From: a virus
Length of the DNA: 44,214 bases
IMG/VR virus record: IMGVR_UViG_3300045988_038936
Span: 1-44,214 of that record
Direction: 5' to 3' (one strand)
In this document: one piece after another, positions 1-44,214 of the stretch
Layout of the letters: each line of letters begins with the position of its first letter
Position numbering within the stretch: position 1 is the stretch's first letter
Translations under genes and position numbers: made by a program
Notes under the pieces: model-generated
Databases searched by the model: none
What the model saw: the letters and a program-made list of their open reading frames with translations, nothing else
What the model was told of the DNA's origin: nothing

Positions 1-55
1 GTGACACAGGTCTGTGCCACTGGTGACACAGGTCTGTGCCACTGGTGACACAGGT
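1..55. repeat. Left copy of terminal 22-bp tandem repeat array (unit GTGCCACTGGTGACACAGGTCT); nt 1-55 identical to nt 44160-44214
   Basis: Read directly: 13-nt partial unit + one full unit + 20-nt partial unit; each unit contains two GTGNCAC palindromes. Confidence 0.95.
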
Positions 56-89
56 GGGCGACATCAACATCACCCCTAGACACCCATGG

Positions 90-118
90 TTGACAACCAA
101 GCACCACACAACTACCAT
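90..118 (+). promoter_or_regulatory. sigma70-type promoter TTGACA-N17-TACCAT abutting the ATG at 126 (probably leaderless mRNA)
   Basis: -35 at 90-95, -10 at 113-118, ATG begins 8 nt after the -10, no SD between. Confidence 0.55.
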
Positions 119-125
119 TGAACAC

Positions 126-743
126 ATGGAACACATCGACATCCAGCGAACCCGCACCACACGCCCCACCCTGGAGGACTCCTTCACGCCACTCGTAGCG
201 AAGGGGCTCACCTACCAGGTCGGAGAAGCCCTCCGACGGGCCTGCTACGAAAGCTATGGCGGCCACAGGCTCCCCCTCGTCCCTGAAGCAACCCTCCGCG
301 GCGCGGTCGAGCAGTACCAAGACCTCTACATCGCAGCCCTACAGACTCTCGCAGGCACCTTCAACGCGAAGCCGCCGAAGGACAACCCCATGCTCGCCCG
401 ATACACGTTCTCGCCGACAGCGGGACACGGCATCGCCGTCACGATCGGACGCATGTACAAGTCCTCAGAGGTCGCGTCTCGCCGAACCCGCCGCCTCCGT
501 GAGTGCGGGCTCATCACAACCAAGGGCAAGTCGTCGAGCTATGAGGTCAACTTCCTGGCCGCTAACCCCTACCTCGCCAAGGCAGTCCTGATCGGCTTCA
601 GGCACGCCATCGACTGCTGTGACGTAGAAGCCCCATGGGACTTTGATGGCGAATACCTCGCAGCCGCCGAGCGCGCCGCACAGGCTAAGTGTTCAGAGCT
701 TGGCTCTGAACTGGGCGTCACCTTCTACCCCGCCTACAACTAG
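126..743 (+). CDS. Hypothetical winged-helix-like DNA-binding protein (possible initiator/regulator)
   Basis: ORF 36..743 trimmed to its first ATG (upstream part reads through the repeat array); SRRTRRLRECGLITTKGKSSSYEVN resembles a wHTH helix-wing. Confidence 0.6.
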   Translation: MEHIDIQRTRTTRPTLEDSFTPLVAKGLTYQVGEALRRACYESYGGHRLPLVPEATLRGAVEQYQDLYIAALQTLAGTFNAKPPKDNPMLARYTFSPTAGHGIAVTIGRMYKSSEVASRRTRRLRECGLITTKGKSSSYEVNFLAANPYLAKAVLIGFRHAIDCCDVEAPWDFDGEYLAAAERAAQAKCSELGSELGVTFYPAYN

Positions 744-749
744 AAAAGC

Positions 750-785
750 GGAGGGCGCCAGGTCCATGCTATCCTGGCGCCCTCC
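750..785 (+). terminator. 13-bp perfect-stem hairpin after first gene
   Basis: GGAGGGCGCCAGG / CCTGGCGCCCTCC with 10-nt loop; no U-tract. Confidence 0.5.
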
Positions 786-814
786 TAGAGAACACATTGA
801 AAGGATAGCATGCC

Positions 815-1795
815 ATGCGTTACTGTGCAACAGAAGCGGCTGCGCTCCAAGGACTCAAACACAGCACCAAGGTCGTCGCCCTCATCATCGCAGCCCGCAC
901 CAGCAACAACAACCCAGACTGGCCCGGCCGGTACGTGTCATTCCCCAGCATCGAGGCCCTAGAGGAAGACACTGGACTCAGCAGGCGCTCCCTCTACCGC
1001 GCCATCAATGAGCTCGCCGACGCCAGCATCATCCGTATCTACAAGGACCGGAAGCCAGGTGCGCAGTGGGACCACAACGTATATGAGTGGACCGCTACCG
1101 AATCCCCCAACTACAACACGAACTGGATGAAGCGCCGCGACACCAGGCAGGACGCCGTAGGCTCTCGCCTCACCGATGAGGGCTGGGAGTACTGTCGCGC
1201 CCACAACGTCGGCCCGAACATTGCGGCCGGGCGGCACCCAGAGTTCACCCTCCCTCAGAAGGCGCCAACCGTCATCGAGGTCGAGGAGGCCCAGGACGAG
1301 CCCGCCGACATGCTCCCCATCGAGACCCCCATAGCACCCACCAAGCCTGCCAAGCGAGCCTCCAAGGCTACCCGTAACACCGCCATCCCTGAGGACTGGC
1401 GCCCCAGCGAGAAGACTCTAGCTCGCACACTGGAGCACTACCCCTCCATCCCCCTCGAAGAGCAGATAGAGAGCTTCATCGGCTACTACGGTTCCAAGAA
1501 CATCAAGCGAAGTAACTGGGATGCGTCATGGAGGACGTGGTGCGCTAAGGGGAACGGCTTCGCCAATGGTGCATGGAAGCTCCCTCCCATGCCCGGAATG
1601 AGCCACGGCGCACCAGCCATAGACCCCACCACCGGCAAGGAGGTCACCAAGGAAGACTTCTGGTACGCCTGCGAGGCGCATGGCATCAACCCACGCCCCT
1701 ACATGAACTTCTGGAAGCCCACCATGGGACTCCCGGGCGACCCTGGATGGGCGAACGCGCAAGCCTACCTTGACCGCCACACCGGGCGAGCCTAA
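815..1795 (+). CDS. HTH replication-organizer-like protein (DnaD/replisome-organizer type C-terminus)
   Basis: N-terminal HTH (LEEDTGLSRRSLYRAINELADASII); C-terminal EEQIESFIGYYGSKNIKRSNWDASWRTWCAKG motif seen in phage/plasmid replication helpers; SD GAAAGGA upstream. Confidence 0.6.
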   Translation: MRYCATEAAALQGLKHSTKVVALIIAARTSNNNPDWPGRYVSFPSIEALEEDTGLSRRSLYRAINELADASIIRIYKDRKPGAQWDHNVYEWTATESPNYNTNWMKRRDTRQDAVGSRLTDEGWEYCRAHNVGPNIAAGRHPEFTLPQKAPTVIEVEEAQDEPADMLPIETPIAPTKPAKRASKATRNTAIPEDWRPSEKTLARTLEHYPSIPLEEQIESFIGYYGSKNIKRSNWDASWRTWCAKGNGFANGAWKLPPMPGMSHGAPAIDPTTGKEVTKEDFWYACEAHGINPRPYMNFWKPTMGLPGDPGWANAQAYLDRHTGRA

Positions 1796-1823
1796 CCCGC
1801 AACAGAACGACAAGGAGAACGCC

Positions 1824-2066
1824 ATGATCTACACATTCGACGACATCGACGAGCTCGACGACTTCATCATCGGCCTCATGCGCTCAGGCGGGACCGGCTA
1901 CTTCCGTGGCGCAGAGGTTCGATGTGACCACCGCCTCGGCGGGCGCGACTGGATCGTGTATGGCCCTCACCCCTCCTCATTCACTGCCGACATTGGCCCA
2001 GACGACCTGGACTACGTGCGCGAGAAGCTCATTGCAGCGGGGATTCTCGATGCCCCCAAGGCTTGA
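1824..2066 (+). CDS. Hypothetical protein (80 aa)
   Basis: ATG 1824 preceded by AAGGAG; its TGA stop lies inside the -35 of the next promoter. Confidence 0.6.
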   Translation: MIYTFDDIDELDDFIIGLMRSGGTGYFRGAEVRCDHRLGGRDWIVYGPHPSSFTADIGPDDLDYVREKLIAAGILDAPKA

Positions 2067-2092
2067 CAAGCCTGTCCCACCCTGTCTACACT
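2063..2092 (+). promoter_or_regulatory. Promoter P1, TTGACA-N18-TACACT, part of a ~60-bp promoter-leader module repeated at 3493-3556
   Basis: -35 2063-2068, -10 2087-2092, conserved CATCAGCAC at 2098-2106 and SD GAAAGGAAC at 2110-2118. Confidence 0.65.
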
Positions 2093-2122
2093 CCAGCCAT
2101 CAGCACACGAAAGGAACCAGGC

Positions 2123-2167
2123 ATGCACACCATCATCCGCACCGCCAACCACATCGTCAACAACTAA
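2123..2167 (+). CDS. Candidate 14-codon leader ORF (MHTIIRTANHIVNN)
   Basis: Uses the module's SD GAAAGGAAC in the same position as the methyltransferase start in the P2 copy; followed by a hairpin. Confidence 0.3.
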   Translation: MHTIIRTANHIVNN

Positions 2168-2175
2168 CCACCCAC

Positions 2176-2202
2176 GGGGGCCTGCAACACCAGCAGGCCC
2201 CC
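2176..2202 (+). terminator. 10-bp perfect-stem hairpin between leader ORF and dnaB (possible attenuator)
   Basis: GGGGGCCTGC / GCAGGCCCCC, 7-nt loop; no U-tract. Confidence 0.4.
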
Positions 2203-2223
2203 ACCAACACCCCACACGAGCAC

Positions 2224-3498
2224 ATGAACACCGAAACCACCATCATCGGCATCGCCCTCAGCGGCGACCGCAACGCCCTCATCGACCTCGACAACATCCA
2301 CCCCCACCACTTCGCCGACACCCGCAACGCCGCCATCTGGCAGCTAGTAGAGGACTACAAGCAGAAGAACCCAGGCCAAGGCCTCACCCCCGACCTCCTC
2401 CTCGACAAACTCCCCTCCATCACCACAGCCCACGTCACCCCCGACTACCTCCTCGACACCATGAACGGAGTCCACGGAGGCCACATCAACCTCGCAGGCG
2501 TCCACGCCAACAAACTCATCGACGACACCGCCCGCCGCCACCTCGCAGACGCCTGCACCCGCGGCCTCCAAATCATCGAAGCCGGAGGAGACCCCAGCGA
2601 CGCAGAAGCATCCATTAGGGAGCTCCTCAACCAAGTCAGCACCGGCAGCACCACCCTCGTCAACAACGACACCTGCCTCACCCAAATCACCGACTTCACC
2701 ACCAAAGCCACACCCTTCACCCCCACCCCCTGGCCCGACCTCAACCAAATCATTGGAGGCTGGAAACCGGGTGGGCTATATGTTATCGCGGCGAGACCTG
2801 GAGTGGGGAAAACCTTGGCAGCTCTCCAAGCCGCAACCGAGCTCGCAGACACCGGCCACGTCTACTTCGCCAGCCTCGAAATGGGCGGCCGCGAACTCTG
2901 GTCACGCATCATGGCCAACATCGCCAACGTCCCCGGCGACGCAGTAACCCGCCGCCGCCACCCCACCCCCGAAGAACAAGCCCGCATGACCGCAGCAGCA
3001 CCCCACCTCCGCCAACTCCCCATCCACTTCGACGACCGAGCCAACCTCACCATCGGAGACTTCGTAGCCACCACACGCCTCCTCCACCGCCAACACGGCC
3101 TCACCGCCGCATTCATCGACTACATCGGCCTCATCAACGCAGCCCCCGGCGACAGGCGAGCCCGCTGGGAGCTCATCGGCGAATACACGCGCTCCCTCAA
3201 GAACCTCGCCAAAGACCTCCAAATCCCCATCTTCGCCATCGCCCAGCTCGGCCGCCAAGCCGAACAGTCCCCCGGAGGCGAACTCCAGCTCTCCCACCTT
3301 AGGGAGTCAGGAAACATCGAACAGGACGCAAACGTCGTCCTCCTCCTCTCCTGCCCCCACGAGAACGGAGTCACCGACTGGACCCGAGCCGACATCCACG
3401 TCGCCAAGAACCGCGAAGGCCGCACCGGACACGTCCTCCTCGAACGCGAAGGCGACTACAGCCGCCTCAACCACCTCGGCTGGACCCCCGGGGCTTGA
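2224..3498 (+). CDS. dnaB: DnaB-family replicative helicase
   Basis: Walker A ARPGVGKT, SLEM, IDYIGLI (Walker B), AIAQLGRQAEQ, LRESGNIEQDANVVLLL, VAKNREGRTG; no in-frame start between 2066 and 2224. Confidence 0.9.
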   Translation: MNTETTIIGIALSGDRNALIDLDNIHPHHFADTRNAAIWQLVEDYKQKNPGQGLTPDLLLDKLPSITTAHVTPDYLLDTMNGVHGGHINLAGVHANKLIDDTARRHLADACTRGLQIIEAGGDPSDAEASIRELLNQVSTGSTTLVNNDTCLTQITDFTTKATPFTPTPWPDLNQIIGGWKPGGLYVIAARPGVGKTLAALQAATELADTGHVYFASLEMGGRELWSRIMANIANVPGDAVTRRRHPTPEEQARMTAAAPHLRQLPIHFDDRANLTIGDFVATTRLLHRQHGLTAAFIDYIGLINAAPGDRRARWELIGEYTRSLKNLAKDLQIPIFAIAQLGRQAEQSPGGELQLSHLRESGNIEQDANVVLLLSCPHENGVTDWTRADIHVAKNREGRTGHVLLEREGDYSRLNHLGWTPGA

Positions 3499-3524
3499 CA
3501 ACCCCGTCCAGCCCTGTCTACACT
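3495..3524 (+). promoter_or_regulatory. Promoter P2, TTGACA-N18-TACACT (second copy of module)
   Basis: -35 3495-3500 overlaps dnaB stop; -10 3519-3524; CATCAGCAC and GAAAGGAAC follow as in P1. Confidence 0.65.
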
Positions 3525-3556
3525 CCAGTCATCAGCACACCGAAAGGAACACAACC

Positions 3557-4396
3557 ATGAGCATCCTCAGCCTCTGCTCAGGCTACGGCGGACTAGAGCT
3601 CGCAATCCAAGCCACCTTCAGCCACCAAGCCATTGACGCAGCATGCGACAACTACAAACCCGCCCGCCAAGTCCTCACGCGCCACTACCCAAACACCAAC
3701 ATCCACACAGACGTCAACGACCCCAGCCTCCTCGACTACAAAAGCGACATCGTAGCCTTCGGCTTCCCCTGCCAGGACCTCTCCCGCGCCGGAAAACAAG
3801 CCGGACTCAACGGGGCGCGCAGCGGCCTCTTCTACGCCTGCATGAACGTCGTCCGAGCCGTACAGCCCACCGAAGTCATCGTCGAAAATGTCCCCCAAGC
3901 CGAAAAGTACGCCAACGCCATCAACCAAGAGTTCTGGGACGCCGGATACACCACCAGCTGGGCGCGAGCCAAAGCCCACGAGGCAGGACTCCCCCACCGT
4001 CGCGACCGCGTATTCATCTACGCCCACAAACTCGGCCGCCCAGAACGCGCCACAGCAAACGAGCCCACCTACACGCCAACCAGCCCCACATTCCCAACAC
4101 CCACCGTCGTAGACATGGGATGGGGACGCACAGCACAAGAATGGGAAACCTGGCTCCAAGCACAGAAAACCAAGCACAACAACGGCAACGGCCACGGACG
4201 AAGCCTCTACCAAATGTGCCACGAAGGAACCCTCCTCGTCATGGAACACCTCATGGGGCTCCCCACCGGCTACATCACCAACCAAGACATCAGCGACGCA
4301 GCAAAACGCCGCCTCCTCGGCAACGGAGTGGCCCCCCAGCAAGGCCACCTCGGCATCTACCGCGCATGGAAGCAGCACACAGAAAGGAACAGCTAA
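3557..4396 (+). CDS. DNA (cytosine-5)-methyltransferase
   Basis: Motif I LSLCSGYGG, motif IV GFPCQDLS, motif VI ENV, RRDRVF, motif X GNGV. Confidence 0.9.
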   Translation: MSILSLCSGYGGLELAIQATFSHQAIDAACDNYKPARQVLTRHYPNTNIHTDVNDPSLLDYKSDIVAFGFPCQDLSRAGKQAGLNGARSGLFYACMNVVRAVQPTEVIVENVPQAEKYANAINQEFWDAGYTTSWARAKAHEAGLPHRRDRVFIYAHKLGRPERATANEPTYTPTSPTFPTPTVVDMGWGRTAQEWETWLQAQKTKHNNGNGHGRSLYQMCHEGTLLVMEHLMGLPTGYITNQDISDAAKRRLLGNGVAPQQGHLGIYRAWKQHTERNS

Positions 4397-4599
4397 TGGT
4401 CGCCGAACCCGTCTACACCCTCCACCCCGACATGATCACCCTCCGCCAAGCCGAAGCCATCACAGGCATCGACTACAAGGCCATCCATGACGCCGCCCGC
4501 AAAGGCCACATCTACTGGAACCGCTACGACGTAGCACCCACCTTCCGCGTCAGCCGACGCGACACCATCACCTGGGCCGCAAACCAAAAGGCAGCATGA
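4396..4599 (+). CDS. Small HTH DNA-binding protein (excisionase/MerR-like fold)
   Basis: TAATG overlap with upstream stop; ITLRQAEAITGIDYKAIHDAARKGHI. Confidence 0.6.
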   Translation: MVAEPVYTLHPDMITLRQAEAITGIDYKAIHDAARKGHIYWNRYDVAPTFRVSRRDTITWAANQKAA

Positions 4600-4600
4600 C

Positions 4601-5275
4601 ATGGCAAACCACGCCGCAACATGCCACATCTGCGAAAGCGCATTCACACCCAAAAGCGTCAACGCAAAATACTGCTCACCCAAATGCAGAAAAGAAGCCA
4701 AACGCAAAGCCGACAGAGAATTCATGCGCAAATGGCGAGCACAAAACCCAGAAAAGAACGCAGAGCGACGCAAACGAGAAAGCCCCGAGGCTCGCCGCCA
4801 ACGCGTCAAACGATGCCGCGACAGCAATCCCGAACGGGCTCACGCCTTAGCCAAAGCTTACCGCCAAGCAAACCTCGCATCAGAGACCGCACGCATGCGC
4901 AGGTGGCTAGAAGACCCAGAACACAAAGAGCGCCATCGCGCAAACATAAAGAAATGGGTCGTCCGCAACCCGGACAAGGTAGCCGCCTACAGGGTGCATA
5001 GAGCGCAAGCTGAACTCGAAGGCAACGCCACACAAAAGCTCATCAACGCAAAATGGGAAGCGAGCAACAAGACTTGCTGCCTCTGCGGTACGCGGATCGA
5101 CGACACCCTCAGGTCACCCCACCCCATGTCACTCACCATCGAACACCTCACCCCCATCTCACGAGGAGGAACCCACAACCTCGACAACATCGACTTCGCA
5201 CACCGCACCTGCAACACCAAAAAGGGAGCCAAGACGCTCGACGAGTACCGAGAATGGGTGAAGCGGGCCACCTAA
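4601..5275 (+). CDS. HNH endonuclease with N-terminal zinc-ribbon and basic region
   Basis: CHIC...CSPKC; C-terminal CCLCG...IEHLTPISRGGTHNLDNIDFAHRTCNTKKG. Confidence 0.85.
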   Translation: MANHAATCHICESAFTPKSVNAKYCSPKCRKEAKRKADREFMRKWRAQNPEKNAERRKRESPEARRQRVKRCRDSNPERAHALAKAYRQANLASETARMRRWLEDPEHKERHRANIKKWVVRNPDKVAAYRVHRAQAELEGNATQKLINAKWEASNKTCCLCGTRIDDTLRSPHPMSLTIEHLTPISRGGTHNLDNIDFAHRTCNTKKGAKTLDEYREWVKRAT

Positions 5276-5571
5276 ACAGCACTCAAAGCGCCCCGTGGAG
5301 CCAAAAACAGGCCCCGCGGGGCCAACTTCACTTCTCAAACTTGCACGCAACCAGATTTCCCATGACGCGTAGCGGTCGGCTCTGGCGGGTGGGGGGGTTA
5401 TCCCCTGGGGTTGCTGGGGTTTGTTTTTCTGCTGGTGGTTATTTCGTCGTCGTGATTTTTGGTGTTTCCGCTGGTCAGGTGTGTTGTGTGTGTTTGCTTG
5501 GTCTTGTGTTTGTGTGAGCTTGTGTTGGTGTGTTAGTTGCGTGCGCGTGCGTGTGTGTTGTGTGTACATGT

Positions 5572-5592
5572 GTTCGATGGTGTAGGTCACGT
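5572..5592 (+). promoter_or_regulatory. 21-bp box GTTCGATGGTGTAGGTCACGT, copy 1, ends 20 nt before the -35
   Basis: 19/21 identical to 6724-6744, same distance to the following promoter. Confidence 0.55.
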
Positions 5593-5612
5593 TGGTTGTT
5601 GGTGGTTGTGGG

Positions 5613-5643
5613 TTGACGTGAGCTGTCTCGTGTGGCGTATGGT
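5613..5643 (+). promoter_or_regulatory. Promoter TTGACG-N19-TATGGT with CATCAGCA leader element
   Basis: -35 5613-5618, -10 5638-5643, CATCAGCA 5650-5657, SD GGAAGGAAC before ATG 5699. Confidence 0.55.
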
Positions 5644-5698
5644 TTGGGTCATCAGCAACACAGCCCCGACGGCGGGGCGAACAGGAAGGAACAGTGAG

Positions 5699-6508
5699 AT
5701 GAGCAAGGCGGCGATGCGCATGGTGGTGGCCCTGGTGCTTGGGGTTATGGGCCTGACGGGTTGTGTGCCTGCCTATGCGGCTGAGGACACCGCCCCCGCT
5801 GGTGGGTGGGTGCTCGCTAGTACTGGTGCCCCCGTTGACGTGTCTGAGACTCCCGCGTGCGAGTCGGAGGATCAGGAGTACGGTCCGTGCTTGTGGGACG
5901 CCCGCACCATGGGGAACGGTTCGGGGCGTTCGTTCATCGTTGAGGAGGACGGCAGCGTCTCGTATCTGAGGTGGCGTGACGCCCGCGAGGTCGCGTTTCC
6001 GGGATGGCTGTGGGTAGGCACTGTTGAGGCCGCTGACGTGACTGGCCTGCCCGCATGTGCGGACGTGAACGGTGAGGTGACCTGCCAGCGGGATGGCCGG
6101 TACGTGCTCGAGGTGAACACTCGCGCGTGCACGCAGACCATCACCACCACTATGGGTGACCGCTACATCCCCGGACCCAGTGTCGCTAAGGCCCTCAGTG
6201 AGGGTTGCTCTAAGACCACGATCAAGGGGCACAGTGATGAGGCAGGACTCCACGGTGCACGCTCTAGTGTGTCTATGGAGGTTGTGCACTCACCTGCGGT
6301 GAGCGCGGTTGTGGATGGGCCTGTAGATAACCCGACCTCTGCTAGTCGTGACGTGGTTGTGGGTCCTGTGGATTCAGGTGTCAAAGACAACTATGACCGC
6401 GAGATTCTGGTGGCGGCTGCTGTGGTGACTTTGGGTGGTCTCGCGTTAGCTGTGTGGGCTGAGCGTCGGGCTACTCGGCGTCGGGTGGGTCGCTTCGGCT
6501 CGAGGTGA
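5699..6508 (+). CDS. Secreted lipoprotein with C-terminal membrane anchor (candidate superinfection-exclusion or surface-modifying protein)
   Basis: Signal peptide + lipobox MSKAAMRMVVALVLGVMGLTGC; 6 further Cys; C-terminal ILVAAAVVTLGGLALAVWA followed by ERRATRRRVGR. Confidence 0.75.
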   Translation: MSKAAMRMVVALVLGVMGLTGCVPAYAAEDTAPAGGWVLASTGAPVDVSETPACESEDQEYGPCLWDARTMGNGSGRSFIVEEDGSVSYLRWRDAREVAFPGWLWVGTVEAADVTGLPACADVNGEVTCQRDGRYVLEVNTRACTQTITTTMGDRYIPGPSVAKALSEGCSKTTIKGHSDEAGLHGARSSVSMEVVHSPAVSAVVDGPVDNPTSASRDVVVGPVDSGVKDNYDREILVAAAVVTLGGLALAVWAERRATRRRVGRFGSR

Positions 6509-6527
6509 GTGGTCCTCTCTCTTGGTG

Positions 6528-6566
6528 CCCCCGGTTCCGCTTCGGCGGGCCGGGGGGTTTGCTTTG
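6528..6566 (+). terminator. Rho-independent terminator after lipoprotein gene
   Basis: CCCCCGG..CCGC-TTCG-GCGG..CCGGGGG stem-loop followed by TTTGCTTTG. Confidence 0.7.
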
Positions 6567-6723
6567 TCTTCCCGTGGTGGGCGTCGTGAGGGCAGCTGGA
6601 GTGCTTTCGGGGTGTGAGTGGTGCCCACGTATGGGTGGGGTGCTGTGGGGCGCTCAGATTGGCTCCTGTGGCCTCTCGTGCATGTGGGTGCGTGGTGTAG
6701 GAGTGTGGCGCTGCCGAACAGGC

Positions 6724-6744
6724 GTTCGATGACGTAGGTCACGT
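6724..6744 (+). promoter_or_regulatory. 21-bp box GTTCGATGACGTAGGTCACGT, copy 2
   Basis: Same sequence and same 20-nt spacing to the -35 as copy 1. Confidence 0.55.
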
Positions 6745-6764
6745 GAATTGGTGCCCAATCTGAG

Positions 6765-6795
6765 TTGACTCAGCCCGTCTAGGTGTGTGTATAGT
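6765..6795 (+). promoter_or_regulatory. Promoter TTGACT-N19-TATAGT with CATCAGCAC leader element
   Basis: -35 6765-6770, -10 6790-6795, CATCAGCAC 6801-6809, SD GAAAGGA before ATG 6844. Confidence 0.6.
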
Positions 6796-6843
6796 TAAGC
6801 CATCAGCACGGGGCAGTCAGCCCCAACAGAAAGGATCACAGCA

Positions 6844-7554
6844 ATGAGCACCAACGACTACATCACCGACGTCACCGCCAACCTGGCCGAGTGGGGTATC
6901 GACTACCGCGAGACCACTGAGGGTGTCAGTGTCGGCAACATTCACCTCGAGATCGCCGAGGATGGATACCGCCCCACTGGCACTATCTTGGACGGCACTG
7001 AGGCGGTTGCCATCACCAGCGACGCGGACAAGGCCGCCGCGCTCCTGGCCTTCCCGCTGGCCCGCAGGGCGTGGGACCTGGGGTACGCTGGAAGCTTCGA
7101 GATTGACGTACTGGGTGGCGACCTGGACATGCGGCTGAATTTTGGCACCAGTGACGTCACTATCTCCGGCGACGTCAACGCTAGTGAGGCATTCACGGTG
7201 TCAGAACACCCCTTGTTCCGGCAGGCTGTGGACATGGAAGACTTGGGCGCCGTCATCACTTCCGTCGAACTGGCCTACTCTTCCCCCGAGGAAGCATGGC
7301 AGATACTGTGCGCGTCCAGCGATTTCGAGCACGAGTCGTGGCAGGATATCGTTGAGCGACTGAATGACTCGGTTAGGTTCTACGAGGGTGACCGACTCAC
7401 TAGGGTCGAGTCCTGGGATACGGAGCTGGTCGTCTTGGTTGAGGACTATAACCCTGAGTCCCCGGTCCGCGTGATCGACGTTGCACAGGCGACCGACACG
7501 ACGCACTGGTCTGCTAGTGACGTTGCTGCCGCCGTCCTGTGCGCGATCGCCTGA
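6844..7554 (+). CDS. Hypothetical, strongly acidic protein (236 aa)
   Basis: SD GAAAGGATC; by my count about 45 Asp+Glu versus 12 Lys+Arg. Confidence 0.7.
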   Translation: MSTNDYITDVTANLAEWGIDYRETTEGVSVGNIHLEIAEDGYRPTGTILDGTEAVAITSDADKAAALLAFPLARRAWDLGYAGSFEIDVLGGDLDMRLNFGTSDVTISGDVNASEAFTVSEHPLFRQAVDMEDLGAVITSVELAYSSPEEAWQILCASSDFEHESWQDIVERLNDSVRFYEGDRLTRVESWDTELVVLVEDYNPESPVRVIDVAQATDTTHWSASDVAAAVLCAIA

Positions 7555-7560
7555 TATCAG

Positions 7561-7606
7561 GTAGCCCGAATGGTTGTAGCGGGGGTTCGATTCCCTCGCC
7601 GGGTAC
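7561..7606 (+). other. tRNA-derived fragment: D-arm-like GTAGCCCGAATGGTTGTAGC joined directly to a T-arm GGGGG-TTCGATT-CCCTC and a 3' acceptor-like strand; no anticodon arm
   Basis: Canonical T-loop TTCGATT; no complementary 5' acceptor strand and no anticodon stem-loop, so not a functional tRNA. Confidence 0.5.
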
Positions 7607-7643
7607 GACATTCATTCATCTACCCACACGTAGGAGTCACACC

Positions 7644-7940
7644 ATGATCGCCACCGAGGACCGTCTCGCTCACGCGCTCGAGACAGCTGTAGACGACATC
7701 GAATTCAGTCTGGACGCGGCGTCCATTGATTTCGAGGTCATGACGTCACCGAACACTAACCAGTACATCATCGTCTACGCGGAGGGTGAGCGCCACGCCT
7801 ACGTCACCGCCGAACTGTCTTGGGGTGGTGAGCCCATGGTGTTTGTTGACATCTACAGTGTGGACGCCGATGGTGCGGAGTGCTGGGTGCGCGGCGACCT
7901 GACTATCGACGCAGCCATCCCATACATCATCAACGCCTGA
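7644..7940 (+). CDS. Hypothetical acidic protein (98 aa)
   Basis: ATG 7644 after GTAGGAG; about 19 Asp+Glu versus 3 Lys+Arg. Confidence 0.65.
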   Translation: MIATEDRLAHALETAVDDIEFSLDAASIDFEVMTSPNTNQYIIVYAEGERHAYVTAELSWGGEPMVFVDIYSVDADGAECWVRGDLTIDAAIPYIINA

Positions 7941-7968
7941 ACATCAGCGAACCGAAAGGAACGAAACC

Positions 7969-8445
7969 ATGAGCACTGTAGCCGAGCGCGTGCGCCTAGC
8001 ATTCAACGCGGCCACGGGAGAAAGTAAGCCCGCATCATCCTCATGGGTGGCCGCTAATCCGACGCACTACCTGGAAGTGCGGAACATTCTGGGTACGCGG
8101 CGACGCGAAGCGGTAGCCCAAGTAACGGCATTGGATTCGCTGGGCATCAAGTATCTGGCCGTAAGGAGCCAGGAGTGGACCAGTGTCGACGCGATGACTC
8201 ACCTATTAAACGATGCTGAACGGCGAGTGAAGGCCCTTGTGGCGCTGGCCGACATGCTCGGCTCAAGCGGCTGGCACGTCAGCCCCATCCGGGAACCGCT
8301 AACCTGCGGCGGCCTGGTCGCCACCAAGGATGGGAATCGGGTTCAGGTGTATTCGAATGGCGACGTGAGCGGACATGACGACGTAGCGGTCCGGTTCGCC
8401 AAGGACGCATTCGAGGTGGCGCTCGAGCGAGCACAAGCCAGCTAG
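7969..8445 (+). CDS. Hypothetical protein (158 aa)
   Basis: SD GAAAGGAAC 6 nt upstream of ATG. Confidence 0.7.
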   Translation: MSTVAERVRLAFNAATGESKPASSSWVAANPTHYLEVRNILGTRRREAVAQVTALDSLGIKYLAVRSQEWTSVDAMTHLLNDAERRVKALVALADMLGSSGWHVSPIREPLTCGGLVATKDGNRVQVYSNGDVSGHDDVAVRFAKDAFEVALERAQAS

Positions 8446-8480
8446 TCGGGATGGCCGGCCACGCAGTGTAGTGGCCGCGC

Positions 8481-8724
8481 CACCTCACCTAGAGGATGAT
8501 ACGCAGCGGGAAACGCAGGGATTGCGGAGTAGCGCTTGCGCATGTTGGTTGAGAACTACATAGAGGAACGGCCATAGGTGGCAGGCCCCGCACGCACGGC
8601 GCCGCCTCGCGTAGTCGATACAGTCTGCCCACCTATGAGTCACCTAGACCGCCCTACTGTCTAATATCTACCGACAGAGGTTTGCTGTGATCCATTTTTG
8701 GTCTAGGTGGCCCATAGGTGACCC
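8481..8724. repeat. Six copies of a YCACCTAK motif in a 310-bp non-coding gap, including a 22-bp inverted pair flanking an AT-richer 49-bp spacer
   Basis: Copies at 8485-8493, 8572-8581(rev), 8629-8639, 8640-8650, 8700-8710(rev), 8711-8724(rev). Confidence 0.7.
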
Positions 8725-8754
8725 GAACAGTTCGGGACCTGGAAAGGAACGATC

Positions 8755-9039
8755 ATGGCTAGTGGACACGTCACGTTTGATGGTGTCAGTGAGCCTATCC
8801 ACTACACGTGGATAGGTGAGGCCCTTGCTCAGTCGGGCGCCCCCACGCTCTCAGCTAACTTGCAGTCCTGGGACTTGCTTGACGCCCTGTTCCCCGACAA
8901 TCCCCATCTCTGGAACGTCGGCAAGTACCTCACCCGGTTCGGCCGCAAGGGAGGTGCGAGCAAGCGCGTAGAGGACCTGCGCAAGGCCGCAACCTACCTC
9001 GAACGCGCCATCAAGGCGGAGGAGAACCATGCCAGCTGA
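8755..9039 (+). CDS. DUF3310-like (SaV-like) protein
   Basis: WNVGKYLTRFGRKGGASKRVEDLRKAATYLERAI resembles the DUF3310 signature; SD GAAAGGAAC. Confidence 0.55.
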   Translation: MASGHVTFDGVSEPIHYTWIGEALAQSGAPTLSANLQSWDLLDALFPDNPHLWNVGKYLTRFGRKGGASKRVEDLRKAATYLERAIKAEENHAS

Positions 9040-9262
9040 CGCACCGCTCGAGCACCGCCTCATCACGCACGCGGACATGCGACGCATGCCCGACGGGGTC
9101 ACCGTATACAACGATCTACACGAACCATGGGTTAAGCACGGCCCATGGTGGCACCTCGAGGATGGCGACACTCGCCTACTCGGCACCGAACTCAAGCGCC
9201 TATCAGCGTGGCTGTACACGCTCGAGCCATTCAACCCTGCCCGATACATCCGGCAGCACTAA
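9029..9262 (+). CDS. Hypothetical protein (77 aa)
   Basis: ATG 9029 after GGAGGAG; overlaps the upstream gene by 11 nt. Confidence 0.6.
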   Translation: MPADAPLEHRLITHADMRRMPDGVTVYNDLHEPWVKHGPWWHLEDGDTRLLGTELKRLSAWLYTLEPFNPARYIRQH

Positions 9263-9289
9263 CCCCACACACCGGAAGGAACACACACC

Positions 9290-9754
9290 ATGACCACACC
9301 CATTGATGTCACCGACGTAGCACACCAGCTGGCCCAAATGTGGCCCCACGCGCGCATGCACGTAGCCCCCACGCCCATGGGTCATACGGTAGTGCTTGGC
9401 GCTACCGCAGCGGAACTCACCCCCGATTGGTGGACAGTCCGCAAGCCCTCCCAGCCCGATCGGTTCTGGGGGTACGTCGAATGCGATGAGGTCGTCATCG
9501 CGGACACGCTAGCTGAGGCGAACGCCCATAACCATCATGACTCCGTGCGGGGTCGCGTTACCGCGTTCGATCAGCGCTTGAAGGTGCGGCGCGTCGGGGA
9601 CGCGTACAGCATCACCACGGCGGAATCGGAGACCATCACCATTGCTCCGGTCGGGGGCAGGATCGCCGTGACCGCCGGCGGTGTGACCCATTATGTTGCG
9701 ACGATGGGTAACGCGATCATGGCCACGGGGTCTCTGGTGGCTTCCACGAAGTAG
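9290..9754 (+). CDS. Hypothetical protein (154 aa)
   Basis: SD GGAAGGAAC upstream. Confidence 0.65.
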   Translation: MTTPIDVTDVAHQLAQMWPHARMHVAPTPMGHTVVLGATAAELTPDWWTVRKPSQPDRFWGYVECDEVVIADTLAEANAHNHHDSVRGRVTAFDQRLKVRRVGDAYSITTAESETITIAPVGGRIAVTAGGVTHYVATMGNAIMATGSLVASTK

Positions 9755-9760
9755 CTTCCA

Positions 9761-9836
9761 GAATAGGGGGTTCCCAAAAGAATAGGGGCCTCCCAACGGA
9801 ACAGGGGGTTCCCAAAAGAATAGGGGCCTCCCAGGA
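9761..9836. repeat. Iteron array 1: four head-to-tail 19-bp units (GAAYAGGGGNYTCCCARNR), intergenic
   Basis: Units at 9761, 9780, 9799, 9818; units 1/3 and 2/4 nearly identical. Confidence 0.9.
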
Positions 9837-9847
9837 AAGGAACACAG

Positions 9848-10510
9848 ATGGCAGAACAGGTAACAGTCCACCAGGCACTAAGTAAGGTCATGGGGGACGT
9901 TCAGGCGGTCAAGAAGGACAGCAAGAACCAGGCCCAGCGATTCAACTTCCGTGGCATCGACGCGGTAATGAACGCGGTAGGGCCCGCACTACGCAAGCAC
10001 GGAGTGACCATCCTCCCCGAGGATGTGGAAGTCCACCGCAGCAACGGAACCACAGCAAGCGGAAAGCAGACAGCCGAGGTGATCGTCAAGGTCACCTACC
10101 GGGTCTACGGCCCAGCTGGGGACAGCATCCACGGGAAGGTCGCGGCCGAGGCAATGGACTTCGGTGACAAGGCGATCGCCAAGGCGATGAGTGTCGCCTA
10201 CCGGACGTTCCTCCTGCAGGCGCTCACCATTCCCACGGATGAGCCTGACCCGGACAGTGAGTCCTACGAGAGGGGGGTTCCCAGCGGAACAGGGACCTCC
10301 CAGCGGAACAGGGACCTCCCAGCGGAACAGGGGGTTCCCAAGAGAACAGCGGCCGAGCAGTGCGGAACCATCCTTGACGGGTTCTGCGCCACTCACCACC
10401 TGGACGGCGACAAGGTGCGCGAGGAGTACTTCGCAGCAGGAGGCAAGGCCAACCCGGACATGCTCAGGGCGTGGCTGGCACAGAACTACGGGGCAGGGAA
10501 GGTCCAGTGA
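9848..10510 (+). CDS. erf: ERF-family single-strand annealing recombinase
   Basis: ALSKVMGDVQAVKKDSKNQAQRFNFRGIDAVMNAVGPALRKHGVTI is a typical ERF core; the linker then C-terminal domain follow. Confidence 0.8.
   Translation: MAEQVTVHQALSKVMGDVQAVKKDSKNQAQRFNFRGIDAVMNAVGPALRKHGVTILPEDVEVHRSNGTTASGKQTAEVIVKVTYRVYGPAGDSIHGKVAAEAMDFGDKAIAKAMSVAYRTFLLQALTIPTDEPDPDSESYERGVPSGTGTSQRNRDLPAEQGVPKRTAAEQCGTILDGFCATHHLDGDKVREEYFAAGGKANPDMLRAWLAQNYGAGKVQ
10268..10343. repeat. Iteron array 2: four 19-bp units inside the erf linker coding sequence
   Basis: Units at 10268, 10287, 10306, 10325; 10287-10305 and 10306-10324 are identical but translated in different frames. Confidence 0.9.
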
Positions 10511-10959
10511 GCAAGGAGAACGCACTCCGCAGGGCGGCCATCGCGGCGCACATTGCCAAGGTGGCCTCCCAGGAGAAGAAGAAGGCCCTCAAGGAACTTG
10601 AGGAGTACATGGCCCCGGGCGACACATCCAAGCCCATGATCGACGGCCTCCAGGTCGGTACGGTGAGCGTCAGCGCACCACAGCCCCGCTACCAGGTGGT
10701 AGACGAGAAGGCCCTCGTGGCCTGGCTCGAGTGGAACAAGCCTGACGCCGTACACAAGGTACCCGCCCCATGGTTCGTCGCCACTGCCGCCCTGGATGGG
10801 TTCATCAAACAGACCGGGGAGGTCCCCGACGGGGTAGAGGTCGTTCGGGGTGACCCGCGCATCTCGGTGCGAATCTCAACAGCCCAGGAGGAGGCTATCC
10901 GCGACCTCATCTCCACAGGCGACATCAGCCTCCTCGAAATCGAGGGTGGGGATGTGTAG
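10507..10959 (+). CDS. Hypothetical protein with N-terminal coiled coil (recombination-module accessory; function unknown)
   Basis: GTGA start/stop overlap with erf; KVASQEKKKALKELEEYM helix. Confidence 0.6.
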   Translation: MSKENALRRAAIAAHIAKVASQEKKKALKELEEYMAPGDTSKPMIDGLQVGTVSVSAPQPRYQVVDEKALVAWLEWNKPDAVHKVPAPWFVATAALDGFIKQTGEVPDGVEVVRGDPRISVRISTAQEEAIRDLISTGDISLLEIEGGDV

Positions 10960-11329
10960 AAAGGGGGCTCCCAGGAAAACAGGGCCCTCCCAGGAAACAA
11001 GGGAGCTCGTGTACGAGAGGGACGGTTACCGGTGTGCTCGCTGCGGAAGGTATGCCGGTAACGGCCCCATGAGCATCCAGCACAGGAGGGCTCGTGGCAT
11101 GGGGGGCAGTAAGGCCCCCAACACGAACAGCCCCAGCAACCTTATCCTCCTTTGTGGGGATGGGGTGCGGGGCTGTCACGGGCACATCGAGCAGAACAGG
11201 GATGAGGCGCGGCGTACGGGGTTTAACGTGCCCCAGTTCGTAGCCAACCCTGAAAGCATCCCGGTCGCCTACTGGGATGGAAGGACCTACAAGCTCAACG
11301 ACGAAGGAGGCAGAGAGTGCTTGACATAG
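10952..11329 (+). CDS. HNH endonuclease
   Basis: RELVYERDGYRCARCG...SIQHRRARGMGG...NLILLCGDGVRGCHGHIE; alternative GTG start at 11008 would leave the iterons non-coding. Confidence 0.75.
   Translation: MCRKGAPRKTGPSQETRELVYERDGYRCARCGRYAGNGPMSIQHRRARGMGGSKAPNTNSPSNLILLCGDGVRGCHGHIEQNRDEARRTGFNVPQFVANPESIPVAYWDGRTYKLNDEGGRECLT
10958..11014. repeat. Iteron array 3: two good units plus one degenerate 19-bp unit
   Basis: Units at 10958, 10977 and a degenerate one at 10996. Confidence 0.8.
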
Positions 11330-11541
11330 GTGAGATCACGTACACATACGCGACCATCACGTGCGACTGGCCCGCATGCAGTAACCGCATCAAATTCACC
11401 CCAGGCCCACAGGATGTGCGTCGTGAACGCGCCGACATGTCCACACTGTGCGACCTGGCATCAGATTGGGGTTGGATCATCGATGATGGCCCCCACCCGG
11501 AGACAATCTGCCCCTACCACAATCAGAAGGAGATGAAATGA
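11317..11541 (+). CDS. Small Cys-rich (zinc-ribbon-like) protein, paralog family member A
   Basis: GTG start; CDWPAC ... DWGW ... ICPYH. Confidence 0.55.
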   Translation: MLDIGEITYTYATITCDWPACSNRIKFTPGPQDVRRERADMSTLCDLASDWGWIIDDGPHPETICPYHNQKEMK

Positions 11542-11951
11542 ACACTGACGATAAGGACATCCAGGACCGCCTAGAGCGGATTCGGGCCCGAGTGGACAAC
11601 TGGGAGCGGGGCGAGGGGTATCGACCTAGCGAATTGCCCCAGGATGTGCCCGTGCATGACGTCATCTTTCTCTTAAAGCGCATCGGCGATCTAGAGGCCG
11701 AGGCCCGCGATAAGGGTGTGGGGGCGGAGCGACATAATTCCCCCCTCGAAGAGTGTGAGAGCTCTCGCTCACGCGAATATACCGGCGACGGCAGCGAACT
11801 GCCACCTGGCACCATTGTAATCGACTGCCAGGGCGACTCCTGGCAACGCGGCACCACTCACTGGGTATGTGCCTATGGGCTGCAGGAGGAGCGCCTCGTT
11901 AAGGTATGGGGTCCGTACACCATTGCCTACACCCCCAAGGAGAAGTCATGA
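11538..11951 (+). CDS. Hypothetical protein (137 aa)
   Basis: ATGA overlap, SD AAGGAG. Confidence 0.65.
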   Translation: MNTDDKDIQDRLERIRARVDNWERGEGYRPSELPQDVPVHDVIFLLKRIGDLEAEARDKGVGAERHNSPLEECESSRSREYTGDGSELPPGTIVIDCQGDSWQRGTTHWVCAYGLQEERLVKVWGPYTIAYTPKEKS

Positions 11952-12154
11952 CCGCTATGCTCACGGTTACGCTACTGATCGCGTTCGCTGCGCTCGTGTA
12001 CGCAGTCTATAAGGGTGGCCAGTGCGAGGTGCTCGCCATGGAGAATGCGCGACTCCTTACTTCAGCTCAGAGCTGGAGGACGGCTTACGAGAACGTGAGA
12101 GATGAGAACCGAGCTGTCACCCATCTAGGTGGTATTCGTGGCGAGGACTCGTAA
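11948..12154 (+). CDS. Small membrane protein (68 aa)
   Basis: ATGA overlap; TM segment MLTVTLLIAFAALVYAVY. Confidence 0.55.
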   Translation: MTAMLTVTLLIAFAALVYAVYKGGQCEVLAMENARLLTSAQSWRTAYENVRDENRAVTHLGGIRGEDS

Positions 12155-12497
12155 GAGCGCCAAGGCTGCGGGGGCGCGGTTCGAAAGAGTGGTCGCCGAC
12201 TACCTCGCCGAGGAGTTGGCTGACGACAGGATCGACCGCGCCCCCAAGGCTGGGGCCAAGGATAAGGGCGACATCGCCAACGTCCGCATGGGTGACCACA
12301 AGATCGTCATCGAATGCAAGGATGTGGCACGCATGGACCTGCCGAAGTGGACGCACGAAGCCCAGGTTGAAGCTGAGAACGCGAGCGCTCTCGTCGGCAT
12401 CGTTGTCCACAAGCGACACGGAGTTGCCAAGCCTGGCCAGCAATGGGCTACAATGACACTCGGAGACCTCACCAGACTCCTGAAAGGAAACCAATGA
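12129..12497 (+). CDS. Hjc-like PD-(D/E)XK Holliday junction resolvase
   Basis: GARFERVVADYL ... KGDIANV ... IVIECKD matches the archaeal-Hjc type motif order. Confidence 0.7.
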   Translation: MVFVARTRKSAKAAGARFERVVADYLAEELADDRIDRAPKAGAKDKGDIANVRMGDHKIVIECKDVARMDLPKWTHEAQVEAENASALVGIVVHKRHGVAKPGQQWATMTLGDLTRLLKGNQ

Positions 12498-12682
12498 AAA
12501 CCATCCCCGGCTACCTCAGTAAGAATGAGGCGGCCCACATGCTCGGCATCACCCGCCGAACACTCGACCGACACATCCAGAAGAGCAAGACACCCACCTT
12601 CCGATTCGTCGGAGACCCCACCATCTACGTCCAAGAACACGACATCAAGAAGCTCTTCTCCCCCATCCGAAAGGCAAACTAA
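12494..12682 (+). CDS. Small HTH DNA-binding protein
   Basis: ATGA overlap; LSKNEAAHMLGITRRTLDRHIQ. Confidence 0.65.
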   Translation: MKTIPGYLSKNEAAHMLGITRRTLDRHIQKSKTPTFRFVGDPTIYVQEHDIKKLFSPIRKAN

Positions 12683-12684
12683 CC

Positions 12685-13101
12685 ATGGCATGCGACATCA
12701 CCGTCGAAGGCAACCTCGGCCAGGACCCTGAGGTCAAGTACACGCAGTCCGGACAGCAGATCACCGAGCTCCGAATCGCCGCAACAGCATCCCGCAAGAC
12801 CCAGGACGGCAGTTGGGAGGACGACGGAGACCCCCTGTGGGTCACCGCCTCCTTCTGGGGTGAGCAGCACGGCCACCTCGCCGACACCCTCAAGAAGGGC
12901 GACAAGGTCACCGTGACCGGCCTCCTCATCCAGCGCGGATGGGACGGCAACGACGGCCAGCGACGCACCAGCCTGGAAGTGAAGTTCCCCCGCTTCCGTG
13001 GCGTCATCCCTCGCCGCAACAGCCAGCAGCAAACCGGATTCAACGCCCCCAAGGGCGGCCAGCAGGGCGACCCCTGGGCACAGGCTGGCGCACCATTCTG
13101 A
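12685..13101 (+). CDS. ssb: Single-stranded DNA-binding protein
   Basis: OB-fold N-terminus ITVEGNLGQDPEVKYTQSGQ...; Gln/Gly-rich tail ending DPWAQAGAPF. Confidence 0.85.
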   Translation: MACDITVEGNLGQDPEVKYTQSGQQITELRIAATASRKTQDGSWEDDGDPLWVTASFWGEQHGHLADTLKKGDKVTVTGLLIQRGWDGNDGQRRTSLEVKFPRFRGVIPRRNSQQQTGFNAPKGGQQGDPWAQAGAPF

Positions 13102-13102
13102 C

Positions 13103-13396
13103 GTGCACCTCAAACGCAAGACGACACACCCCACCTCCAGGGGACAGGTCATCTGCGACGCCTGCTTCACCACAATCAGGCAAGGGCTCATGTACCGGAG
13201 GGACACCTGGAAGGACGGAACCTACCACTGGTCCCTCCGGTACTGCCCAGACTGCTGGCTCATCCTCGACGAGGTAGAAGCCACAACACACCCCACCTAC
13301 GGCGGCCCAGGCGCCGAACACTACGAGCAATGGGCGGCCACAAACACGGAAATCAGCAAGGCTCAGGCATGGATGATGCGCGCATGGCCCAGCTAG
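13103..13396 (+). CDS. Hypothetical Cys-containing protein (ICDAC ... YCPDCW)
   Basis: GTG 13103 directly after the ssb stop. Confidence 0.5.
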   Translation: MHLKRKTTHPTSRGQVICDACFTTIRQGLMYRRDTWKDGTYHWSLRYCPDCWLILDEVEATTHPTYGGPGAEHYEQWAATNTEISKAQAWMMRAWPS

Positions 13397-13406
13397 AAAG
13401 GTACAC

Positions 13407-13610
13407 ATGGTAGACATCAAGCTCCACGGCACCCAGTGGATCGCCCGCATCGAATGCACCCAGTGTGGCATCACCCGCATCGAGCAGGCGCACCCGCGCA
13501 CCAAGCCGTGGGCGGCAGTCGAATCAACCATCAAGACCACGGCTCGTACTCTCGGCTGGAAAGTCGGGGCCGAGACCGCCATCTGCGGAGCATGCAGGAG
13601 GAACAAATGA
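13407..13610 (+). CDS. Small zinc-ribbon-like protein, paralog family member B
   Basis: SD GAAAGGTAC; CTQC ... LGW ... ICGAC. Confidence 0.6.
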   Translation: MVDIKLHGTQWIARIECTQCGITRIEQAHPRTKPWAAVESTIKTTARTLGWKVGAETAICGACRRNK

Positions 13611-13828
13611 CCACTATCTACCAAGCCTACGATCTTTTAACGAACACCAGGCAAGCAACAGTGAAGTGCGACCAATGCGGTAAGCGTGCGTCAATCACTA
13701 TCAATCCAGGCAGTGCATACGAGGACAACCAGAGGGAACTGGTCGACACCCTCCTCTCATATGGCTGGGACTTTGAACTCACCAGCGACGGGCACTGCCT
13801 ATGCTCGCAGCACAAGGAGGAGAAGTGA
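13607..13828 (+). CDS. Small zinc-ribbon-like protein, paralog family member C
   Basis: ATGA overlap; CDQC ... YGW ... HCLCSQH. Confidence 0.6.
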   Translation: MTTIYQAYDLLTNTRQATVKCDQCGKRASITINPGSAYEDNQRELVDTLLSYGWDFELTSDGHCLCSQHKEEK

Positions 13829-13989
13829 CCAAGACGTGGCGCTACATCGATGCGCGGTGCACCTGGAAGCCCCTCGCCCACTACCTCACATGGAAGTGGA
13901 GGCGACAAGGTTACAGGACCGCATACGTCTCAGTGAGCCCTTGCAAGGCGCTCGTTGGGGCGCTAGACTACAACCATTCCGGTGAGTGA
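13825..13989 (+). CDS. Hypothetical protein (54 aa)
   Basis: GTGA overlap with upstream stop. Confidence 0.4.
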   Translation: MTKTWRYIDARCTWKPLAHYLTWKWRRQGYRTAYVSVSPCKALVGALDYNHSGE

Positions 13990-14013
13990 CTCCGCTGGAT
14001 GTGGGATAGGTGA

Positions 14014-14051
14014 ACGGCCCGGGGATTGACCAAGATGTCTCCCCGGGCCGT
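14014..14051 (+). terminator. 12-bp perfect-stem hairpin (ACGGCCCGGGGA / TCCCCGGGCCGT, 14-nt loop)
   Basis: Read directly; no U-tract, so a terminator or regulatory role is uncertain. Confidence 0.4.
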
Positions 14052-14083
14052 TGCCATACTCTGGATAGAAAGACAAGACACCA

Positions 14084-16240
14084 ATGACCCCCCTTGATGA
14101 AGCCATCATCGAGAATGACCTTCTCCCCGAGGATCAGCGCCTCACCAACGTCGAGCTCGCCGAGAAGTTCAGCACCTCCGAAGCGTCCGTCCGGCGCCAC
14201 CGCGCCAAACTGAAGAGGCGAGGCGCCCCCGACCTCAACCATGACCACTTCTTCAACGACGTCCCCGTGGACGCGATCGTGCAGCGCGGGAAGACGATCC
14301 GCCTACCCGACGGTTCCTACGAGAAGATCACGTGGAAGCCGGGCGCCGTCGAGATGGCCGAGGCCAAGTCGTTGTCCTACGACGACCTGGAGCCTGTCTT
14401 CCGGGAGCCTCTCCTGCCGAAGCCGGCCCCGATCGTCACGGACGACGAGGACACTCTCGTGGTCTGCATGGCGGACTTCCAGGTCGGAAAAGCGTTAGAA
14501 GATTCAACTCCGGTCCTGACGACTGAGGGGTGGAAGCGGCACGGCGATCTCCGGCCCGGCATGTCCGTCTACGGGCGGGACGGTGAGCCGAAGCGCATCC
14601 TCGCGGTGACCGGCTCGACCGAGCAGGACCTATTCGATGTCGTGTTCCCGGAAGGCCGGACCCTCCGAGCCACGTCGGGCCACCTCTGGAGCGGCCGCCG
14701 CCGCATGCACCCTAAGGGTGACACCTCCAGGTGGGAGGACCGGGAGATGACTCTCACCACCGAGGAGATCGCCAAGATTGCCCGGATGAAATGCTCCCGC
14801 CTCCGCCCGTTCAAGGTGTGGGCACATCAGCCCGTCGAGCTCCCCGAAGCGGAGCTCCCCATCGACCCCTACATTCTCGGGTTCTGGCTCGGAGATGGGG
14901 ACAAGAATTCCGGAACCATCGCCAAGGGGGCCGTGGACCGCGATCACCTGCTCACTCTTGGACACGAGGTCAAGTCCCGCGAAAACCTCTGCGCCGTGAT
15001 CGTGGACGGTCTGACCAGAGACCTCCGGCTGGCTGGTCTTAAGGGCAACAAGCACATCCCAGAGGCGTATCTGCAGGCGTCCTCCGGGCAACGCCTGGCA
15101 CTGCTCCAAGGCCTCATGGACTCCGACGGGTATTGCAGCCCTAAGAGCGGCTACATCGAGTTCAGCAACACGAACAAGGCAATCATCGACGGTGTCTTGG
15201 CCCTCCTGCATCTGGAGGGGGTTACCCCCAAGGTGACGACCGCCATCGGCCACTACGGCGACATCCAGTGCAAGCAGTACTGGCGTATCCAGTTCCGGGC
15301 CGAGCGTCCCATGTTTCGCCTGGCCCGGAAGGCGGCCCATCAGCGTCCGTCTACGGAGCGTAAGGACCATCGACTGTCCGTGATCGATGTCGTCCCGGCG
15401 GGCCGGGGGATGGCTCAGTGCATTACCGTCGAGGGAGGGGAGTACCTGGCAGGCCGCGAACTAACCCTCACCCACAACTGCGGAAGTGGTGGCGGCACAG
15501 AGGATACGGTTCGGCTCGTGCGCCGCGCAATCGGGGACATCGCGGACGACATCCGCTTCCGTGACCCCTACAAGCGCATCATCCTCGCCGACGTGGGCGA
15601 CAGCACGGAGGGGTTCTGGAACGTCGCCAGCCAGGCTCAGACCAACGACCTGAGCCTGACCGACCAGATCAGGACCGTGCAGCGCCTCTACGCCGAAGCA
15701 CTACACGCCCTCGCCCCTCTATGCTCGTCCCTCTACTACGTGGCCGTCCCGTCCAACCACTGCGCCGTTCGCACCGGGCAGGGCAAGAACTCCCGCGCTA
15801 ATTCCCCCGACGATGATTTCGGGATCATGATCTCCAAGAACATCGAGGACATCATCGCCGGGCGCCCAGGCTATGAGCACGTCACCTTCCACCGCCCTGA
15901 GAAGTGGGAGGAGGCCGTCACCGTGGACGCTGCTGACGGCACCCGCATTGGCTTCACGCACGGCCACCTGGCGGGCCAACAGTCCAAGGTGCCGGGATGG
16001 TTCAGGGACCTCGCGTTCGGGCGCAGGAGTGGTCTCTACGATGCCAGAATCCTCGTCCACGGGCACTGGCACAACTTCGCCGTAAGTCAGGCGGGGGATG
16101 CTCGCTGGATCATCTCCTGCCCCTCCGCCGACCGCGGCTCCGACTGGTGGACGAACCTGTCCGGCGACTCCACCAGGCCCGCAATCCTCACCTTCGAGGC
16201 CCAGGGCGGCAACGCCTCATCCTGGGAACTCTACTCATAG
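14084..16240 (+). CDS. HTH + calcineurin-like metallophosphoesterase, interrupted by an intein
   Basis: N-terminal HTH (NVELAEKFSTSEASVRRHR); exteins carry DFQ, VGDSTEG, SNH, THGH, VHGHWH motifs. Confidence 0.8.
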   Translation: MTPLDEAIIENDLLPEDQRLTNVELAEKFSTSEASVRRHRAKLKRRGAPDLNHDHFFNDVPVDAIVQRGKTIRLPDGSYEKITWKPGAVEMAEAKSLSYDDLEPVFREPLLPKPAPIVTDDEDTLVVCMADFQVGKALEDSTPVLTTEGWKRHGDLRPGMSVYGRDGEPKRILAVTGSTEQDLFDVVFPEGRTLRATSGHLWSGRRRMHPKGDTSRWEDREMTLTTEEIAKIARMKCSRLRPFKVWAHQPVELPEAELPIDPYILGFWLGDGDKNSGTIAKGAVDRDHLLTLGHEVKSRENLCAVIVDGLTRDLRLAGLKGNKHIPEAYLQASSGQRLALLQGLMDSDGYCSPKSGYIEFSNTNKAIIDGVLALLHLEGVTPKVTTAIGHYGDIQCKQYWRIQFRAERPMFRLARKAAHQRPSTERKDHRLSVIDVVPAGRGMAQCITVEGGEYLAGRELTLTHNCGSGGGTEDTVRLVRRAIGDIADDIRFRDPYKRIILADVGDSTEGFWNVASQAQTNDLSLTDQIRTVQRLYAEALHALAPLCSSLYYVAVPSNHCAVRTGQGKNSRANSPDDDFGIMISKNIEDIIAGRPGYEHVTFHRPEKWEEAVTVDAADGTRIGFTHGHLAGQQSKVPGWFRDLAFGRRSGLYDARILVHGHWHNFAVSQAGDARWIISCPSADRGSDWWTNLSGDSTRPAILTFEAQGGNASSWELYS
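14492..15478 (+). mobile_element. Intein (329 aa) with LAGLIDADG homing endonuclease, class-3-type signature
   Basis: Ala1 (ALEDSTPVLT), block B TSGHLW, LGFWLGDGD and LQGLMDSDGY, block F AQCITVEG, block G LTHN then Cys+1. Confidence 0.85.
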
Positions 16241-16253
16241 ACAGGAGGTGAGT

Positions 16254-16328
16254 ATGCGCTGGTATTGGGATGCCACACTCGGCAAGGCCCTGAGTGGCTG
16301 GAACTGGAAGCTGCATCACCTCTGGTGA
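16254..16328 (+). CDS. Candidate 24-aa Trp-rich micropeptide (MRWYWDATLGKALSGWNWKLHHLW)
   Basis: Strong SD AGGAGG 7 nt upstream; last ORF before the terminator. Confidence 0.35.
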   Translation: MRWYWDATLGKALSGWNWKLHHLW

Positions 16329-16333
16329 GATAA

Positions 16334-16381
16334 CACAAGGCCCCCGCTTGTATCACGTCGATTACAAGCGGGGGCCTTGTG
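16334..16381. terminator. Bidirectional terminator, 19-bp perfect stem, between the convergent arms
   Basis: CACAAGGCCCCCGCTTGTA / TACAAGCGGGGGCCTTGTG with 10-nt loop. Confidence 0.8.
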
Positions 16382-16387
16382 CTGCCG

Positions 16388-17407
16388 TCAATCCGGGTTC
16401 TCGATGTAGTCCACGGATACCCCGTGCACCACGAAACCGTTCGCAGGCGCCTGGATTCTGGGAGCCCACAAGCCCGTCGCCTTTGGGTCAGTGGTCGGCT
16501 TGACGAGCAGTTGGGTGGAGATGTGATCGCCGGGCTTCAGGGTGAGCTCACCGATCTTCTGCCCCTCGTCCTGCTTGACTTCGCCATTGCCGAACTCATC
16601 CCAGGTGCGAACGTTGTAGACCGGAATCTTCTCTTCCGGCTCGTCGAAGTTGCCCTTCCACGTGTAGTGGATGTTGATCTGCCACGTGCCGACCGATGGG
16701 AGCATCTGTTCCAGGCTCGGCTGGAAGCCGATAGCTCCCGGCACATGCAGCCCATCGTTCTCGAAGGTCACGCCGGCGAAACGCGGCCAGGCCGACACCG
16801 GTGCGAACTGGCGGTGCTCCATCTCCATGATATTGGTGGGCCGCACCACGAGAGTGCCGCGTGCAGTCCCCGCCGGGACGGGGAACCCGGGGTCGATGAC
16901 CAGCACCTTACTCTTGGCCTCAGCCGCGACGGCGGCGGCCTTACGGGCCTCCTCCGCCGCATACTCGACCAGAGCCCGCGGGGCGTAGGCGGCATCGGCG
17001 TCAGTCTTCGAAATGCCCTTCTCGGTAGCCTTGGCGAGTGCGTCGTTCGCGGTGGCCTTAGCACTGGCGGCGTCGGCCTTGGCTGACCGGACGCTCTCAG
17101 CGATGCCCGCCACCTGAGCCTTAGAGGCGTAGGCGGCGTCAGCCCCCTCCTTCGTGAGGGCCTTACCCGCGGTCGCCTTAGCCTCAACCGCGTCCGCGGC
17201 AGCCTTCCCGGCGACCGTGCGCAGCTGCTCCACCTTCACATCGACAGCGCTAACGTCGGCCTTAGTGGCCTTACCCGCCACCTCCTCCTTCGTAGCGAAC
17301 TTGGAGGCATCCACGGCCGGGGCGCCATCGTTGACCTTCACCCCCGACGCGCCAATGTTGATCGTCACCTGCGACGGCAGGCACTGGCCCTGCTTCTCCT
17401 CTGACAT
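16388..17407 (-). CDS. Tail-fibre-like protein: Ala-rich coiled coil with (Y/F)A(T/S)K repeats plus a globular C-terminal domain
   Basis: SKFATKEEVAGKATKADV, AAYASKAQVAG repeats shared with the 17919-19994 product. Confidence 0.6.
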   Translation of the reverse strand: MSEEKQGQCLPSQVTINIGASGVKVNDGAPAVDASKFATKEEVAGKATKADVSAVDVKVEQLRTVAGKAAADAVEAKATAGKALTKEGADAAYASKAQVAGIAESVRSAKADAASAKATANDALAKATEKGISKTDADAAYAPRALVEYAAEEARKAAAVAAEAKSKVLVIDPGFPVPAGTARGTLVVRPTNIMEMEHRQFAPVSAWPRFAGVTFENDGLHVPGAIGFQPSLEQMLPSVGTWQINIHYTWKGNFDEPEEKIPVYNVRTWDEFGNGEVKQDEGQKIGELTLKPGDHISTQLLVKPTTDPKATGLWAPRIQAPANGFVVHGVSVDYIENPD

Positions 17408-17415
17408 GCGTCTCC

Positions 17416-17919
17416 TTACGCCTGAAACTCGATACTTGCGGGCACCTCACGGGCGCCATCCCACACGGCGATAGTTGCTGCTGACTCGCGGGCACCATCC
17501 CACACGAACACCGGCTGCGCCTTGACGGGCGTCTCATAGATCTTCAGGGACGAGATCACCGCATCACCAGAACCGGCCGGGACACTGATCGACGGCAGCC
17601 ACCGGGGGGCCGTGCTCGCGGGGAGCTCAACCTCCGCCACCACCTTCGTCTGCCCCTGTGGGAGCGCGACATTAGCGACATCGAACGGGCCGTTGATCTT
17701 GGCCTTGTTGTCGTTGAACCAGTTCACGCGCAGGTCAATGCTGGCGGCGGCGGCATCCTGGTAGTCGATCTCGAACGTGAACTTACGTGACCCTACAGGC
17801 ATTGCTGCGCTGTCGTAGGGTGTGGTGGATGCGCCCGCGGGTAGGGTTGCCCCGTCGCCCTGCCGGACGCCCTTACTGCGCCACCACGCCCCCAGAACCG
17901 GGAAGATGCTATCTGTCAC
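17416..17919 (-). CDS. Hypothetical beta-rich protein with tandem VWDGARE motif (fibre-module accessory)
   Basis: GTG start overlapping the upstream stop; FVWDGARESAATIAVWDGAREVPAS. Confidence 0.55.
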   Translation of the reverse strand: MTDSIFPVLGAWWRSKGVRQGDGATLPAGASTTPYDSAAMPVGSRKFTFEIDYQDAAAASIDLRVNWFNDNKAKINGPFDVANVALPQGQTKVVAEVELPASTAPRWLPSISVPAGSGDAVISSLKIYETPVKAQPVFVWDGARESAATIAVWDGAREVPASIEFQA

Positions 17920-19994
17920 TATGCGTCCTTCCTGACGATGATCGTACCCGCCGGAGTACCCGCCGGGATAGCCTCACGCTTACCAAGCGAAAGCACCTTA
18001 GGTCGCGTACGCAATTCCTCCACCTCAAGCTTCAGCGGCAGATAGCCCTTAAGCCACGGCACCACGAGCTCGAGGACGTGCTGCGACGGCGGGTTCGCGT
18101 AGGGGTTACCGACCGGCTCCCACTGGCCGCCCCGCTGCGGGTCCTCGCGCAACTGCCCGTCGGTGATGTACAGGTGTGCGATGCCCAGCTTGTCGGCCTT
18201 GTCGAACACGCTCCGGTAGTTCTCGGAGGTGACGCCGTGGACAACAGCCCACCATCGGGTCGACGGGTATGCCTTCATGTGGTCCGGGAGGATCGGGGTC
18301 CCGGGGTCCTCGACCAGGAACGCGGCTGCATCCTTCTCGAACATCATGCACACGTCGAAGTCGAGCTTGCACATGTCCTCGGAGATGTTCGACCCCGAGT
18401 TGATGACGATGAGGAACTCCTTGCCGTACTTGGTCCTGATCTTGTCGATCAGGCTCTTGTAGGCGGGGATGCGTCCAGCCTGGGCGCCCCATCCGTTGAT
18501 GGCCTCGTCGAGGAACACGCCCTGGCAGACGTCCCCGTACTGGGTCTTGGCCTTGTCGATCTGGGAGAGGATGTACGCCTCGGTGTACTTGTCCACGTCC
18601 GGCACGTTCGCGCGCCCCGGATCACCCGCCGGAAGGGTTGCGGCGAGGTACTGGGTCTTGACGTAGAACACGGCACGCTTCGCCCCGGCCGCGAGCGCCA
18701 GTTCGGCCTGCTTCTTGAAGTCGACGTTGAACTCATCCCAGTTGCCGCTGTTGCGGTTCAGGATGACGATACCGAGGGAGCCTGCGAACTTCAGGATGCT
18801 GGTCCACTTCGATGTCTTGCCGGGCTTGCCGTCCTCGTAGTAGTCGGGCCAGAAGTAGGTCACGGGCGAGTAGTAGCGCTCACCTGGCTTGAATGGGGTG
18901 ATGGTCTTGCTGAGCACGTCGACTCGACGGGTGACGGCGTTGACGTCCTCGAGGCTAGCCCGCTGGGCGAGTTCGCGCTCAAGGTTCTGCTGCTGGACGA
19001 AGGTGCCGTAGGCGTCATCCCGGGTCAGATAGGAGGACAGGTCCACGTGCCCACCAGCCTGAGCCTGGCTCAGCTCCGCCTTCGTCGCGTAGGTAGAAGC
19101 GGCCTCAGCCTTCGGGAGAGCCGCATCAGCGATGGCCCGGGCGTTGCGGATGCTGTCCCCCATGGCCGCAACCTGAACCTTCGTCGAGTAGGTGCCGGCG
19201 GCCGTGGCGGCGGTGAGATAGTCAGAGAGCGCCGCCTGAGTGGCGTACTTGCCGTCCGCCGTGGAGGCGGTCACATACTGGCTGAGGTCCGTCTTCTTGG
19301 CGTACTTGCCGTCAGCGTCCGTAGTGGTAACGAATCGGGAAGTGTCAGGGACCGCAGGGATGGAGCCCTTCACGGCCTCGAGGGCGCTCTTCGTGGCGTA
19401 CGTAGACGATGCCTCATCCTTCGAGAGGGCGGCAGTAGCTGTGGACTTCACTCCCTCGATCTTCGCACCCAGGGCATCGTCAGCCTGCCGCATCTCCGTC
19501 TTCGTGGCGAAACCAGACAAGTCGGGTGCAGCCTGCCCACCGCCGCCCAGCTGTGCCTGAGCTAGGGCCGCCTTGGTCGCATACGTGGAGGCGGCATCCT
19601 CCGCCTTGAGGTAGCCGCCGAGCGACTCCTTGGTGGCGTAGGCGTCAGCCACGGCCTTGCTGGTGGCGTACTGGGTGAGCTCCGCCTTCGTGGCGGCCGT
19701 GGTGGACATGGAGTCGATGCGCTCGCCGAGCTTCCGCTCCGACGCCAGCGCCTCCTCCTTCGTGGCATACGTGGAGGCGGCCTCCGCCTTAGGGAGGGCG
19801 CCGTCAGCGGTGGCCTTCACCGCCTCAATACGTGAAGACAGGGAGTCGTCCCCGCGAGTCACCTCCTCCTTCGTAGCCAACGCAGACACGTCAGGAGTGC
19901 GCCCCTCCGTCGCCTTGCGTAACTGCTCCAGCTCCACCTTAGTGGCGAAGGTCCGGTCAGCCTTCTCCGTGCTGTACCAAGTCAGGTTAGTCAT
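17919..19994 (-). CDS. Tail-fibre-like protein with C-terminal Spherulin-4/GH135-like glycoside-hydrolase domain (candidate polysaccharide depolymerase)
   Basis: About 14 xYATKxxL repeats; then YFWPDYY, IVILNRNSGNW, VFYVKTQY, GVFLDEA, LIVINSGSN, MMFEK, WWAVVHGV, HLYITD in the order seen in Spherulin-4 family proteins. Confidence 0.65.
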   Translation of the reverse strand: MTNLTWYSTEKADRTFATKVELEQLRKATEGRTPDVSALATKEEVTRGDDSLSSRIEAVKATADGALPKAEAASTYATKEEALASERKLGERIDSMSTTAATKAELTQYATSKAVADAYATKESLGGYLKAEDAASTYATKAALAQAQLGGGGQAAPDLSGFATKTEMRQADDALGAKIEGVKSTATAALSKDEASSTYATKSALEAVKGSIPAVPDTSRFVTTTDADGKYAKKTDLSQYVTASTADGKYATQAALSDYLTAATAAGTYSTKVQVAAMGDSIRNARAIADAALPKAEAASTYATKAELSQAQAGGHVDLSSYLTRDDAYGTFVQQQNLERELAQRASLEDVNAVTRRVDVLSKTITPFKPGERYYSPVTYFWPDYYEDGKPGKTSKWTSILKFAGSLGIVILNRNSGNWDEFNVDFKKQAELALAAGAKRAVFYVKTQYLAATLPAGDPGRANVPDVDKYTEAYILSQIDKAKTQYGDVCQGVFLDEAINGWGAQAGRIPAYKSLIDKIRTKYGKEFLIVINSGSNISEDMCKLDFDVCMMFEKDAAAFLVEDPGTPILPDHMKAYPSTRWWAVVHGVTSENYRSVFDKADKLGIAHLYITDGQLREDPQRGGQWEPVGNPYANPPSQHVLELVVPWLKGYLPLKLEVEELRTRPKVLSLGKREAIPAGTPAGTIIVRKDA

Positions 19995-20469
19995 TCGTCC
20001 TCCATGCGAGTACTCCGTCCCCAACCTCGATCACGTCGGGGGCGTTGATTGCTTCCAGGGTGCCGTCGCCAATGTCTCGGACGCGTCGCCCGTCACGGTC
20101 GGACGGGTCCTCCACGGCGCGGCCGGAGAAGATGTCTACGAGGTCAACCTCGGTTCCGGCGATGATGCGCGCGTTGACGCAACGGGTGAGGCCAGTGTCG
20201 CCTGGGATGTTGACACACACCCGGTAGTTCTGCTCCCCGTCAGACAGGGTTGACGGGGCTGCGATGTTCAGGAACGGCTCGCCATCATGGTTGACGAGGA
20301 TGCCGTCAGAGCGAAGTCGCCCCCCGGCATAGTGTGCAATGAGGGCGTTGGTGGAGTCCACCTCAACGCCCTTGTACTGGGGGAGTGGAGTGAACTTAAC
20401 GCTCCCCATGCGGCCGAGCCCCTCAGGGCCGACCACCTTACCTGTGATGCGCGCGTACCCTTGGGTCAT
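19987..20469 (-). CDS. Minor-tail-like protein (prealbumin/CarboxypepD_reg-like N-terminus)
   Basis: ARITGKVVGPEGLGRMGSVKFTPL. Confidence 0.45.
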   Translation of the reverse strand: MTQGYARITGKVVGPEGLGRMGSVKFTPLPQYKGVEVDSTNALIAHYAGGRLRSDGILVNHDGEPFLNIAAPSTLSDGEQNYRVCVNIPGDTGLTRCVNARIIAGTEVDLVDIFSGRAVEDPSDRDGRRVRDIGDGTLEAINAPDVIEVGDGVLAWRTND

Positions 20470-20948
20470 GAACTCTCCTGACGCCGATTCGTTACAACCT
20501 TCACTCTATCAATCCGATCATGAAGGTTGGATACCTCGTCGTACAGATGAGCTCTGTCAGTGCGCGCATCATTCCTGACGCCCTCAACCTGCCCCTCCAG
20601 GCCCTGGAGCCTGCGAGACTGGTCGCTCACGCTGTCCCTGAGTGCCCCCACCACCTCAGTGAGGGCATCCATCTTGGAGGTCAGGTCATCGAATCGCATA
20701 TCTAGGTCGTCTCGCAGGTTCGTGGCGTGGTTGTTGTGCACCCCCTCGGATGCGGATTCGGCAGCATCGGCGGCGCGAGCAACATGAACACTCATTCGCT
20801 CCAGGCGCTCGTCATTCTGCGCCTGCTGCCTCTTCAGTCTACTTGCGAGTCGAGCCACAAGCGCAGCCAGCAGCGCGACCGTAGCCGCAATGAGATCAGG
20901 CGACGTGAGTATCTGGCCTATCGGCAGGACGCTCTCTACTGGCTGCAC
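20466..20948 (-). CDS. Membrane-anchored coiled-coil protein next to the holin (possible lysis accessory)
   Basis: GTG 20948; TM segment LIAATVALLAALVARLA then a long heptad-like region. Confidence 0.5.
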   Translation of the reverse strand: MQPVESVLPIGQILTSPDLIAATVALLAALVARLASRLKRQQAQNDERLERMSVHVARAADAAESASEGVHNNHATNLRDDLDMRFDDLTSKMDALTEVVGALRDSVSDQSRRLQGLEGQVEGVRNDARTDRAHLYDEVSNLHDRIDRVKVVTNRRQESS

Positions 20949-20955
20949 TGGCCAC

Positions 20956-21204
20956 TCAGCTCGCGTGGCGGGGAGTGTACTCGACGGGGGCCGTGGCGAT
21001 AGCCTTGTCCGTCTCCTTCGCGTCAGCAACGGAGGTCAGGACACTGGCCAGGACGGCGGTCGCAGCGATACCGAGAGCGCCCTTCCAGTCAATGTCGAGA
21101 ATGCCGACACCCACAACGAACGTGGCTAGCAGGGACTGGGCGAAGGTCTTCACGGCGCGGTCGAAGACGCCAGACCAGAATGAGGCTCGAGCGTAAATGC
21201 TCAT
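20956..21204 (-). CDS. Holin (r1t-type, two TM)
   Basis: FWSGVFDRAVKTFAQSLLATFVVGVGIL ... GALGIAATAVLASVLTSV; directly downstream of the lysin. Confidence 0.7.
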   Translation of the reverse strand: MSIYARASFWSGVFDRAVKTFAQSLLATFVVGVGILDIDWKGALGIAATAVLASVLTSVADAKETDKAIATAPVEYTPRHAS

Positions 21205-21280
21205 GCACTCACCCCTTTCGGAAACAACTAGGAGGCAGGACTTCCGCCCCACCCCCTAGTTTACATTGCGTCAAACGAGG

Positions 21281-22963
21281 TCACATAAGCCGGAAGCTTC
21301 CCGACCGGGAACGGTTCAGGGCCTCCTGGAGCGCCGCCCAGGTCGCCTCACCGGGCTCCCCGTCCACGTAGTCACCGAAGGACCAACCGTCAGCGAACCG
21401 GTTCCACATGTCCGGCGCGACTGGCTTCACCCAGCACCACGCCCAGTACTGGAAGACCCTCACGCAATGGGAGTCCCAGCCACGGTCCTCGGCCAGCTTC
21501 CCTGATCCAGTGAGCATCTTCTGGGAGTGCTCAGGCACGGTCTTGTTCAGGTAGCGGCGGAGGTTGGCGACGGCATACAGCTCGTTGTAGCCAGGGGCGA
21601 AGACCTCGATTAGGCGCTGCACCGTGGCGGGCCCGTACTCGCCATCCACCTCGAGAGCCCCAGCCGTAGCGACGGGGGTTGGGGCGCCGGAGATGACCTG
21701 GCCACCGCCGATCATGCGATCCCAGGTGGCCCGGTCGCGAAGCCGGTTCAGGTCGAGGTTTCCGTTGTAGCCGGGCAGGCGGCCGTCCTCCGTGTACTGG
21801 TGAATCAGCGGGGAACCCCAGTACGAGACCGACGGGACGGCCGGGTCGCTGTAGGAGGCGCCGTAGTCCGAGTAGTCGGGGCCGCCCGCGTACCAGAGGG
21901 GGTACTCGCGGGCCACGGCCGACCAGTCGTAGCCGTTCACGGCACTGCCGTTCATGTAGATGCCGGGCGTGGAGCCGGTCATCCCCTTCACGGCATCGAG
22001 GAAGGTCTTCGCCCAGCCAGGCCCCTGCTCGACCGCGTTCGCCTCCCAGTCGAGCCAGAGAGTGGCCTTACCAAGGTAACCGCGCACAGCATCCACGAAG
22101 TAGCGAGCCTGTTCCTGAGCATCCCCAGGGCGGGCGAAGTGGTAGAAGCCGAGCCGCTTCGAGGCCCCGAGGGTGGAGTTGGCCTGCGAACCCATGTACG
22201 GGTTCACATAGTCATTGTCTTCAGTCGCTTTCACGATCACGAAGTCAGCCCACAGGGCGGCCACGTTCAGACCAGACTGGTGGCTGGAGATGTCGATACC
22301 GTGCGCGTGCGCCGGGCCAGCAGGGGCGGCCGTAGACGCTGGTGCAGGCTTCGCCTGGGCGGCCTGCCCCTTACGGAACTCAGGCCACTGGCTGAGGAAC
22401 TTCCCCTCATCGAAACGATGGCAGCTAGTCCACGCCCCAGACTGGGTGTGCGGATGGCTGGAGTAGCGGACGGTACGCGTCTCCCCCCCGGTCTGGTCAC
22501 CGAGGTAGCCGTCGATGCTCCCATCCTCAGCGATCCAAGCCTCAGAAACGAGAGGGTCGCCACCATCCTCAACGGCGATGACCACATGCCCCCTGCCACC
22601 CTCGTTCGCAGCGGAGAGGATCACGTCACCGACACGGAACCCGCCAGCGGGGGTGAGGTCCGAGTCGTTCCACGGGACCTCGTTGAAGCCTCGAGCCTCC
22701 AGGCCAGGGCGCATATTGCCCGTCCAGTGGTCATTAATCTCGGGGAGGGCGGCGTGGCCCCAGGCGGCACCGTAGGTGTCGTGGATGCCATAGCAGATCG
22801 CCCCGCACACGAGACTGGAGCAGTCAGCGTTCTGCGGCGAGGACACATGCCCCTCCCAGTTAGCGTTGGCGTACCAGGTGCGACGATCGGGCTGCGAGTA
22901 CCCGACGTTCTCCTGATCGCAGATTCGGCGGGCGATACGCGCCGCCACAGACTGAACCGTCAC
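21281..22963 (-). CDS. Endolysin: NlpC/P60-like peptidase + GH25 muramidase + PG-binding repeats
   Basis: DCSSLV...GHVVIAV; HGIDISSHQ...FYHFARP...LWLDWE...IHQYT; DGEYGPATVQRL and DGEPGEATWAAL. Confidence 0.85.
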   Translation of the reverse strand: MTVQSVAARIARRICDQENVGYSQPDRRTWYANANWEGHVSSPQNADCSSLVCGAICYGIHDTYGAAWGHAALPEINDHWTGNMRPGLEARGFNEVPWNDSDLTPAGGFRVGDVILSAANEGGRGHVVIAVEDGGDPLVSEAWIAEDGSIDGYLGDQTGGETRTVRYSSHPHTQSGAWTSCHRFDEGKFLSQWPEFRKGQAAQAKPAPASTAAPAGPAHAHGIDISSHQSGLNVAALWADFVIVKATEDNDYVNPYMGSQANSTLGASKRLGFYHFARPGDAQEQARYFVDAVRGYLGKATLWLDWEANAVEQGPGWAKTFLDAVKGMTGSTPGIYMNGSAVNGYDWSAVAREYPLWYAGGPDYSDYGASYSDPAVPSVSYWGSPLIHQYTEDGRLPGYNGNLDLNRLRDRATWDRMIGGGQVISGAPTPVATAGALEVDGEYGPATVQRLIEVFAPGYNELYAVANLRRYLNKTVPEHSQKMLTGSGKLAEDRGWDSHCVRVFQYWAWCWVKPVAPDMWNRFADGWSFGDYVDGEPGEATWAALQEALNRSRSGSFRLM

Positions 22964-23100
22964 TTACTCTCCTTCATCTTGTTCTCGAGGTCAATCACCC
23001 TCGCTTCGGCGATCACCGCGCGCTTCGTGAGCGCAGCGACCTCCAGTGTCAATGCGTCAATCACAGCGAGCGCGTCTACCTGACTACTCTGCGGTTCCAT
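22960..23100 (-). CDS. Candidate 46-aa coiled-coil protein (not in the supplied ORF track)
   Basis: ATG 23100 after GGAGAG; GTGA overlap with the lysin start; MEPQSSQVDALAVIDALTLEVAALTKRAVIAEARVIDLENKMKESK. Confidence 0.4.
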   Translation of the reverse strand: MEPQSSQVDALAVIDALTLEVAALTKRAVIAEARVIDLENKMKESK

Positions 23101-24964
23101 CGGCGTCTCTCCAATCTGCTGGTTTAGGGGCAGGACCATAGTACGTGCCCGGCAGAGTCATGTCATCCTCTGAGGCCGGATCATCCCCGCCGGGGGCCCC
23201 ACCTCCGTTGAGGTCTGGTGGCAGACTCCATCTGGACATCCTGGAGTGGTCCTGGAGTACCGGCTCGCCGGCTGTGTCCACGTCTCCAAAGTCGACCATG
23301 CGGGCACCCTTGACCAGGACGTCCACGGCTGCGCCAGGATCGCCGGAGACGCGGACCACCCACTCGTCGGGATTGGACCTGTCCAGCGCCGCGGAGGCGG
23401 TGCCCGAGGCGAAGACGACCCAGGGAGCCTTGGGCGAGGCGATCCGAGGCACATAGTCCGGGAGCGCCCACGAGGCGTGACCGCCCTCGTCGAGCGTGAG
23501 GTTCTCCCAGTACTCGATGCCGTCGTAGGGGGACTCGGTACAGGAGTGAGACAGCCACATGCCCCTCTCCTTGGTCAGCCTCGGGACCGGCATGATGAAC
23601 TTCTTGTTGCCGGTCATCTGGATGCCGGAGTTATCCAGGTAGATGTGGGGGTTGAGTCTCCAAGCGACCTCCAATCCATTGGAGGTCGCCCACATTCCGG
23701 TGTTCTTGTTCCCCAGCGTGGCGAAGCTGAGGAAGTCCCGTCCCAAGCCTAAGTAGGCGAAGTTGTTGTCGTTGGTTTTCCGGTAGGAGATACCGGAATC
23801 GTTGAAGGTAAATGACGAGGAGTTGATTTTGGATGAGAAGCCGTACTTGCTGATAGCCAGCGACCCCCAGTTGCCATTAGGTCCGACAGTGATCGACACC
23901 TGCTGAGTACCCAGAATGAGGGACGGCCTGGATTCGGCACCCTTCCTGGCGGCCGACTGAAGAGTGATCGATGGCTCATTAGTATTGGCGTCCTTCTGGA
24001 TGAAGAGTGCGCCATCTTCCCAGTCATCCTCCAGGGAGTTGAACGCCAGACCACACCCGATCTTCGCCCCCGATCTGGCGGTGTCGGTGCCGGTCTGCGC
24101 CCACACGATGTCATTGAACCAGACCTTCGACCACGAGTCTTGGCGTCCGATACTGCCGCTGATGGCGATTTCACCCGTGCTGGCGTTAATGTCGAGCGAC
24201 TTCCATCCAGCGGCGGAGTAGACGCGCATGCCGTTATTGTCGATCTTCAGGCCGCGATTGTTCTGGCGATCGGTCTGAATGGATGCGCCCGTGATGACCT
24301 GGCCGTCAATGGCCCCTGCACGCAGATTGTCCGCAGTCACCGAGTTGGCGTCAAGCATCCCCGCCTTGATCTTCTCGAACTCGCCACTGCGGGCGTTAAT
24401 GATGCGAGTCCACACATGCTTCGCCGTGAGGTCGACGAACGACGCGTTACCCGTGACGGTCAGCTGGTCTGTGGTGAGCTGGAGGAACTTGCCGATATCA
24501 CCAGCGATCCGCCTAGCGGCGAGGTCGTTGATGGCCGCGGAGCCAGCAGTCAGTCGCCCCACATCCAGGTTACTGATCTGCTCGCCGGAGACGCGGGCGC
24601 GCTCCCAGTCGATGCCGTTCCACTTCCACTCCGCAACGATGTCTAGCGTGGAGGGGTCCTGTATGCGGGCCGTGTCGCCGTAGGTCTCCCCGGGGAAGTC
24701 GGGCTTATCTGTGGAGTTGCCCTTCTGGTAGAAGACCTTCCCGAAGGCGGTGCGCATCCTGCGGATAGACGCCTCGATCGTGGACTGCGCCAACGACGCG
24801 GCAGCCTTCTGGAAGGGGTTGTCGGACTCAACCCACTCCCAGCCCTTGTGGGAGTGGACGGTCGTGTTCCCGTCGGCGGAGCGGTCATAAGCCGGGAACG
24901 TGGTCTCTGCGGGGAATGTGGCCGGACCGGGCCACTGGATGTACTCGTCCTTAATCTCGGCCAC
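23084..24964 (-). CDS. Minor tail protein
   Basis: Position and size; NLDVGRLTAGSAAINDLAARRIAGDIGKF type segment common in actinophage minor tail proteins. Confidence 0.65.
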   Translation of the reverse strand: MAEIKDEYIQWPGPATFPAETTFPAYDRSADGNTTVHSHKGWEWVESDNPFQKAAASLAQSTIEASIRRMRTAFGKVFYQKGNSTDKPDFPGETYGDTARIQDPSTLDIVAEWKWNGIDWERARVSGEQISNLDVGRLTAGSAAINDLAARRIAGDIGKFLQLTTDQLTVTGNASFVDLTAKHVWTRIINARSGEFEKIKAGMLDANSVTADNLRAGAIDGQVITGASIQTDRQNNRGLKIDNNGMRVYSAAGWKSLDINASTGEIAISGSIGRQDSWSKVWFNDIVWAQTGTDTARSGAKIGCGLAFNSLEDDWEDGALFIQKDANTNEPSITLQSAARKGAESRPSLILGTQQVSITVGPNGNWGSLAISKYGFSSKINSSSFTFNDSGISYRKTNDNNFAYLGLGRDFLSFATLGNKNTGMWATSNGLEVAWRLNPHIYLDNSGIQMTGNKKFIMPVPRLTKERGMWLSHSCTESPYDGIEYWENLTLDEGGHASWALPDYVPRIASPKAPWVVFASGTASAALDRSNPDEWVVRVSGDPGAAVDVLVKGARMVDFGDVDTAGEPVLQDHSRMSRWSLPPDLNGGGAPGGDDPASEDDMTLPGTYYGPAPKPADWRDADGTAE

Positions 24965-24972
24965 AGTTCACC

Positions 24973-25668
24973 TCACTTCGCGCGGATAATCATGGAGGCG
25001 ACCGACCCGCGGGGGCGGATGGGGAAAGGCCGGCCACCCCCCACGTTCTTCGCATAGGGGCGACGATCAGCCACTGTTGAGCCTGTGGACATGGCGTAGG
25101 TGTAGCCATTGCCGGAGGCGTCATTCCACCCAATGTCGGTATTCGCTTTACCGGCCCGCCAGTTCGAGTTCTGGTTGTTGGAGTCAACGAGTTCGTGGCC
25201 GTGCGACGGCATCTCGTCCACGGTGAGCGTGTGGTGTGTCTCGCCGACGGTCGAGCCAGTGACAAGCGCGTCAGTACTCCCCTGACCATAGATGACCTTG
25301 CCCTTGAGGTCCGGGACATTGAACGTGGTTGACCCATTACCGCTACCGGCGACGGTCCCAATCGTGTCGAACAATGCCTTGTACTCGGTGCGGCTCACTT
25401 CCTGCCCGTAGCACAGTAGCCAGTTCTTCGGCGGCCGGGACCCATAGAAGGGGAGCACTGCTCCGATGGGGACAATCGCATCCACGATAGACAGGTAGGA
25501 GTTGTTGACGCTCTGGAGTGCCCCGCGAGCCACGCCCGCGGATTCAGACGCCCTCTCCGCCTCCAACTGCGCAGAGGTGATACCATCCTCCATCTTCGTG
25601 AGCTTCTCCGCCGTAATGGGCGTGCGCCCATCCGGGCCATCCTTCCAAACGTTCGCCCAATATGGCAT
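24973..25668 (-). CDS. Tail-collar-domain fibre protein
   Basis: PIGAVLPFYGSRPPKNWLLCYGQEVSRTEYKALFDTIG...GNGSTTFNVPDLKGK matches the phage tail collar signature. Confidence 0.75.
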   Translation of the reverse strand: MPYWANVWKDGPDGRTPITAEKLTKMEDGITSAQLEAERASESAGVARGALQSVNNSYLSIVDAIVPIGAVLPFYGSRPPKNWLLCYGQEVSRTEYKALFDTIGTVAGSGNGSTTFNVPDLKGKVIYGQGSTDALVTGSTVGETHHTLTVDEMPSHGHELVDSNNQNSNWRAGKANTDIGWNDASGNGYTYAMSTGSTVADRRPYAKNVGGGRPFPIRPRGSVASMIIRAK

Positions 25669-25669
25669 A

Positions 25670-27745
25670 TCAGTCTCCCTTCTTCCTCAACGTGAACACT
25701 CGAGCATCCGGGGACACCCACTGCGACTTGTCGACCACGCCCTTGTCTGGCGGGTACGGACCTGTCTCAACCAAGGATACCGCAACCTGCGTCATAGCCT
25801 CCGACAGCTTCTGAGTCTCCTTCAACGCTTCCGCGCGAGCGGCTCGCTGGAGAACATCACTGGCCGCGATCTTCTCCTCAACGGAGCGGACGATCGCGTT
25901 CGTGTCAATGGACTGCTCGAGAGTGATGGTCGCCTTGGGTCCCCACTCGGACTTGTTGCCTGCCCGGTCGTAGGCGCGCAGGCACACCTCGTAGTCCCTG
26001 ATCTCCAGGCCCGCAATGGAGGTGCGCTGCATGGGGGTAATCATGTCCGCGAACTTCGCCGGTGGGCGCCCAGGGTGCTGCACTGACACCTCAACGCCAG
26101 CGAAGTCGGCCGGCATGTTCTGCCCGTTCTGGCCCCTGTAGTCCCACCACACCTGGAGCACGCCGAGAGACTGCGACAGGACCGGGAGAGAAGGGACTGG
26201 CGGCGGCTCCCTGTCGGACTCGGTAGTCAAGATCAACGGCTGCGACCAAGCGCCAGTGGCGTTAGCGCTCTGAGCCCGCACAGAGAACCGGTACTCCGTC
26301 CCCGGGAGCAGGGGGCCCACGGTGGCCTTCGTCGTGTCGGCTCCGCGTACAACCATGGAACCCGCGACACTTGTCCCGAACATAGACAGTTGCCATGCGA
26401 TCTCATAGGAGACCACATCGACAGCATTGCCGAGGGTGTCGGTCTCAACGCGCCCCCACTGGAGGTCAACGAGGGCGCGCACCCACCCCTCCGAGTTGGT
26501 GACGGCGCGACTAGAGCCGACCAACCCCTGCGGAGGGAGCGGCCAATACTTGGACGCCGGAGTCGAGGGGCGCACACCGCTACCCGACGTGGAGGCGAGA
26601 CCCACGATGCCCTTCGTGCGCTTCGTCAGGCGCCCCAGGAGGCTATCCAGGACCGTCCCGAAGGTGGTGTGGCCGACGACCATGCCGTCCTTCTGGGTGA
26701 CGCTGATCTGGGCGACCTGGAGGCGCTCCATGCCCTCGGCGCGCTCCACCATGATCCAGTCGCCGAGCCGGTAGTCCACCCACGGGAGGAGGTGCACGTC
26801 GGTGGCGGCCCACTCGCGCTTGATCTCCTCGCTGACGTGCGCGCCGGACTTGAGGGTGGCCTCGGCGACCAGGCGGGCCGTGGCCTCCAGCTCCACGCCA
26901 CCAGCCTCGACGACCTTCTCAACACGGCGCATGCCACGGGGGGCCAGGTCGTTGTGGATGAGCCAGGTCCTCCCGGCCTCGCCCTTCACAAGGACGTCGG
27001 TGCACATGTCCGCCCAGGTAGCTACCTCTGGCGCACCAGTGAGGGTGGTTGCGAGGGGCCAGCGCTTCGAGGCGGTGAGGTCCCTTGCCTGTGTAGTGTC
27101 TGCGTTGTAGAGCTTCAGGGTGCGGCCCTGCCACACCGTGTCAATCATGCCGAGGTCACGGAGGGAGTCGACGATCTGGAGGAGACTGATCGTGGGGTCG
27201 AAGTAGAGGGTGACGATCTTCGCCCAGTCCTGGTTGGCGGAGTCCTTCACAGTATTGGCGTCCAGGGTGAGGCCAGCACCCCAGCCGCGCTTGACGGCAT
27301 TCTGCCAGACTGTGCCGATGATTACCCCCGCGTTGCGGGACAGGAACTTGAACTTGCCGTCCTTGTCCTTCGACTCGACAGGGACGGACCAGACGAGCGC
27401 CTCCTTCAGGTAGTCGCTGACGTGAATGGCCTGCACCTTGCGGGAGTCAGTGCCGTCGGAGACGAGGTTGTGCTCAGTCTTCTGGGTGATGAACCGGGCG
27501 TCGGGGAGCTCTTCCCAGTCCGCGCCGTTGAAGGTGGCCTCCACAGCCACCTCAACCTCACGTTCGAGGACGCTACCCCGGATGGCGTTAGGGCCTGGGG
27601 CATAGGACATGGACAGGGTGGGGGTCTTACCCCTGGGGGTGGTGACCGTCATCTCCAGAATGTCGGGGACGACACCGATCTTCGCGCCCTGCACCTCGTA
27701 GGCGACGGCGCGCAGCTGCATGCCGGGGAAGTAGTCACGGCGCAT
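25670..27745 (-). CDS. Minor tail protein (Tal-like) with fibronectin-III-like repeats
   Basis: Follows Dit; LLPGTEYRFSVRAQSANATGAWSQP FN3-type segment. Confidence 0.7.
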   Translation of the reverse strand: MRRDYFPGMQLRAVAYEVQGAKIGVVPDILEMTVTTPRGKTPTLSMSYAPGPNAIRGSVLEREVEVAVEATFNGADWEELPDARFITQKTEHNLVSDGTDSRKVQAIHVSDYLKEALVWSVPVESKDKDGKFKFLSRNAGVIIGTVWQNAVKRGWGAGLTLDANTVKDSANQDWAKIVTLYFDPTISLLQIVDSLRDLGMIDTVWQGRTLKLYNADTTQARDLTASKRWPLATTLTGAPEVATWADMCTDVLVKGEAGRTWLIHNDLAPRGMRRVEKVVEAGGVELEATARLVAEATLKSGAHVSEEIKREWAATDVHLLPWVDYRLGDWIMVERAEGMERLQVAQISVTQKDGMVVGHTTFGTVLDSLLGRLTKRTKGIVGLASTSGSGVRPSTPASKYWPLPPQGLVGSSRAVTNSEGWVRALVDLQWGRVETDTLGNAVDVVSYEIAWQLSMFGTSVAGSMVVRGADTTKATVGPLLPGTEYRFSVRAQSANATGAWSQPLILTTESDREPPPVPSLPVLSQSLGVLQVWWDYRGQNGQNMPADFAGVEVSVQHPGRPPAKFADMITPMQRTSIAGLEIRDYEVCLRAYDRAGNKSEWGPKATITLEQSIDTNAIVRSVEEKIAASDVLQRAARAEALKETQKLSEAMTQVAVSLVETGPYPPDKGVVDKSQWVSPDARVFTLRKKGD

Positions 27746-28527
27746 CAGTAGGCCCTCCTCGCCTGGATAGCCCCCGTGGCCCCGGTGACCTGGAGGACGA
27801 TCTTGCCCTCATGGTTGGGGGTGAGCTGGAGCCCCTCGGGAGACATGCTGATCTCAGCGGACGCATTAAACGCCCCCTGGAGCGGATACCAGCGCTCGGA
27901 CACCTGCCTCCAGGCGGAGTACTTGCCGACATCGACAAGTAGCCTCTGGTCGGACTCCATGGTGCCCCTCCAGGTGAGGCTGGTGCCGGAAGTTACGTCC
28001 TTGATGGTGACCGTGTTGGCGGTCGGCTTGAGCTTCAGGATGGCATCAGAGATCGGGGCCGCACCCCCGGCGAGCCGAGACAGGTCATCCAGCTGGGTCT
28101 CGATGGTCGTGGTGTCACGCCAGACACCCTCAACGGCCTCAAAGACGACCGTCGTGTCGATGACCCACTCCCCATACCGCCACGACGGCTGGGACACGCT
28201 CACGAGCCGCACAAGCGCCTCCCTGGGGCTAACGCCAGCCGGGTAGTGCTGCAGGGTGGCCAGCTTGTTTGAGGCCCGCAGGCGAGCCATGAGGGCCTGG
28301 AAGTTGCGGTCCAGGTCCGCCCGGTCCGCGCCCTCCACCATGAACGCCACGGTCACCTTGAATGTGCCGACCTTCAGGCCCGCCCCGTCAATGATGCCGC
28401 TGCGGAACGGGACGTCCGTGGACTCCAGGCGCGGAGAAGGGACCGCAGGGAGGAGGGTCCCCTCCATGACGCGCCACTTCCCCGGCTGGTCCAGGTCGAC
28501 GCCGTTCAGGCTGTACTCGCTACTCAT
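27745..28527 (-). CDS. Distal tail protein (Dit-like)
   Basis: Immediately downstream of the tape measure; size and beta-rich sequence. Confidence 0.65.
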   Translation of the reverse strand: MSSEYSLNGVDLDQPGKWRVMEGTLLPAVPSPRLESTDVPFRSGIIDGAGLKVGTFKVTVAFMVEGADRADLDRNFQALMARLRASNKLATLQHYPAGVSPREALVRLVSVSQPSWRYGEWVIDTTVVFEAVEGVWRDTTTIETQLDDLSRLAGGAAPISDAILKLKPTANTVTIKDVTSGTSLTWRGTMESDQRLLVDVGKYSAWRQVSERWYPLQGAFNASAEISMSPEGLQLTPNHEGKIVLQVTGATGAIQARRAY

Positions 28528-28536
28528 GCCACCATC

Positions 28537-31500
28537 CTAGATGCTCGATGCGAGACGGATGCCGTCGGCCACGTCGTCTCGGGTCTTCGAGTCGCGCTGC
28601 GCCTGTGGGTAGTTGTTCACGATCGTCACCGAGCCGCCCGGACGCCGCTCCTGGCCGGCCTGGAGGGTGGAGTTGGCGATCGCGTTAAGACGATCCTTGG
28701 AGGGCTTCGTCTTCTCGAACGAGGTAGACACGGACGCTGCAATATGCGGGGCCACGTCCTTCTGAAGGTCCTCCGTGAACCCCTGGAGGGACTTACGCAC
28801 AGCCCCATACTGGGACTCGAGTCCGTTGATGAAGCCCTGCATGACAAGCTGGCCCGCATCCTTCAGGATCACACGGTCAACCGGGGCGGGCCCCTTCCAC
28901 GAGGGCAGCATGTTAGTCAGGGACGACAGCTTGTTCTTCACCGAGGAGAACATGGAGTTGATCCCATTCAGGAAGCCCTGAATGACATTCCTGCCTGCAC
29001 TCCACAGCCAGGACCCGGCGCCGGCGAAGACGTTCCTGATGCTGTTGGGAATGTTGCGCACAGTGTTCAGCATGCTATTCGTCCACGACACCACTGTGCT
29101 CACGATCCCGCTCCACATGGAGGACGTGATGCTACTGACAGCCGACCAGCCGTTGCTGATGAGGCTGCGGACCCAGTTGATCCCACCGGAGACCGTGGAG
29201 GCGATCGAGTTCCACACGCCCTTGATGGTGTTCCACACGGAGTGCCAGGCCGTGGAGGACATCGACATGATCTGGTTGCCGAAGATGCCGAACTGACCCT
29301 TGATGAGGTTCCAGATACCCTCACCGATCGTCTTGATGCCGTTCCAGGCCCCAGACCAGTCACCCTTGATGACAGCAAGGACAGTCTGGAGGACACCCTT
29401 GATGATCTGGATGGCGCCCGTCACCGTAGCCATGATCCCATTCCATGACGCCATCACCAGGGGCATGAGCCACTGCATGACCTTCCCCACCAGCTGGATC
29501 GCCGGGATCAGGGCGGACGCCAACTGCTGAACCAAAGCAACGATCGGGGGCAGAATCTGCGGCAGGTACTCGGAGATGATCGGAGCCAACTGGGCGATGA
29601 TCTCAGAGATCACCGGCACCAGCGCCTGGATCACCGGGAGTAGGGCAGCACCCAGCTGCTCAATCACCGGGACGAGGATCGGAACCAACTGCTGGAAGAT
29701 CGGAGCCAACCCCTCCACCAGCTGAGCCACCAGGGGCGCGATAGCCTCAAGGAGAGTGCCCGCGACAGTGGCGATCGCCCCGAACGCCTCACCCAGGGCA
29801 GGCATGGCCGGAGCGAGAGCCTGCACAGCCACCAGGAGGCTGTTGAAGAAGTTCGCCAGCCCATCCTGGAACGCCGGATTCTCGAGAGCTGTAGCGAGCC
29901 CAGTGAGTGCCGTGCGGAGCGTCTCACCAATCAGGGGAAGCACCACGCCAAGGGTCGGCTCGAGGGATACGAACGCCTCACCGAGCTTACCGACCCCCTG
30001 GAACGCCGAGCTAGCGGCCCGCCCCATGGAGGAGAACAGGTTCGTGAGAGTCGCCTGGAACAGGGGGCCATTCACGGCCTTGTTCGCCTTATCCAGTGCG
30101 TCAGCAATGGAGTCAATGGGGGCAGACCCGTTCGCCATAGCCTTGAACAGGCCCCCGATGATCCCACCAAGGTCGACCGTGATGTCCTTCAGGGTCCCGA
30201 ACGCCTTGGCAGCGCGACGGATCGACGCCTCCATCTGCCCGGACGCGGCAGCCTTAGACGCCCACTGCTCGAACGACGCAGCCAGACTGTTCGCCCACTG
30301 GGCGATACTGGGGAGAAACTTCGCCCCCACCTCACCCATGGTGAGGATGCCGTTCGTGAACGAGGCCGCCCCCGTAGAGCCGATCGCCAGAGCCTGAGAC
30401 AGGTAGGTGAGAGACTGCTGGAAGCCAGCAATGTGCCCACCGGCCGCCCCGGCGATGGCGGCTGTCATGGACCCCAGGTTAGAGGCGATCGACTGGAGCG
30501 CGGGCGACAGTTCCTGGATGGCGACGTTAGCGAAGTCGCGGATCGGCTGCGCCGCCTGCTCCCAGTAGGCGCCGGAGATTTGAGTCTGGAGGTTCGTGAA
30601 CGATGGCCCCAGGTCCTCGAGGACAGTCTTCGTGTCCTTGAGTGCCGTAATCAGGACGCCCGCTCCGGCGGCGGCGGCACCGAAGATGCCCGGCAGTGCC
30701 AGCAGGGCGGGCGTGGACTTGGCGATCCCCACACTCAAGGAAGAGAACACGCCCAGGCCGGAGCCGATCACCGACACTGCGCTACCAATCAAGGTGGACA
30801 CGGTGCCGATCTTCACGGCCGCCGTATCCAGGTTCCGCAGGAAGTCGTTCAGGTTGCGGCCGATCGACTCGAACACGTTCCCGCCAGCAAGAGCCTTCAA
30901 CTGGGCCGCCACGCGGGCGAGAGACGTCTTAGCCAGGCGCACATGAATGTCCACCCACCGGGGGTGAGTCAGGCGCTTAAGGTCGAACCGAGCTTTCCCG
31001 TCATCCAGGTCGGCATTCACGGTGGCCTTGCCATCGAGCTTGCTGAGCTCGTGCTTGATCTTCTTCTTCTGCTCCTCGGAGAGCTTCGCGTGCACCTCCA
31101 CGTCAGCCTTGAGGGACTCAATACGCTTCCGCAGTTCTGCGGTGGCGACAGAGTCAAGCTTCACGCCGACAGATACGTCAGCCTTCAACTTGTTAAGGCG
31201 GGCCTGGAACTGGCGGAACGACCTCTCGTTCACTGTCAGGCCGGCCTTGACGTCACCTGCGGCACGCTCCACGTCCCTCTTCAACTTAGCGAGGTCACCT
31301 GGCCGCGTAGACAGGCTGACCGCCGCGCGGATATTGTCGAGCTTCTCCTGGAGCTTCTTCTTCTGCTCCTCGGATAGGTTCGCGTTAACCTTCACCTCGG
31401 ACTTGATCTGCTGAATCTTCTTCCGAAGAGCCTCCAGCTGACCCGACTTAAGGTCCACCTCAGCCTTGAAGCGGACGTCAGACTTCGCGGCCTCCTCGCG

Positions 31501-31671
31501 CGCCTTCTTGAGGGACTCCTTGTCGAGCTTCACCTCCGCATTGAAGGCGATATCAAGGTCCTTGACCTGCTTCTGGATTCGCTTCAAGTCACGGCGAAGC
31601 TTCTTAGCGAAGTCAGAAAGGTCAGGGACAACCTTGACAGAAAGCTTACCAACTGTCCCCTTACCAGCCAT
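28537..31671 (-). CDS. Tape measure protein
   Basis: 1044 aa; N-terminal coiled coils, Gly/Ala-rich TM-like core; follows the chaperone pair. Confidence 0.9.
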   Translation of the reverse strand: MAGKGTVGKLSVKVVPDLSDFAKKLRRDLKRIQKQVKDLDIAFNAEVKLDKESLKKAREEAAKSDVRFKAEVDLKSGQLEALRKKIQQIKSEVKVNANLSEEQKKKLQEKLDNIRAAVSLSTRPGDLAKLKRDVERAAGDVKAGLTVNERSFRQFQARLNKLKADVSVGVKLDSVATAELRKRIESLKADVEVHAKLSEEQKKKIKHELSKLDGKATVNADLDDGKARFDLKRLTHPRWVDIHVRLAKTSLARVAAQLKALAGGNVFESIGRNLNDFLRNLDTAAVKIGTVSTLIGSAVSVIGSGLGVFSSLSVGIAKSTPALLALPGIFGAAAAGAGVLITALKDTKTVLEDLGPSFTNLQTQISGAYWEQAAQPIRDFANVAIQELSPALQSIASNLGSMTAAIAGAAGGHIAGFQQSLTYLSQALAIGSTGAASFTNGILTMGEVGAKFLPSIAQWANSLAASFEQWASKAAASGQMEASIRRAAKAFGTLKDITVDLGGIIGGLFKAMANGSAPIDSIADALDKANKAVNGPLFQATLTNLFSSMGRAASSAFQGVGKLGEAFVSLEPTLGVVLPLIGETLRTALTGLATALENPAFQDGLANFFNSLLVAVQALAPAMPALGEAFGAIATVAGTLLEAIAPLVAQLVEGLAPIFQQLVPILVPVIEQLGAALLPVIQALVPVISEIIAQLAPIISEYLPQILPPIVALVQQLASALIPAIQLVGKVMQWLMPLVMASWNGIMATVTGAIQIIKGVLQTVLAVIKGDWSGAWNGIKTIGEGIWNLIKGQFGIFGNQIMSMSSTAWHSVWNTIKGVWNSIASTVSGGINWVRSLISNGWSAVSSITSSMWSGIVSTVVSWTNSMLNTVRNIPNSIRNVFAGAGSWLWSAGRNVIQGFLNGINSMFSSVKNKLSSLTNMLPSWKGPAPVDRVILKDAGQLVMQGFINGLESQYGAVRKSLQGFTEDLQKDVAPHIAASVSTSFEKTKPSKDRLNAIANSTLQAGQERRPGGSVTIVNNYPQAQRDSKTRDDVADGIRLASSI

Positions 31672-31683
31672 CCCTAACCTTCC

Positions 31684-32360
31684 TCACCCCAGCGAAGCAA
31701 ACAGGGCCGCAACCCCAGCTGTGTCATTCGATGATACCACCGACACCGAATTGGCCTTCGCGGGCCGAGGCATCATCTCAGAGTCTTTCAGTGTCGCCTT
31801 ATTGGTGGCGGACGCCTTAATCAGCAGCGCCAACCTATCCAATTCCTCATTCAACCTCTCCGAGTCATGCGAGTAACCGAACCACTGGTCACCCCCCAGC
31901 TCGTTCGCCCGATACAGGCTCCAGGGCTCATGCGGTAGGCGCTCAAGAAGCTGACTTACGAGAGACACCCTGTAATCGCCGTGGACGTCAATCCGGTACA
32001 GTGCCCAGAAGTCCGCCGCAGCGTCCGGGTGCCTCTCGAAGAAGTCATCTAGTTCTTGGCGCCTGCGGCTTCCCCCGCGTAAGCCATAACCAGATTGATG
32101 ATGTCCTCCATGTCGGAGTCGTCATAGAACTTGTCCCAGGCGCCCAGGTCGGTGATGAAGCCGCCCTCCTCGAGGGCCTCCATGACGTCAGCGAGGACAG
32201 CCAGGAGGTTCACGTCATCCGTGTTGTCGCCCATGAACGGCTCCAGGACGGACGTGAGTCGCATCCGCTTAGAGGGTCGCAGCGAATGCAGGGGAGCGAG
32301 TAGCTCATGCCCCGGGAGAGAGGAGAACGGGGGGAGCTTGTCGGCCTTCTTGGTAGCCAT
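31684..32360 (-). CDS. Tail assembly chaperone, -1 frameshift fusion product
   Basis: The -1 frame stays open from the GGGGGAA run (32070-32076) to the stop at 31684 and encodes DDFFERHPDAAADFWALYRIDVHG... Confidence 0.6.
32049..32360 (-). CDS. Tail assembly chaperone (short form)
   Basis: ATG 32360 after GGAAGGAAAC; acidic C-terminus; sits between major tail and tape measure. Confidence 0.75.
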   Translation of the reverse strand: MATKKADKLPPFSSLPGHELLAPLHSLRPSKRMRLTSVLEPFMGDNTDDVNLLAVLADVMEALEEGGFITDLGAWDKFYDDSDMEDIINLVMAYAGEAAGAKN

Positions 32361-32398
32361 GAGAGTTTCCTTCCGGTGGGGTGTTCGGGGTGTTGGAA

Positions 32399-32434
32399 GG
32401 GGCGCCGCCACACACCCCTATATGGCGGCGCCCC
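32399..32434 (-). terminator. 12-bp perfect-stem hairpin after the major tail gene
   Basis: GGGGCGCCGCCA / TGGCGGCGCCCC, 12-nt loop. Confidence 0.55.
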
Positions 32435-32448
32435 TAGTATATCGGCCG

Positions 32449-33270
32449 TCAGTTGACGGTGAACTGCTTGCCGTCGGAGGCGGCAATGTTGTTCGTGACG
32501 ACCACGTTCTGGGCGCCAGAAGTCACGCCGCGAGGCACGTAGGTGGTGATCTGGGTAGCAGAGTCCTTCTCGAACGTGGCGACCACGTTGCCGAACTTCA
32601 CCTCTCGGACACCATCGAAGTTGGTTCCGGCGATGACGACCTTCGCGCCGACCGCGCCGGAGGCGGGGGTCAGGGTAGTGATGGTCGGCTTCGCGGTACC
32701 GATACCGGTGACGGTGCGGGGCTCGAGCATCTGGACGCGCGTCTTCCCCGAGGTGGGGGACAAGAGCGTGCCAGCGATCTTGACCTCAGTGAAGTTGTCC
32801 AGAGACAGAGAGGGCATGTTACCGGCGAGGGAGACGCGACGGAACAGGTAGCCAGAGACGATCCGGCCGTCCTCCACGACAACGAGGATGGCGCGCTCAC
32901 TGGAGGCATCGAGCTCAATGTCCCAGGCACGCTTCGCGGCGTCATAGGTGGAGCCAGGGAACGCCACCTTCATGACGTCCTCACCGAGGTTGACGGCGTT
33001 GATGGTGACCTTGTTGGTGACGTCCTCGCGGGTGGAGCGGACGCCCTGACGGTCCCAGGTGCGCTTCGTGGAGGTGTCGCCACCATCGGACTCGAACTCG
33101 ATGAGGTTCTCCGAGGAGGTGTCACCAAGCCAGGTCCACCCGCTAGCCTCCAGGGTGGTGCCATCACCGAAGACGTAGCCGTCAAGGTTGGGGGCCTCAG
33201 TGTCGTTCACGGCGTAGTAGACGTGACCGCGGCCCGCGATCTGAATCTTGCTGTTTCCGAGGTTAGCCAT
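32449..33270 (-). CDS. Major tail protein with C-terminal Ig-like (IPT/TIG-type) domain
   Basis: Position; C-terminus TITTLTPASGAVGAKVVIAGTNFDGVREVKFGNVVATF. Confidence 0.75.
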   Translation of the reverse strand: MANLGNSKIQIAGRGHVYYAVNDTEAPNLDGYVFGDGTTLEASGWTWLGDTSSENLIEFESDGGDTSTKRTWDRQGVRSTREDVTNKVTINAVNLGEDVMKVAFPGSTYDAAKRAWDIELDASSERAILVVVEDGRIVSGYLFRRVSLAGNMPSLSLDNFTEVKIAGTLLSPTSGKTRVQMLEPRTVTGIGTAKPTITTLTPASGAVGAKVVIAGTNFDGVREVKFGNVVATFEKDSATQITTYVPRGVTSGAQNVVVTNNIAASDGKQFTVN

Positions 33271-33707
33271 CAGGCTCCCTTCCTGGCCGTCACCTGAAGG
33301 GACGAAACCATGTTGATGTAGTCGGCGGTAGTTCCCATGTCCGTTTCCGGCGTGGGCAGCTGAGTCCACTCAAGGTAAGTGGCCCAGCCTTCGGAGGTCT
33401 CCATGCCTGACCTCCAAGCTTTCTCAATGGCCTGCACGAGAGCGTCACTCGCGTCGGACACCTCATCCCCGTCCGGGCCAGTCATGTACAGGCGAGCCCT
33501 GATCTGGGTTGCCGCGAACGTCGGCCCCGAGGGGTGAATCCGGGAGATGGTCATCTGGACGCGGCACACGAGCTCATTCATGGGGTCATCCACGTCACCG
33601 TGCGTGCGCCACACGATCCGGGAGAGAATCGGCCACTCAGCGGCGCCAGCGGCGGCGGCATCCTTCACGTACCGGTAGATGAACGGGAGGGGGGCGACGA
33701 ATGCCAT
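33270..33707 (-). CDS. Tail terminator-like protein
   Basis: Gene order; TAATG and TGATG overlaps with neighbours. Confidence 0.5.
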   Translation of the reverse strand: MAFVAPLPFIYRYVKDAAAAGAAEWPILSRIVWRTHGDVDDPMNELVCRVQMTISRIHPSGPTFAATQIRARLYMTGPDGDEVSDASDALVQAIEKAWRSGMETSEGWATYLEWTQLPTPETDMGTTADYINMVSSLQVTARKGA

Positions 33708-34054
33708 TAGAACCCCCCGTTCGCGTGTACGACGCCACGCATGACGTTGATGCCCGGCACCCACGTCCTGTGTCTGGCACCCTCGCGCCCGGAGCGACGC
33801 CCCTGCGCATCCTGGTACACGTAGTGGCCGAACTCGACGGCCGCATCATGGTCCGTGGACGGGGAAATGGACCAGTCCACCTTCCCCTGTGACAGGCTGA
33901 ACGACGCTGACAGCTCCCCCGACTGGATGTGTGCGGCGGCGGCGGCCTCGACCTCGGCGAACACCTTCGCGGCGGCGGCAGCGAACTCGGGCTGTCGTGC
34001 CACCACGGCGGCAATGTCCTCATGGACGCTCTCAGTGTCGTAGACCTCGATCAT
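33707..34054 (-). CDS. HK97 gp10-like neck protein
   Basis: Gene order; ...AAVEFGHYV...VPGINVMRG. Confidence 0.5.
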   Translation of the reverse strand: MIEVYDTESVHEDIAAVVARQPEFAAAAAKVFAEVEAAAAAHIQSGELSASFSLSQGKVDWSISPSTDHDAAVEFGHYVYQDAQGRRSGREGARHRTWVPGINVMRGVVHANGGF

Positions 34055-34458
34055 CGGGACTCCGTTCCGAGCGTGTCACAACGCACAGACCAGTGGCGGG
34101 TCATCGGGGAGGCGTCATAGGTGAGCGGCTCACCGGCCTGCTGGAACGTCTTCCCCACCAGCGACTCGGGGCCCTTGATGATCTTCACCCACGAGTGCGG
34201 GCCACCCGGCCACTTCCGGCCAGTACCGAACACCTTCAGGGTGGTCTCGTCCGTGAGGTCGCCGCGAATGACGCGGTTCTCGGTGGCCTTCAGGGCGTTA
34301 CCTGCGGACGGCTGCACCAGCACCTTATCGATCACGAATGTCTCCCCCCGCTCGAAACGACGCCCGGTGCGCCCCTCCTTGACGACGGCGAGAGTCACCT
34401 CCACCACGTGGGGGCCGTTCTCCAGGTAGCGCCCGCGGCGGGGCCGGAACCCTACCAC
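34051..34458 (-). CDS. Head closure / head-tail joining protein
   Basis: Gene order and size. Confidence 0.5.
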   Translation of the reverse strand: MVGFRPRRGRYLENGPHVVEVTLAVVKEGRTGRRFERGETFVIDKVLVQPSAGNALKATENRVIRGDLTDETTLKVFGTGRKWPGGPHSWVKIIKGPESLVGKTFQQAGEPLTYDASPMTRHWSVRCDTLGTESR

Positions 34459-34961
34459 AGTGTCACCTCATCCTCATCGTAGACGGGGTGGTCGCCAGCG
34501 AAGTCGAGGGCTGACGGGCCGCGCAGGTACGTGGGGTCCACCGTCAAGGGACCCTCCAGGGCACCCAGAAGGTGCGTGCGCCGCGCATACCCGTCCATCT
34601 CGGCGCCAGCCACGCCCCACCCGGACGTGCCAGCCTCCAGTGCCCGCCAGTCGCGGTCGGTGATCTCCAGGATGCCGGACGCGACAGCCTGATTCACCGA
34701 GTACGTGTACGTACCCTCGGTCTCATACTTGTAGAGTCCGCCGCCAGGCGCCCTGAGGACACGGGAGACCGACTCAGCCTCCACCATCCGCATGATGATA
34801 GAGAAGCTGTAGTCCACGCGACACCGGTTCACGGCGTCAGGCATGCGCGACAGAATCAGGGCCTCAGCCCTATCCAGAAGAGCCTGCACCCAGACCTTCT
34901 CGTCATCCTCCAGGTACCGCATAAGCGACCCCTGAACATCATCCAGTGTTGCTACCGTCAC
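34452..34961 (-). CDS. gp6-like head-tail connector (adaptor)
   Basis: MTVATLDDVQGSLMRYLEDDEKVWVQALLDRAEALI typical N-terminus; SD GGAGG. Confidence 0.6.
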   Translation of the reverse strand: MTVATLDDVQGSLMRYLEDDEKVWVQALLDRAEALILSRMPDAVNRCRVDYSFSIIMRMVEAESVSRVLRAPGGGLYKYETEGTYTYSVNQAVASGILEITDRDWRALEAGTSGWGVAGAEMDGYARRTHLLGALEGPLTVDPTYLRGPSALDFAGDHPVYDEDEVTLW

Positions 34962-34992
34962 TTCTCCACCTCCTCAGGAAACCAGGCCACGG

Positions 34993-35024
34993 GGTGGCCG
35001 CCAACCAAAACGCCAGCGGCCACC
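34993..35024 (-). terminator. 9-bp stem hairpin after the major capsid gene
   Basis: GGTGGCCGC / GCGGCCACC, 14-nt loop. Confidence 0.45.
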
Positions 35025-35031
35025 AACCGGG

Positions 35032-36003
35032 TCACTTGCTGGTGATCTTCACGAACGCGCGCGGGTCACGCAGAACCCAACCGAACTGAGCCTCAGCGAG
35101 GATCGCACCCATGTTGCGGTCGAAGAGGTCAACACCACCGGCGCGCTCGGTCGCCTTACGGTAGGTGATGGTCTCAACGAAGCCGAGACGCAGAGCGTCC
35201 TTGAAGTCGCCGCCGATACCGAGAAGCTTCGCGGCCGGAACCTTGGCCTTCTCGTAGCCAGAGACGGCACGAGAGTAGGTAGCCGGGACACCCAGGACAG
35301 TACCGAACTTCGCGGTGATGTCAGGGGCCTGCTGGTAGAGCGGGCGACCCTGAGCATCCAGGGCGTTCACCAGGTTGCTGCGGAACTTCGGGGCGAGGAG
35401 GAAGTGGTCGAAACCGAACTCAGCCTCGTCAGCGTCATCCAGCACAACCTTGTCGTAGGCGGCGGACAGCTGCTTGGTGAAGTAGCCGGTAGCGGTGGAG
35501 GCCAGGTCCAGCTCCTGAACCTTCGTGGTGGAGGTAAGGGCCTCCTTGCCGGTGATGGCAGTGCCGGTGTTCGCGTCGATGCCGTGGATGACGGCAGTGT
35601 CGATAGCGCGAGCAATGGCCTCACCCAGGGCGCGCTGGATACGAGAGTACTCGCCCAGCGGGTCAGCCTTAGCGGTCTCCTCCGAGTAGAGGATCATCAC
35701 GGCAGCCTTGACGGGGGTGACGGTCTTGACCTTGCTGGACAGGGTAGCGACCGGCTTCAGGCCACCCTCCTGGACGATACCAGCGGTGGGCTGGCCGACC
35801 GGGATCGGAATGGCGGTACCGTTGATGGAGACCGGGACGCTGCCGGCGAGGGACTGAACGACAGAACCATTCATGGCGTTGTCCCAGATACCCTTTACGA
35901 CGGTCTTGGGAAACGCGGCCTCATTCCCGGCGTTAGCGCCGAGAATCTTGGATACTGTCTCGATCTTGGCTTCGTTGTCGGGGTTGTACGCAGGTGCAGG
36001 CAT
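35032..36003 (-). CDS. Major capsid protein (HK97-fold type)
   Basis: Follows the scaffold; 323 aa; codon usage of a highly expressed gene. Confidence 0.8.
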   Translation of the reverse strand: MPAPAYNPDNEAKIETVSKILGANAGNEAAFPKTVVKGIWDNAMNGSVVQSLAGSVPVSINGTAIPIPVGQPTAGIVQEGGLKPVATLSSKVKTVTPVKAAVMILYSEETAKADPLGEYSRIQRALGEAIARAIDTAVIHGIDANTGTAITGKEALTSTTKVQELDLASTATGYFTKQLSAAYDKVVLDDADEAEFGFDHFLLAPKFRSNLVNALDAQGRPLYQQAPDITAKFGTVLGVPATYSRAVSGYEKAKVPAAKLLGIGGDFKDALRLGFVETITYRKATERAGGVDLFDRNMGAILAEAQFGWVLRDPRAFVKITSK

Positions 36004-36012
36004 TAGCCCTCC

Positions 36013-36510
36013 TTACTGGTCTGCGAGGCCGAAGAACCCGAGCGCCTCACTCAGGCCGTCATCCTCGGTCTCAAGGTCTGCATCCACCGCAGGGTCGCGG
36101 GGGACTGAAGGCGCGGGCGTAGCGTTTGCCTGCTCGCGCAGCGTGGCGAGGGCGTCTACCTGCTCCTGCCACGAGTCTTTGTCTCCGGTGAGGAATGAAG
36201 CGAAGCGGGCCGGAATGTTGGCCTTAGAGAGGATCGACTCCTTCTCGGAGAGCTCGGCGGCGGCACGCTCGGCGGCCTCCTTCGCCTCGAGCTTCTCGGT
36301 GAGTGCGGCCAGCTGGGCGCGCAGCTCACTCACCTCATCCGAATGAGTCTCCTCATCATCCTTCGGCGCCTCCTCCGCAGGAGTCTCCTCGTCCTCCGCA
36401 GGAGTCTCATTGGTGGCCTCCTCGGCGGGCTCGATAGGGTAGTCAGTGGTTGAGATAGGTCCGTCAGTCTCTTCAACGACGGAGGGCTCAGGCGCGGGGG
36501 TGTCGCTCAT
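36013..36510 (-). CDS. Scaffolding protein
   Basis: Acidic Pro/Glu-rich N-terminus, coiled coil ELRAQLAALTEKLEAKEAAERAAAEL. Confidence 0.75.
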   Translation of the reverse strand: MSDTPAPEPSVVEETDGPISTTDYPIEPAEEATNETPAEDEETPAEEAPKDDEETHSDEVSELRAQLAALTEKLEAKEAAERAAAELSEKESILSKANIPARFASFLTGDKDSWQEQVDALATLREQANATPAPSVPRDPAVDADLETEDDGLSEALGFFGLADQ

Positions 36511-37502
36511 TTGCGTTCCTTCAGCTTCTCCCGGAAGTACTTGTCCATTGCGCGCCTAGCATCCACGTCATGAAGGTCCTGGTCGCGCACAACCTCATTG
36601 TACACACGTTCGAATGCGACCTGCTGCTCCTTCCCTTCCCAGTGCTTGGAAGTGAAAACGGGCACACACGTGCAAAAACATCGATCGTGGAATCTGTTGG
36701 CCCGAATGCCCGCCGACTCGGATGACTTATACACCGGACCACGGGAAGCGAGCATCGCACAAAAGCCGCAGGGTCCATTCTTGTTCGGGTGGGTCACGCG
36801 GGCGAAAGCGAATGGGCGAGCAATCAGCTCCCCCCTGGAGTTGCGCCGGTACTTGTCTGGCACGTCGGAGAAGACCTTCATGCTGCGGTGGCGCTCCTTA
36901 ACGAGCTCCTCCTCGTCGAGGGTGCGAACAGCTTCCTCCACCCTGTCTGCGACCTTCTCGAACGCCTCATCCAGTGTCATGCTTTGGCGGCGGCGGGACT
37001 CAACCTTCTCGACGTCCTCGACGATCGCCTTCTGTGCCGTCTCGGAGAACTCTTCGAGGTCCGTCGCCAGGTCATCCAGAGCTCCCTCAATGAGCTCAAC
37101 CGAGGACGGGGCAGTATCCACCGCGTCTGCCACGGTTCGGCGCGCAGCGGCCAGCACGTGCCCCTCCAGGGTGCGTTCCAGGCGCCTCATCCCCTCAGGG
37201 GAATCCAGGGCCCCCTGAGTGCCGCGAATCGTGCGAGCGATAGTCTTCGGCGAGTACCCAGGCTGGGGAGGAATCCATGACTCAGGCGCCCCAGCCTTAC
37301 GGGCCTGCCCCCTCAGAAACAGGGCAGCGGCCGCCCACGCCTGCTTCCTGGCCTGCCACATGAGCGGAGTCAGGAGGTCCCCCACGTGCTCCACCGGGGG
37401 CGGCTCAGGGAGCCCATCGAACGCCTTGAGGGCATCCTCGGCACGCCGGCGGAACAGCATGACAATGCTGCGCAGGATGCTGTAGAAGAGAGCCTCACTC
37501 AC
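36507..37502 (-). CDS. MuF-like head morphogenesis protein
   Basis: Follows the portal; C-terminal GPCGFCAMLAS...FHDRCFCTCVP; GTG 37502 (ATG 37460 is an alternative). Confidence 0.65.
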   Translation of the reverse strand: MSEALFYSILRSIVMLFRRRAEDALKAFDGLPEPPPVEHVGDLLTPLMWQARKQAWAAAALFLRGQARKAGAPESWIPPQPGYSPKTIARTIRGTQGALDSPEGMRRLERTLEGHVLAAARRTVADAVDTAPSSVELIEGALDDLATDLEEFSETAQKAIVEDVEKVESRRRQSMTLDEAFEKVADRVEEAVRTLDEEELVKERHRSMKVFSDVPDKYRRNSRGELIARPFAFARVTHPNKNGPCGFCAMLASRGPVYKSSESAGIRANRFHDRCFCTCVPVFTSKHWEGKEQQVAFERVYNEVVRDQDLHDVDARRAMDKYFREKLKERK

Positions 37503-38817
37503 CCTCAGGGGCCTCCTCCGCGTCCTCGGGGGCCTCCGGAGCCTCCGGCATATCCAGGCCCGCGTCGGCATCCATCTTGTCCCCGCGGGCCTTCTCGCGG
37601 CGCAGCTGCTCCGGAGTGAGGTGCAGGAACTCGCGGGCCGTCTCGTCACCGATGATGCCCTGACTATGGGCCTGGAGGGCGTTCGCCATCTGCGCCGACG
37701 TGGACGGGGCGGCAGCGTCGCGCCACGTCACCTCCAGGGCCTCAAGCCCCTCCAGTGACATGCCGTTCGCCTGCGCCACAATCCGGCCGACACGCTCCAG
37801 GGCGTCGCTGAACTGGCGCTGCTTGTTCTCCGCCCGGGCGATGAGGCGGTCCTTCGCCACGCGCAGGGCCTCAGCGGACGTCGGGTTGTTGTCCGAGGAG
37901 ACGCCCATCATCGACGGGGGGATGCCGGTCATGGCGGACAGCTGGAGGGCGTAGGACCTGTACGTGTTGATGAACGGGTCCAGCGCCATACCGGTCAGCT
38001 GCTTCACGTCACCGCCGGAGGGAATGGCGATCAGGTTCCCCATGTACGCCTGCATCTTCTCCGGGTACTGGTCAATCATCGCCGACGCCCCATCGCCCAC
38101 GACTGCGCGGAGCGGCGAGGAGGCGACCTCCTGTGCCACCTGAAGGTTCGTCAGCGTGCGGGAGGCGGCATCAATGACAGACGTGAGCTCACGCAGGTCC
38201 GAGCGCCCATACTTGTCAGACAGGCGAGCCCGATTGAACATAGGGACGATCGAGGCGCCCCACTGGTCCTGGCGTCCCTGGCCGACACTCTTCCAGTCGT
38301 ACTTACCCTTCGCGTAGAACTCCACGCCATCAGGCGTGTAGTAGGTAGCCCCCACATTCCCGTCATCCCGGCGATAGAGGACGACACCCTCCACGACCTC
38401 TCCGCGGAAGTTAATGCGCACGCGAGCATGCTTCGCATCCACTGCCCGGATCGAGGCGAACTCATGCTCATCATCCGGGGGTGCGATCACCCAGTAGGCG
38501 GCGCCGGCGCTGATGGCCTCGGCTGCAGCAAGGTTGAACTGGGAGTCCATGTCGTTCGCCTGCCACGTCTTCCGCAACAGCTCAACCACGCCAAACTTGT
38601 CATCGTCAGCGACACGGTACCCGTCGGGGATCAGAATCTCGGTGAGGACATCCACGGCCATCTTAGCGAACGGGGCCTGAATCTCCAGGACCCGGGCCTT
38701 CGCGGGCAGGCTGATACCCACCGCATCTAGGCGCCGCTTCCCCTCGTAGTAGCCCTCATAGGTGATAGGGCGGTAGGCGCCAGACGCGAACTTAGAGATC
38801 ATCTTCTGGAAGCTCAC
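37495..38817 (-). CDS. Portal protein
   Basis: Follows TerL with a GTGA overlap (ATG 38832 is an alternative); 440 aa, acidic C-terminus. Confidence 0.8.
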   Translation of the reverse strand: MSFQKMISKFASGAYRPITYEGYYEGKRRLDAVGISLPAKARVLEIQAPFAKMAVDVLTEILIPDGYRVADDDKFGVVELLRKTWQANDMDSQFNLAAAEAISAGAAYWVIAPPDDEHEFASIRAVDAKHARVRINFRGEVVEGVVLYRRDDGNVGATYYTPDGVEFYAKGKYDWKSVGQGRQDQWGASIVPMFNRARLSDKYGRSDLRELTSVIDAASRTLTNLQVAQEVASSPLRAVVGDGASAMIDQYPEKMQAYMGNLIAIPSGGDVKQLTGMALDPFINTYRSYALQLSAMTGIPPSMMGVSSDNNPTSAEALRVAKDRLIARAENKQRQFSDALERVGRIVAQANGMSLEGLEALEVTWRDAAAPSTSAQMANALQAHSQGIIGDETAREFLHLTPEQLRREKARGDKMDADAGLDMPEAPEAPEDAEEAPEGE

Positions 38818-41507
38818 ATGAACACCTTCCACTCACCTCGCGGAGCAGTCAGGTCCGCCCACTCCTTCGAGTTCTTCACATGCCTATACAGCATTCTAGC
38901 GCCGATCATACACACAGCGAGATCGATCTTCTTAGACGACTTCGGGGACTCCTTCTTCACCGACCAGCGCCCCTTGAACTCATTCACGCGACAGTTCGAC
39001 ACGTGCTCGCCCAGCGCCGAGTCCCCATCATGGGTGAACGTCTGCTGCTGAATCTCCGTGAACGCCGTCTCCGCAGCCTCGGCGAACTGGTACGCGTGCG
39101 ACCGCATATCCCAGGCAATAGGCGACGCGGACATGCCGCCACGAACCGCGGGGACGATCAGGCGATCACCGAAGTCCTCAGGCCACGCCGTGCGAGTGAA
39201 CGACTCCCACTCGCGCACGTCAGCCCAGAACGCGACCACGTTGTACGTGTCGAATGCCTTCCTGACCCCAGCATCCACGGCAGCCACATTCACCACACCG
39301 AGGGGCTTCTCGGGCTTCCAGTGCCCGATCTTGAAGATGTGCCCGTCCTCCATGCAGCATCCCACGAGAGCGGTGTGGTCGTTGGACTTGGAGCCGTCGA
39401 AGAACATGACGATCCGCTCCCCAGGCTCCACCTTCCGGTCAGGCTTACGGAGCTGCGTCCACTCCTCCAGGGTGATCCAGGACGCCTCAGCTGCGTTCGG
39501 GCGGTTCAGGAAGAACCTGATCGACCGAGACTCCGGGTACTCCGGCGACCAAATCTGCTCCTTGATGGACTCCAGGTTCACCCACGGACAGTCCTCATAC
39601 ACATACTCGAGAGCCTCCGTGAGCCCAACCTGCCCCTCCTCCGGCTCATCCGTCAGAACCGTATTCGGGGGAGCGATACGCGCATCATAAAGAATCTTCG
39701 TCTTACCGCGCGTGAGACCATCCTCCTGGTCGCACCACGCCTCAAAGATCGCCTCAGCTGACGACTGCTCACCAGGCACCCACGCGTTACAGGTACCCAT
39801 GAACCGGCCACCCATCTTCGCCGCGTTCTGCTGAATCGTCTGCAACATGGCCGGGCCGCCCTGCGCAGGAAGCCAGTGCTCCAGCTCGTCGCCCACAACG
39901 AAGGACACCTCTCCACCCTCCATGGAGTGCGCAGAGGACGTCATCTGCTGAAGCTTCCCCCCACCCGGCGTCTCAATGAAAGTCTTAGCAACCTCAAGAT
40001 CGTACTTGCGGGCAAGCGGCCCCTTTTTTTGACAAAAAGCGCGCACCATTCTGATCGTGTTTTGAGTTTGATTTTCCGACGTGGCTACGATCTGCACCAG
40101 CGGCATACTCATGGGCTTCGCCCGCACCCCGAACGGCTCATGTCGGTCGAAACCATCGAACCGGCAAGGGCCGAGGAGTTCGAACAGGCACAACGCGGCA
40201 GCGAACGGGGAATTGTGGGTCACCACCATGGTCTCACCCACCAGGTAGAGGCCATCCTCGGCGGCCACAGAGATGCAGCGCGCATCTACGGGAGCCACCT
40301 GTCGCACATCCTTAATGACGCGCGGGATGGGCTTCCTGCGCTGCTCCTGCACGCGCTCCGCACGGCGAGGCAGGGTCACGAGGTTCTGGTGCTTGTAGGG
40401 CTTGAACGTCAGCCTGTAGCGAGGGCCTGTAACGCGCCCATAAAGCTTCGCTTCCGACTCACGCACGTTTACCTTCACGCCCATTGAGCGCAGGAGGAAC
40501 GCCATGCCGTCGGCGATCTGCTTACGCACCTGGCAGTACTCGGCAGAGCCCTTCTTATCCACATAGCCATCGGAATCCATAAGTCCCTGAATCAGGGCGC
40601 GGCGCTGCTCCACAGAGGAGTACAGGTAGGCGTCCGGGATGTGCTTTTCGTTCAGTACCCCAGCCTTGCGAAGGTCTCCGATGAGGCCAAGGATGCTGAA
40701 CTTACGGCCACGACCGCCTTCCTTCTTCTCCCAAATGCCGCCAATGTCGTACCCGGCTGCACGCAGCCGCTCGCGGACGTGAGGGATGTCGTCAACGTCA
40801 GCGGTAGCTTCTCCATGCCCCGTAGTGCCGTCGCCGAGCCAGTAGCCGAGTACCCACGGGTCAACAGGCAGACCTCGCTCGGGAAACTCCAGGGGCTCGG
40901 TCTCAGGGAGGGCGAACTTGCCGACACCAGCCTTAGTGGCCTTCGTTGAACCTTTCGTGAGCGGGCGCTCGAAAATCAGCCCCTCACGGGCCATGGTGCG
41001 CACGTCGAGGGTGCGACGAACTCGCTTCGACTTCCCAACGAACTCCTCAACGGTGAACAGGTGCTCGCCAGTGAAGGTCTCCACGGTCCCGTCGGAGAGC
41101 TCGACCTCCCATGTATCCCACTGGTCGATGGGGTGAGTTTTCGTGACCATGGTGGGCTTGCCGGAGGGGTGGAACACGTAGTCACCAGGGCGGAGGTCAC
41201 CGAACTTCCTCCATCCGTCAGGAGTGAGAATTGGTGTGAGCAAGCTTACAGCTTTGCCACTTCCCTTGCTTAACCTTCTAATTCCCTGCCTATACACAAA
41301 GGAACCCTTATGGGTAAGGGCGTAGAAGTGAGCAAGGAACTCGATCTGCCTGTCCGTCGGGATGAACGGCTGGCCCGCGCGCGGCCCGTTCGGCTGCACA
41401 AGGTTGTCCATCATCCATGCGGCAGCGTGATACCCGAGCGTCCGCTCAGGGAGTTCGAGGGGGAGCGTGTCGGTTCGCTCCCGGGGTGCGGGGAGCGTCT
41501 CAGTCAC
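38814..41507 (-). CDS. terL: Terminase large subunit, interrupted by an intein in the Walker A loop
   Basis: Exteins join to SKGSGK|SPFAAAL (P-loop); VVGDELEHW Walker B; FFDGSKSNDHTALV nuclease motif; GTGA overlap with terS (TTG 41531 is an alternative). Confidence 0.9.
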   Translation of the reverse strand: MTETLPAPRERTDTLPLELPERTLGYHAAAWMMDNLVQPNGPRAGQPFIPTDRQIEFLAHFYALTHKGSFVYRQGIRRLSKGSGKAVSLLTPILTPDGWRKFGDLRPGDYVFHPSGKPTMVTKTHPIDQWDTWEVELSDGTVETFTGEHLFTVEEFVGKSKRVRRTLDVRTMAREGLIFERPLTKGSTKATKAGVGKFALPETEPLEFPERGLPVDPWVLGYWLGDGTTGHGEATADVDDIPHVRERLRAAGYDIGGIWEKKEGGRGRKFSILGLIGDLRKAGVLNEKHIPDAYLYSSVEQRRALIQGLMDSDGYVDKKGSAEYCQVRKQIADGMAFLLRSMGVKVNVRESEAKLYGRVTGPRYRLTFKPYKHQNLVTLPRRAERVQEQRRKPIPRVIKDVRQVAPVDARCISVAAEDGLYLVGETMVVTHNSPFAAALCLFELLGPCRFDGFDRHEPFGVRAKPMSMPLVQIVATSENQTQNTIRMVRAFCQKKGPLARKYDLEVAKTFIETPGGGKLQQMTSSAHSMEGGEVSFVVGDELEHWLPAQGGPAMLQTIQQNAAKMGGRFMGTCNAWVPGEQSSAEAIFEAWCDQEDGLTRGKTKILYDARIAPPNTVLTDEPEEGQVGLTEALEYVYEDCPWVNLESIKEQIWSPEYPESRSIRFFLNRPNAAEASWITLEEWTQLRKPDRKVEPGERIVMFFDGSKSNDHTALVGCCMEDGHIFKIGHWKPEKPLGVVNVAAVDAGVRKAFDTYNVVAFWADVREWESFTRTAWPEDFGDRLIVPAVRGGMSASPIAWDMRSHAYQFAEAAETAFTEIQQQTFTHDGDSALGEHVSNCRVNEFKGRWSVKKESPKSSKKIDLAVCMIGARMLYRHVKNSKEWADLTAPRGEWKVFM
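40212..41252 (-). mobile_element. Intein (347 aa) with LAGLIDADG homing endonuclease, class-3-type, paralog of the 14492-15478 intein
   Basis: Ala1 (AVSLLTPILT), block B TGEHLF, LGYWLGDGT and IQGLMDSDGY, block F ARCISVAAEDG, block G VTHN then Ser+1. Confidence 0.85.
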
Positions 41508-41941
41508 TTCGTAGCCCGCGCCTTCGCCCAAGCCTGGAGAGCAACCACGCCGGCAGACTCAGCCTCAGACTCGTCCACGCGGTTGATCTCGATCTGCACG
41601 CGCCGACGGTCACCCTCGGTGAGAAGGAGGCTGGTGAGCATCGTGTTCACGGCCGCCAGCATCGTAGGGGAACGCCGATCCTGCATCTTGTAGTTCGACA
41701 GGTCATCGCAGGTGGAGTAGAGGACGATCCAGTCTGACGGCTCGTAGTAGCGGGTGAACGTGGACTGCTCCACAGCCTTCCACAGCTTCTTAGCGATCGG
41801 GTGCCAGTCAGGGTCAGGCTTAGGGGGCTTCACCTTATCGGCGACCACATTCACGGGCTCCACGCCGCCATCGAGCTTCCTCGCCTGCGTAGTGCGATGA
41901 CCCTCCGTGCTGCGCTTCGGGATCGGTCCCTTAACTCCCAT
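41504..41941 (-). CDS. terS: Terminase small subunit (P27 family)
   Basis: MGVKGPIPKRSTEGHRT...PDWHPIAKKLWKAV...EPSDWIVLYSTCDDLS. Confidence 0.8.
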   Translation of the reverse strand: MGVKGPIPKRSTEGHRTTQARKLDGGVEPVNVVADKVKPPKPDPDWHPIAKKLWKAVEQSTFTRYYEPSDWIVLYSTCDDLSNYKMQDRRSPTMLAAVNTMLTSLLLTEGDRRRVQIEINRVDESEAESAGVVALQAWAKARATK

Positions 41942-41950
41942 CGTCGTCTC

Positions 41951-42265
41951 CTACAAGTATCCGGGGTGCTTACTCTTAGGCCGTGGGCCTCGAGCCTTAT
42001 TGCGACCAGTATAGCGGCGCTTGCGGGCCTCTACGGATTGCTGCTGCGTTCTCGCCATGTGGCAGTGCTGGCAGAGGCTCCTCAGGTTATCCGGCACATG
42101 GGGGCCATCGGGGAAGATATGGTCCACCTGGTTTGCAGGGTTGCCGCAGAACACGCACACGCCACCATCCCTTTTGAGGACTGTCTGCCTGATCTTCGCC
42201 CAGTCCTTAGGGAGCTCCTTACGGCGACGAGATTGCTTACTCCACGCCACCAGCACTGACTCCAT
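41951..42265 (-). CDS. HNH endonuclease (packaging-associated)
   Basis: LKRDGGVCVFCGNPANQVDHIFPDGPHVPDNLRSLCQHCH; directly upstream of terS. Confidence 0.8.
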   Translation of the reverse strand: MESVLVAWSKQSRRRKELPKDWAKIRQTVLKRDGGVCVFCGNPANQVDHIFPDGPHVPDNLRSLCQHCHMARTQQQSVEARKRRYTGRNKARGPRPKSKHPGYL

Positions 42266-42470
42266 GAAGCTCAACATCCGCATACACTCCGCGATCAAAG
42301 AGCATGCGCGCCAGGATCGCCTCAACCCGACTGCGAGCGTCGATAAACCTGGCCTCCGCCTCATCCAGGAGGTCATCGGCGACTGGAGCGCTCAGACCGA
42401 ATGCCTCTAGATCGTCAACATTACGACTAGTCTCCCTCAAGGAGTCGACAGCCCGCTCAAAAACCTCCAT
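42237..42470 (-). CDS. Hypothetical acidic protein
   Basis: TGATG overlap with the upstream gene. Confidence 0.5.
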   Translation of the reverse strand: MEVFERAVDSLRETSRNVDDLEAFGLSAPVADDLLDEAEARFIDARSRVEAILARMLFDRGVYADVELHGVSAGGVE

Positions 42471-42739
42471 CACAGGACCCCCATCTCCAGCTGGACCGTC
42501 GCGTCGAAACCATACCGGTCTCCCACGAACATCTCCAGCTGCTCCTCAATGGCCTCCTGCGCCTCCTGGACGCGAATAACCGCCTCACCCTGCTCAGCGT
42601 CACGCCTATGCGCCGGCACATCCCACGCACCACACTGGTCGGCATCATTCAGGGCGTCACGCAGCTCGTCCGCAGCACAGTCCATGGCAGCCAGCATCGC
42701 CTTCTCGTGCACCGACGCAATCCTCTCCACGGCACTCAT
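42470..42739 (-). CDS. Hypothetical protein (89 aa)
   Basis: ATGA overlap. Confidence 0.55.
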   Translation of the reverse strand: MSAVERIASVHEKAMLAAMDCAADELRDALNDADQCGAWDVPAHRRDAEQGEAVIRVQEAQEAIEEQLEMFVGDRYGFDATVQLEMGVL

Positions 42740-43005
42740 CGCACATCACCCGGGTAGGTCATAGACACACCCTCATTCGACGGGGAGCCCTCGCGAATAT
42801 CGAACAGGAACGACGGCTTAGCGTCCTTCCCGCCGAAGTAGGCGTGCTGGATCGACAGATAGTCACCCGGGTAGACGTACATGTCACGCTGACCCTCATT
42901 CCTGAAAATCAGCGTCCCATCATTCGTTCGCTCAGGATGATTGTCGCAGAGGATCACATCCACCTCAGGGGCGGCCTTGTCACCATAGACGAGCAGATAC
43001 AGCAT
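42736..43005 (-). CDS. Hypothetical protein (89 aa)
   Basis: ATG 43005 after GAAAGGAAAC. Confidence 0.6.
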   Translation of the reverse strand: MLYLLVYGDKAAPEVDVILCDNHPERTNDGTLIFRNEGQRDMYVYPGDYLSIQHAYFGGKDAKPSFLFDIREGSPSNEGVSMTYPGDVR

Positions 43006-43016
43006 AGGGTTTCCTT

Positions 43017-43424
43017 TCACCAGATGTTGGATCGCTTACTGGAAGGGAGGGGGCAGGGCTCGATACATGGGTGACCCATCTCGGCCAGCTCCCTGACGGT
43101 CGGATACGTCTTCCGAGCCTCCTTCGCGCACGCCGAGCACTTCCCCTGCCCTGAGTAGAGGCGCGTACCCGGCCAGTCCTTCACGGAGCTCCGCGGGGGG
43201 CGCATCTTCTGGCCGCACGAGGTGCACTTGTGCTCGACCGTCCAGTCGATGAGCGCCTTGGGGGTGCATCCCCGCAGCAGCTCCCGATAGCAGGGGTTGC
43301 AGGTTCCTCGCCCGCCGTAGGGCTTAGTGCCGGGGAACTCTTTCGCCGTAGTGCGCGGGGGCCGGTAGGGCTCGCCGCAGTGTGTGCACTTTGGGAACTG
43401 GCGGTCGGTGTTGGGGTTGGTCAT
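43017..43424 (-). CDS. Tandem double zinc-ribbon protein
   Basis: ATG 43424 after GAAAGGATC; CTHCGEPYRPPR..FPGT..GTCNPC and CTSCGQKMRPPR..WPGT..GKCSAC internal duplication. Confidence 0.65.
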   Translation of the reverse strand: MTNPNTDRQFPKCTHCGEPYRPPRTTAKEFPGTKPYGGRGTCNPCYRELLRGCTPKALIDWTVEHKCTSCGQKMRPPRSSVKDWPGTRLYSGQGKCSACAKEARKTYPTVRELAEMGHPCIEPCPLPSSKRSNIW

Positions 43425-43453
43425 GGTTGATCCTTTCGGTGACTGACCTAGGC

Positions 43454-43482
43454 ATTCTACCACAGCAAAGGGCTCTAGGTAA
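43454..43482 (-). promoter_or_regulatory. Candidate promoter of the leftward arm, TTACCT-N17-TAGAAT with TG extension
   Basis: Minus strand reads TTACCTagagccctttgctgTGgTAGAAT about 30 nt upstream of the first leftward start codon. Confidence 0.5.
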
Positions 43483-43486
43483 AGGC

Positions 43487-43548
43487 GAGGCCCGCCGGGC
43501 ATACGGAGAAGGAAAGGAAACTTCACTCCGACCCATCCGGCGGGCCTC
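43487..43548. other. 12-bp perfect inverted repeat GAGGCCCGCCGG / CCGGCGGGCCTC with a 38-nt loop, just upstream of that promoter
   Basis: Read directly. Confidence 0.7.
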
Positions 43549-43692
43549 TATCAGCACGACCATCCTACATGCGACGACGGAGCGAGCGCAACACTCCGGA
43601 ATCTCCGGGTAGTTCACACCCCCAAGTGCGCCCGAAGCCGTGTAAGCCAATCTGAGGGCCTTTTGTGACCCCACCCAGGCCAGCACACACAC

Positions 43693-43995
43693 TCACCCCC
43701 GTTCGGCCGCCAGAGAGCCTCCCAGACCCCCTCCTGGGCCGCCGGCGCCCCACCGACGCCGCGCCACCGAGGCCCAACCCTCTCTGGAGAGCGTCAACCA
43801 ACTAGAGACGATCAACCCAACGTAACCACAACCCAACCCACTGCTTGGCTCTAGAGCAAGGAAGTCTTCAAGATCAGGTTCCGTCTCGGTACAGCAAGGA
43901 AGGGCAATGACGACGAAGGCGTCTCTGAGCGCTCCAACTCGATCAGGCGACCAAGGATCAACTAGGGCCAGGTACGTGACTAGCCAACGAGCCAT
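43693..43995 (-). CDS. Doubtful ORF (100 aa from ATG 43995)
   Basis: N-terminal half looks protein-like (MARWLVTYLALVDPWSPDRVGALRDAFVVIALP); the tail is Gly/Arg junk-like and many codons are T-ending. Confidence 0.2.
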   Translation of the reverse strand: MARWLVTYLALVDPWSPDRVGALRDAFVVIALPCCTETEPDLEDFLALEPSSGLGCGYVGLIVSSWLTLSREGWASVARRRWGAGGPGGGLGGSLAAERG

Positions 43996-44107
43996 CTCCT
44001 CGTCCTTGCTCTCGTGGACCAACTGGACTGAAGGCCAAGGCGACGACCAAGGACCAACGGTCCGACGGTCGGAGCGTAGCGAAGATCGAAGCGTCGTGCG
44101 CACGCGC

Positions 44108-44150
44108 GAAATATCTAAGTTCTTTTAAGTAGTTCACTTCATTAGTTAGT
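44108..44150. other. AT-rich tract adjoining the repeat array
   Basis: GAAATATCTAAGTTCTTTTAAGTAGTTCACTTCATTAGTTAGT is the most AT-rich stretch I saw in the window. Confidence 0.8.
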
Positions 44151-44214
44151 GTGCCACTGGTGACACAGGTCTGTGCCACTGGTGACACAGGTCTGTGCCA
44201 CTGGTGACACAGGT
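44151..44214. repeat. Right copy of the 22-bp tandem repeat array (2 full units + 20 nt)
   Basis: Units start at 44151, 44173, 44195. Confidence 0.95.

Follow-up and report, generated by a model that had tools for sequence, protein, structure and literature searches.

Three arrays of a conserved 19-bp repeat in and around the erf gene of oral actinobacteriophages: candidate factor-binding sites that also act as recombination joints

The erf locus of an uncultured oral actinobacteriophage raises the question of what is served by three arrays of a short direct repeat, one of which runs through the middle of a recombinase gene. The stretch of DNA analysed (the window) is a circular genome of 44,214 nt. 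Here, a unit with the consensus GAATAGGGG-SY-TCCCA-RNR is repeated head-to-tail in strict 19-bp register. Tandem Repeats Finder reported 19-bp periodicity at 9760-9833, 10279-10332 and 10960-11008, in agreement with direct reading of the sequence, and the units described in an earlier sequence-only reading are real in both position and register. The features of the locus are as follows.

9748 to 9760, + strand: degenerate partial unit GAAGTAG-CTTCCA, from the sequence read, holding the stop codon of the upstream gene (9290-9754)
9761 to 9836, + strand: array 1, four non-coding units of types A-B-A-B, with a higher-order period of 38 bp, reaching as far as the erf ribosome-binding site; in register, unit starts are 9761 (GAATAGGGGGTTCCCAAAA), 9780 (GAATAGGGGCCTCCCAACG), 9799 (GAACAGGGGGTTCCCAAAA) and 9818 (GAATAGGGGCCTCCCAGGA)
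9837 to 9847, + strand: erf Shine-Dalgarno region; the GGAAAGGAAC stretch starts within the last bases of array 1 and stands where the 5' half of another unit would be
9848 to 10510, + strand: erf, 220 aa, comprising an ERF single-strand annealing core (residues 8-139), a repeat-encoded linker and a 3-helix C-terminal domain
10268 to 10343, + strand: array 2, a run of four units within erf coding for the linker between its domains (sequence read, Tandem Repeats Finder); read in register, the units start at 10268 (GAGAGGGGGGTTCCCAGCG), 10287 and 10306 (an identical pair, GAACAGGGACCTCCCAGCG) and 10325 (GAACAGGGGGTTCCCAAGA)
10344 to 10362, + strand: degenerate fifth unit, 3' of array 2
10344 to 10510, + strand: Erf C-terminal domain, the constant partner of the arrays
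10507 to 10959, + strand: conserved gene of 150 aa that separates arrays 2 and 3 (PHROG 5168; weakly similar to Mu Gam)
10952 to 11329, + strand: free-standing HNH endonuclease gene (PHROG 740 at 1.7e-37), the 5' end of which carries array 3
10958 to 11014, + strand: array 3, encoding HNH residues 3-21; read in register, two good units start at 10958 (AGAAAGGGGGCTCCCAGGA) and 10977 (AAACAGGGCCCTCCCAGGA) and a degenerate one at 10996

Of the 93 intergenic bases, 76 belong to array 1, which stops 11 nt short of the erf ATG (9848); array 2 sets in one codon past the final residue of the Pfam ERF match (PF04404 at 6.5e-22; PHROG 155 at 3e-39). The product of the gene at 10507-10959 has a median identity of 93% among relatives, and HNH starts at a conserved ATG (10952) that overlaps the preceding stop codon in the window and relatives alike. 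The neighbourhood as a whole encodes DNA metabolism (Erf, SSB, a RusA-like resolvase and the Gam-like protein). The Erf C-terminal domain follows an array in every subtype, including phages in which the ERF core has been lost or replaced. An AlphaFold2 model predicted it to be three helices with pLDDT ∼90; this confident bundle has no recognisable DNA-binding fold (best Foldseek E against the PDB, 3.3; nothing in Pfam), and the domain was set aside as a DNA-binding candidate.

The repeats are specific to this locus. All nine exact occurrences of the core AGGGNNNTCCCA in the window lie on the + strand within the three arrays, as do all six in the arrays of the complete relative OR148984, so that units are confined to a single 1.25-kb locus in both genomes. 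Outside the arrays, matches to the 16-nt consensus in the window required three mismatches, which is the chance level. The sequence-only reading had also taken each unit for an interrupted palindrome suited to a dimeric binder; this argument is weak, given that symmetry is limited to GGG-N4-CCC (3+3 bp) in a unit that is otherwise asymmetric.

Arrays were present in all of ∼85 close relatives, phages from oral metagenomes, always on the same strand. A DNA-pattern search yielded 81 IMG/VR loci, and a separate protein-based search yielded 71 loci with an ERF core of at least 86% identity; four of the latter lay on contigs missed by the DNA pattern, and arrays were found in 4/4. Erf homologues at 62% identity or less (n = 8) had no arrays. 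Two array patterns run against bacterial genomes gave unrelated matches at chance level only, so that none of 185,579 species representatives has a prophage or host copy. Within the family, the unit is unchanged across subgroups whose neighbouring proteins are just 27-60% identical, and it is also kept upstream of unrelated genes in L002-type phages. Array 1 contains ∼2-9 units in relatives, with a mode of 4, and the array 2 linker falls into two length classes of 81 and 99 nt, both multiples of 3, the longer having its frame restored by one 18-nt unit. Some phages alternate canonical units with 18-bp units missing the conserved T, from which it follows that not every unit must be intact. An apparent fourth array in L058 was a false positive. 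Array 3 is absent where the HNH gene is absent (L030).

Diversity among relatives indicates the level at which the repeats are conserved. Flanking coding sequence shows the expected excess at third codon positions (0.05/0.03/0.30 for positions 1/2/3), which is lost in the erf linker (0.16/0.15-0.18/0.15-0.18). Array 3 is similarly flat (0.10/0.13/0.14, as against 0.10/0.09/0.32 across the remainder of HNH). In both coding arrays, diversity instead tracks position in the 19-bp unit and matches that of non-coding array 1, where it is 0.145 overall and 0.00-0.07 at core positions, compared with 0.29-0.36 at neighbouring third codon positions; this non-coding sequence thus has under half the diversity of neighbouring synonymous sites. 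Given the loss of the third-position excess and the dependence on unit position, selection acts on the nucleotide sequence. The identical units at 10287-10324 are indeed translated in different frames, and the proposal that nucleic acid rather than peptide is conserved is upheld. A T at unit position 4 is present in 90% of cases in non-coding arrays and in 0/43 where an in-frame TAG would result; coding sequence merely tolerates the unit. Positions 4, 10-11 and 17-19 are polymorphic inside single arrays in which the core is invariant, and the persistence of variable positions beside a fixed core points to purifying selection on the motif and not simple homogenisation. By sequence comparison, the arrays are a family-specific cis element kept by nucleotide-level selection.

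The explanation favoured here, tentatively and with a probability of roughly 0.4, is that the arrays are iteron-like sites for a sequence-specific factor and also serve as a recombination joint. The recognition sequence would be an asymmetric 16-bp element, ATAGGGG-NN-TCCCA with flanking bases, repeated head-to-tail every 19 bp. A factor binding it as double-stranded DNA would occupy successive units side by side, in the way seen at iteron, operator and centromere arrays, and a nucleoprotein structure may thereby be built over the single-strand annealing (erf) gene block. The argument for a binding array draws on the fact that, in both complete genomes, no exact core lies outside the three arrays or on the other strand. 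The 19-bp incC/incA iterons of P1 and the 20-bp parC repeats of pSK41 are protein-binding repeat arrays, and by analogy a 19-bp unit that is repeated without gaps and clustered several times over 1.25 kb appears to fit such systems. We infer a protein reader that acts on DNA rather than RNA. Its binding would act locally, on how the recombination module is expressed or accessed, and main origin firing is not attributed to the arrays. In the sequence-only reading, the arrays were either a replication origin or a multi-site binding platform; given the nucleotide-level conservation, the platform stands as the best reading and the origin does not.

Several observations bear on the origin. A function as iterons of a primary or secondary origin, or as a bound barrier to forks, setting off recombination-dependent replication at erf, as is reportedly proposed for SPP1 oriR, is suggested by the 19-bp unit, several clusters and in-gene linker position, which echo lambda ori and P1 incC/incA, by the presence of one locus per genome, typical of cis-acting genome-level sites, and by the DNA-metabolism functions of the neighbouring genes. 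The gene expected to read such iterons was nevertheless found elsewhere.

815 to 1795: O-like initiator (HTH_36 + DnaT; PHROG 'replication initiation O-like'), assigned by Pfam/PHROG

This gene and that for DnaB span 815-3498, 8 kb from the arrays, which lie in and around erf and neither within nor beside the initiator gene. The arrays also lack an adjoining AT-rich unwinding region: the lowest 50-bp GC content in 9600-11200 is 0.46, as against a genome minimum of 0.30. The latter belongs to the AT-richest 50-mer of the genome (44109-44158), which is followed by three or more 22-bp repeats that lie immediately 5' of the first early promoter and the initiator. The 22-mer was found otherwise in just two viral contigs, both with an initiator of the window type at 91-93% identity, and so co-occurs with initiator type. 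The 19-bp unit, by contrast, is unchanged across three initiator types, even where initiator residues 1-160 are unrelated (OR148984) or the N-terminal half is 30% identical (L058). A replication element at the arrays is accordingly rated very improbable, and the AT-rich segment with its 22-bp repeats upstream of the initiator module is likely, on its sequence features, to be the better origin candidate.

The same comparison bears on the identity of the reader. The two proteins that had been put forward as binders, those at 126-743 and 815-1795, do not fit, given that the unit also stays unchanged in phages without the 126-743 protein; the O-like initiator is not the reader. The nearest conserved helix-turn-helix protein, an HTH_17 protein (12494-12682), was likewise dismissed, being 30-45% identical in array-bearing subgroups with a recognition region that is not conserved. 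Because every phage-encoded DNA-binding candidate varies and the unit does not, the reader could be a host protein.

Two features of the arrays run counter to a DNA-level reading or to a DNA-binding array: all arrays are co-oriented with transcription, most of them abutting translation starts, and 19 bp is a non-integer number of helical turns.

Other roles for the locus were considered and rejected. A homing target of the adjacent HNH does not account for arrays 1 and 2, which are kept both with HNH and without it (L030, L002-type). A packaging site is placed elsewhere by the small terminase subunit gene, which has its own HNH at 41504-42376, 12 kb away across the circle junction. By-eye comparison with LexA, DnaA, KOPS and ECF-sigma promoter motifs gave no fit, and a promoter and terminator scan of 8000-12500 found none at the arrays.

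The repeats may instead be read in mRNA. The units would either catch 30S subunits in the manner of Shine-Dalgarno-like pads or be bound by an RNA-binding factor, and would so tune translation of erf, HNH and other cassette genes. The ATAGGGG..CCC unit resembles the start-associated sequences (SAS) of Cluster K (GGGATAGGAGCCC) and Cluster EF (GGGAAAGGACCCC) phages (PMC3203893, PMC7302621) and, like them, is asymmetric, lies in one orientation in a non-structural region and may hold the stop codon of the upstream gene, as also seen in L003 and L042, where the TAG in unit 1 terminates that gene. Every unit lies on the + strand, and AGGGGGU pairs with the anti-Shine-Dalgarno sequence at -12 kcal/mol or stronger; for GGGGGTT-type units, predicted pairing energies with the 16S 3' tail are -12.1 to -15.6 kcal/mol, compared with -8 to -10.3 kcal/mol for the real ribosome-binding sites of the phage. 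Four of five array contexts abut a translation start, and the ribosome, as an invariant host reader, would explain an invariant unit. However, GGGGCCT and GGGACCT units are equally common and still kept despite pairing poorly (-3.4 to -7.6 kcal/mol), and TCCCA, without a pairing role, is as conserved as the G-run. The arrays end, with their last TCCCA, 14-18 nt 5' of the ATG/GTG of erf and genes X and Y, rather than 3-7 bp from the start, and a separate canonical Shine-Dalgarno (GAAAGGA) lies between; that of erf has a predicted anti-Shine-Dalgarno pairing energy of -10.3 kcal/mol, similar to other ribosome-binding sites in the genome. Array 3 occupies +7 to +63 of HNH, and array 2, inside a gene, is not followed by a conserved start. 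The motif is limited to a single 1.25-kb locus, whereas SAS are dispersed upstream of 10-19 non-structural genes. RNA structure is not in excess, array 1 and its flanks being as stable as shuffled sequences (z = -0.1), and an Rfam scan of 8500-12500 with E up to 1 gave no match. Translation-level action is considered unlikely.

The second part of the favoured explanation concerns recombination. Where cassettes meet, the arrays offer 38-150 bp of near-identical homology, and close relatives differ there by insertions, deletions or replacements. Two independent array 1 x array 2 deletions (L042, L169) have removed the ERF core, and in L002-type phages, which also have an extra gene, a different N-terminal domain lies between the same arrays. 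The gene at 9290, on the left edge of array 1, is present or absent among relatives. In L170 and L171, erf is split by a 1-nt loss within a unit, and the near-identical genomes L122 and L123 differ in copy number by one 37-bp double unit. The arrays therefore serve as joints at which sequence is deleted, domains are replaced and copy number shifts.

These events are also what would be expected of a recombination-prone minisatellite without a reader, one that arose by slippage, possibly from a seed in the 5' part of the HNH coding sequence, then reached cassette boundaries and was kept by concerted evolution and inter-phage exchange, with the promotion of modular shuffling as its sole effect. 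Higher-order periods of 37 and 38 bp are consistent with such a history, as is a possible seed: array 3 unit 2 coincides with the ancestral HNH peptide TGPS, and the TGPS...VYER peptide occurs in distant HNH homologues without repeats. Precedent exists in the PeSL repeats at cassette boundaries (PMC2839356), although no PeSL-like promoter or terminator component was found at the arrays here. Homogenisation should, however, erase variation equally at every unit position, whereas the core is invariant across deep lineages and positions 10-11 and 17-19 are polymorphic within arrays. The diversity of the non-coding array, below half that of adjoining synonymous sites, also counts against a minisatellite. 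A linkage test, the distance-matrix correlation of adjacent segments, gave 0.39-0.46 across arrays and 0.22-0.85 within genes or at array-free junctions. With recombination pervasive even within genes, the test did not single out the arrays as stronger breakpoints than gene interiors. An origin of the pattern by repeat instability and exchange is judged doubtful.

Gene conversion among arrays and inter-phage exchange could mimic part of the conservation signal.

A combination of these ideas, judged unlikely, is that tandem SAS-like units are read by a conserved reader, possibly host-encoded or the ribosome itself, and double as portable joints by which co-infecting phages swap single-strand annealing domains and neighbouring genes. 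The unit would then be a regulatory site and a recombination adaptor at once, carried in frame inside two genes.

If the units are recognised by a specific factor, as favoured here, the arrays would represent a non-coding signal overlaid on coding sequence in all three reading frames and kept family-wide. The deletions, the split gene and the domain swap show phage mosaicism and the domain composition of a recombinase being shaped by short conserved repeats in natural populations, and the likely origin of this phage group is moved to the AT-rich, 22-bp-repeat region beside the initiator gene.

Among known systems, lambda ori has its iterons inside gene O and the P1 plasmid has 19-bp incC/incA iteron arrays flanking repA. 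The present arrays share with both ∼19-bp direct repeats in several clusters within 1-2 kb, one locus per genome, and a position flanking or inside coding sequence at a domain boundary. They differ in that the gene is a recombinase and not an initiator, there is no AT-rich unwinding region, units are contiguous at 19 bp instead of phased at ∼21-22 bp, and there is no co-variation with the initiator DNA-binding domain. Ribbon-helix-helix or Xis/Cox-type proteins bind centromere or operator arrays such as the pSK41 parC 20-bp repeats and the P2 Cox boxes, which likewise consist of clustered, contiguous head-to-tail repeats of ∼20 bp with a copy number that varies between relatives. Unlike these, no partition ATPase or adaptor, integrase or ribbon-helix-helix gene was found nearby (Pfam and PHROG searches of all early-region ORFs gave no ParA, ParM, TubZ, ParB or ribbon-helix-helix protein), and the phage seems to be lytic. 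The PeSL of T4-type phages are single-copy composites of an early promoter and a stem-loop terminator (PMC2839356, PMC4122927). The arrays are tandem, with no detectable promoter or hairpin; both are short conserved repeats bounding gene cassettes that are gained, lost and swapped by inter-repeat recombination. SAS, found in Cluster K mycobacteriophages and Cluster EF Microbacterium phages, are single 13-bp copies, each lying 3-7 bp before the start codon of one of 10-19 scattered genes (PMC3203893, PMC7302621), whereas here 2-9 tandem 19-bp units are confined to one locus, are followed by a separate Shine-Dalgarno and, in two arrays, are translated. Both are nonetheless asymmetric actinobacteriophage elements of no known function, in one orientation, with a purine Shine-Dalgarno-like core followed by CCC; both lie near gene starts of the non-structural region, can hold an upstream stop and are conserved upstream of unrelated genes. 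The arrays could also illuminate SAS, to which no function has been assigned since 2011, the tandem, copy-variable version providing a natural dose series.

Sequence reading and Tandem Repeats Finder located three arrays of a 19-bp head-to-tail unit exactly where the sequence-only reading had placed them, in and around erf, the single-strand annealing recombinase gene (9848-10510). The arrays are far beyond chance and are arranged as follows.

Array 1: 9761-9836, + strand; intergenic, occupying the gap from gene 9290-9754 to erf
Array 2: 10268-10343, + strand; inside erf, beginning one codon after the Pfam ERF match ends
Array 3: 10958-11014, + strand; codons 3-21 of an HNH gene

As a logo, the unit reads G-A-A-T-A-G-G-G-G-[G/C]-[T/C]-T-C-C-C-A-[A/G]-N-[A/G]. 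Nine copies of the exact core AGGGNNNTCCCA are present in the window and six in the complete relative OR148984, always within arrays and on the transcribed strand. Looser matches outside the arrays were at chance level across the whole window; the unit is specific to the array locus. A degenerate unit 5' of array 1 contains the stop codon of gene 9290-9754, and array 2 encodes the linker joining the ERF core to a C-terminal domain of ~55 residues. The conserved HNH start is ATG 10952, overlapping the stop codon of the upstream gene; GTG 11010 is not conserved, being GTC in two related loci (L001 and L042).

Diversity was calculated by codon position for 39 distinct loci aligned across 9290-11329. 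Flanking genes displayed the normal pattern, rising from 0.04-0.12 at the first two codon positions to 0.27-0.36 at the third. Diversity was flat in array 2 (0.10/0.14/0.11) and array 3 (0.10/0.13/0.14), and that of non-coding array 1 was 0.145, less than half the local third-position level, with core positions at 0.00-0.07. When the test was repeated alignment-free, separately for each linker length class, the 120 nt on each side of the linker gave 0.05/0.03/0.30 and the linker itself 0.16/0.15-0.18/0.15-0.18; core-position diversity was zero or nearly so regardless of codon position. The flat profiles of arrays 2 and 3 thus confirm quantitatively the earlier claim that nucleic acid, not peptide, is conserved. 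Linker length is 81 or 99 nt, always a multiple of 3, and an 18-nt unit restores frame in the 99-nt class. T occupies unit position 4 in 90% of non-coding units and in none of the 43 units where it would make an in-frame TAG; the coding imprint on the units is light. The arrays read as a non-coding element absorbed by ORFs into disordered segments.

A degenerate two-unit DNA pattern recovered 81 loci from IMG/VR; almost all of them derive from oral metagenomes of humans, in HMP and later data sets. Run against 185,579 bacterial species genomes, the pattern gave four chance matches only, and a second array pattern again returned only unrelated matches. An independent protein-based search with the ERF core yielded 79 loci. 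Of these, 71 are at least 86% identical, most on contigs with arrays already found by the DNA pattern; the four inspected contigs that the pattern had missed (L122, L123, L153 and L155) all have arrays. No arrays occur in the remaining eight, all at 62% identity or below, and their linkers and C-terminal domains are unrelated. Unit orientation is identical in every locus.

The first and last 55 bases of the window are identical, indicating a circular assembly (62% GC) in which the + strand carries the early genes (36-16240) and the - strand the structural genes. Similarity of the major capsid protein to Gordonia and Arthrobacter phage counterparts (~35% identity), together with the human saliva source of the sole close GenBank relative, Caudovirus D_HF2_7 (OR148984), identifies the phage as an uncultured oral actinobacteriophage.

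The arrays are unstable and coincide with cassette boundaries. Array 1 has ~2-9 copies (mode 4; 62 distinct loci), and near-identical genomes may differ by a single 37-bp double unit. In several loci the ERF core is deleted or split off.

Altered erf alleles: L170 2860-3030; L171 480-650; L042 4840-4960; L169 2690-2800

L042 and L169 differ in their upstream gene and are independent cases of one kind of change: array 1 runs in register straight into the 3' part of array 2, no ERF core is left, and the C-terminal domain remains as a short ORF. In L170 and L171, from different samples, one base is lost in the first linker unit, so that the ERF core stops at a unit TAG and the C-terminal domain becomes a separate 47-aa ORF. 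Either erf is dispensable in these genomes or they are defective. Public-source gene callers report the isolated C-terminal domain as a protein of 47-94 aa. Six L002-type loci carry, between two arrays, an unrelated N-terminal domain without an ERF match by tblastn or Pfam; the C-terminal domain that comes next is of the usual kind, and one more array, with 3-8 units, precedes an extra gene. Loci with and without gene 9290 diverge precisely at the left boundary of array 1, and L030 has neither the HNH gene nor array 3; the sole invariant pairing is an array followed by the C-terminal domain. Such behavior would suit a recombination-prone minisatellite without any reader (a factor recognising the units), a doubtful explanation beside the near-invariant core. 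In a linkage test the arrays were not singled out over gene interiors as breakpoints, because recombination is pervasive across the region.

Several other features of the genome were recorded. Three separate HNH endonuclease genes are present (4601-5275, 10952-11329 and 41951-42376(-)), the last lying immediately upstream of the gene for the small terminase subunit (41504-41941, PF25673), an arrangement shared with HK97-type packaging, which needs both cohesive (cos) ends and an HNH protein. The two strands differ strongly in composition, with a contrast between ~1-5000 and 5000-7000 (GC skew to -0.33, AT skew to +0.42); the sign flips at ~5.3-7 kb, where the + strand turns G/T-rich and gene calls are ambiguous (5537-6508 (+) versus 5159-6289 (-)). 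L002-type phages have a comparable GT-rich ORF downstream of an 8-unit array. The 718-aa protein (14084-16240) is a YonJ-like exonuclease enclosing a terminase-like ATPase segment (~residues 137-467) that resembles a mobile, intein-like insertion: it is missing from the 388-aa homologue in OR148984, and in contig 3300006479_000001 (locus L167 6810-7913) DnaB is interrupted by a related segment (32% identity). A C5 cytosine methyltransferase ORF (3557-4396), found in only two of ten relatives with sequence covering its position, matches the Pfam profile over its first 189 of 324 positions and may be truncated. A 67-nt repeat (2053-2119 and 3485-3551, 82% identical), whose motif recurs in L058, holds a promoter close to consensus (TTGACA-N18-TACACT) and a conserved leader ending GAAAGGAAC. 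One copy precedes the C5 methylase gene and the other DnaB, so DnaB probably starts near 2120, not 1906.

The replication module is ordinary: gene 815-1795, a match to PHROG 'replication initiation O-like', encodes HTH_36 and DnaT domains, and DnaB comes next. Directly upstream of this initiator and of gene 36-743 (also given as 126-743) are features that an origin would be expected to have: the AT-richest 50-mer of the genome (44109-44158, 30% GC), at least three copies, a number possibly collapsed by the assembler, of GTGACACAGGTCTGTGCCACTG, a 22-bp unit that has internal dyad symmetry (44150-44214 and 1-55), and, 35 bp past these, a sigma-70-like promoter TTGACA-N17-TACCAT (90-118). Beyond this genome, just two IMG/VR contigs contain the 22-mer, and each also encodes this initiator (93% identity) together with the 36-743 protein (91%). 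The circle junction, 44109-44214 plus 1-125, is probably the true replication origin or an early control region. The 19-bp unit is unchanged in OR148984, which lacks the 36-743 protein and has an initiator whose N-terminal 160 residues are unrelated, and in L058, whose initiator shows 30% identity; a GC scan found no AT-rich segment adjoining the arrays. Thus, the arrays are unlikely to be an origin served by the O-like initiator, and the sequence-only proposals of an origin here, and of 126-743 and 815-1795 as binders, were not borne out. A replication element with another reader, such as a secondary origin or fork barrier, is improbable.

Around the arrays, no Rfam family was matched, folding revealed no excess RNA structure, and no promoter or terminator was predicted. 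Pfam and PHROG scans of early-region ORFs found no ribbon-helix-helix, ParB-like or integrase genes. An HTH_17 protein was rejected as reader, dropping to 30-45% identity in array-bearing subgroups, as was the Erf C-terminal domain, confidently modelled as a three-helix bundle with no significant fold match. Given that all phage-encoded DNA-binding candidates vary and the unit does not, a host factor or an uncharacterised conserved phage protein is a plausible reader. The arrays are tentatively interpreted (probability ~0.4) as an iteron-like platform at which a putative factor would bind many units, with a local effect on the recombination module, their demonstrated behavior as recombination joints being a by-product.

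The unit is similar in sequence to the start-associated sequences (SAS) of Cluster K (GGGATAGGAGCCC; PMC3203893) and Cluster EF (GGGAAAGGACCCC; PMC7302621) actinobacteriophages, asymmetric motifs of single orientation with a Shine-Dalgarno-like core, a CCC end and no known function (PMC3203893, PMC7302621). This likeness would favor an element acting in translation, as would the predicted pairing of GGGGGTT-type units with the 16S 3' tail, stronger than that of the phage's real ribosome-binding sites. However, the equally frequent GGGGCCT-type units are predicted to pair no more strongly than those sites, TCCCA has no role in pairing, and the defining SAS position and dispersal are not found, making such an element unlikely and at most a tandem variant of the SAS class. 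The arrays are best classed as a variant of known repeat-array elements, whose interest lies mainly in a nucleotide signal that cleanly overlaps two genes in frame, and is increased by the possible link to the unexplained SAS motifs.

Follow-up and report, generated by a model that had tools for sequence, protein, structure and literature searches.

The window, by which we mean the whole stretch of 44,214 nucleotides that was analysed (IMG/VR virus record IMGVR_UViG_3300045988_038936), belongs to an uncultured oral phage and carries the gene of a large fibre-like protein in a late operon, downstream of genes for a GH25 endolysin, an r1t-type holin and a membrane/coiled-coil ORF and outside the canonical tail module. 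The longest reading frame at this locus (17919..20024, minus strand) would code for 701 aa from a TTG codon or for 691 aa from the ATG at position 19994. Since a GGAGGA sequence is located 3 nt 5' of this ATG and the relatives begin with MxDLTWYS, to which the N-terminus MTNLTWYS corresponds, we regard the ATG as the real start. A signal peptide was not evident at this N-terminus by inspection of the sequence. The features of the locus are collected in Table 1.

Table 1 Fibre gene, domains, motifs and neighbouring genes (positions in the window; aa numbering of the fibre protein)
Feature	aa	Position	Strand	Remarks
160-aa gene, directly upstream of the fibre gene		19987..20469	-	stop runs 8 nt into the fibre start
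Fibre gene	1-691	17919..19994	-	691 aa + stop; start ATG at 19994, GGAGGA at 19998-20003
N-terminal module, conserved	1-25	19920..19994	-	MTNLTWYSTEKADRTFATKVELEQL; from alignment with relatives; presumed attachment end
Shaft	26-365	18900..19919	-	Ala/Thr/Lys-rich; 9 ATK motifs
GH135/Spherulin4-like (beta/alpha)8 barrel	366-640	18075..18899	-	Pfam match aa 397-614 (18153-18806)
Motif YSPVTYFWPDYY	375-386	18837-18872	-
Motif SLGIVILNRNSGNW	406-419		-
Motif KRAVFYVKTQY	439-449		-
Motif CQGVFLDEA	490-498		-
D496-E497 codons (FLDEA)	496-497	18504..18509	-	aligned to Sph3 chain D116/E117 in 5c5g
Motif EFLIVINSGSN	526-536		-
Motif DVCMMFEKD	547-555		-
E553 codon (MMFEKD)	553	18336..18338	-	aligned to Sph3 chain E172 in 5c5g
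Motif RWWAVVHGV	580-588		-
Motif IAHLYITDG	605-613	18156-18182	-
C-terminal extension	641-691	17922..18074	-	two helices, then a beta-hairpin; conserved end motif VLSLGKREAIPAGTPAGTIIVRKDA
167-aa gene		17416..17919	-	GTG start shares 1 nt with the fibre stop (TAGTG)
Second fibre-like gene, 339 aa		16388..17407	-	last gene of the cassette

Two types of cassette occur at this locus in sibling phages, one with a Spherulin4-type and one with a GDSL-type fibre. The 160-aa gene is kept in both, the 167-aa gene accompanies the Spherulin4-type fibre only, and in L006 and L011 the 339-aa gene likewise occurs together with a fibre of this type. In the 339-aa protein, an Ala-rich coiled coil contains the sequence FATKEE, the motif VPAGTARGTLVVRP lies internally, and about 150 aa at the C-terminus form a domain to which no fold could be assigned. 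Apart from a weak coiled-coil beta-layer match of the latter protein, the products of these three genes matched nothing in Pfam, PHROG or the PDB, and BLAST revealed no similarity of the 160-aa protein to the N-terminal domain of collagen-type relatives. The fibre protein and its neighbours are likewise without a match in NCBIfam, the PHROG matches are limited to two families of unknown function (both on the shaft), and a megablast search with the fibre gene against isolated phages returned zero matches.

An earlier note, made from the sequence alone, had described eight motifs in the C-terminal part of a 691-aa phage fibre and likened them to conserved blocks of Spherulin-4 (PF12138) and the GH135 enzyme Sph3. 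The motif scan located all eight motifs in the order given, and the range assigned to the domain (18040..18890) spans them. Seven of the eight Sph3 blocks named there are recovered in the family-profile alignment to Sph3 (YVYPA, VVINPGSGPG, LLGYVATTY, GIFFDET, VVHNPGA, VVFEAT and AVIHSV); the last one lies beyond the end of this alignment, yet within the Pfam match.

The family assignment itself is well founded at the level of profiles and of structure, two of the kinds of evidence by which the note had proposed to judge it. The Pfam family PF12138 (Spherulin4) is matched over profile positions 15-222 of 239 with 52-53 bits (E about 9e-14 to 4e-14), while the curated gathering score is 30.2 bits. 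A broad profile built from 26 diverse relatives retrieved Sph3 of A. clavatus from the PDB sequences (5c5g/5d6t, 'spherulin-4', E 5.4e-21), whereas a narrow profile of close relatives found no match there and a single-sequence phmmer search of the PDB with the domain gave only chance matches. The AF2 model of the domain (pLDDT 78.4, pTM 0.76) consists of eight beta-alpha units, and the two Sph3 entries rank first among its Foldseek matches in the PDB (5d6t, E 7.4e-9; 5c5g, E 3.5e-8), with TM values normalised by the target of 0.67 and 0.70, followed by a GH191 alpha-galactosaminidase (E 5e-6). The C-terminal domain is thus a (beta/alpha)8 barrel of the Spherulin4/GH135 family, although it shares only about 15% sequence identity with Sph3. 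A chance likeness of the motifs is ruled out by the E-values of the Pfam (9.4e-14), profile (5.4e-21) and Foldseek (7.4e-9) matches.

The putative catalytic residues are intact in the phage barrel. D496 and E497, the DE of GVFLDEA, and E553, the glutamate of MMFEKD, align with D116, E117 and E172 of the Sph3 chain in 5c5g, which would correspond to D166, E167 and E222 in Sph3 numbering (chain numbers plus 50, an offset assumed here, together with PMC12054363). In Sph3, where the Asp/Glu pair belongs to GIFFDE and the other glutamate to VVFE, the aspartate and Glu222 are named as nucleophile and acid/base (PMC12054363). D496 and E553 do not vary in either of two sets of diverse relatives (26 and 57 sequences), and at least 90% of these keep E497. 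This conservation, which extends down to about 20-25% identity, is what one would expect of catalysis under selection. In both NPG loops, the phage domain differs from Sph3 (NRNSGNW and INSGSN), so that its specificity may differ as well. The altered loops would also fit a barrel that only binds a host glycan, as a non-catalytic, lectin-like receptor-binding head, and enzyme folds are often reused for binding in phage receptor-binding proteins; but an invariant catalytic aspartate and second glutamate, with a first glutamate that is nearly so, make this quite improbable.

That the domain is fused to a phage fibre, as the note had also stated, is supported by several lines of inference. Five of the nine ATK motifs of the shaft fit the pattern [LIVMFY]ATKx[DE], while 0.017 would be expected from shuffled sequences. 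Motifs of this type form the beta-layers of trimeric alpha/beta coiled coils (PMC4786415), and the helices in the full-length AF2 model, a monomer, are interrupted at the ATK sites. Because the overall pLDDT of this model is 56 and the shaft is of low confidence, we used it for secondary structure only; it also provides the helices and the hairpin of the C-terminal extension, whose end motif VLSLGKREAIPAGTPAGTIIVRKDA is conserved in the relatives. According to the alignment, the length of the shaft differs among relatives through indels of repeats. A tblastn search with the shaft matched only D_HF2_7, and its comparison with the PDB sequences gave no meaningful match. Many relatives contain collagen repeats, and the domains found alongside Spherulin4 in 57 representatives comprise Collagen (8), pectate-lyase-like (7), GDSL (6), Beta_helix (3) and PTR (2) as well as Phage_tail_C and Mtd_N. 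One BFVD match joins the domain to a J-type central fibre domain. Taken together, we infer that an elongated, presumably trimeric shaft precedes the enzyme head.

The comparison of sibling phages adds the exchange of heads. The N-terminus of the D_HF2_7 fibre (WMC01261.1) is 54-67% identical to the conserved N-terminal module described here, GDSL-type and Spherulin4 heads sit on this common N-terminus at the same locus, and DNA similarity between the two cassette types is lost across approximately 16380-19343. The C-terminal head is therefore an exchangeable module among sibling phages.

From these observations, the protein most likely represents a phage depolymerase of a new type, directed against a sugar polymer of the host surface. 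We consider it rather probable, on balance, that a siphovirus, probably with an oral actinomycetotal host, carries it as a trimeric side fibre and that the GH135-like head of the protein cuts a surface or matrix polysaccharide. The short conserved N-terminus would be the end attached to the virion. The barrel would bind and cut a polysaccharide of the host surface or of the biofilm matrix, in an endolytic and retaining manner by analogy with Sph3, and would thereby open the way of the virion to the wall and the receptor. The likeliest target would be an alpha-1,4-GalNAc-rich polymer resembling Pel or GAG, and siblings would present a GDSL/SGNH-type esterase head in its place.

The gene order could also suggest a soluble or lysis-accessory depolymerase that is no part of the virion. 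Produced late, it would either be released at lysis or assist lysin and holin from inside the cell, cutting wall-associated or matrix polysaccharide of the host in order to free the progeny. The fibre gene follows the endolysin, the holin and the membrane/coiled-coil ORF in the same operon, the homolog in the S. thermophilus phage VA460, which is without the long shaft, lies between holin and lysin, and that in L005 adjoins the wall-degrading enzymes CHAP and GDPD. However, the L005 gene precedes the tape measure within a structural block, and in the Rothia phage Spartoi the homologous gene comes after the minor tail genes. Moreover, a free enzyme would hardly be expected to have a conserved N-terminal module and some 340 aa of beta-layer coiled-coil shaft. 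Relatives contain collagen repeats, beta-helix and tail-protein domains, and the N-terminus shows no evident signal peptide. We think that a lysis-associated role is unlikely. An even smaller chance, in fact a negligible one, is left to an auxiliary 'sporulation' or 'spherulation' gene that alters host development. This has been proposed for viruses of the Atacama desert and agrees with the name of the Pfam family (PMC8269230), but the sole characterised member of the family is a glycoside hydrolase (PMC9860509, PMC12054363). Furthermore, the domain heads a fibre-like protein, tailspike-type domains co-occur with it, and in the siblings an esterase head takes its place. We rejected this reading.

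The predicted host of a sibling phage belongs to the Actinomycetota (PMC10537320). The isolated phages with the domain infect only S. thermophilus and Rothia dentocariosa. A scan of genome contigs yielded one contig of 3.8 kb in a Saccharibacteria MAG, whose GC content (55%) points to a phage fragment that was binned wrongly. A search for homologs of the endolysin returned metagenomic proteins only, and no tRNA genes were found in the phage genome. With regard to the substrate, Sph3 is an endo-alpha-1,4-N-acetylgalactosaminidase (PMC9860509), pel loci are present in streptococci, S. thermophilus included, and in actinobacteria (PMC7112168), and GalNAc-rich Pel aggregates of the oral S. intermedius are dissolved by Sph3 (PMC12345266). 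By analogy, a GalNAc-type substrate of the phage barrel is plausible.

The note had further stated that this enzyme class is not characterised on phage fibres. This holds insofar as we found no GH135/Spherulin4 phage depolymerase described or assayed in the open literature searched. It does not hold for the domain as such, since near-identical proteins of phage MAGs already bear the automatic name 'Spherulation-specific family 4' and its presence in desert viruses has been noted (PMC8269230). Because the protein is a plain fusion of known domains and close relatives have been named automatically, we regard the finding as interesting rather than surprising; the observation is confirmed as real, rightly interpreted and moderately novel.

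Catalogues of phage depolymerases are arranged by enzyme class, and the fibre would add one glycoside hydrolase family to the receptor-binding repertoire of phages and raise the very low number of characterised GH135 enzymes. It would also suggest that phages of Gram-positive oral bacteria target GalNAc-rich, Pel-like polymers. At 50% identity, the family falls into at least 276 clusters, and we tentatively raise the possibility, without giving it much weight, that GH135-like fibre heads are widespread unrecognised depolymerases specific for alpha-1,4-GalNAc-rich polymers of the Pel/GAG type. In that case, phages of oral and dairy Gram-positive bacteria such as Actinomycetota and streptococci would meet Pel-type matrix polysaccharides as receptors or barriers, and phages with GH135 fibres would be a natural source of anti-biofilm galactosaminidases. 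Sph3 and PelA are under exploration as anti-biofilm agents, and stable trimeric phage versions could serve as useful enzymes.

Among the known systems, Sph3 of A. clavatus and A. fumigatus (GH135; 5C5G, 5D6T) is one of the closest, with which the phage domain shares the family PF12138, the (beta/alpha)8 barrel, the motif blocks and the Asp-Glu plus Glu arrangement. In contrast to the head of a fibre, Sph3 is a membrane-anchored fungal biosynthetic enzyme, and besides the low identity (approximately 15%) and the changed NPG loops, the phage domain is set apart by an insertion that follows the third strand (LPAGDPGRANVPDVDKYTE...), by an NPY..PPS segment that is conserved at the C-terminal side and by a helical/beta-hairpin tail. 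The PelA hydrolase domain (GH166), Ega3 (GH114) and GH191 have the same type of barrel and placement of Asp/Glu (PMC12054363); however, the fold match to GH191 is weaker than that to Sph3 (E 5e-6 versus 7e-9), and PDB searches with the domain or its broad profile gave no sequence-level match to any of these enzymes. HylP1 from the S. pyogenes prophage SF370.1 (2C3F), a phage tail fibre that breaks down a polysaccharide of the host surface, would resemble the protein in this function, and this tail-fibre hyaluronidase contains a trimeric coiled coil with ATK-type beta-layers (PMC4786415). Its catalytic part is a triple-stranded beta-helix lyase, whereas the phage barrel would be a TIM-barrel hydrolase, and the shaft search against the PDB sequences detected no HylP1-type similarity.

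Within phages, the same domain is found at 23-92% identity in the automatically named proteins of uncultured phages (UniProt A0A8S5UQW3 and A0A8S5MKC6; nr P0013), in Spartoi gp21 (362 aa) and in VA460 AUN43448.1 (429 aa), the last two being annotated as 'hypothetical protein' and lacking the long shaft. The fibres of Caudovirus D_HF2_7 (WMC01261.1) and of L007-L010 share the locus, the N-terminal module and the ATK shaft, but in place of the GH135-like barrel their heads show a weak GDSL/SGNH-like esterase and a CBM5/12-like region, and their cassettes are without the 167-aa and 339-aa genes downstream. Finally, the 'SSF' auxiliary genes from the Atacama desert belong to the Spherulin4 family, have a mean length of 1,265 aa and come from viruses whose predicted hosts are Actinobacteria (Hwang et al. 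2021, PMC8269230). They have been read as sporulation genes and are likened to the phage fibre here by their description; a fibre-borne glycosidase would correct this reading of viral Spherulin4 genes.

The C-terminal domain of the 691-aa fibre protein is filed here as a divergent member of the Spherulin4/GH135 family, on the strength of HMM and profile matches, conserved residues and a predicted fold. All eight motifs listed in an earlier note occur in the stated order, spanning aa 375-613 (nt 18156-18872), and Pfam PF12138 (Spherulin4) is the sole significant family for this domain, with 52 bits versus a gathering score of 30.2 (E 9.4e-14; aa 397-614, profile positions 15-222 of 239). A PDB search with the single domain sequence gave no match, nor did one with a narrow profile. 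A profile built on 26 diverse segments of the domain, taken from an exhaustive representative search, matched the 'spherulin-4' entries 5c5g/5d6t of the Aspergillus glycosidase Sph3 (E 5.4e-21) and paired YfwPd with YVYPA, NpnsGpG with NPGSGPG, gYvkTqY with GYVATTY, GvFlDE with GIFFDE, NpG with HNPG, mtfE with VVFE, and hvvHdv with AVIHSV. Since this alignment pairs the motif blocks, D496/E497 and E553 of the fibre can be placed on D116/E117 and E172 of the Sph3 chain, which via the construct offset would be D166/E167/E222; an Asp and Glu222 are the nucleophile and acid/base (PMC12054363). D496 and E553 never vary, and E497 is conserved to at least 90%, whether among the 26 segments or among 57 full-length representatives.

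The AlphaFold2 model of aa 340-691 (16 sequences; pLDDT 78.4, pTM 0.76) consists of eight strand-helix units. When it was compared to the PDB with Foldseek, two Sph3 entries ranked first (E 7.4e-9 and 3.5e-8; TM 0.67 and 0.70, normalised by target), followed by a GH191 alpha-galactosaminidase, and generic TIM barrels only below. The Spherulin-4/GH135 assignment of the earlier note is thus borne out by the Pfam score, the profile match and the top fold match.

The fusion of this domain to a phage fibre, claimed in the same note, is made probable by beta-layer motifs, tail-type partner domains and a head swap, and the fibre would be trimeric. Beta-layers of trimeric alpha/beta coiled coils follow the motif [aliphatic]-A-T-K-[polar]-[DE] (Hartmann et al. 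2016, PMC4786415) and occur in the tail-fibre hyaluronidase of a S. pyogenes prophage (PMC4786415). This motif was looked for in the fibre because the coiled coil of the 339-aa neighbour weakly matched the Tcar0761 beta-layer construct 5apz (E 0.009). In the N-terminal 365 aa of the fibre (20% Ala, 12% Thr), ATK occurs nine times, against 0.67 expected from shuffles, and [LIVMFY]ATKx[DE] five times, against 0.017 expected (maximum of 2 in 5000 shuffles); in a full-length AF2 model of low confidence, helical segments break exactly at ATK sites 16-18, 76-78, 199-201 and 302-304. In close relatives the barrel is conserved and the shaft differs in length through repeat indels, while a second, abundant clade possesses collagen triple-helix repeats in place of the ATK shaft. 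Domains co-occurring with Spherulin4 in the 57 representatives are Collagen (8), pectate-lyase-like beta-helix (7), GDSL esterase (6), Beta_helix (3), phage tail repeat (2), Phage_tail_C and Mtd_N; only a few representatives resemble bacterial surface proteins (YSIRK, LPXTG or MucBP). One fold match in BFVD is a fusion with a J-type central-fibre domain.

The motif VL.L/I....(V/I)PAGT..GT(I/L)(I/V)VR has just two copies in the six-frame translation of the window. Many relatives of the Spherulin4 fibre retain it at their C-termini; it may be a trimer cap or docking strand. For the C-terminal ~150 aa of the 339-aa protein no match was found; this protein may accompany the Spherulin4 fibre as a further fibre or adhesin with no enzymatic role.

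At ~44 kb and 62% GC, the window represents a nearly complete siphovirus genome. Beyond the four-gene cluster containing the fibre, the early genes converge from the opposite strand. GGAGGA lies 3 nt ahead of the fibre gene's ATG at 19994, which overlaps the 160-aa gene's stop; at the other end, the stop of the fibre gene and the GTG that starts the 167-aa gene overlap. The ORF following the holin has weak PHROG matches to unknown function and to 'minor tail protein' phrog_404; its product may be a second membrane protein of lysis, or else one associated with the fibre.

Late genes and PAGT motif copies in the window
Feature	Position	Strand	Context
Small terminase	41504-41941	-	late operon
Large terminase with intein (putative)	38814-41531	-	late operon
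Portal		-	late operon, between large terminase and tape measure
Major capsid	35032-36003	-	late operon
Tail tube		-	late operon, listed after major capsid
Tape measure	28537-31671	-	late operon
Dit, then fn3-containing Tal-like protein		-	late operon, after tape measure
Tail-collar protein and 626-aa tail protein		-	late operon, before endolysin
GH25+ELLD endolysin	21281-22963	-	late operon
r1t-type holin	20956-21252	-	late operon
Membrane/coiled-coil ORF	20466-21029	-	after holin; one hydrophobic segment, then long coiled coil
160-aa gene	19987-20469	-	first of four tightly coupled genes, after holin and membrane/coiled-coil ORF
691-aa fibre gene	17919-19994	-	second of four
167-aa gene	17416-17919	-	third of four
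339-aa gene	16388-17407	-	fourth of four
PAGT motif copy 1	17931-17966	-	extreme C-terminus of fibre
PAGT motif copy 2	16841-16876	-	shaft/head junction of 339-aa neighbour

The genome probably carries two inteins. The 718-aa YonJ-like early gene (14084-16240, +) has a ~330-aa insertion (about 14499-15487) with a LAGLIDADG_3 domain, which is probably an intein because it ends in ...THN/C; its homologues in the sibling phage D_HF2_7 and in three metagenomic sequences (L006, L007, L011) have 387-389 aa and lack the insertion. The second would reside in the 905-aa large terminase, with LAGLIDADG_3 and Hom_end homing-endonuclease domains at aa ~298-363.

Among deposited genomes, the closest is Caudovirus D_HF2_7, which originates from human saliva and has a predicted actinomycetotal host (Actinomycetota; PMC10537320). 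At the same position it encodes a 674-aa protein. Over its first ~116 aa this protein shares 54-67% identity with the fibre N-terminus, and its C-terminal part shows weak signals of GDSL/SGNH and CBM5/12 in place of Spherulin4. DNA similarity between both phages is absent from ~16380 to 19343 and present again on both sides (78-90% identity in the flanks). The swapped ~3 kb cassette comprises the 339-aa gene, the 167-aa gene and the Spherulin4 head, versus a GDSL/SGNH-type head in sibling phages. Among metagenomic relatives retrieved through the endolysin, L007-L010 encode 160 aa, 158 aa and a 659-aa GDSL-type fibre after the holin, whereas the window, L006 and L011 encode 160-162 aa, (170 aa), a 691-749-aa Spherulin4 fibre, 167 aa and 339-354 aa. 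Judged from these sequences, the exchange is the classic mosaic pattern of receptor-binding/depolymerase proteins.

That the protein is instead a soluble or lysis-associated enzyme is still a live alternative, as the fibre gene is placed after the lysis genes and the homologue in the S. thermophilus phage VA460 lies between holin and lysin. However, the shaft, the conserved N-terminus and the tail-type partner domains speak against it, as does the homologue within the structural block of L005, a metagenomic phage of the abundant collagen-type clade (GC 54.6%). In L005 (7153-11383) the Spherulin4 fibre gene lies between genes for a CHAP peptidase (278 aa) and a GDPD phosphodiesterase (597 aa), all three upstream of the tape measure; by annotation, three predicted envelope-degrading enzymes are adjacent within the structural block. 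A head that merely binds, without catalysis, is disfavoured by the invariant catalytic residues. The reading as a sporulation AMG (PMC8269230) is not supported, since no result of the present analysis speaks for a role in sporulation.

The family is not rare (254 close matches; at least 276 clusters at 50% identity, E up to 1e-3), and automatic annotation already gives near-identical proteins in nr/UniProt the name 'Spherulation-specific family 4 [Siphoviridae sp.]'. Only two isolated phages possess the domain, each in a protein annotated as hypothetical; their hosts are S. thermophilus and Rothia dentocariosa. The sole match among species-representative genomes (CAUPVL010000060.1, 3.8 kb) is binned in a Candidatus Saccharibacteria MAG; its GC content of 55.5% and its 64% identity to the fibre head point to a phage fragment binned by mistake, not to a cellular gene. 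The open literature searched on Spherulin, GH135, PF12138, Sph3 or galactosaminidase in connection with phage, depolymerase or tail yielded no characterised phage protein, in agreement with the earlier note. The probable phage fibre depolymerase would draw on a glycoside hydrolase family previously unrecognised in this role.

Most likely, the fibre would be trimeric, and its head would bind a host surface or matrix polysaccharide and cut it endolytically. The substrate can be proposed from family membership: Sph3 is a retaining endo-alpha-1,4-N-acetylgalactosaminidase (PMC9860509). Streptococci, among them S. thermophilus and S. salivarius, and also actinobacteria possess pel loci for an alpha-1,4-GalNAc/GalN polymer (PMC7112168), and GalNAc-rich Pel aggregates of the oral S. 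intermedius are dissolved by Sph3 (PMC12345266). However, a glycan target other than that of Sph3 is quite possible, because the identity of the fibre domain to Sph3 is ~15% and loops have changed. In the phage domain, unlike Sph3, the third strand is followed by an insertion, the NPG loops are altered (NRNSGNW, INSGSN) and the C-terminus bears a conserved extension.
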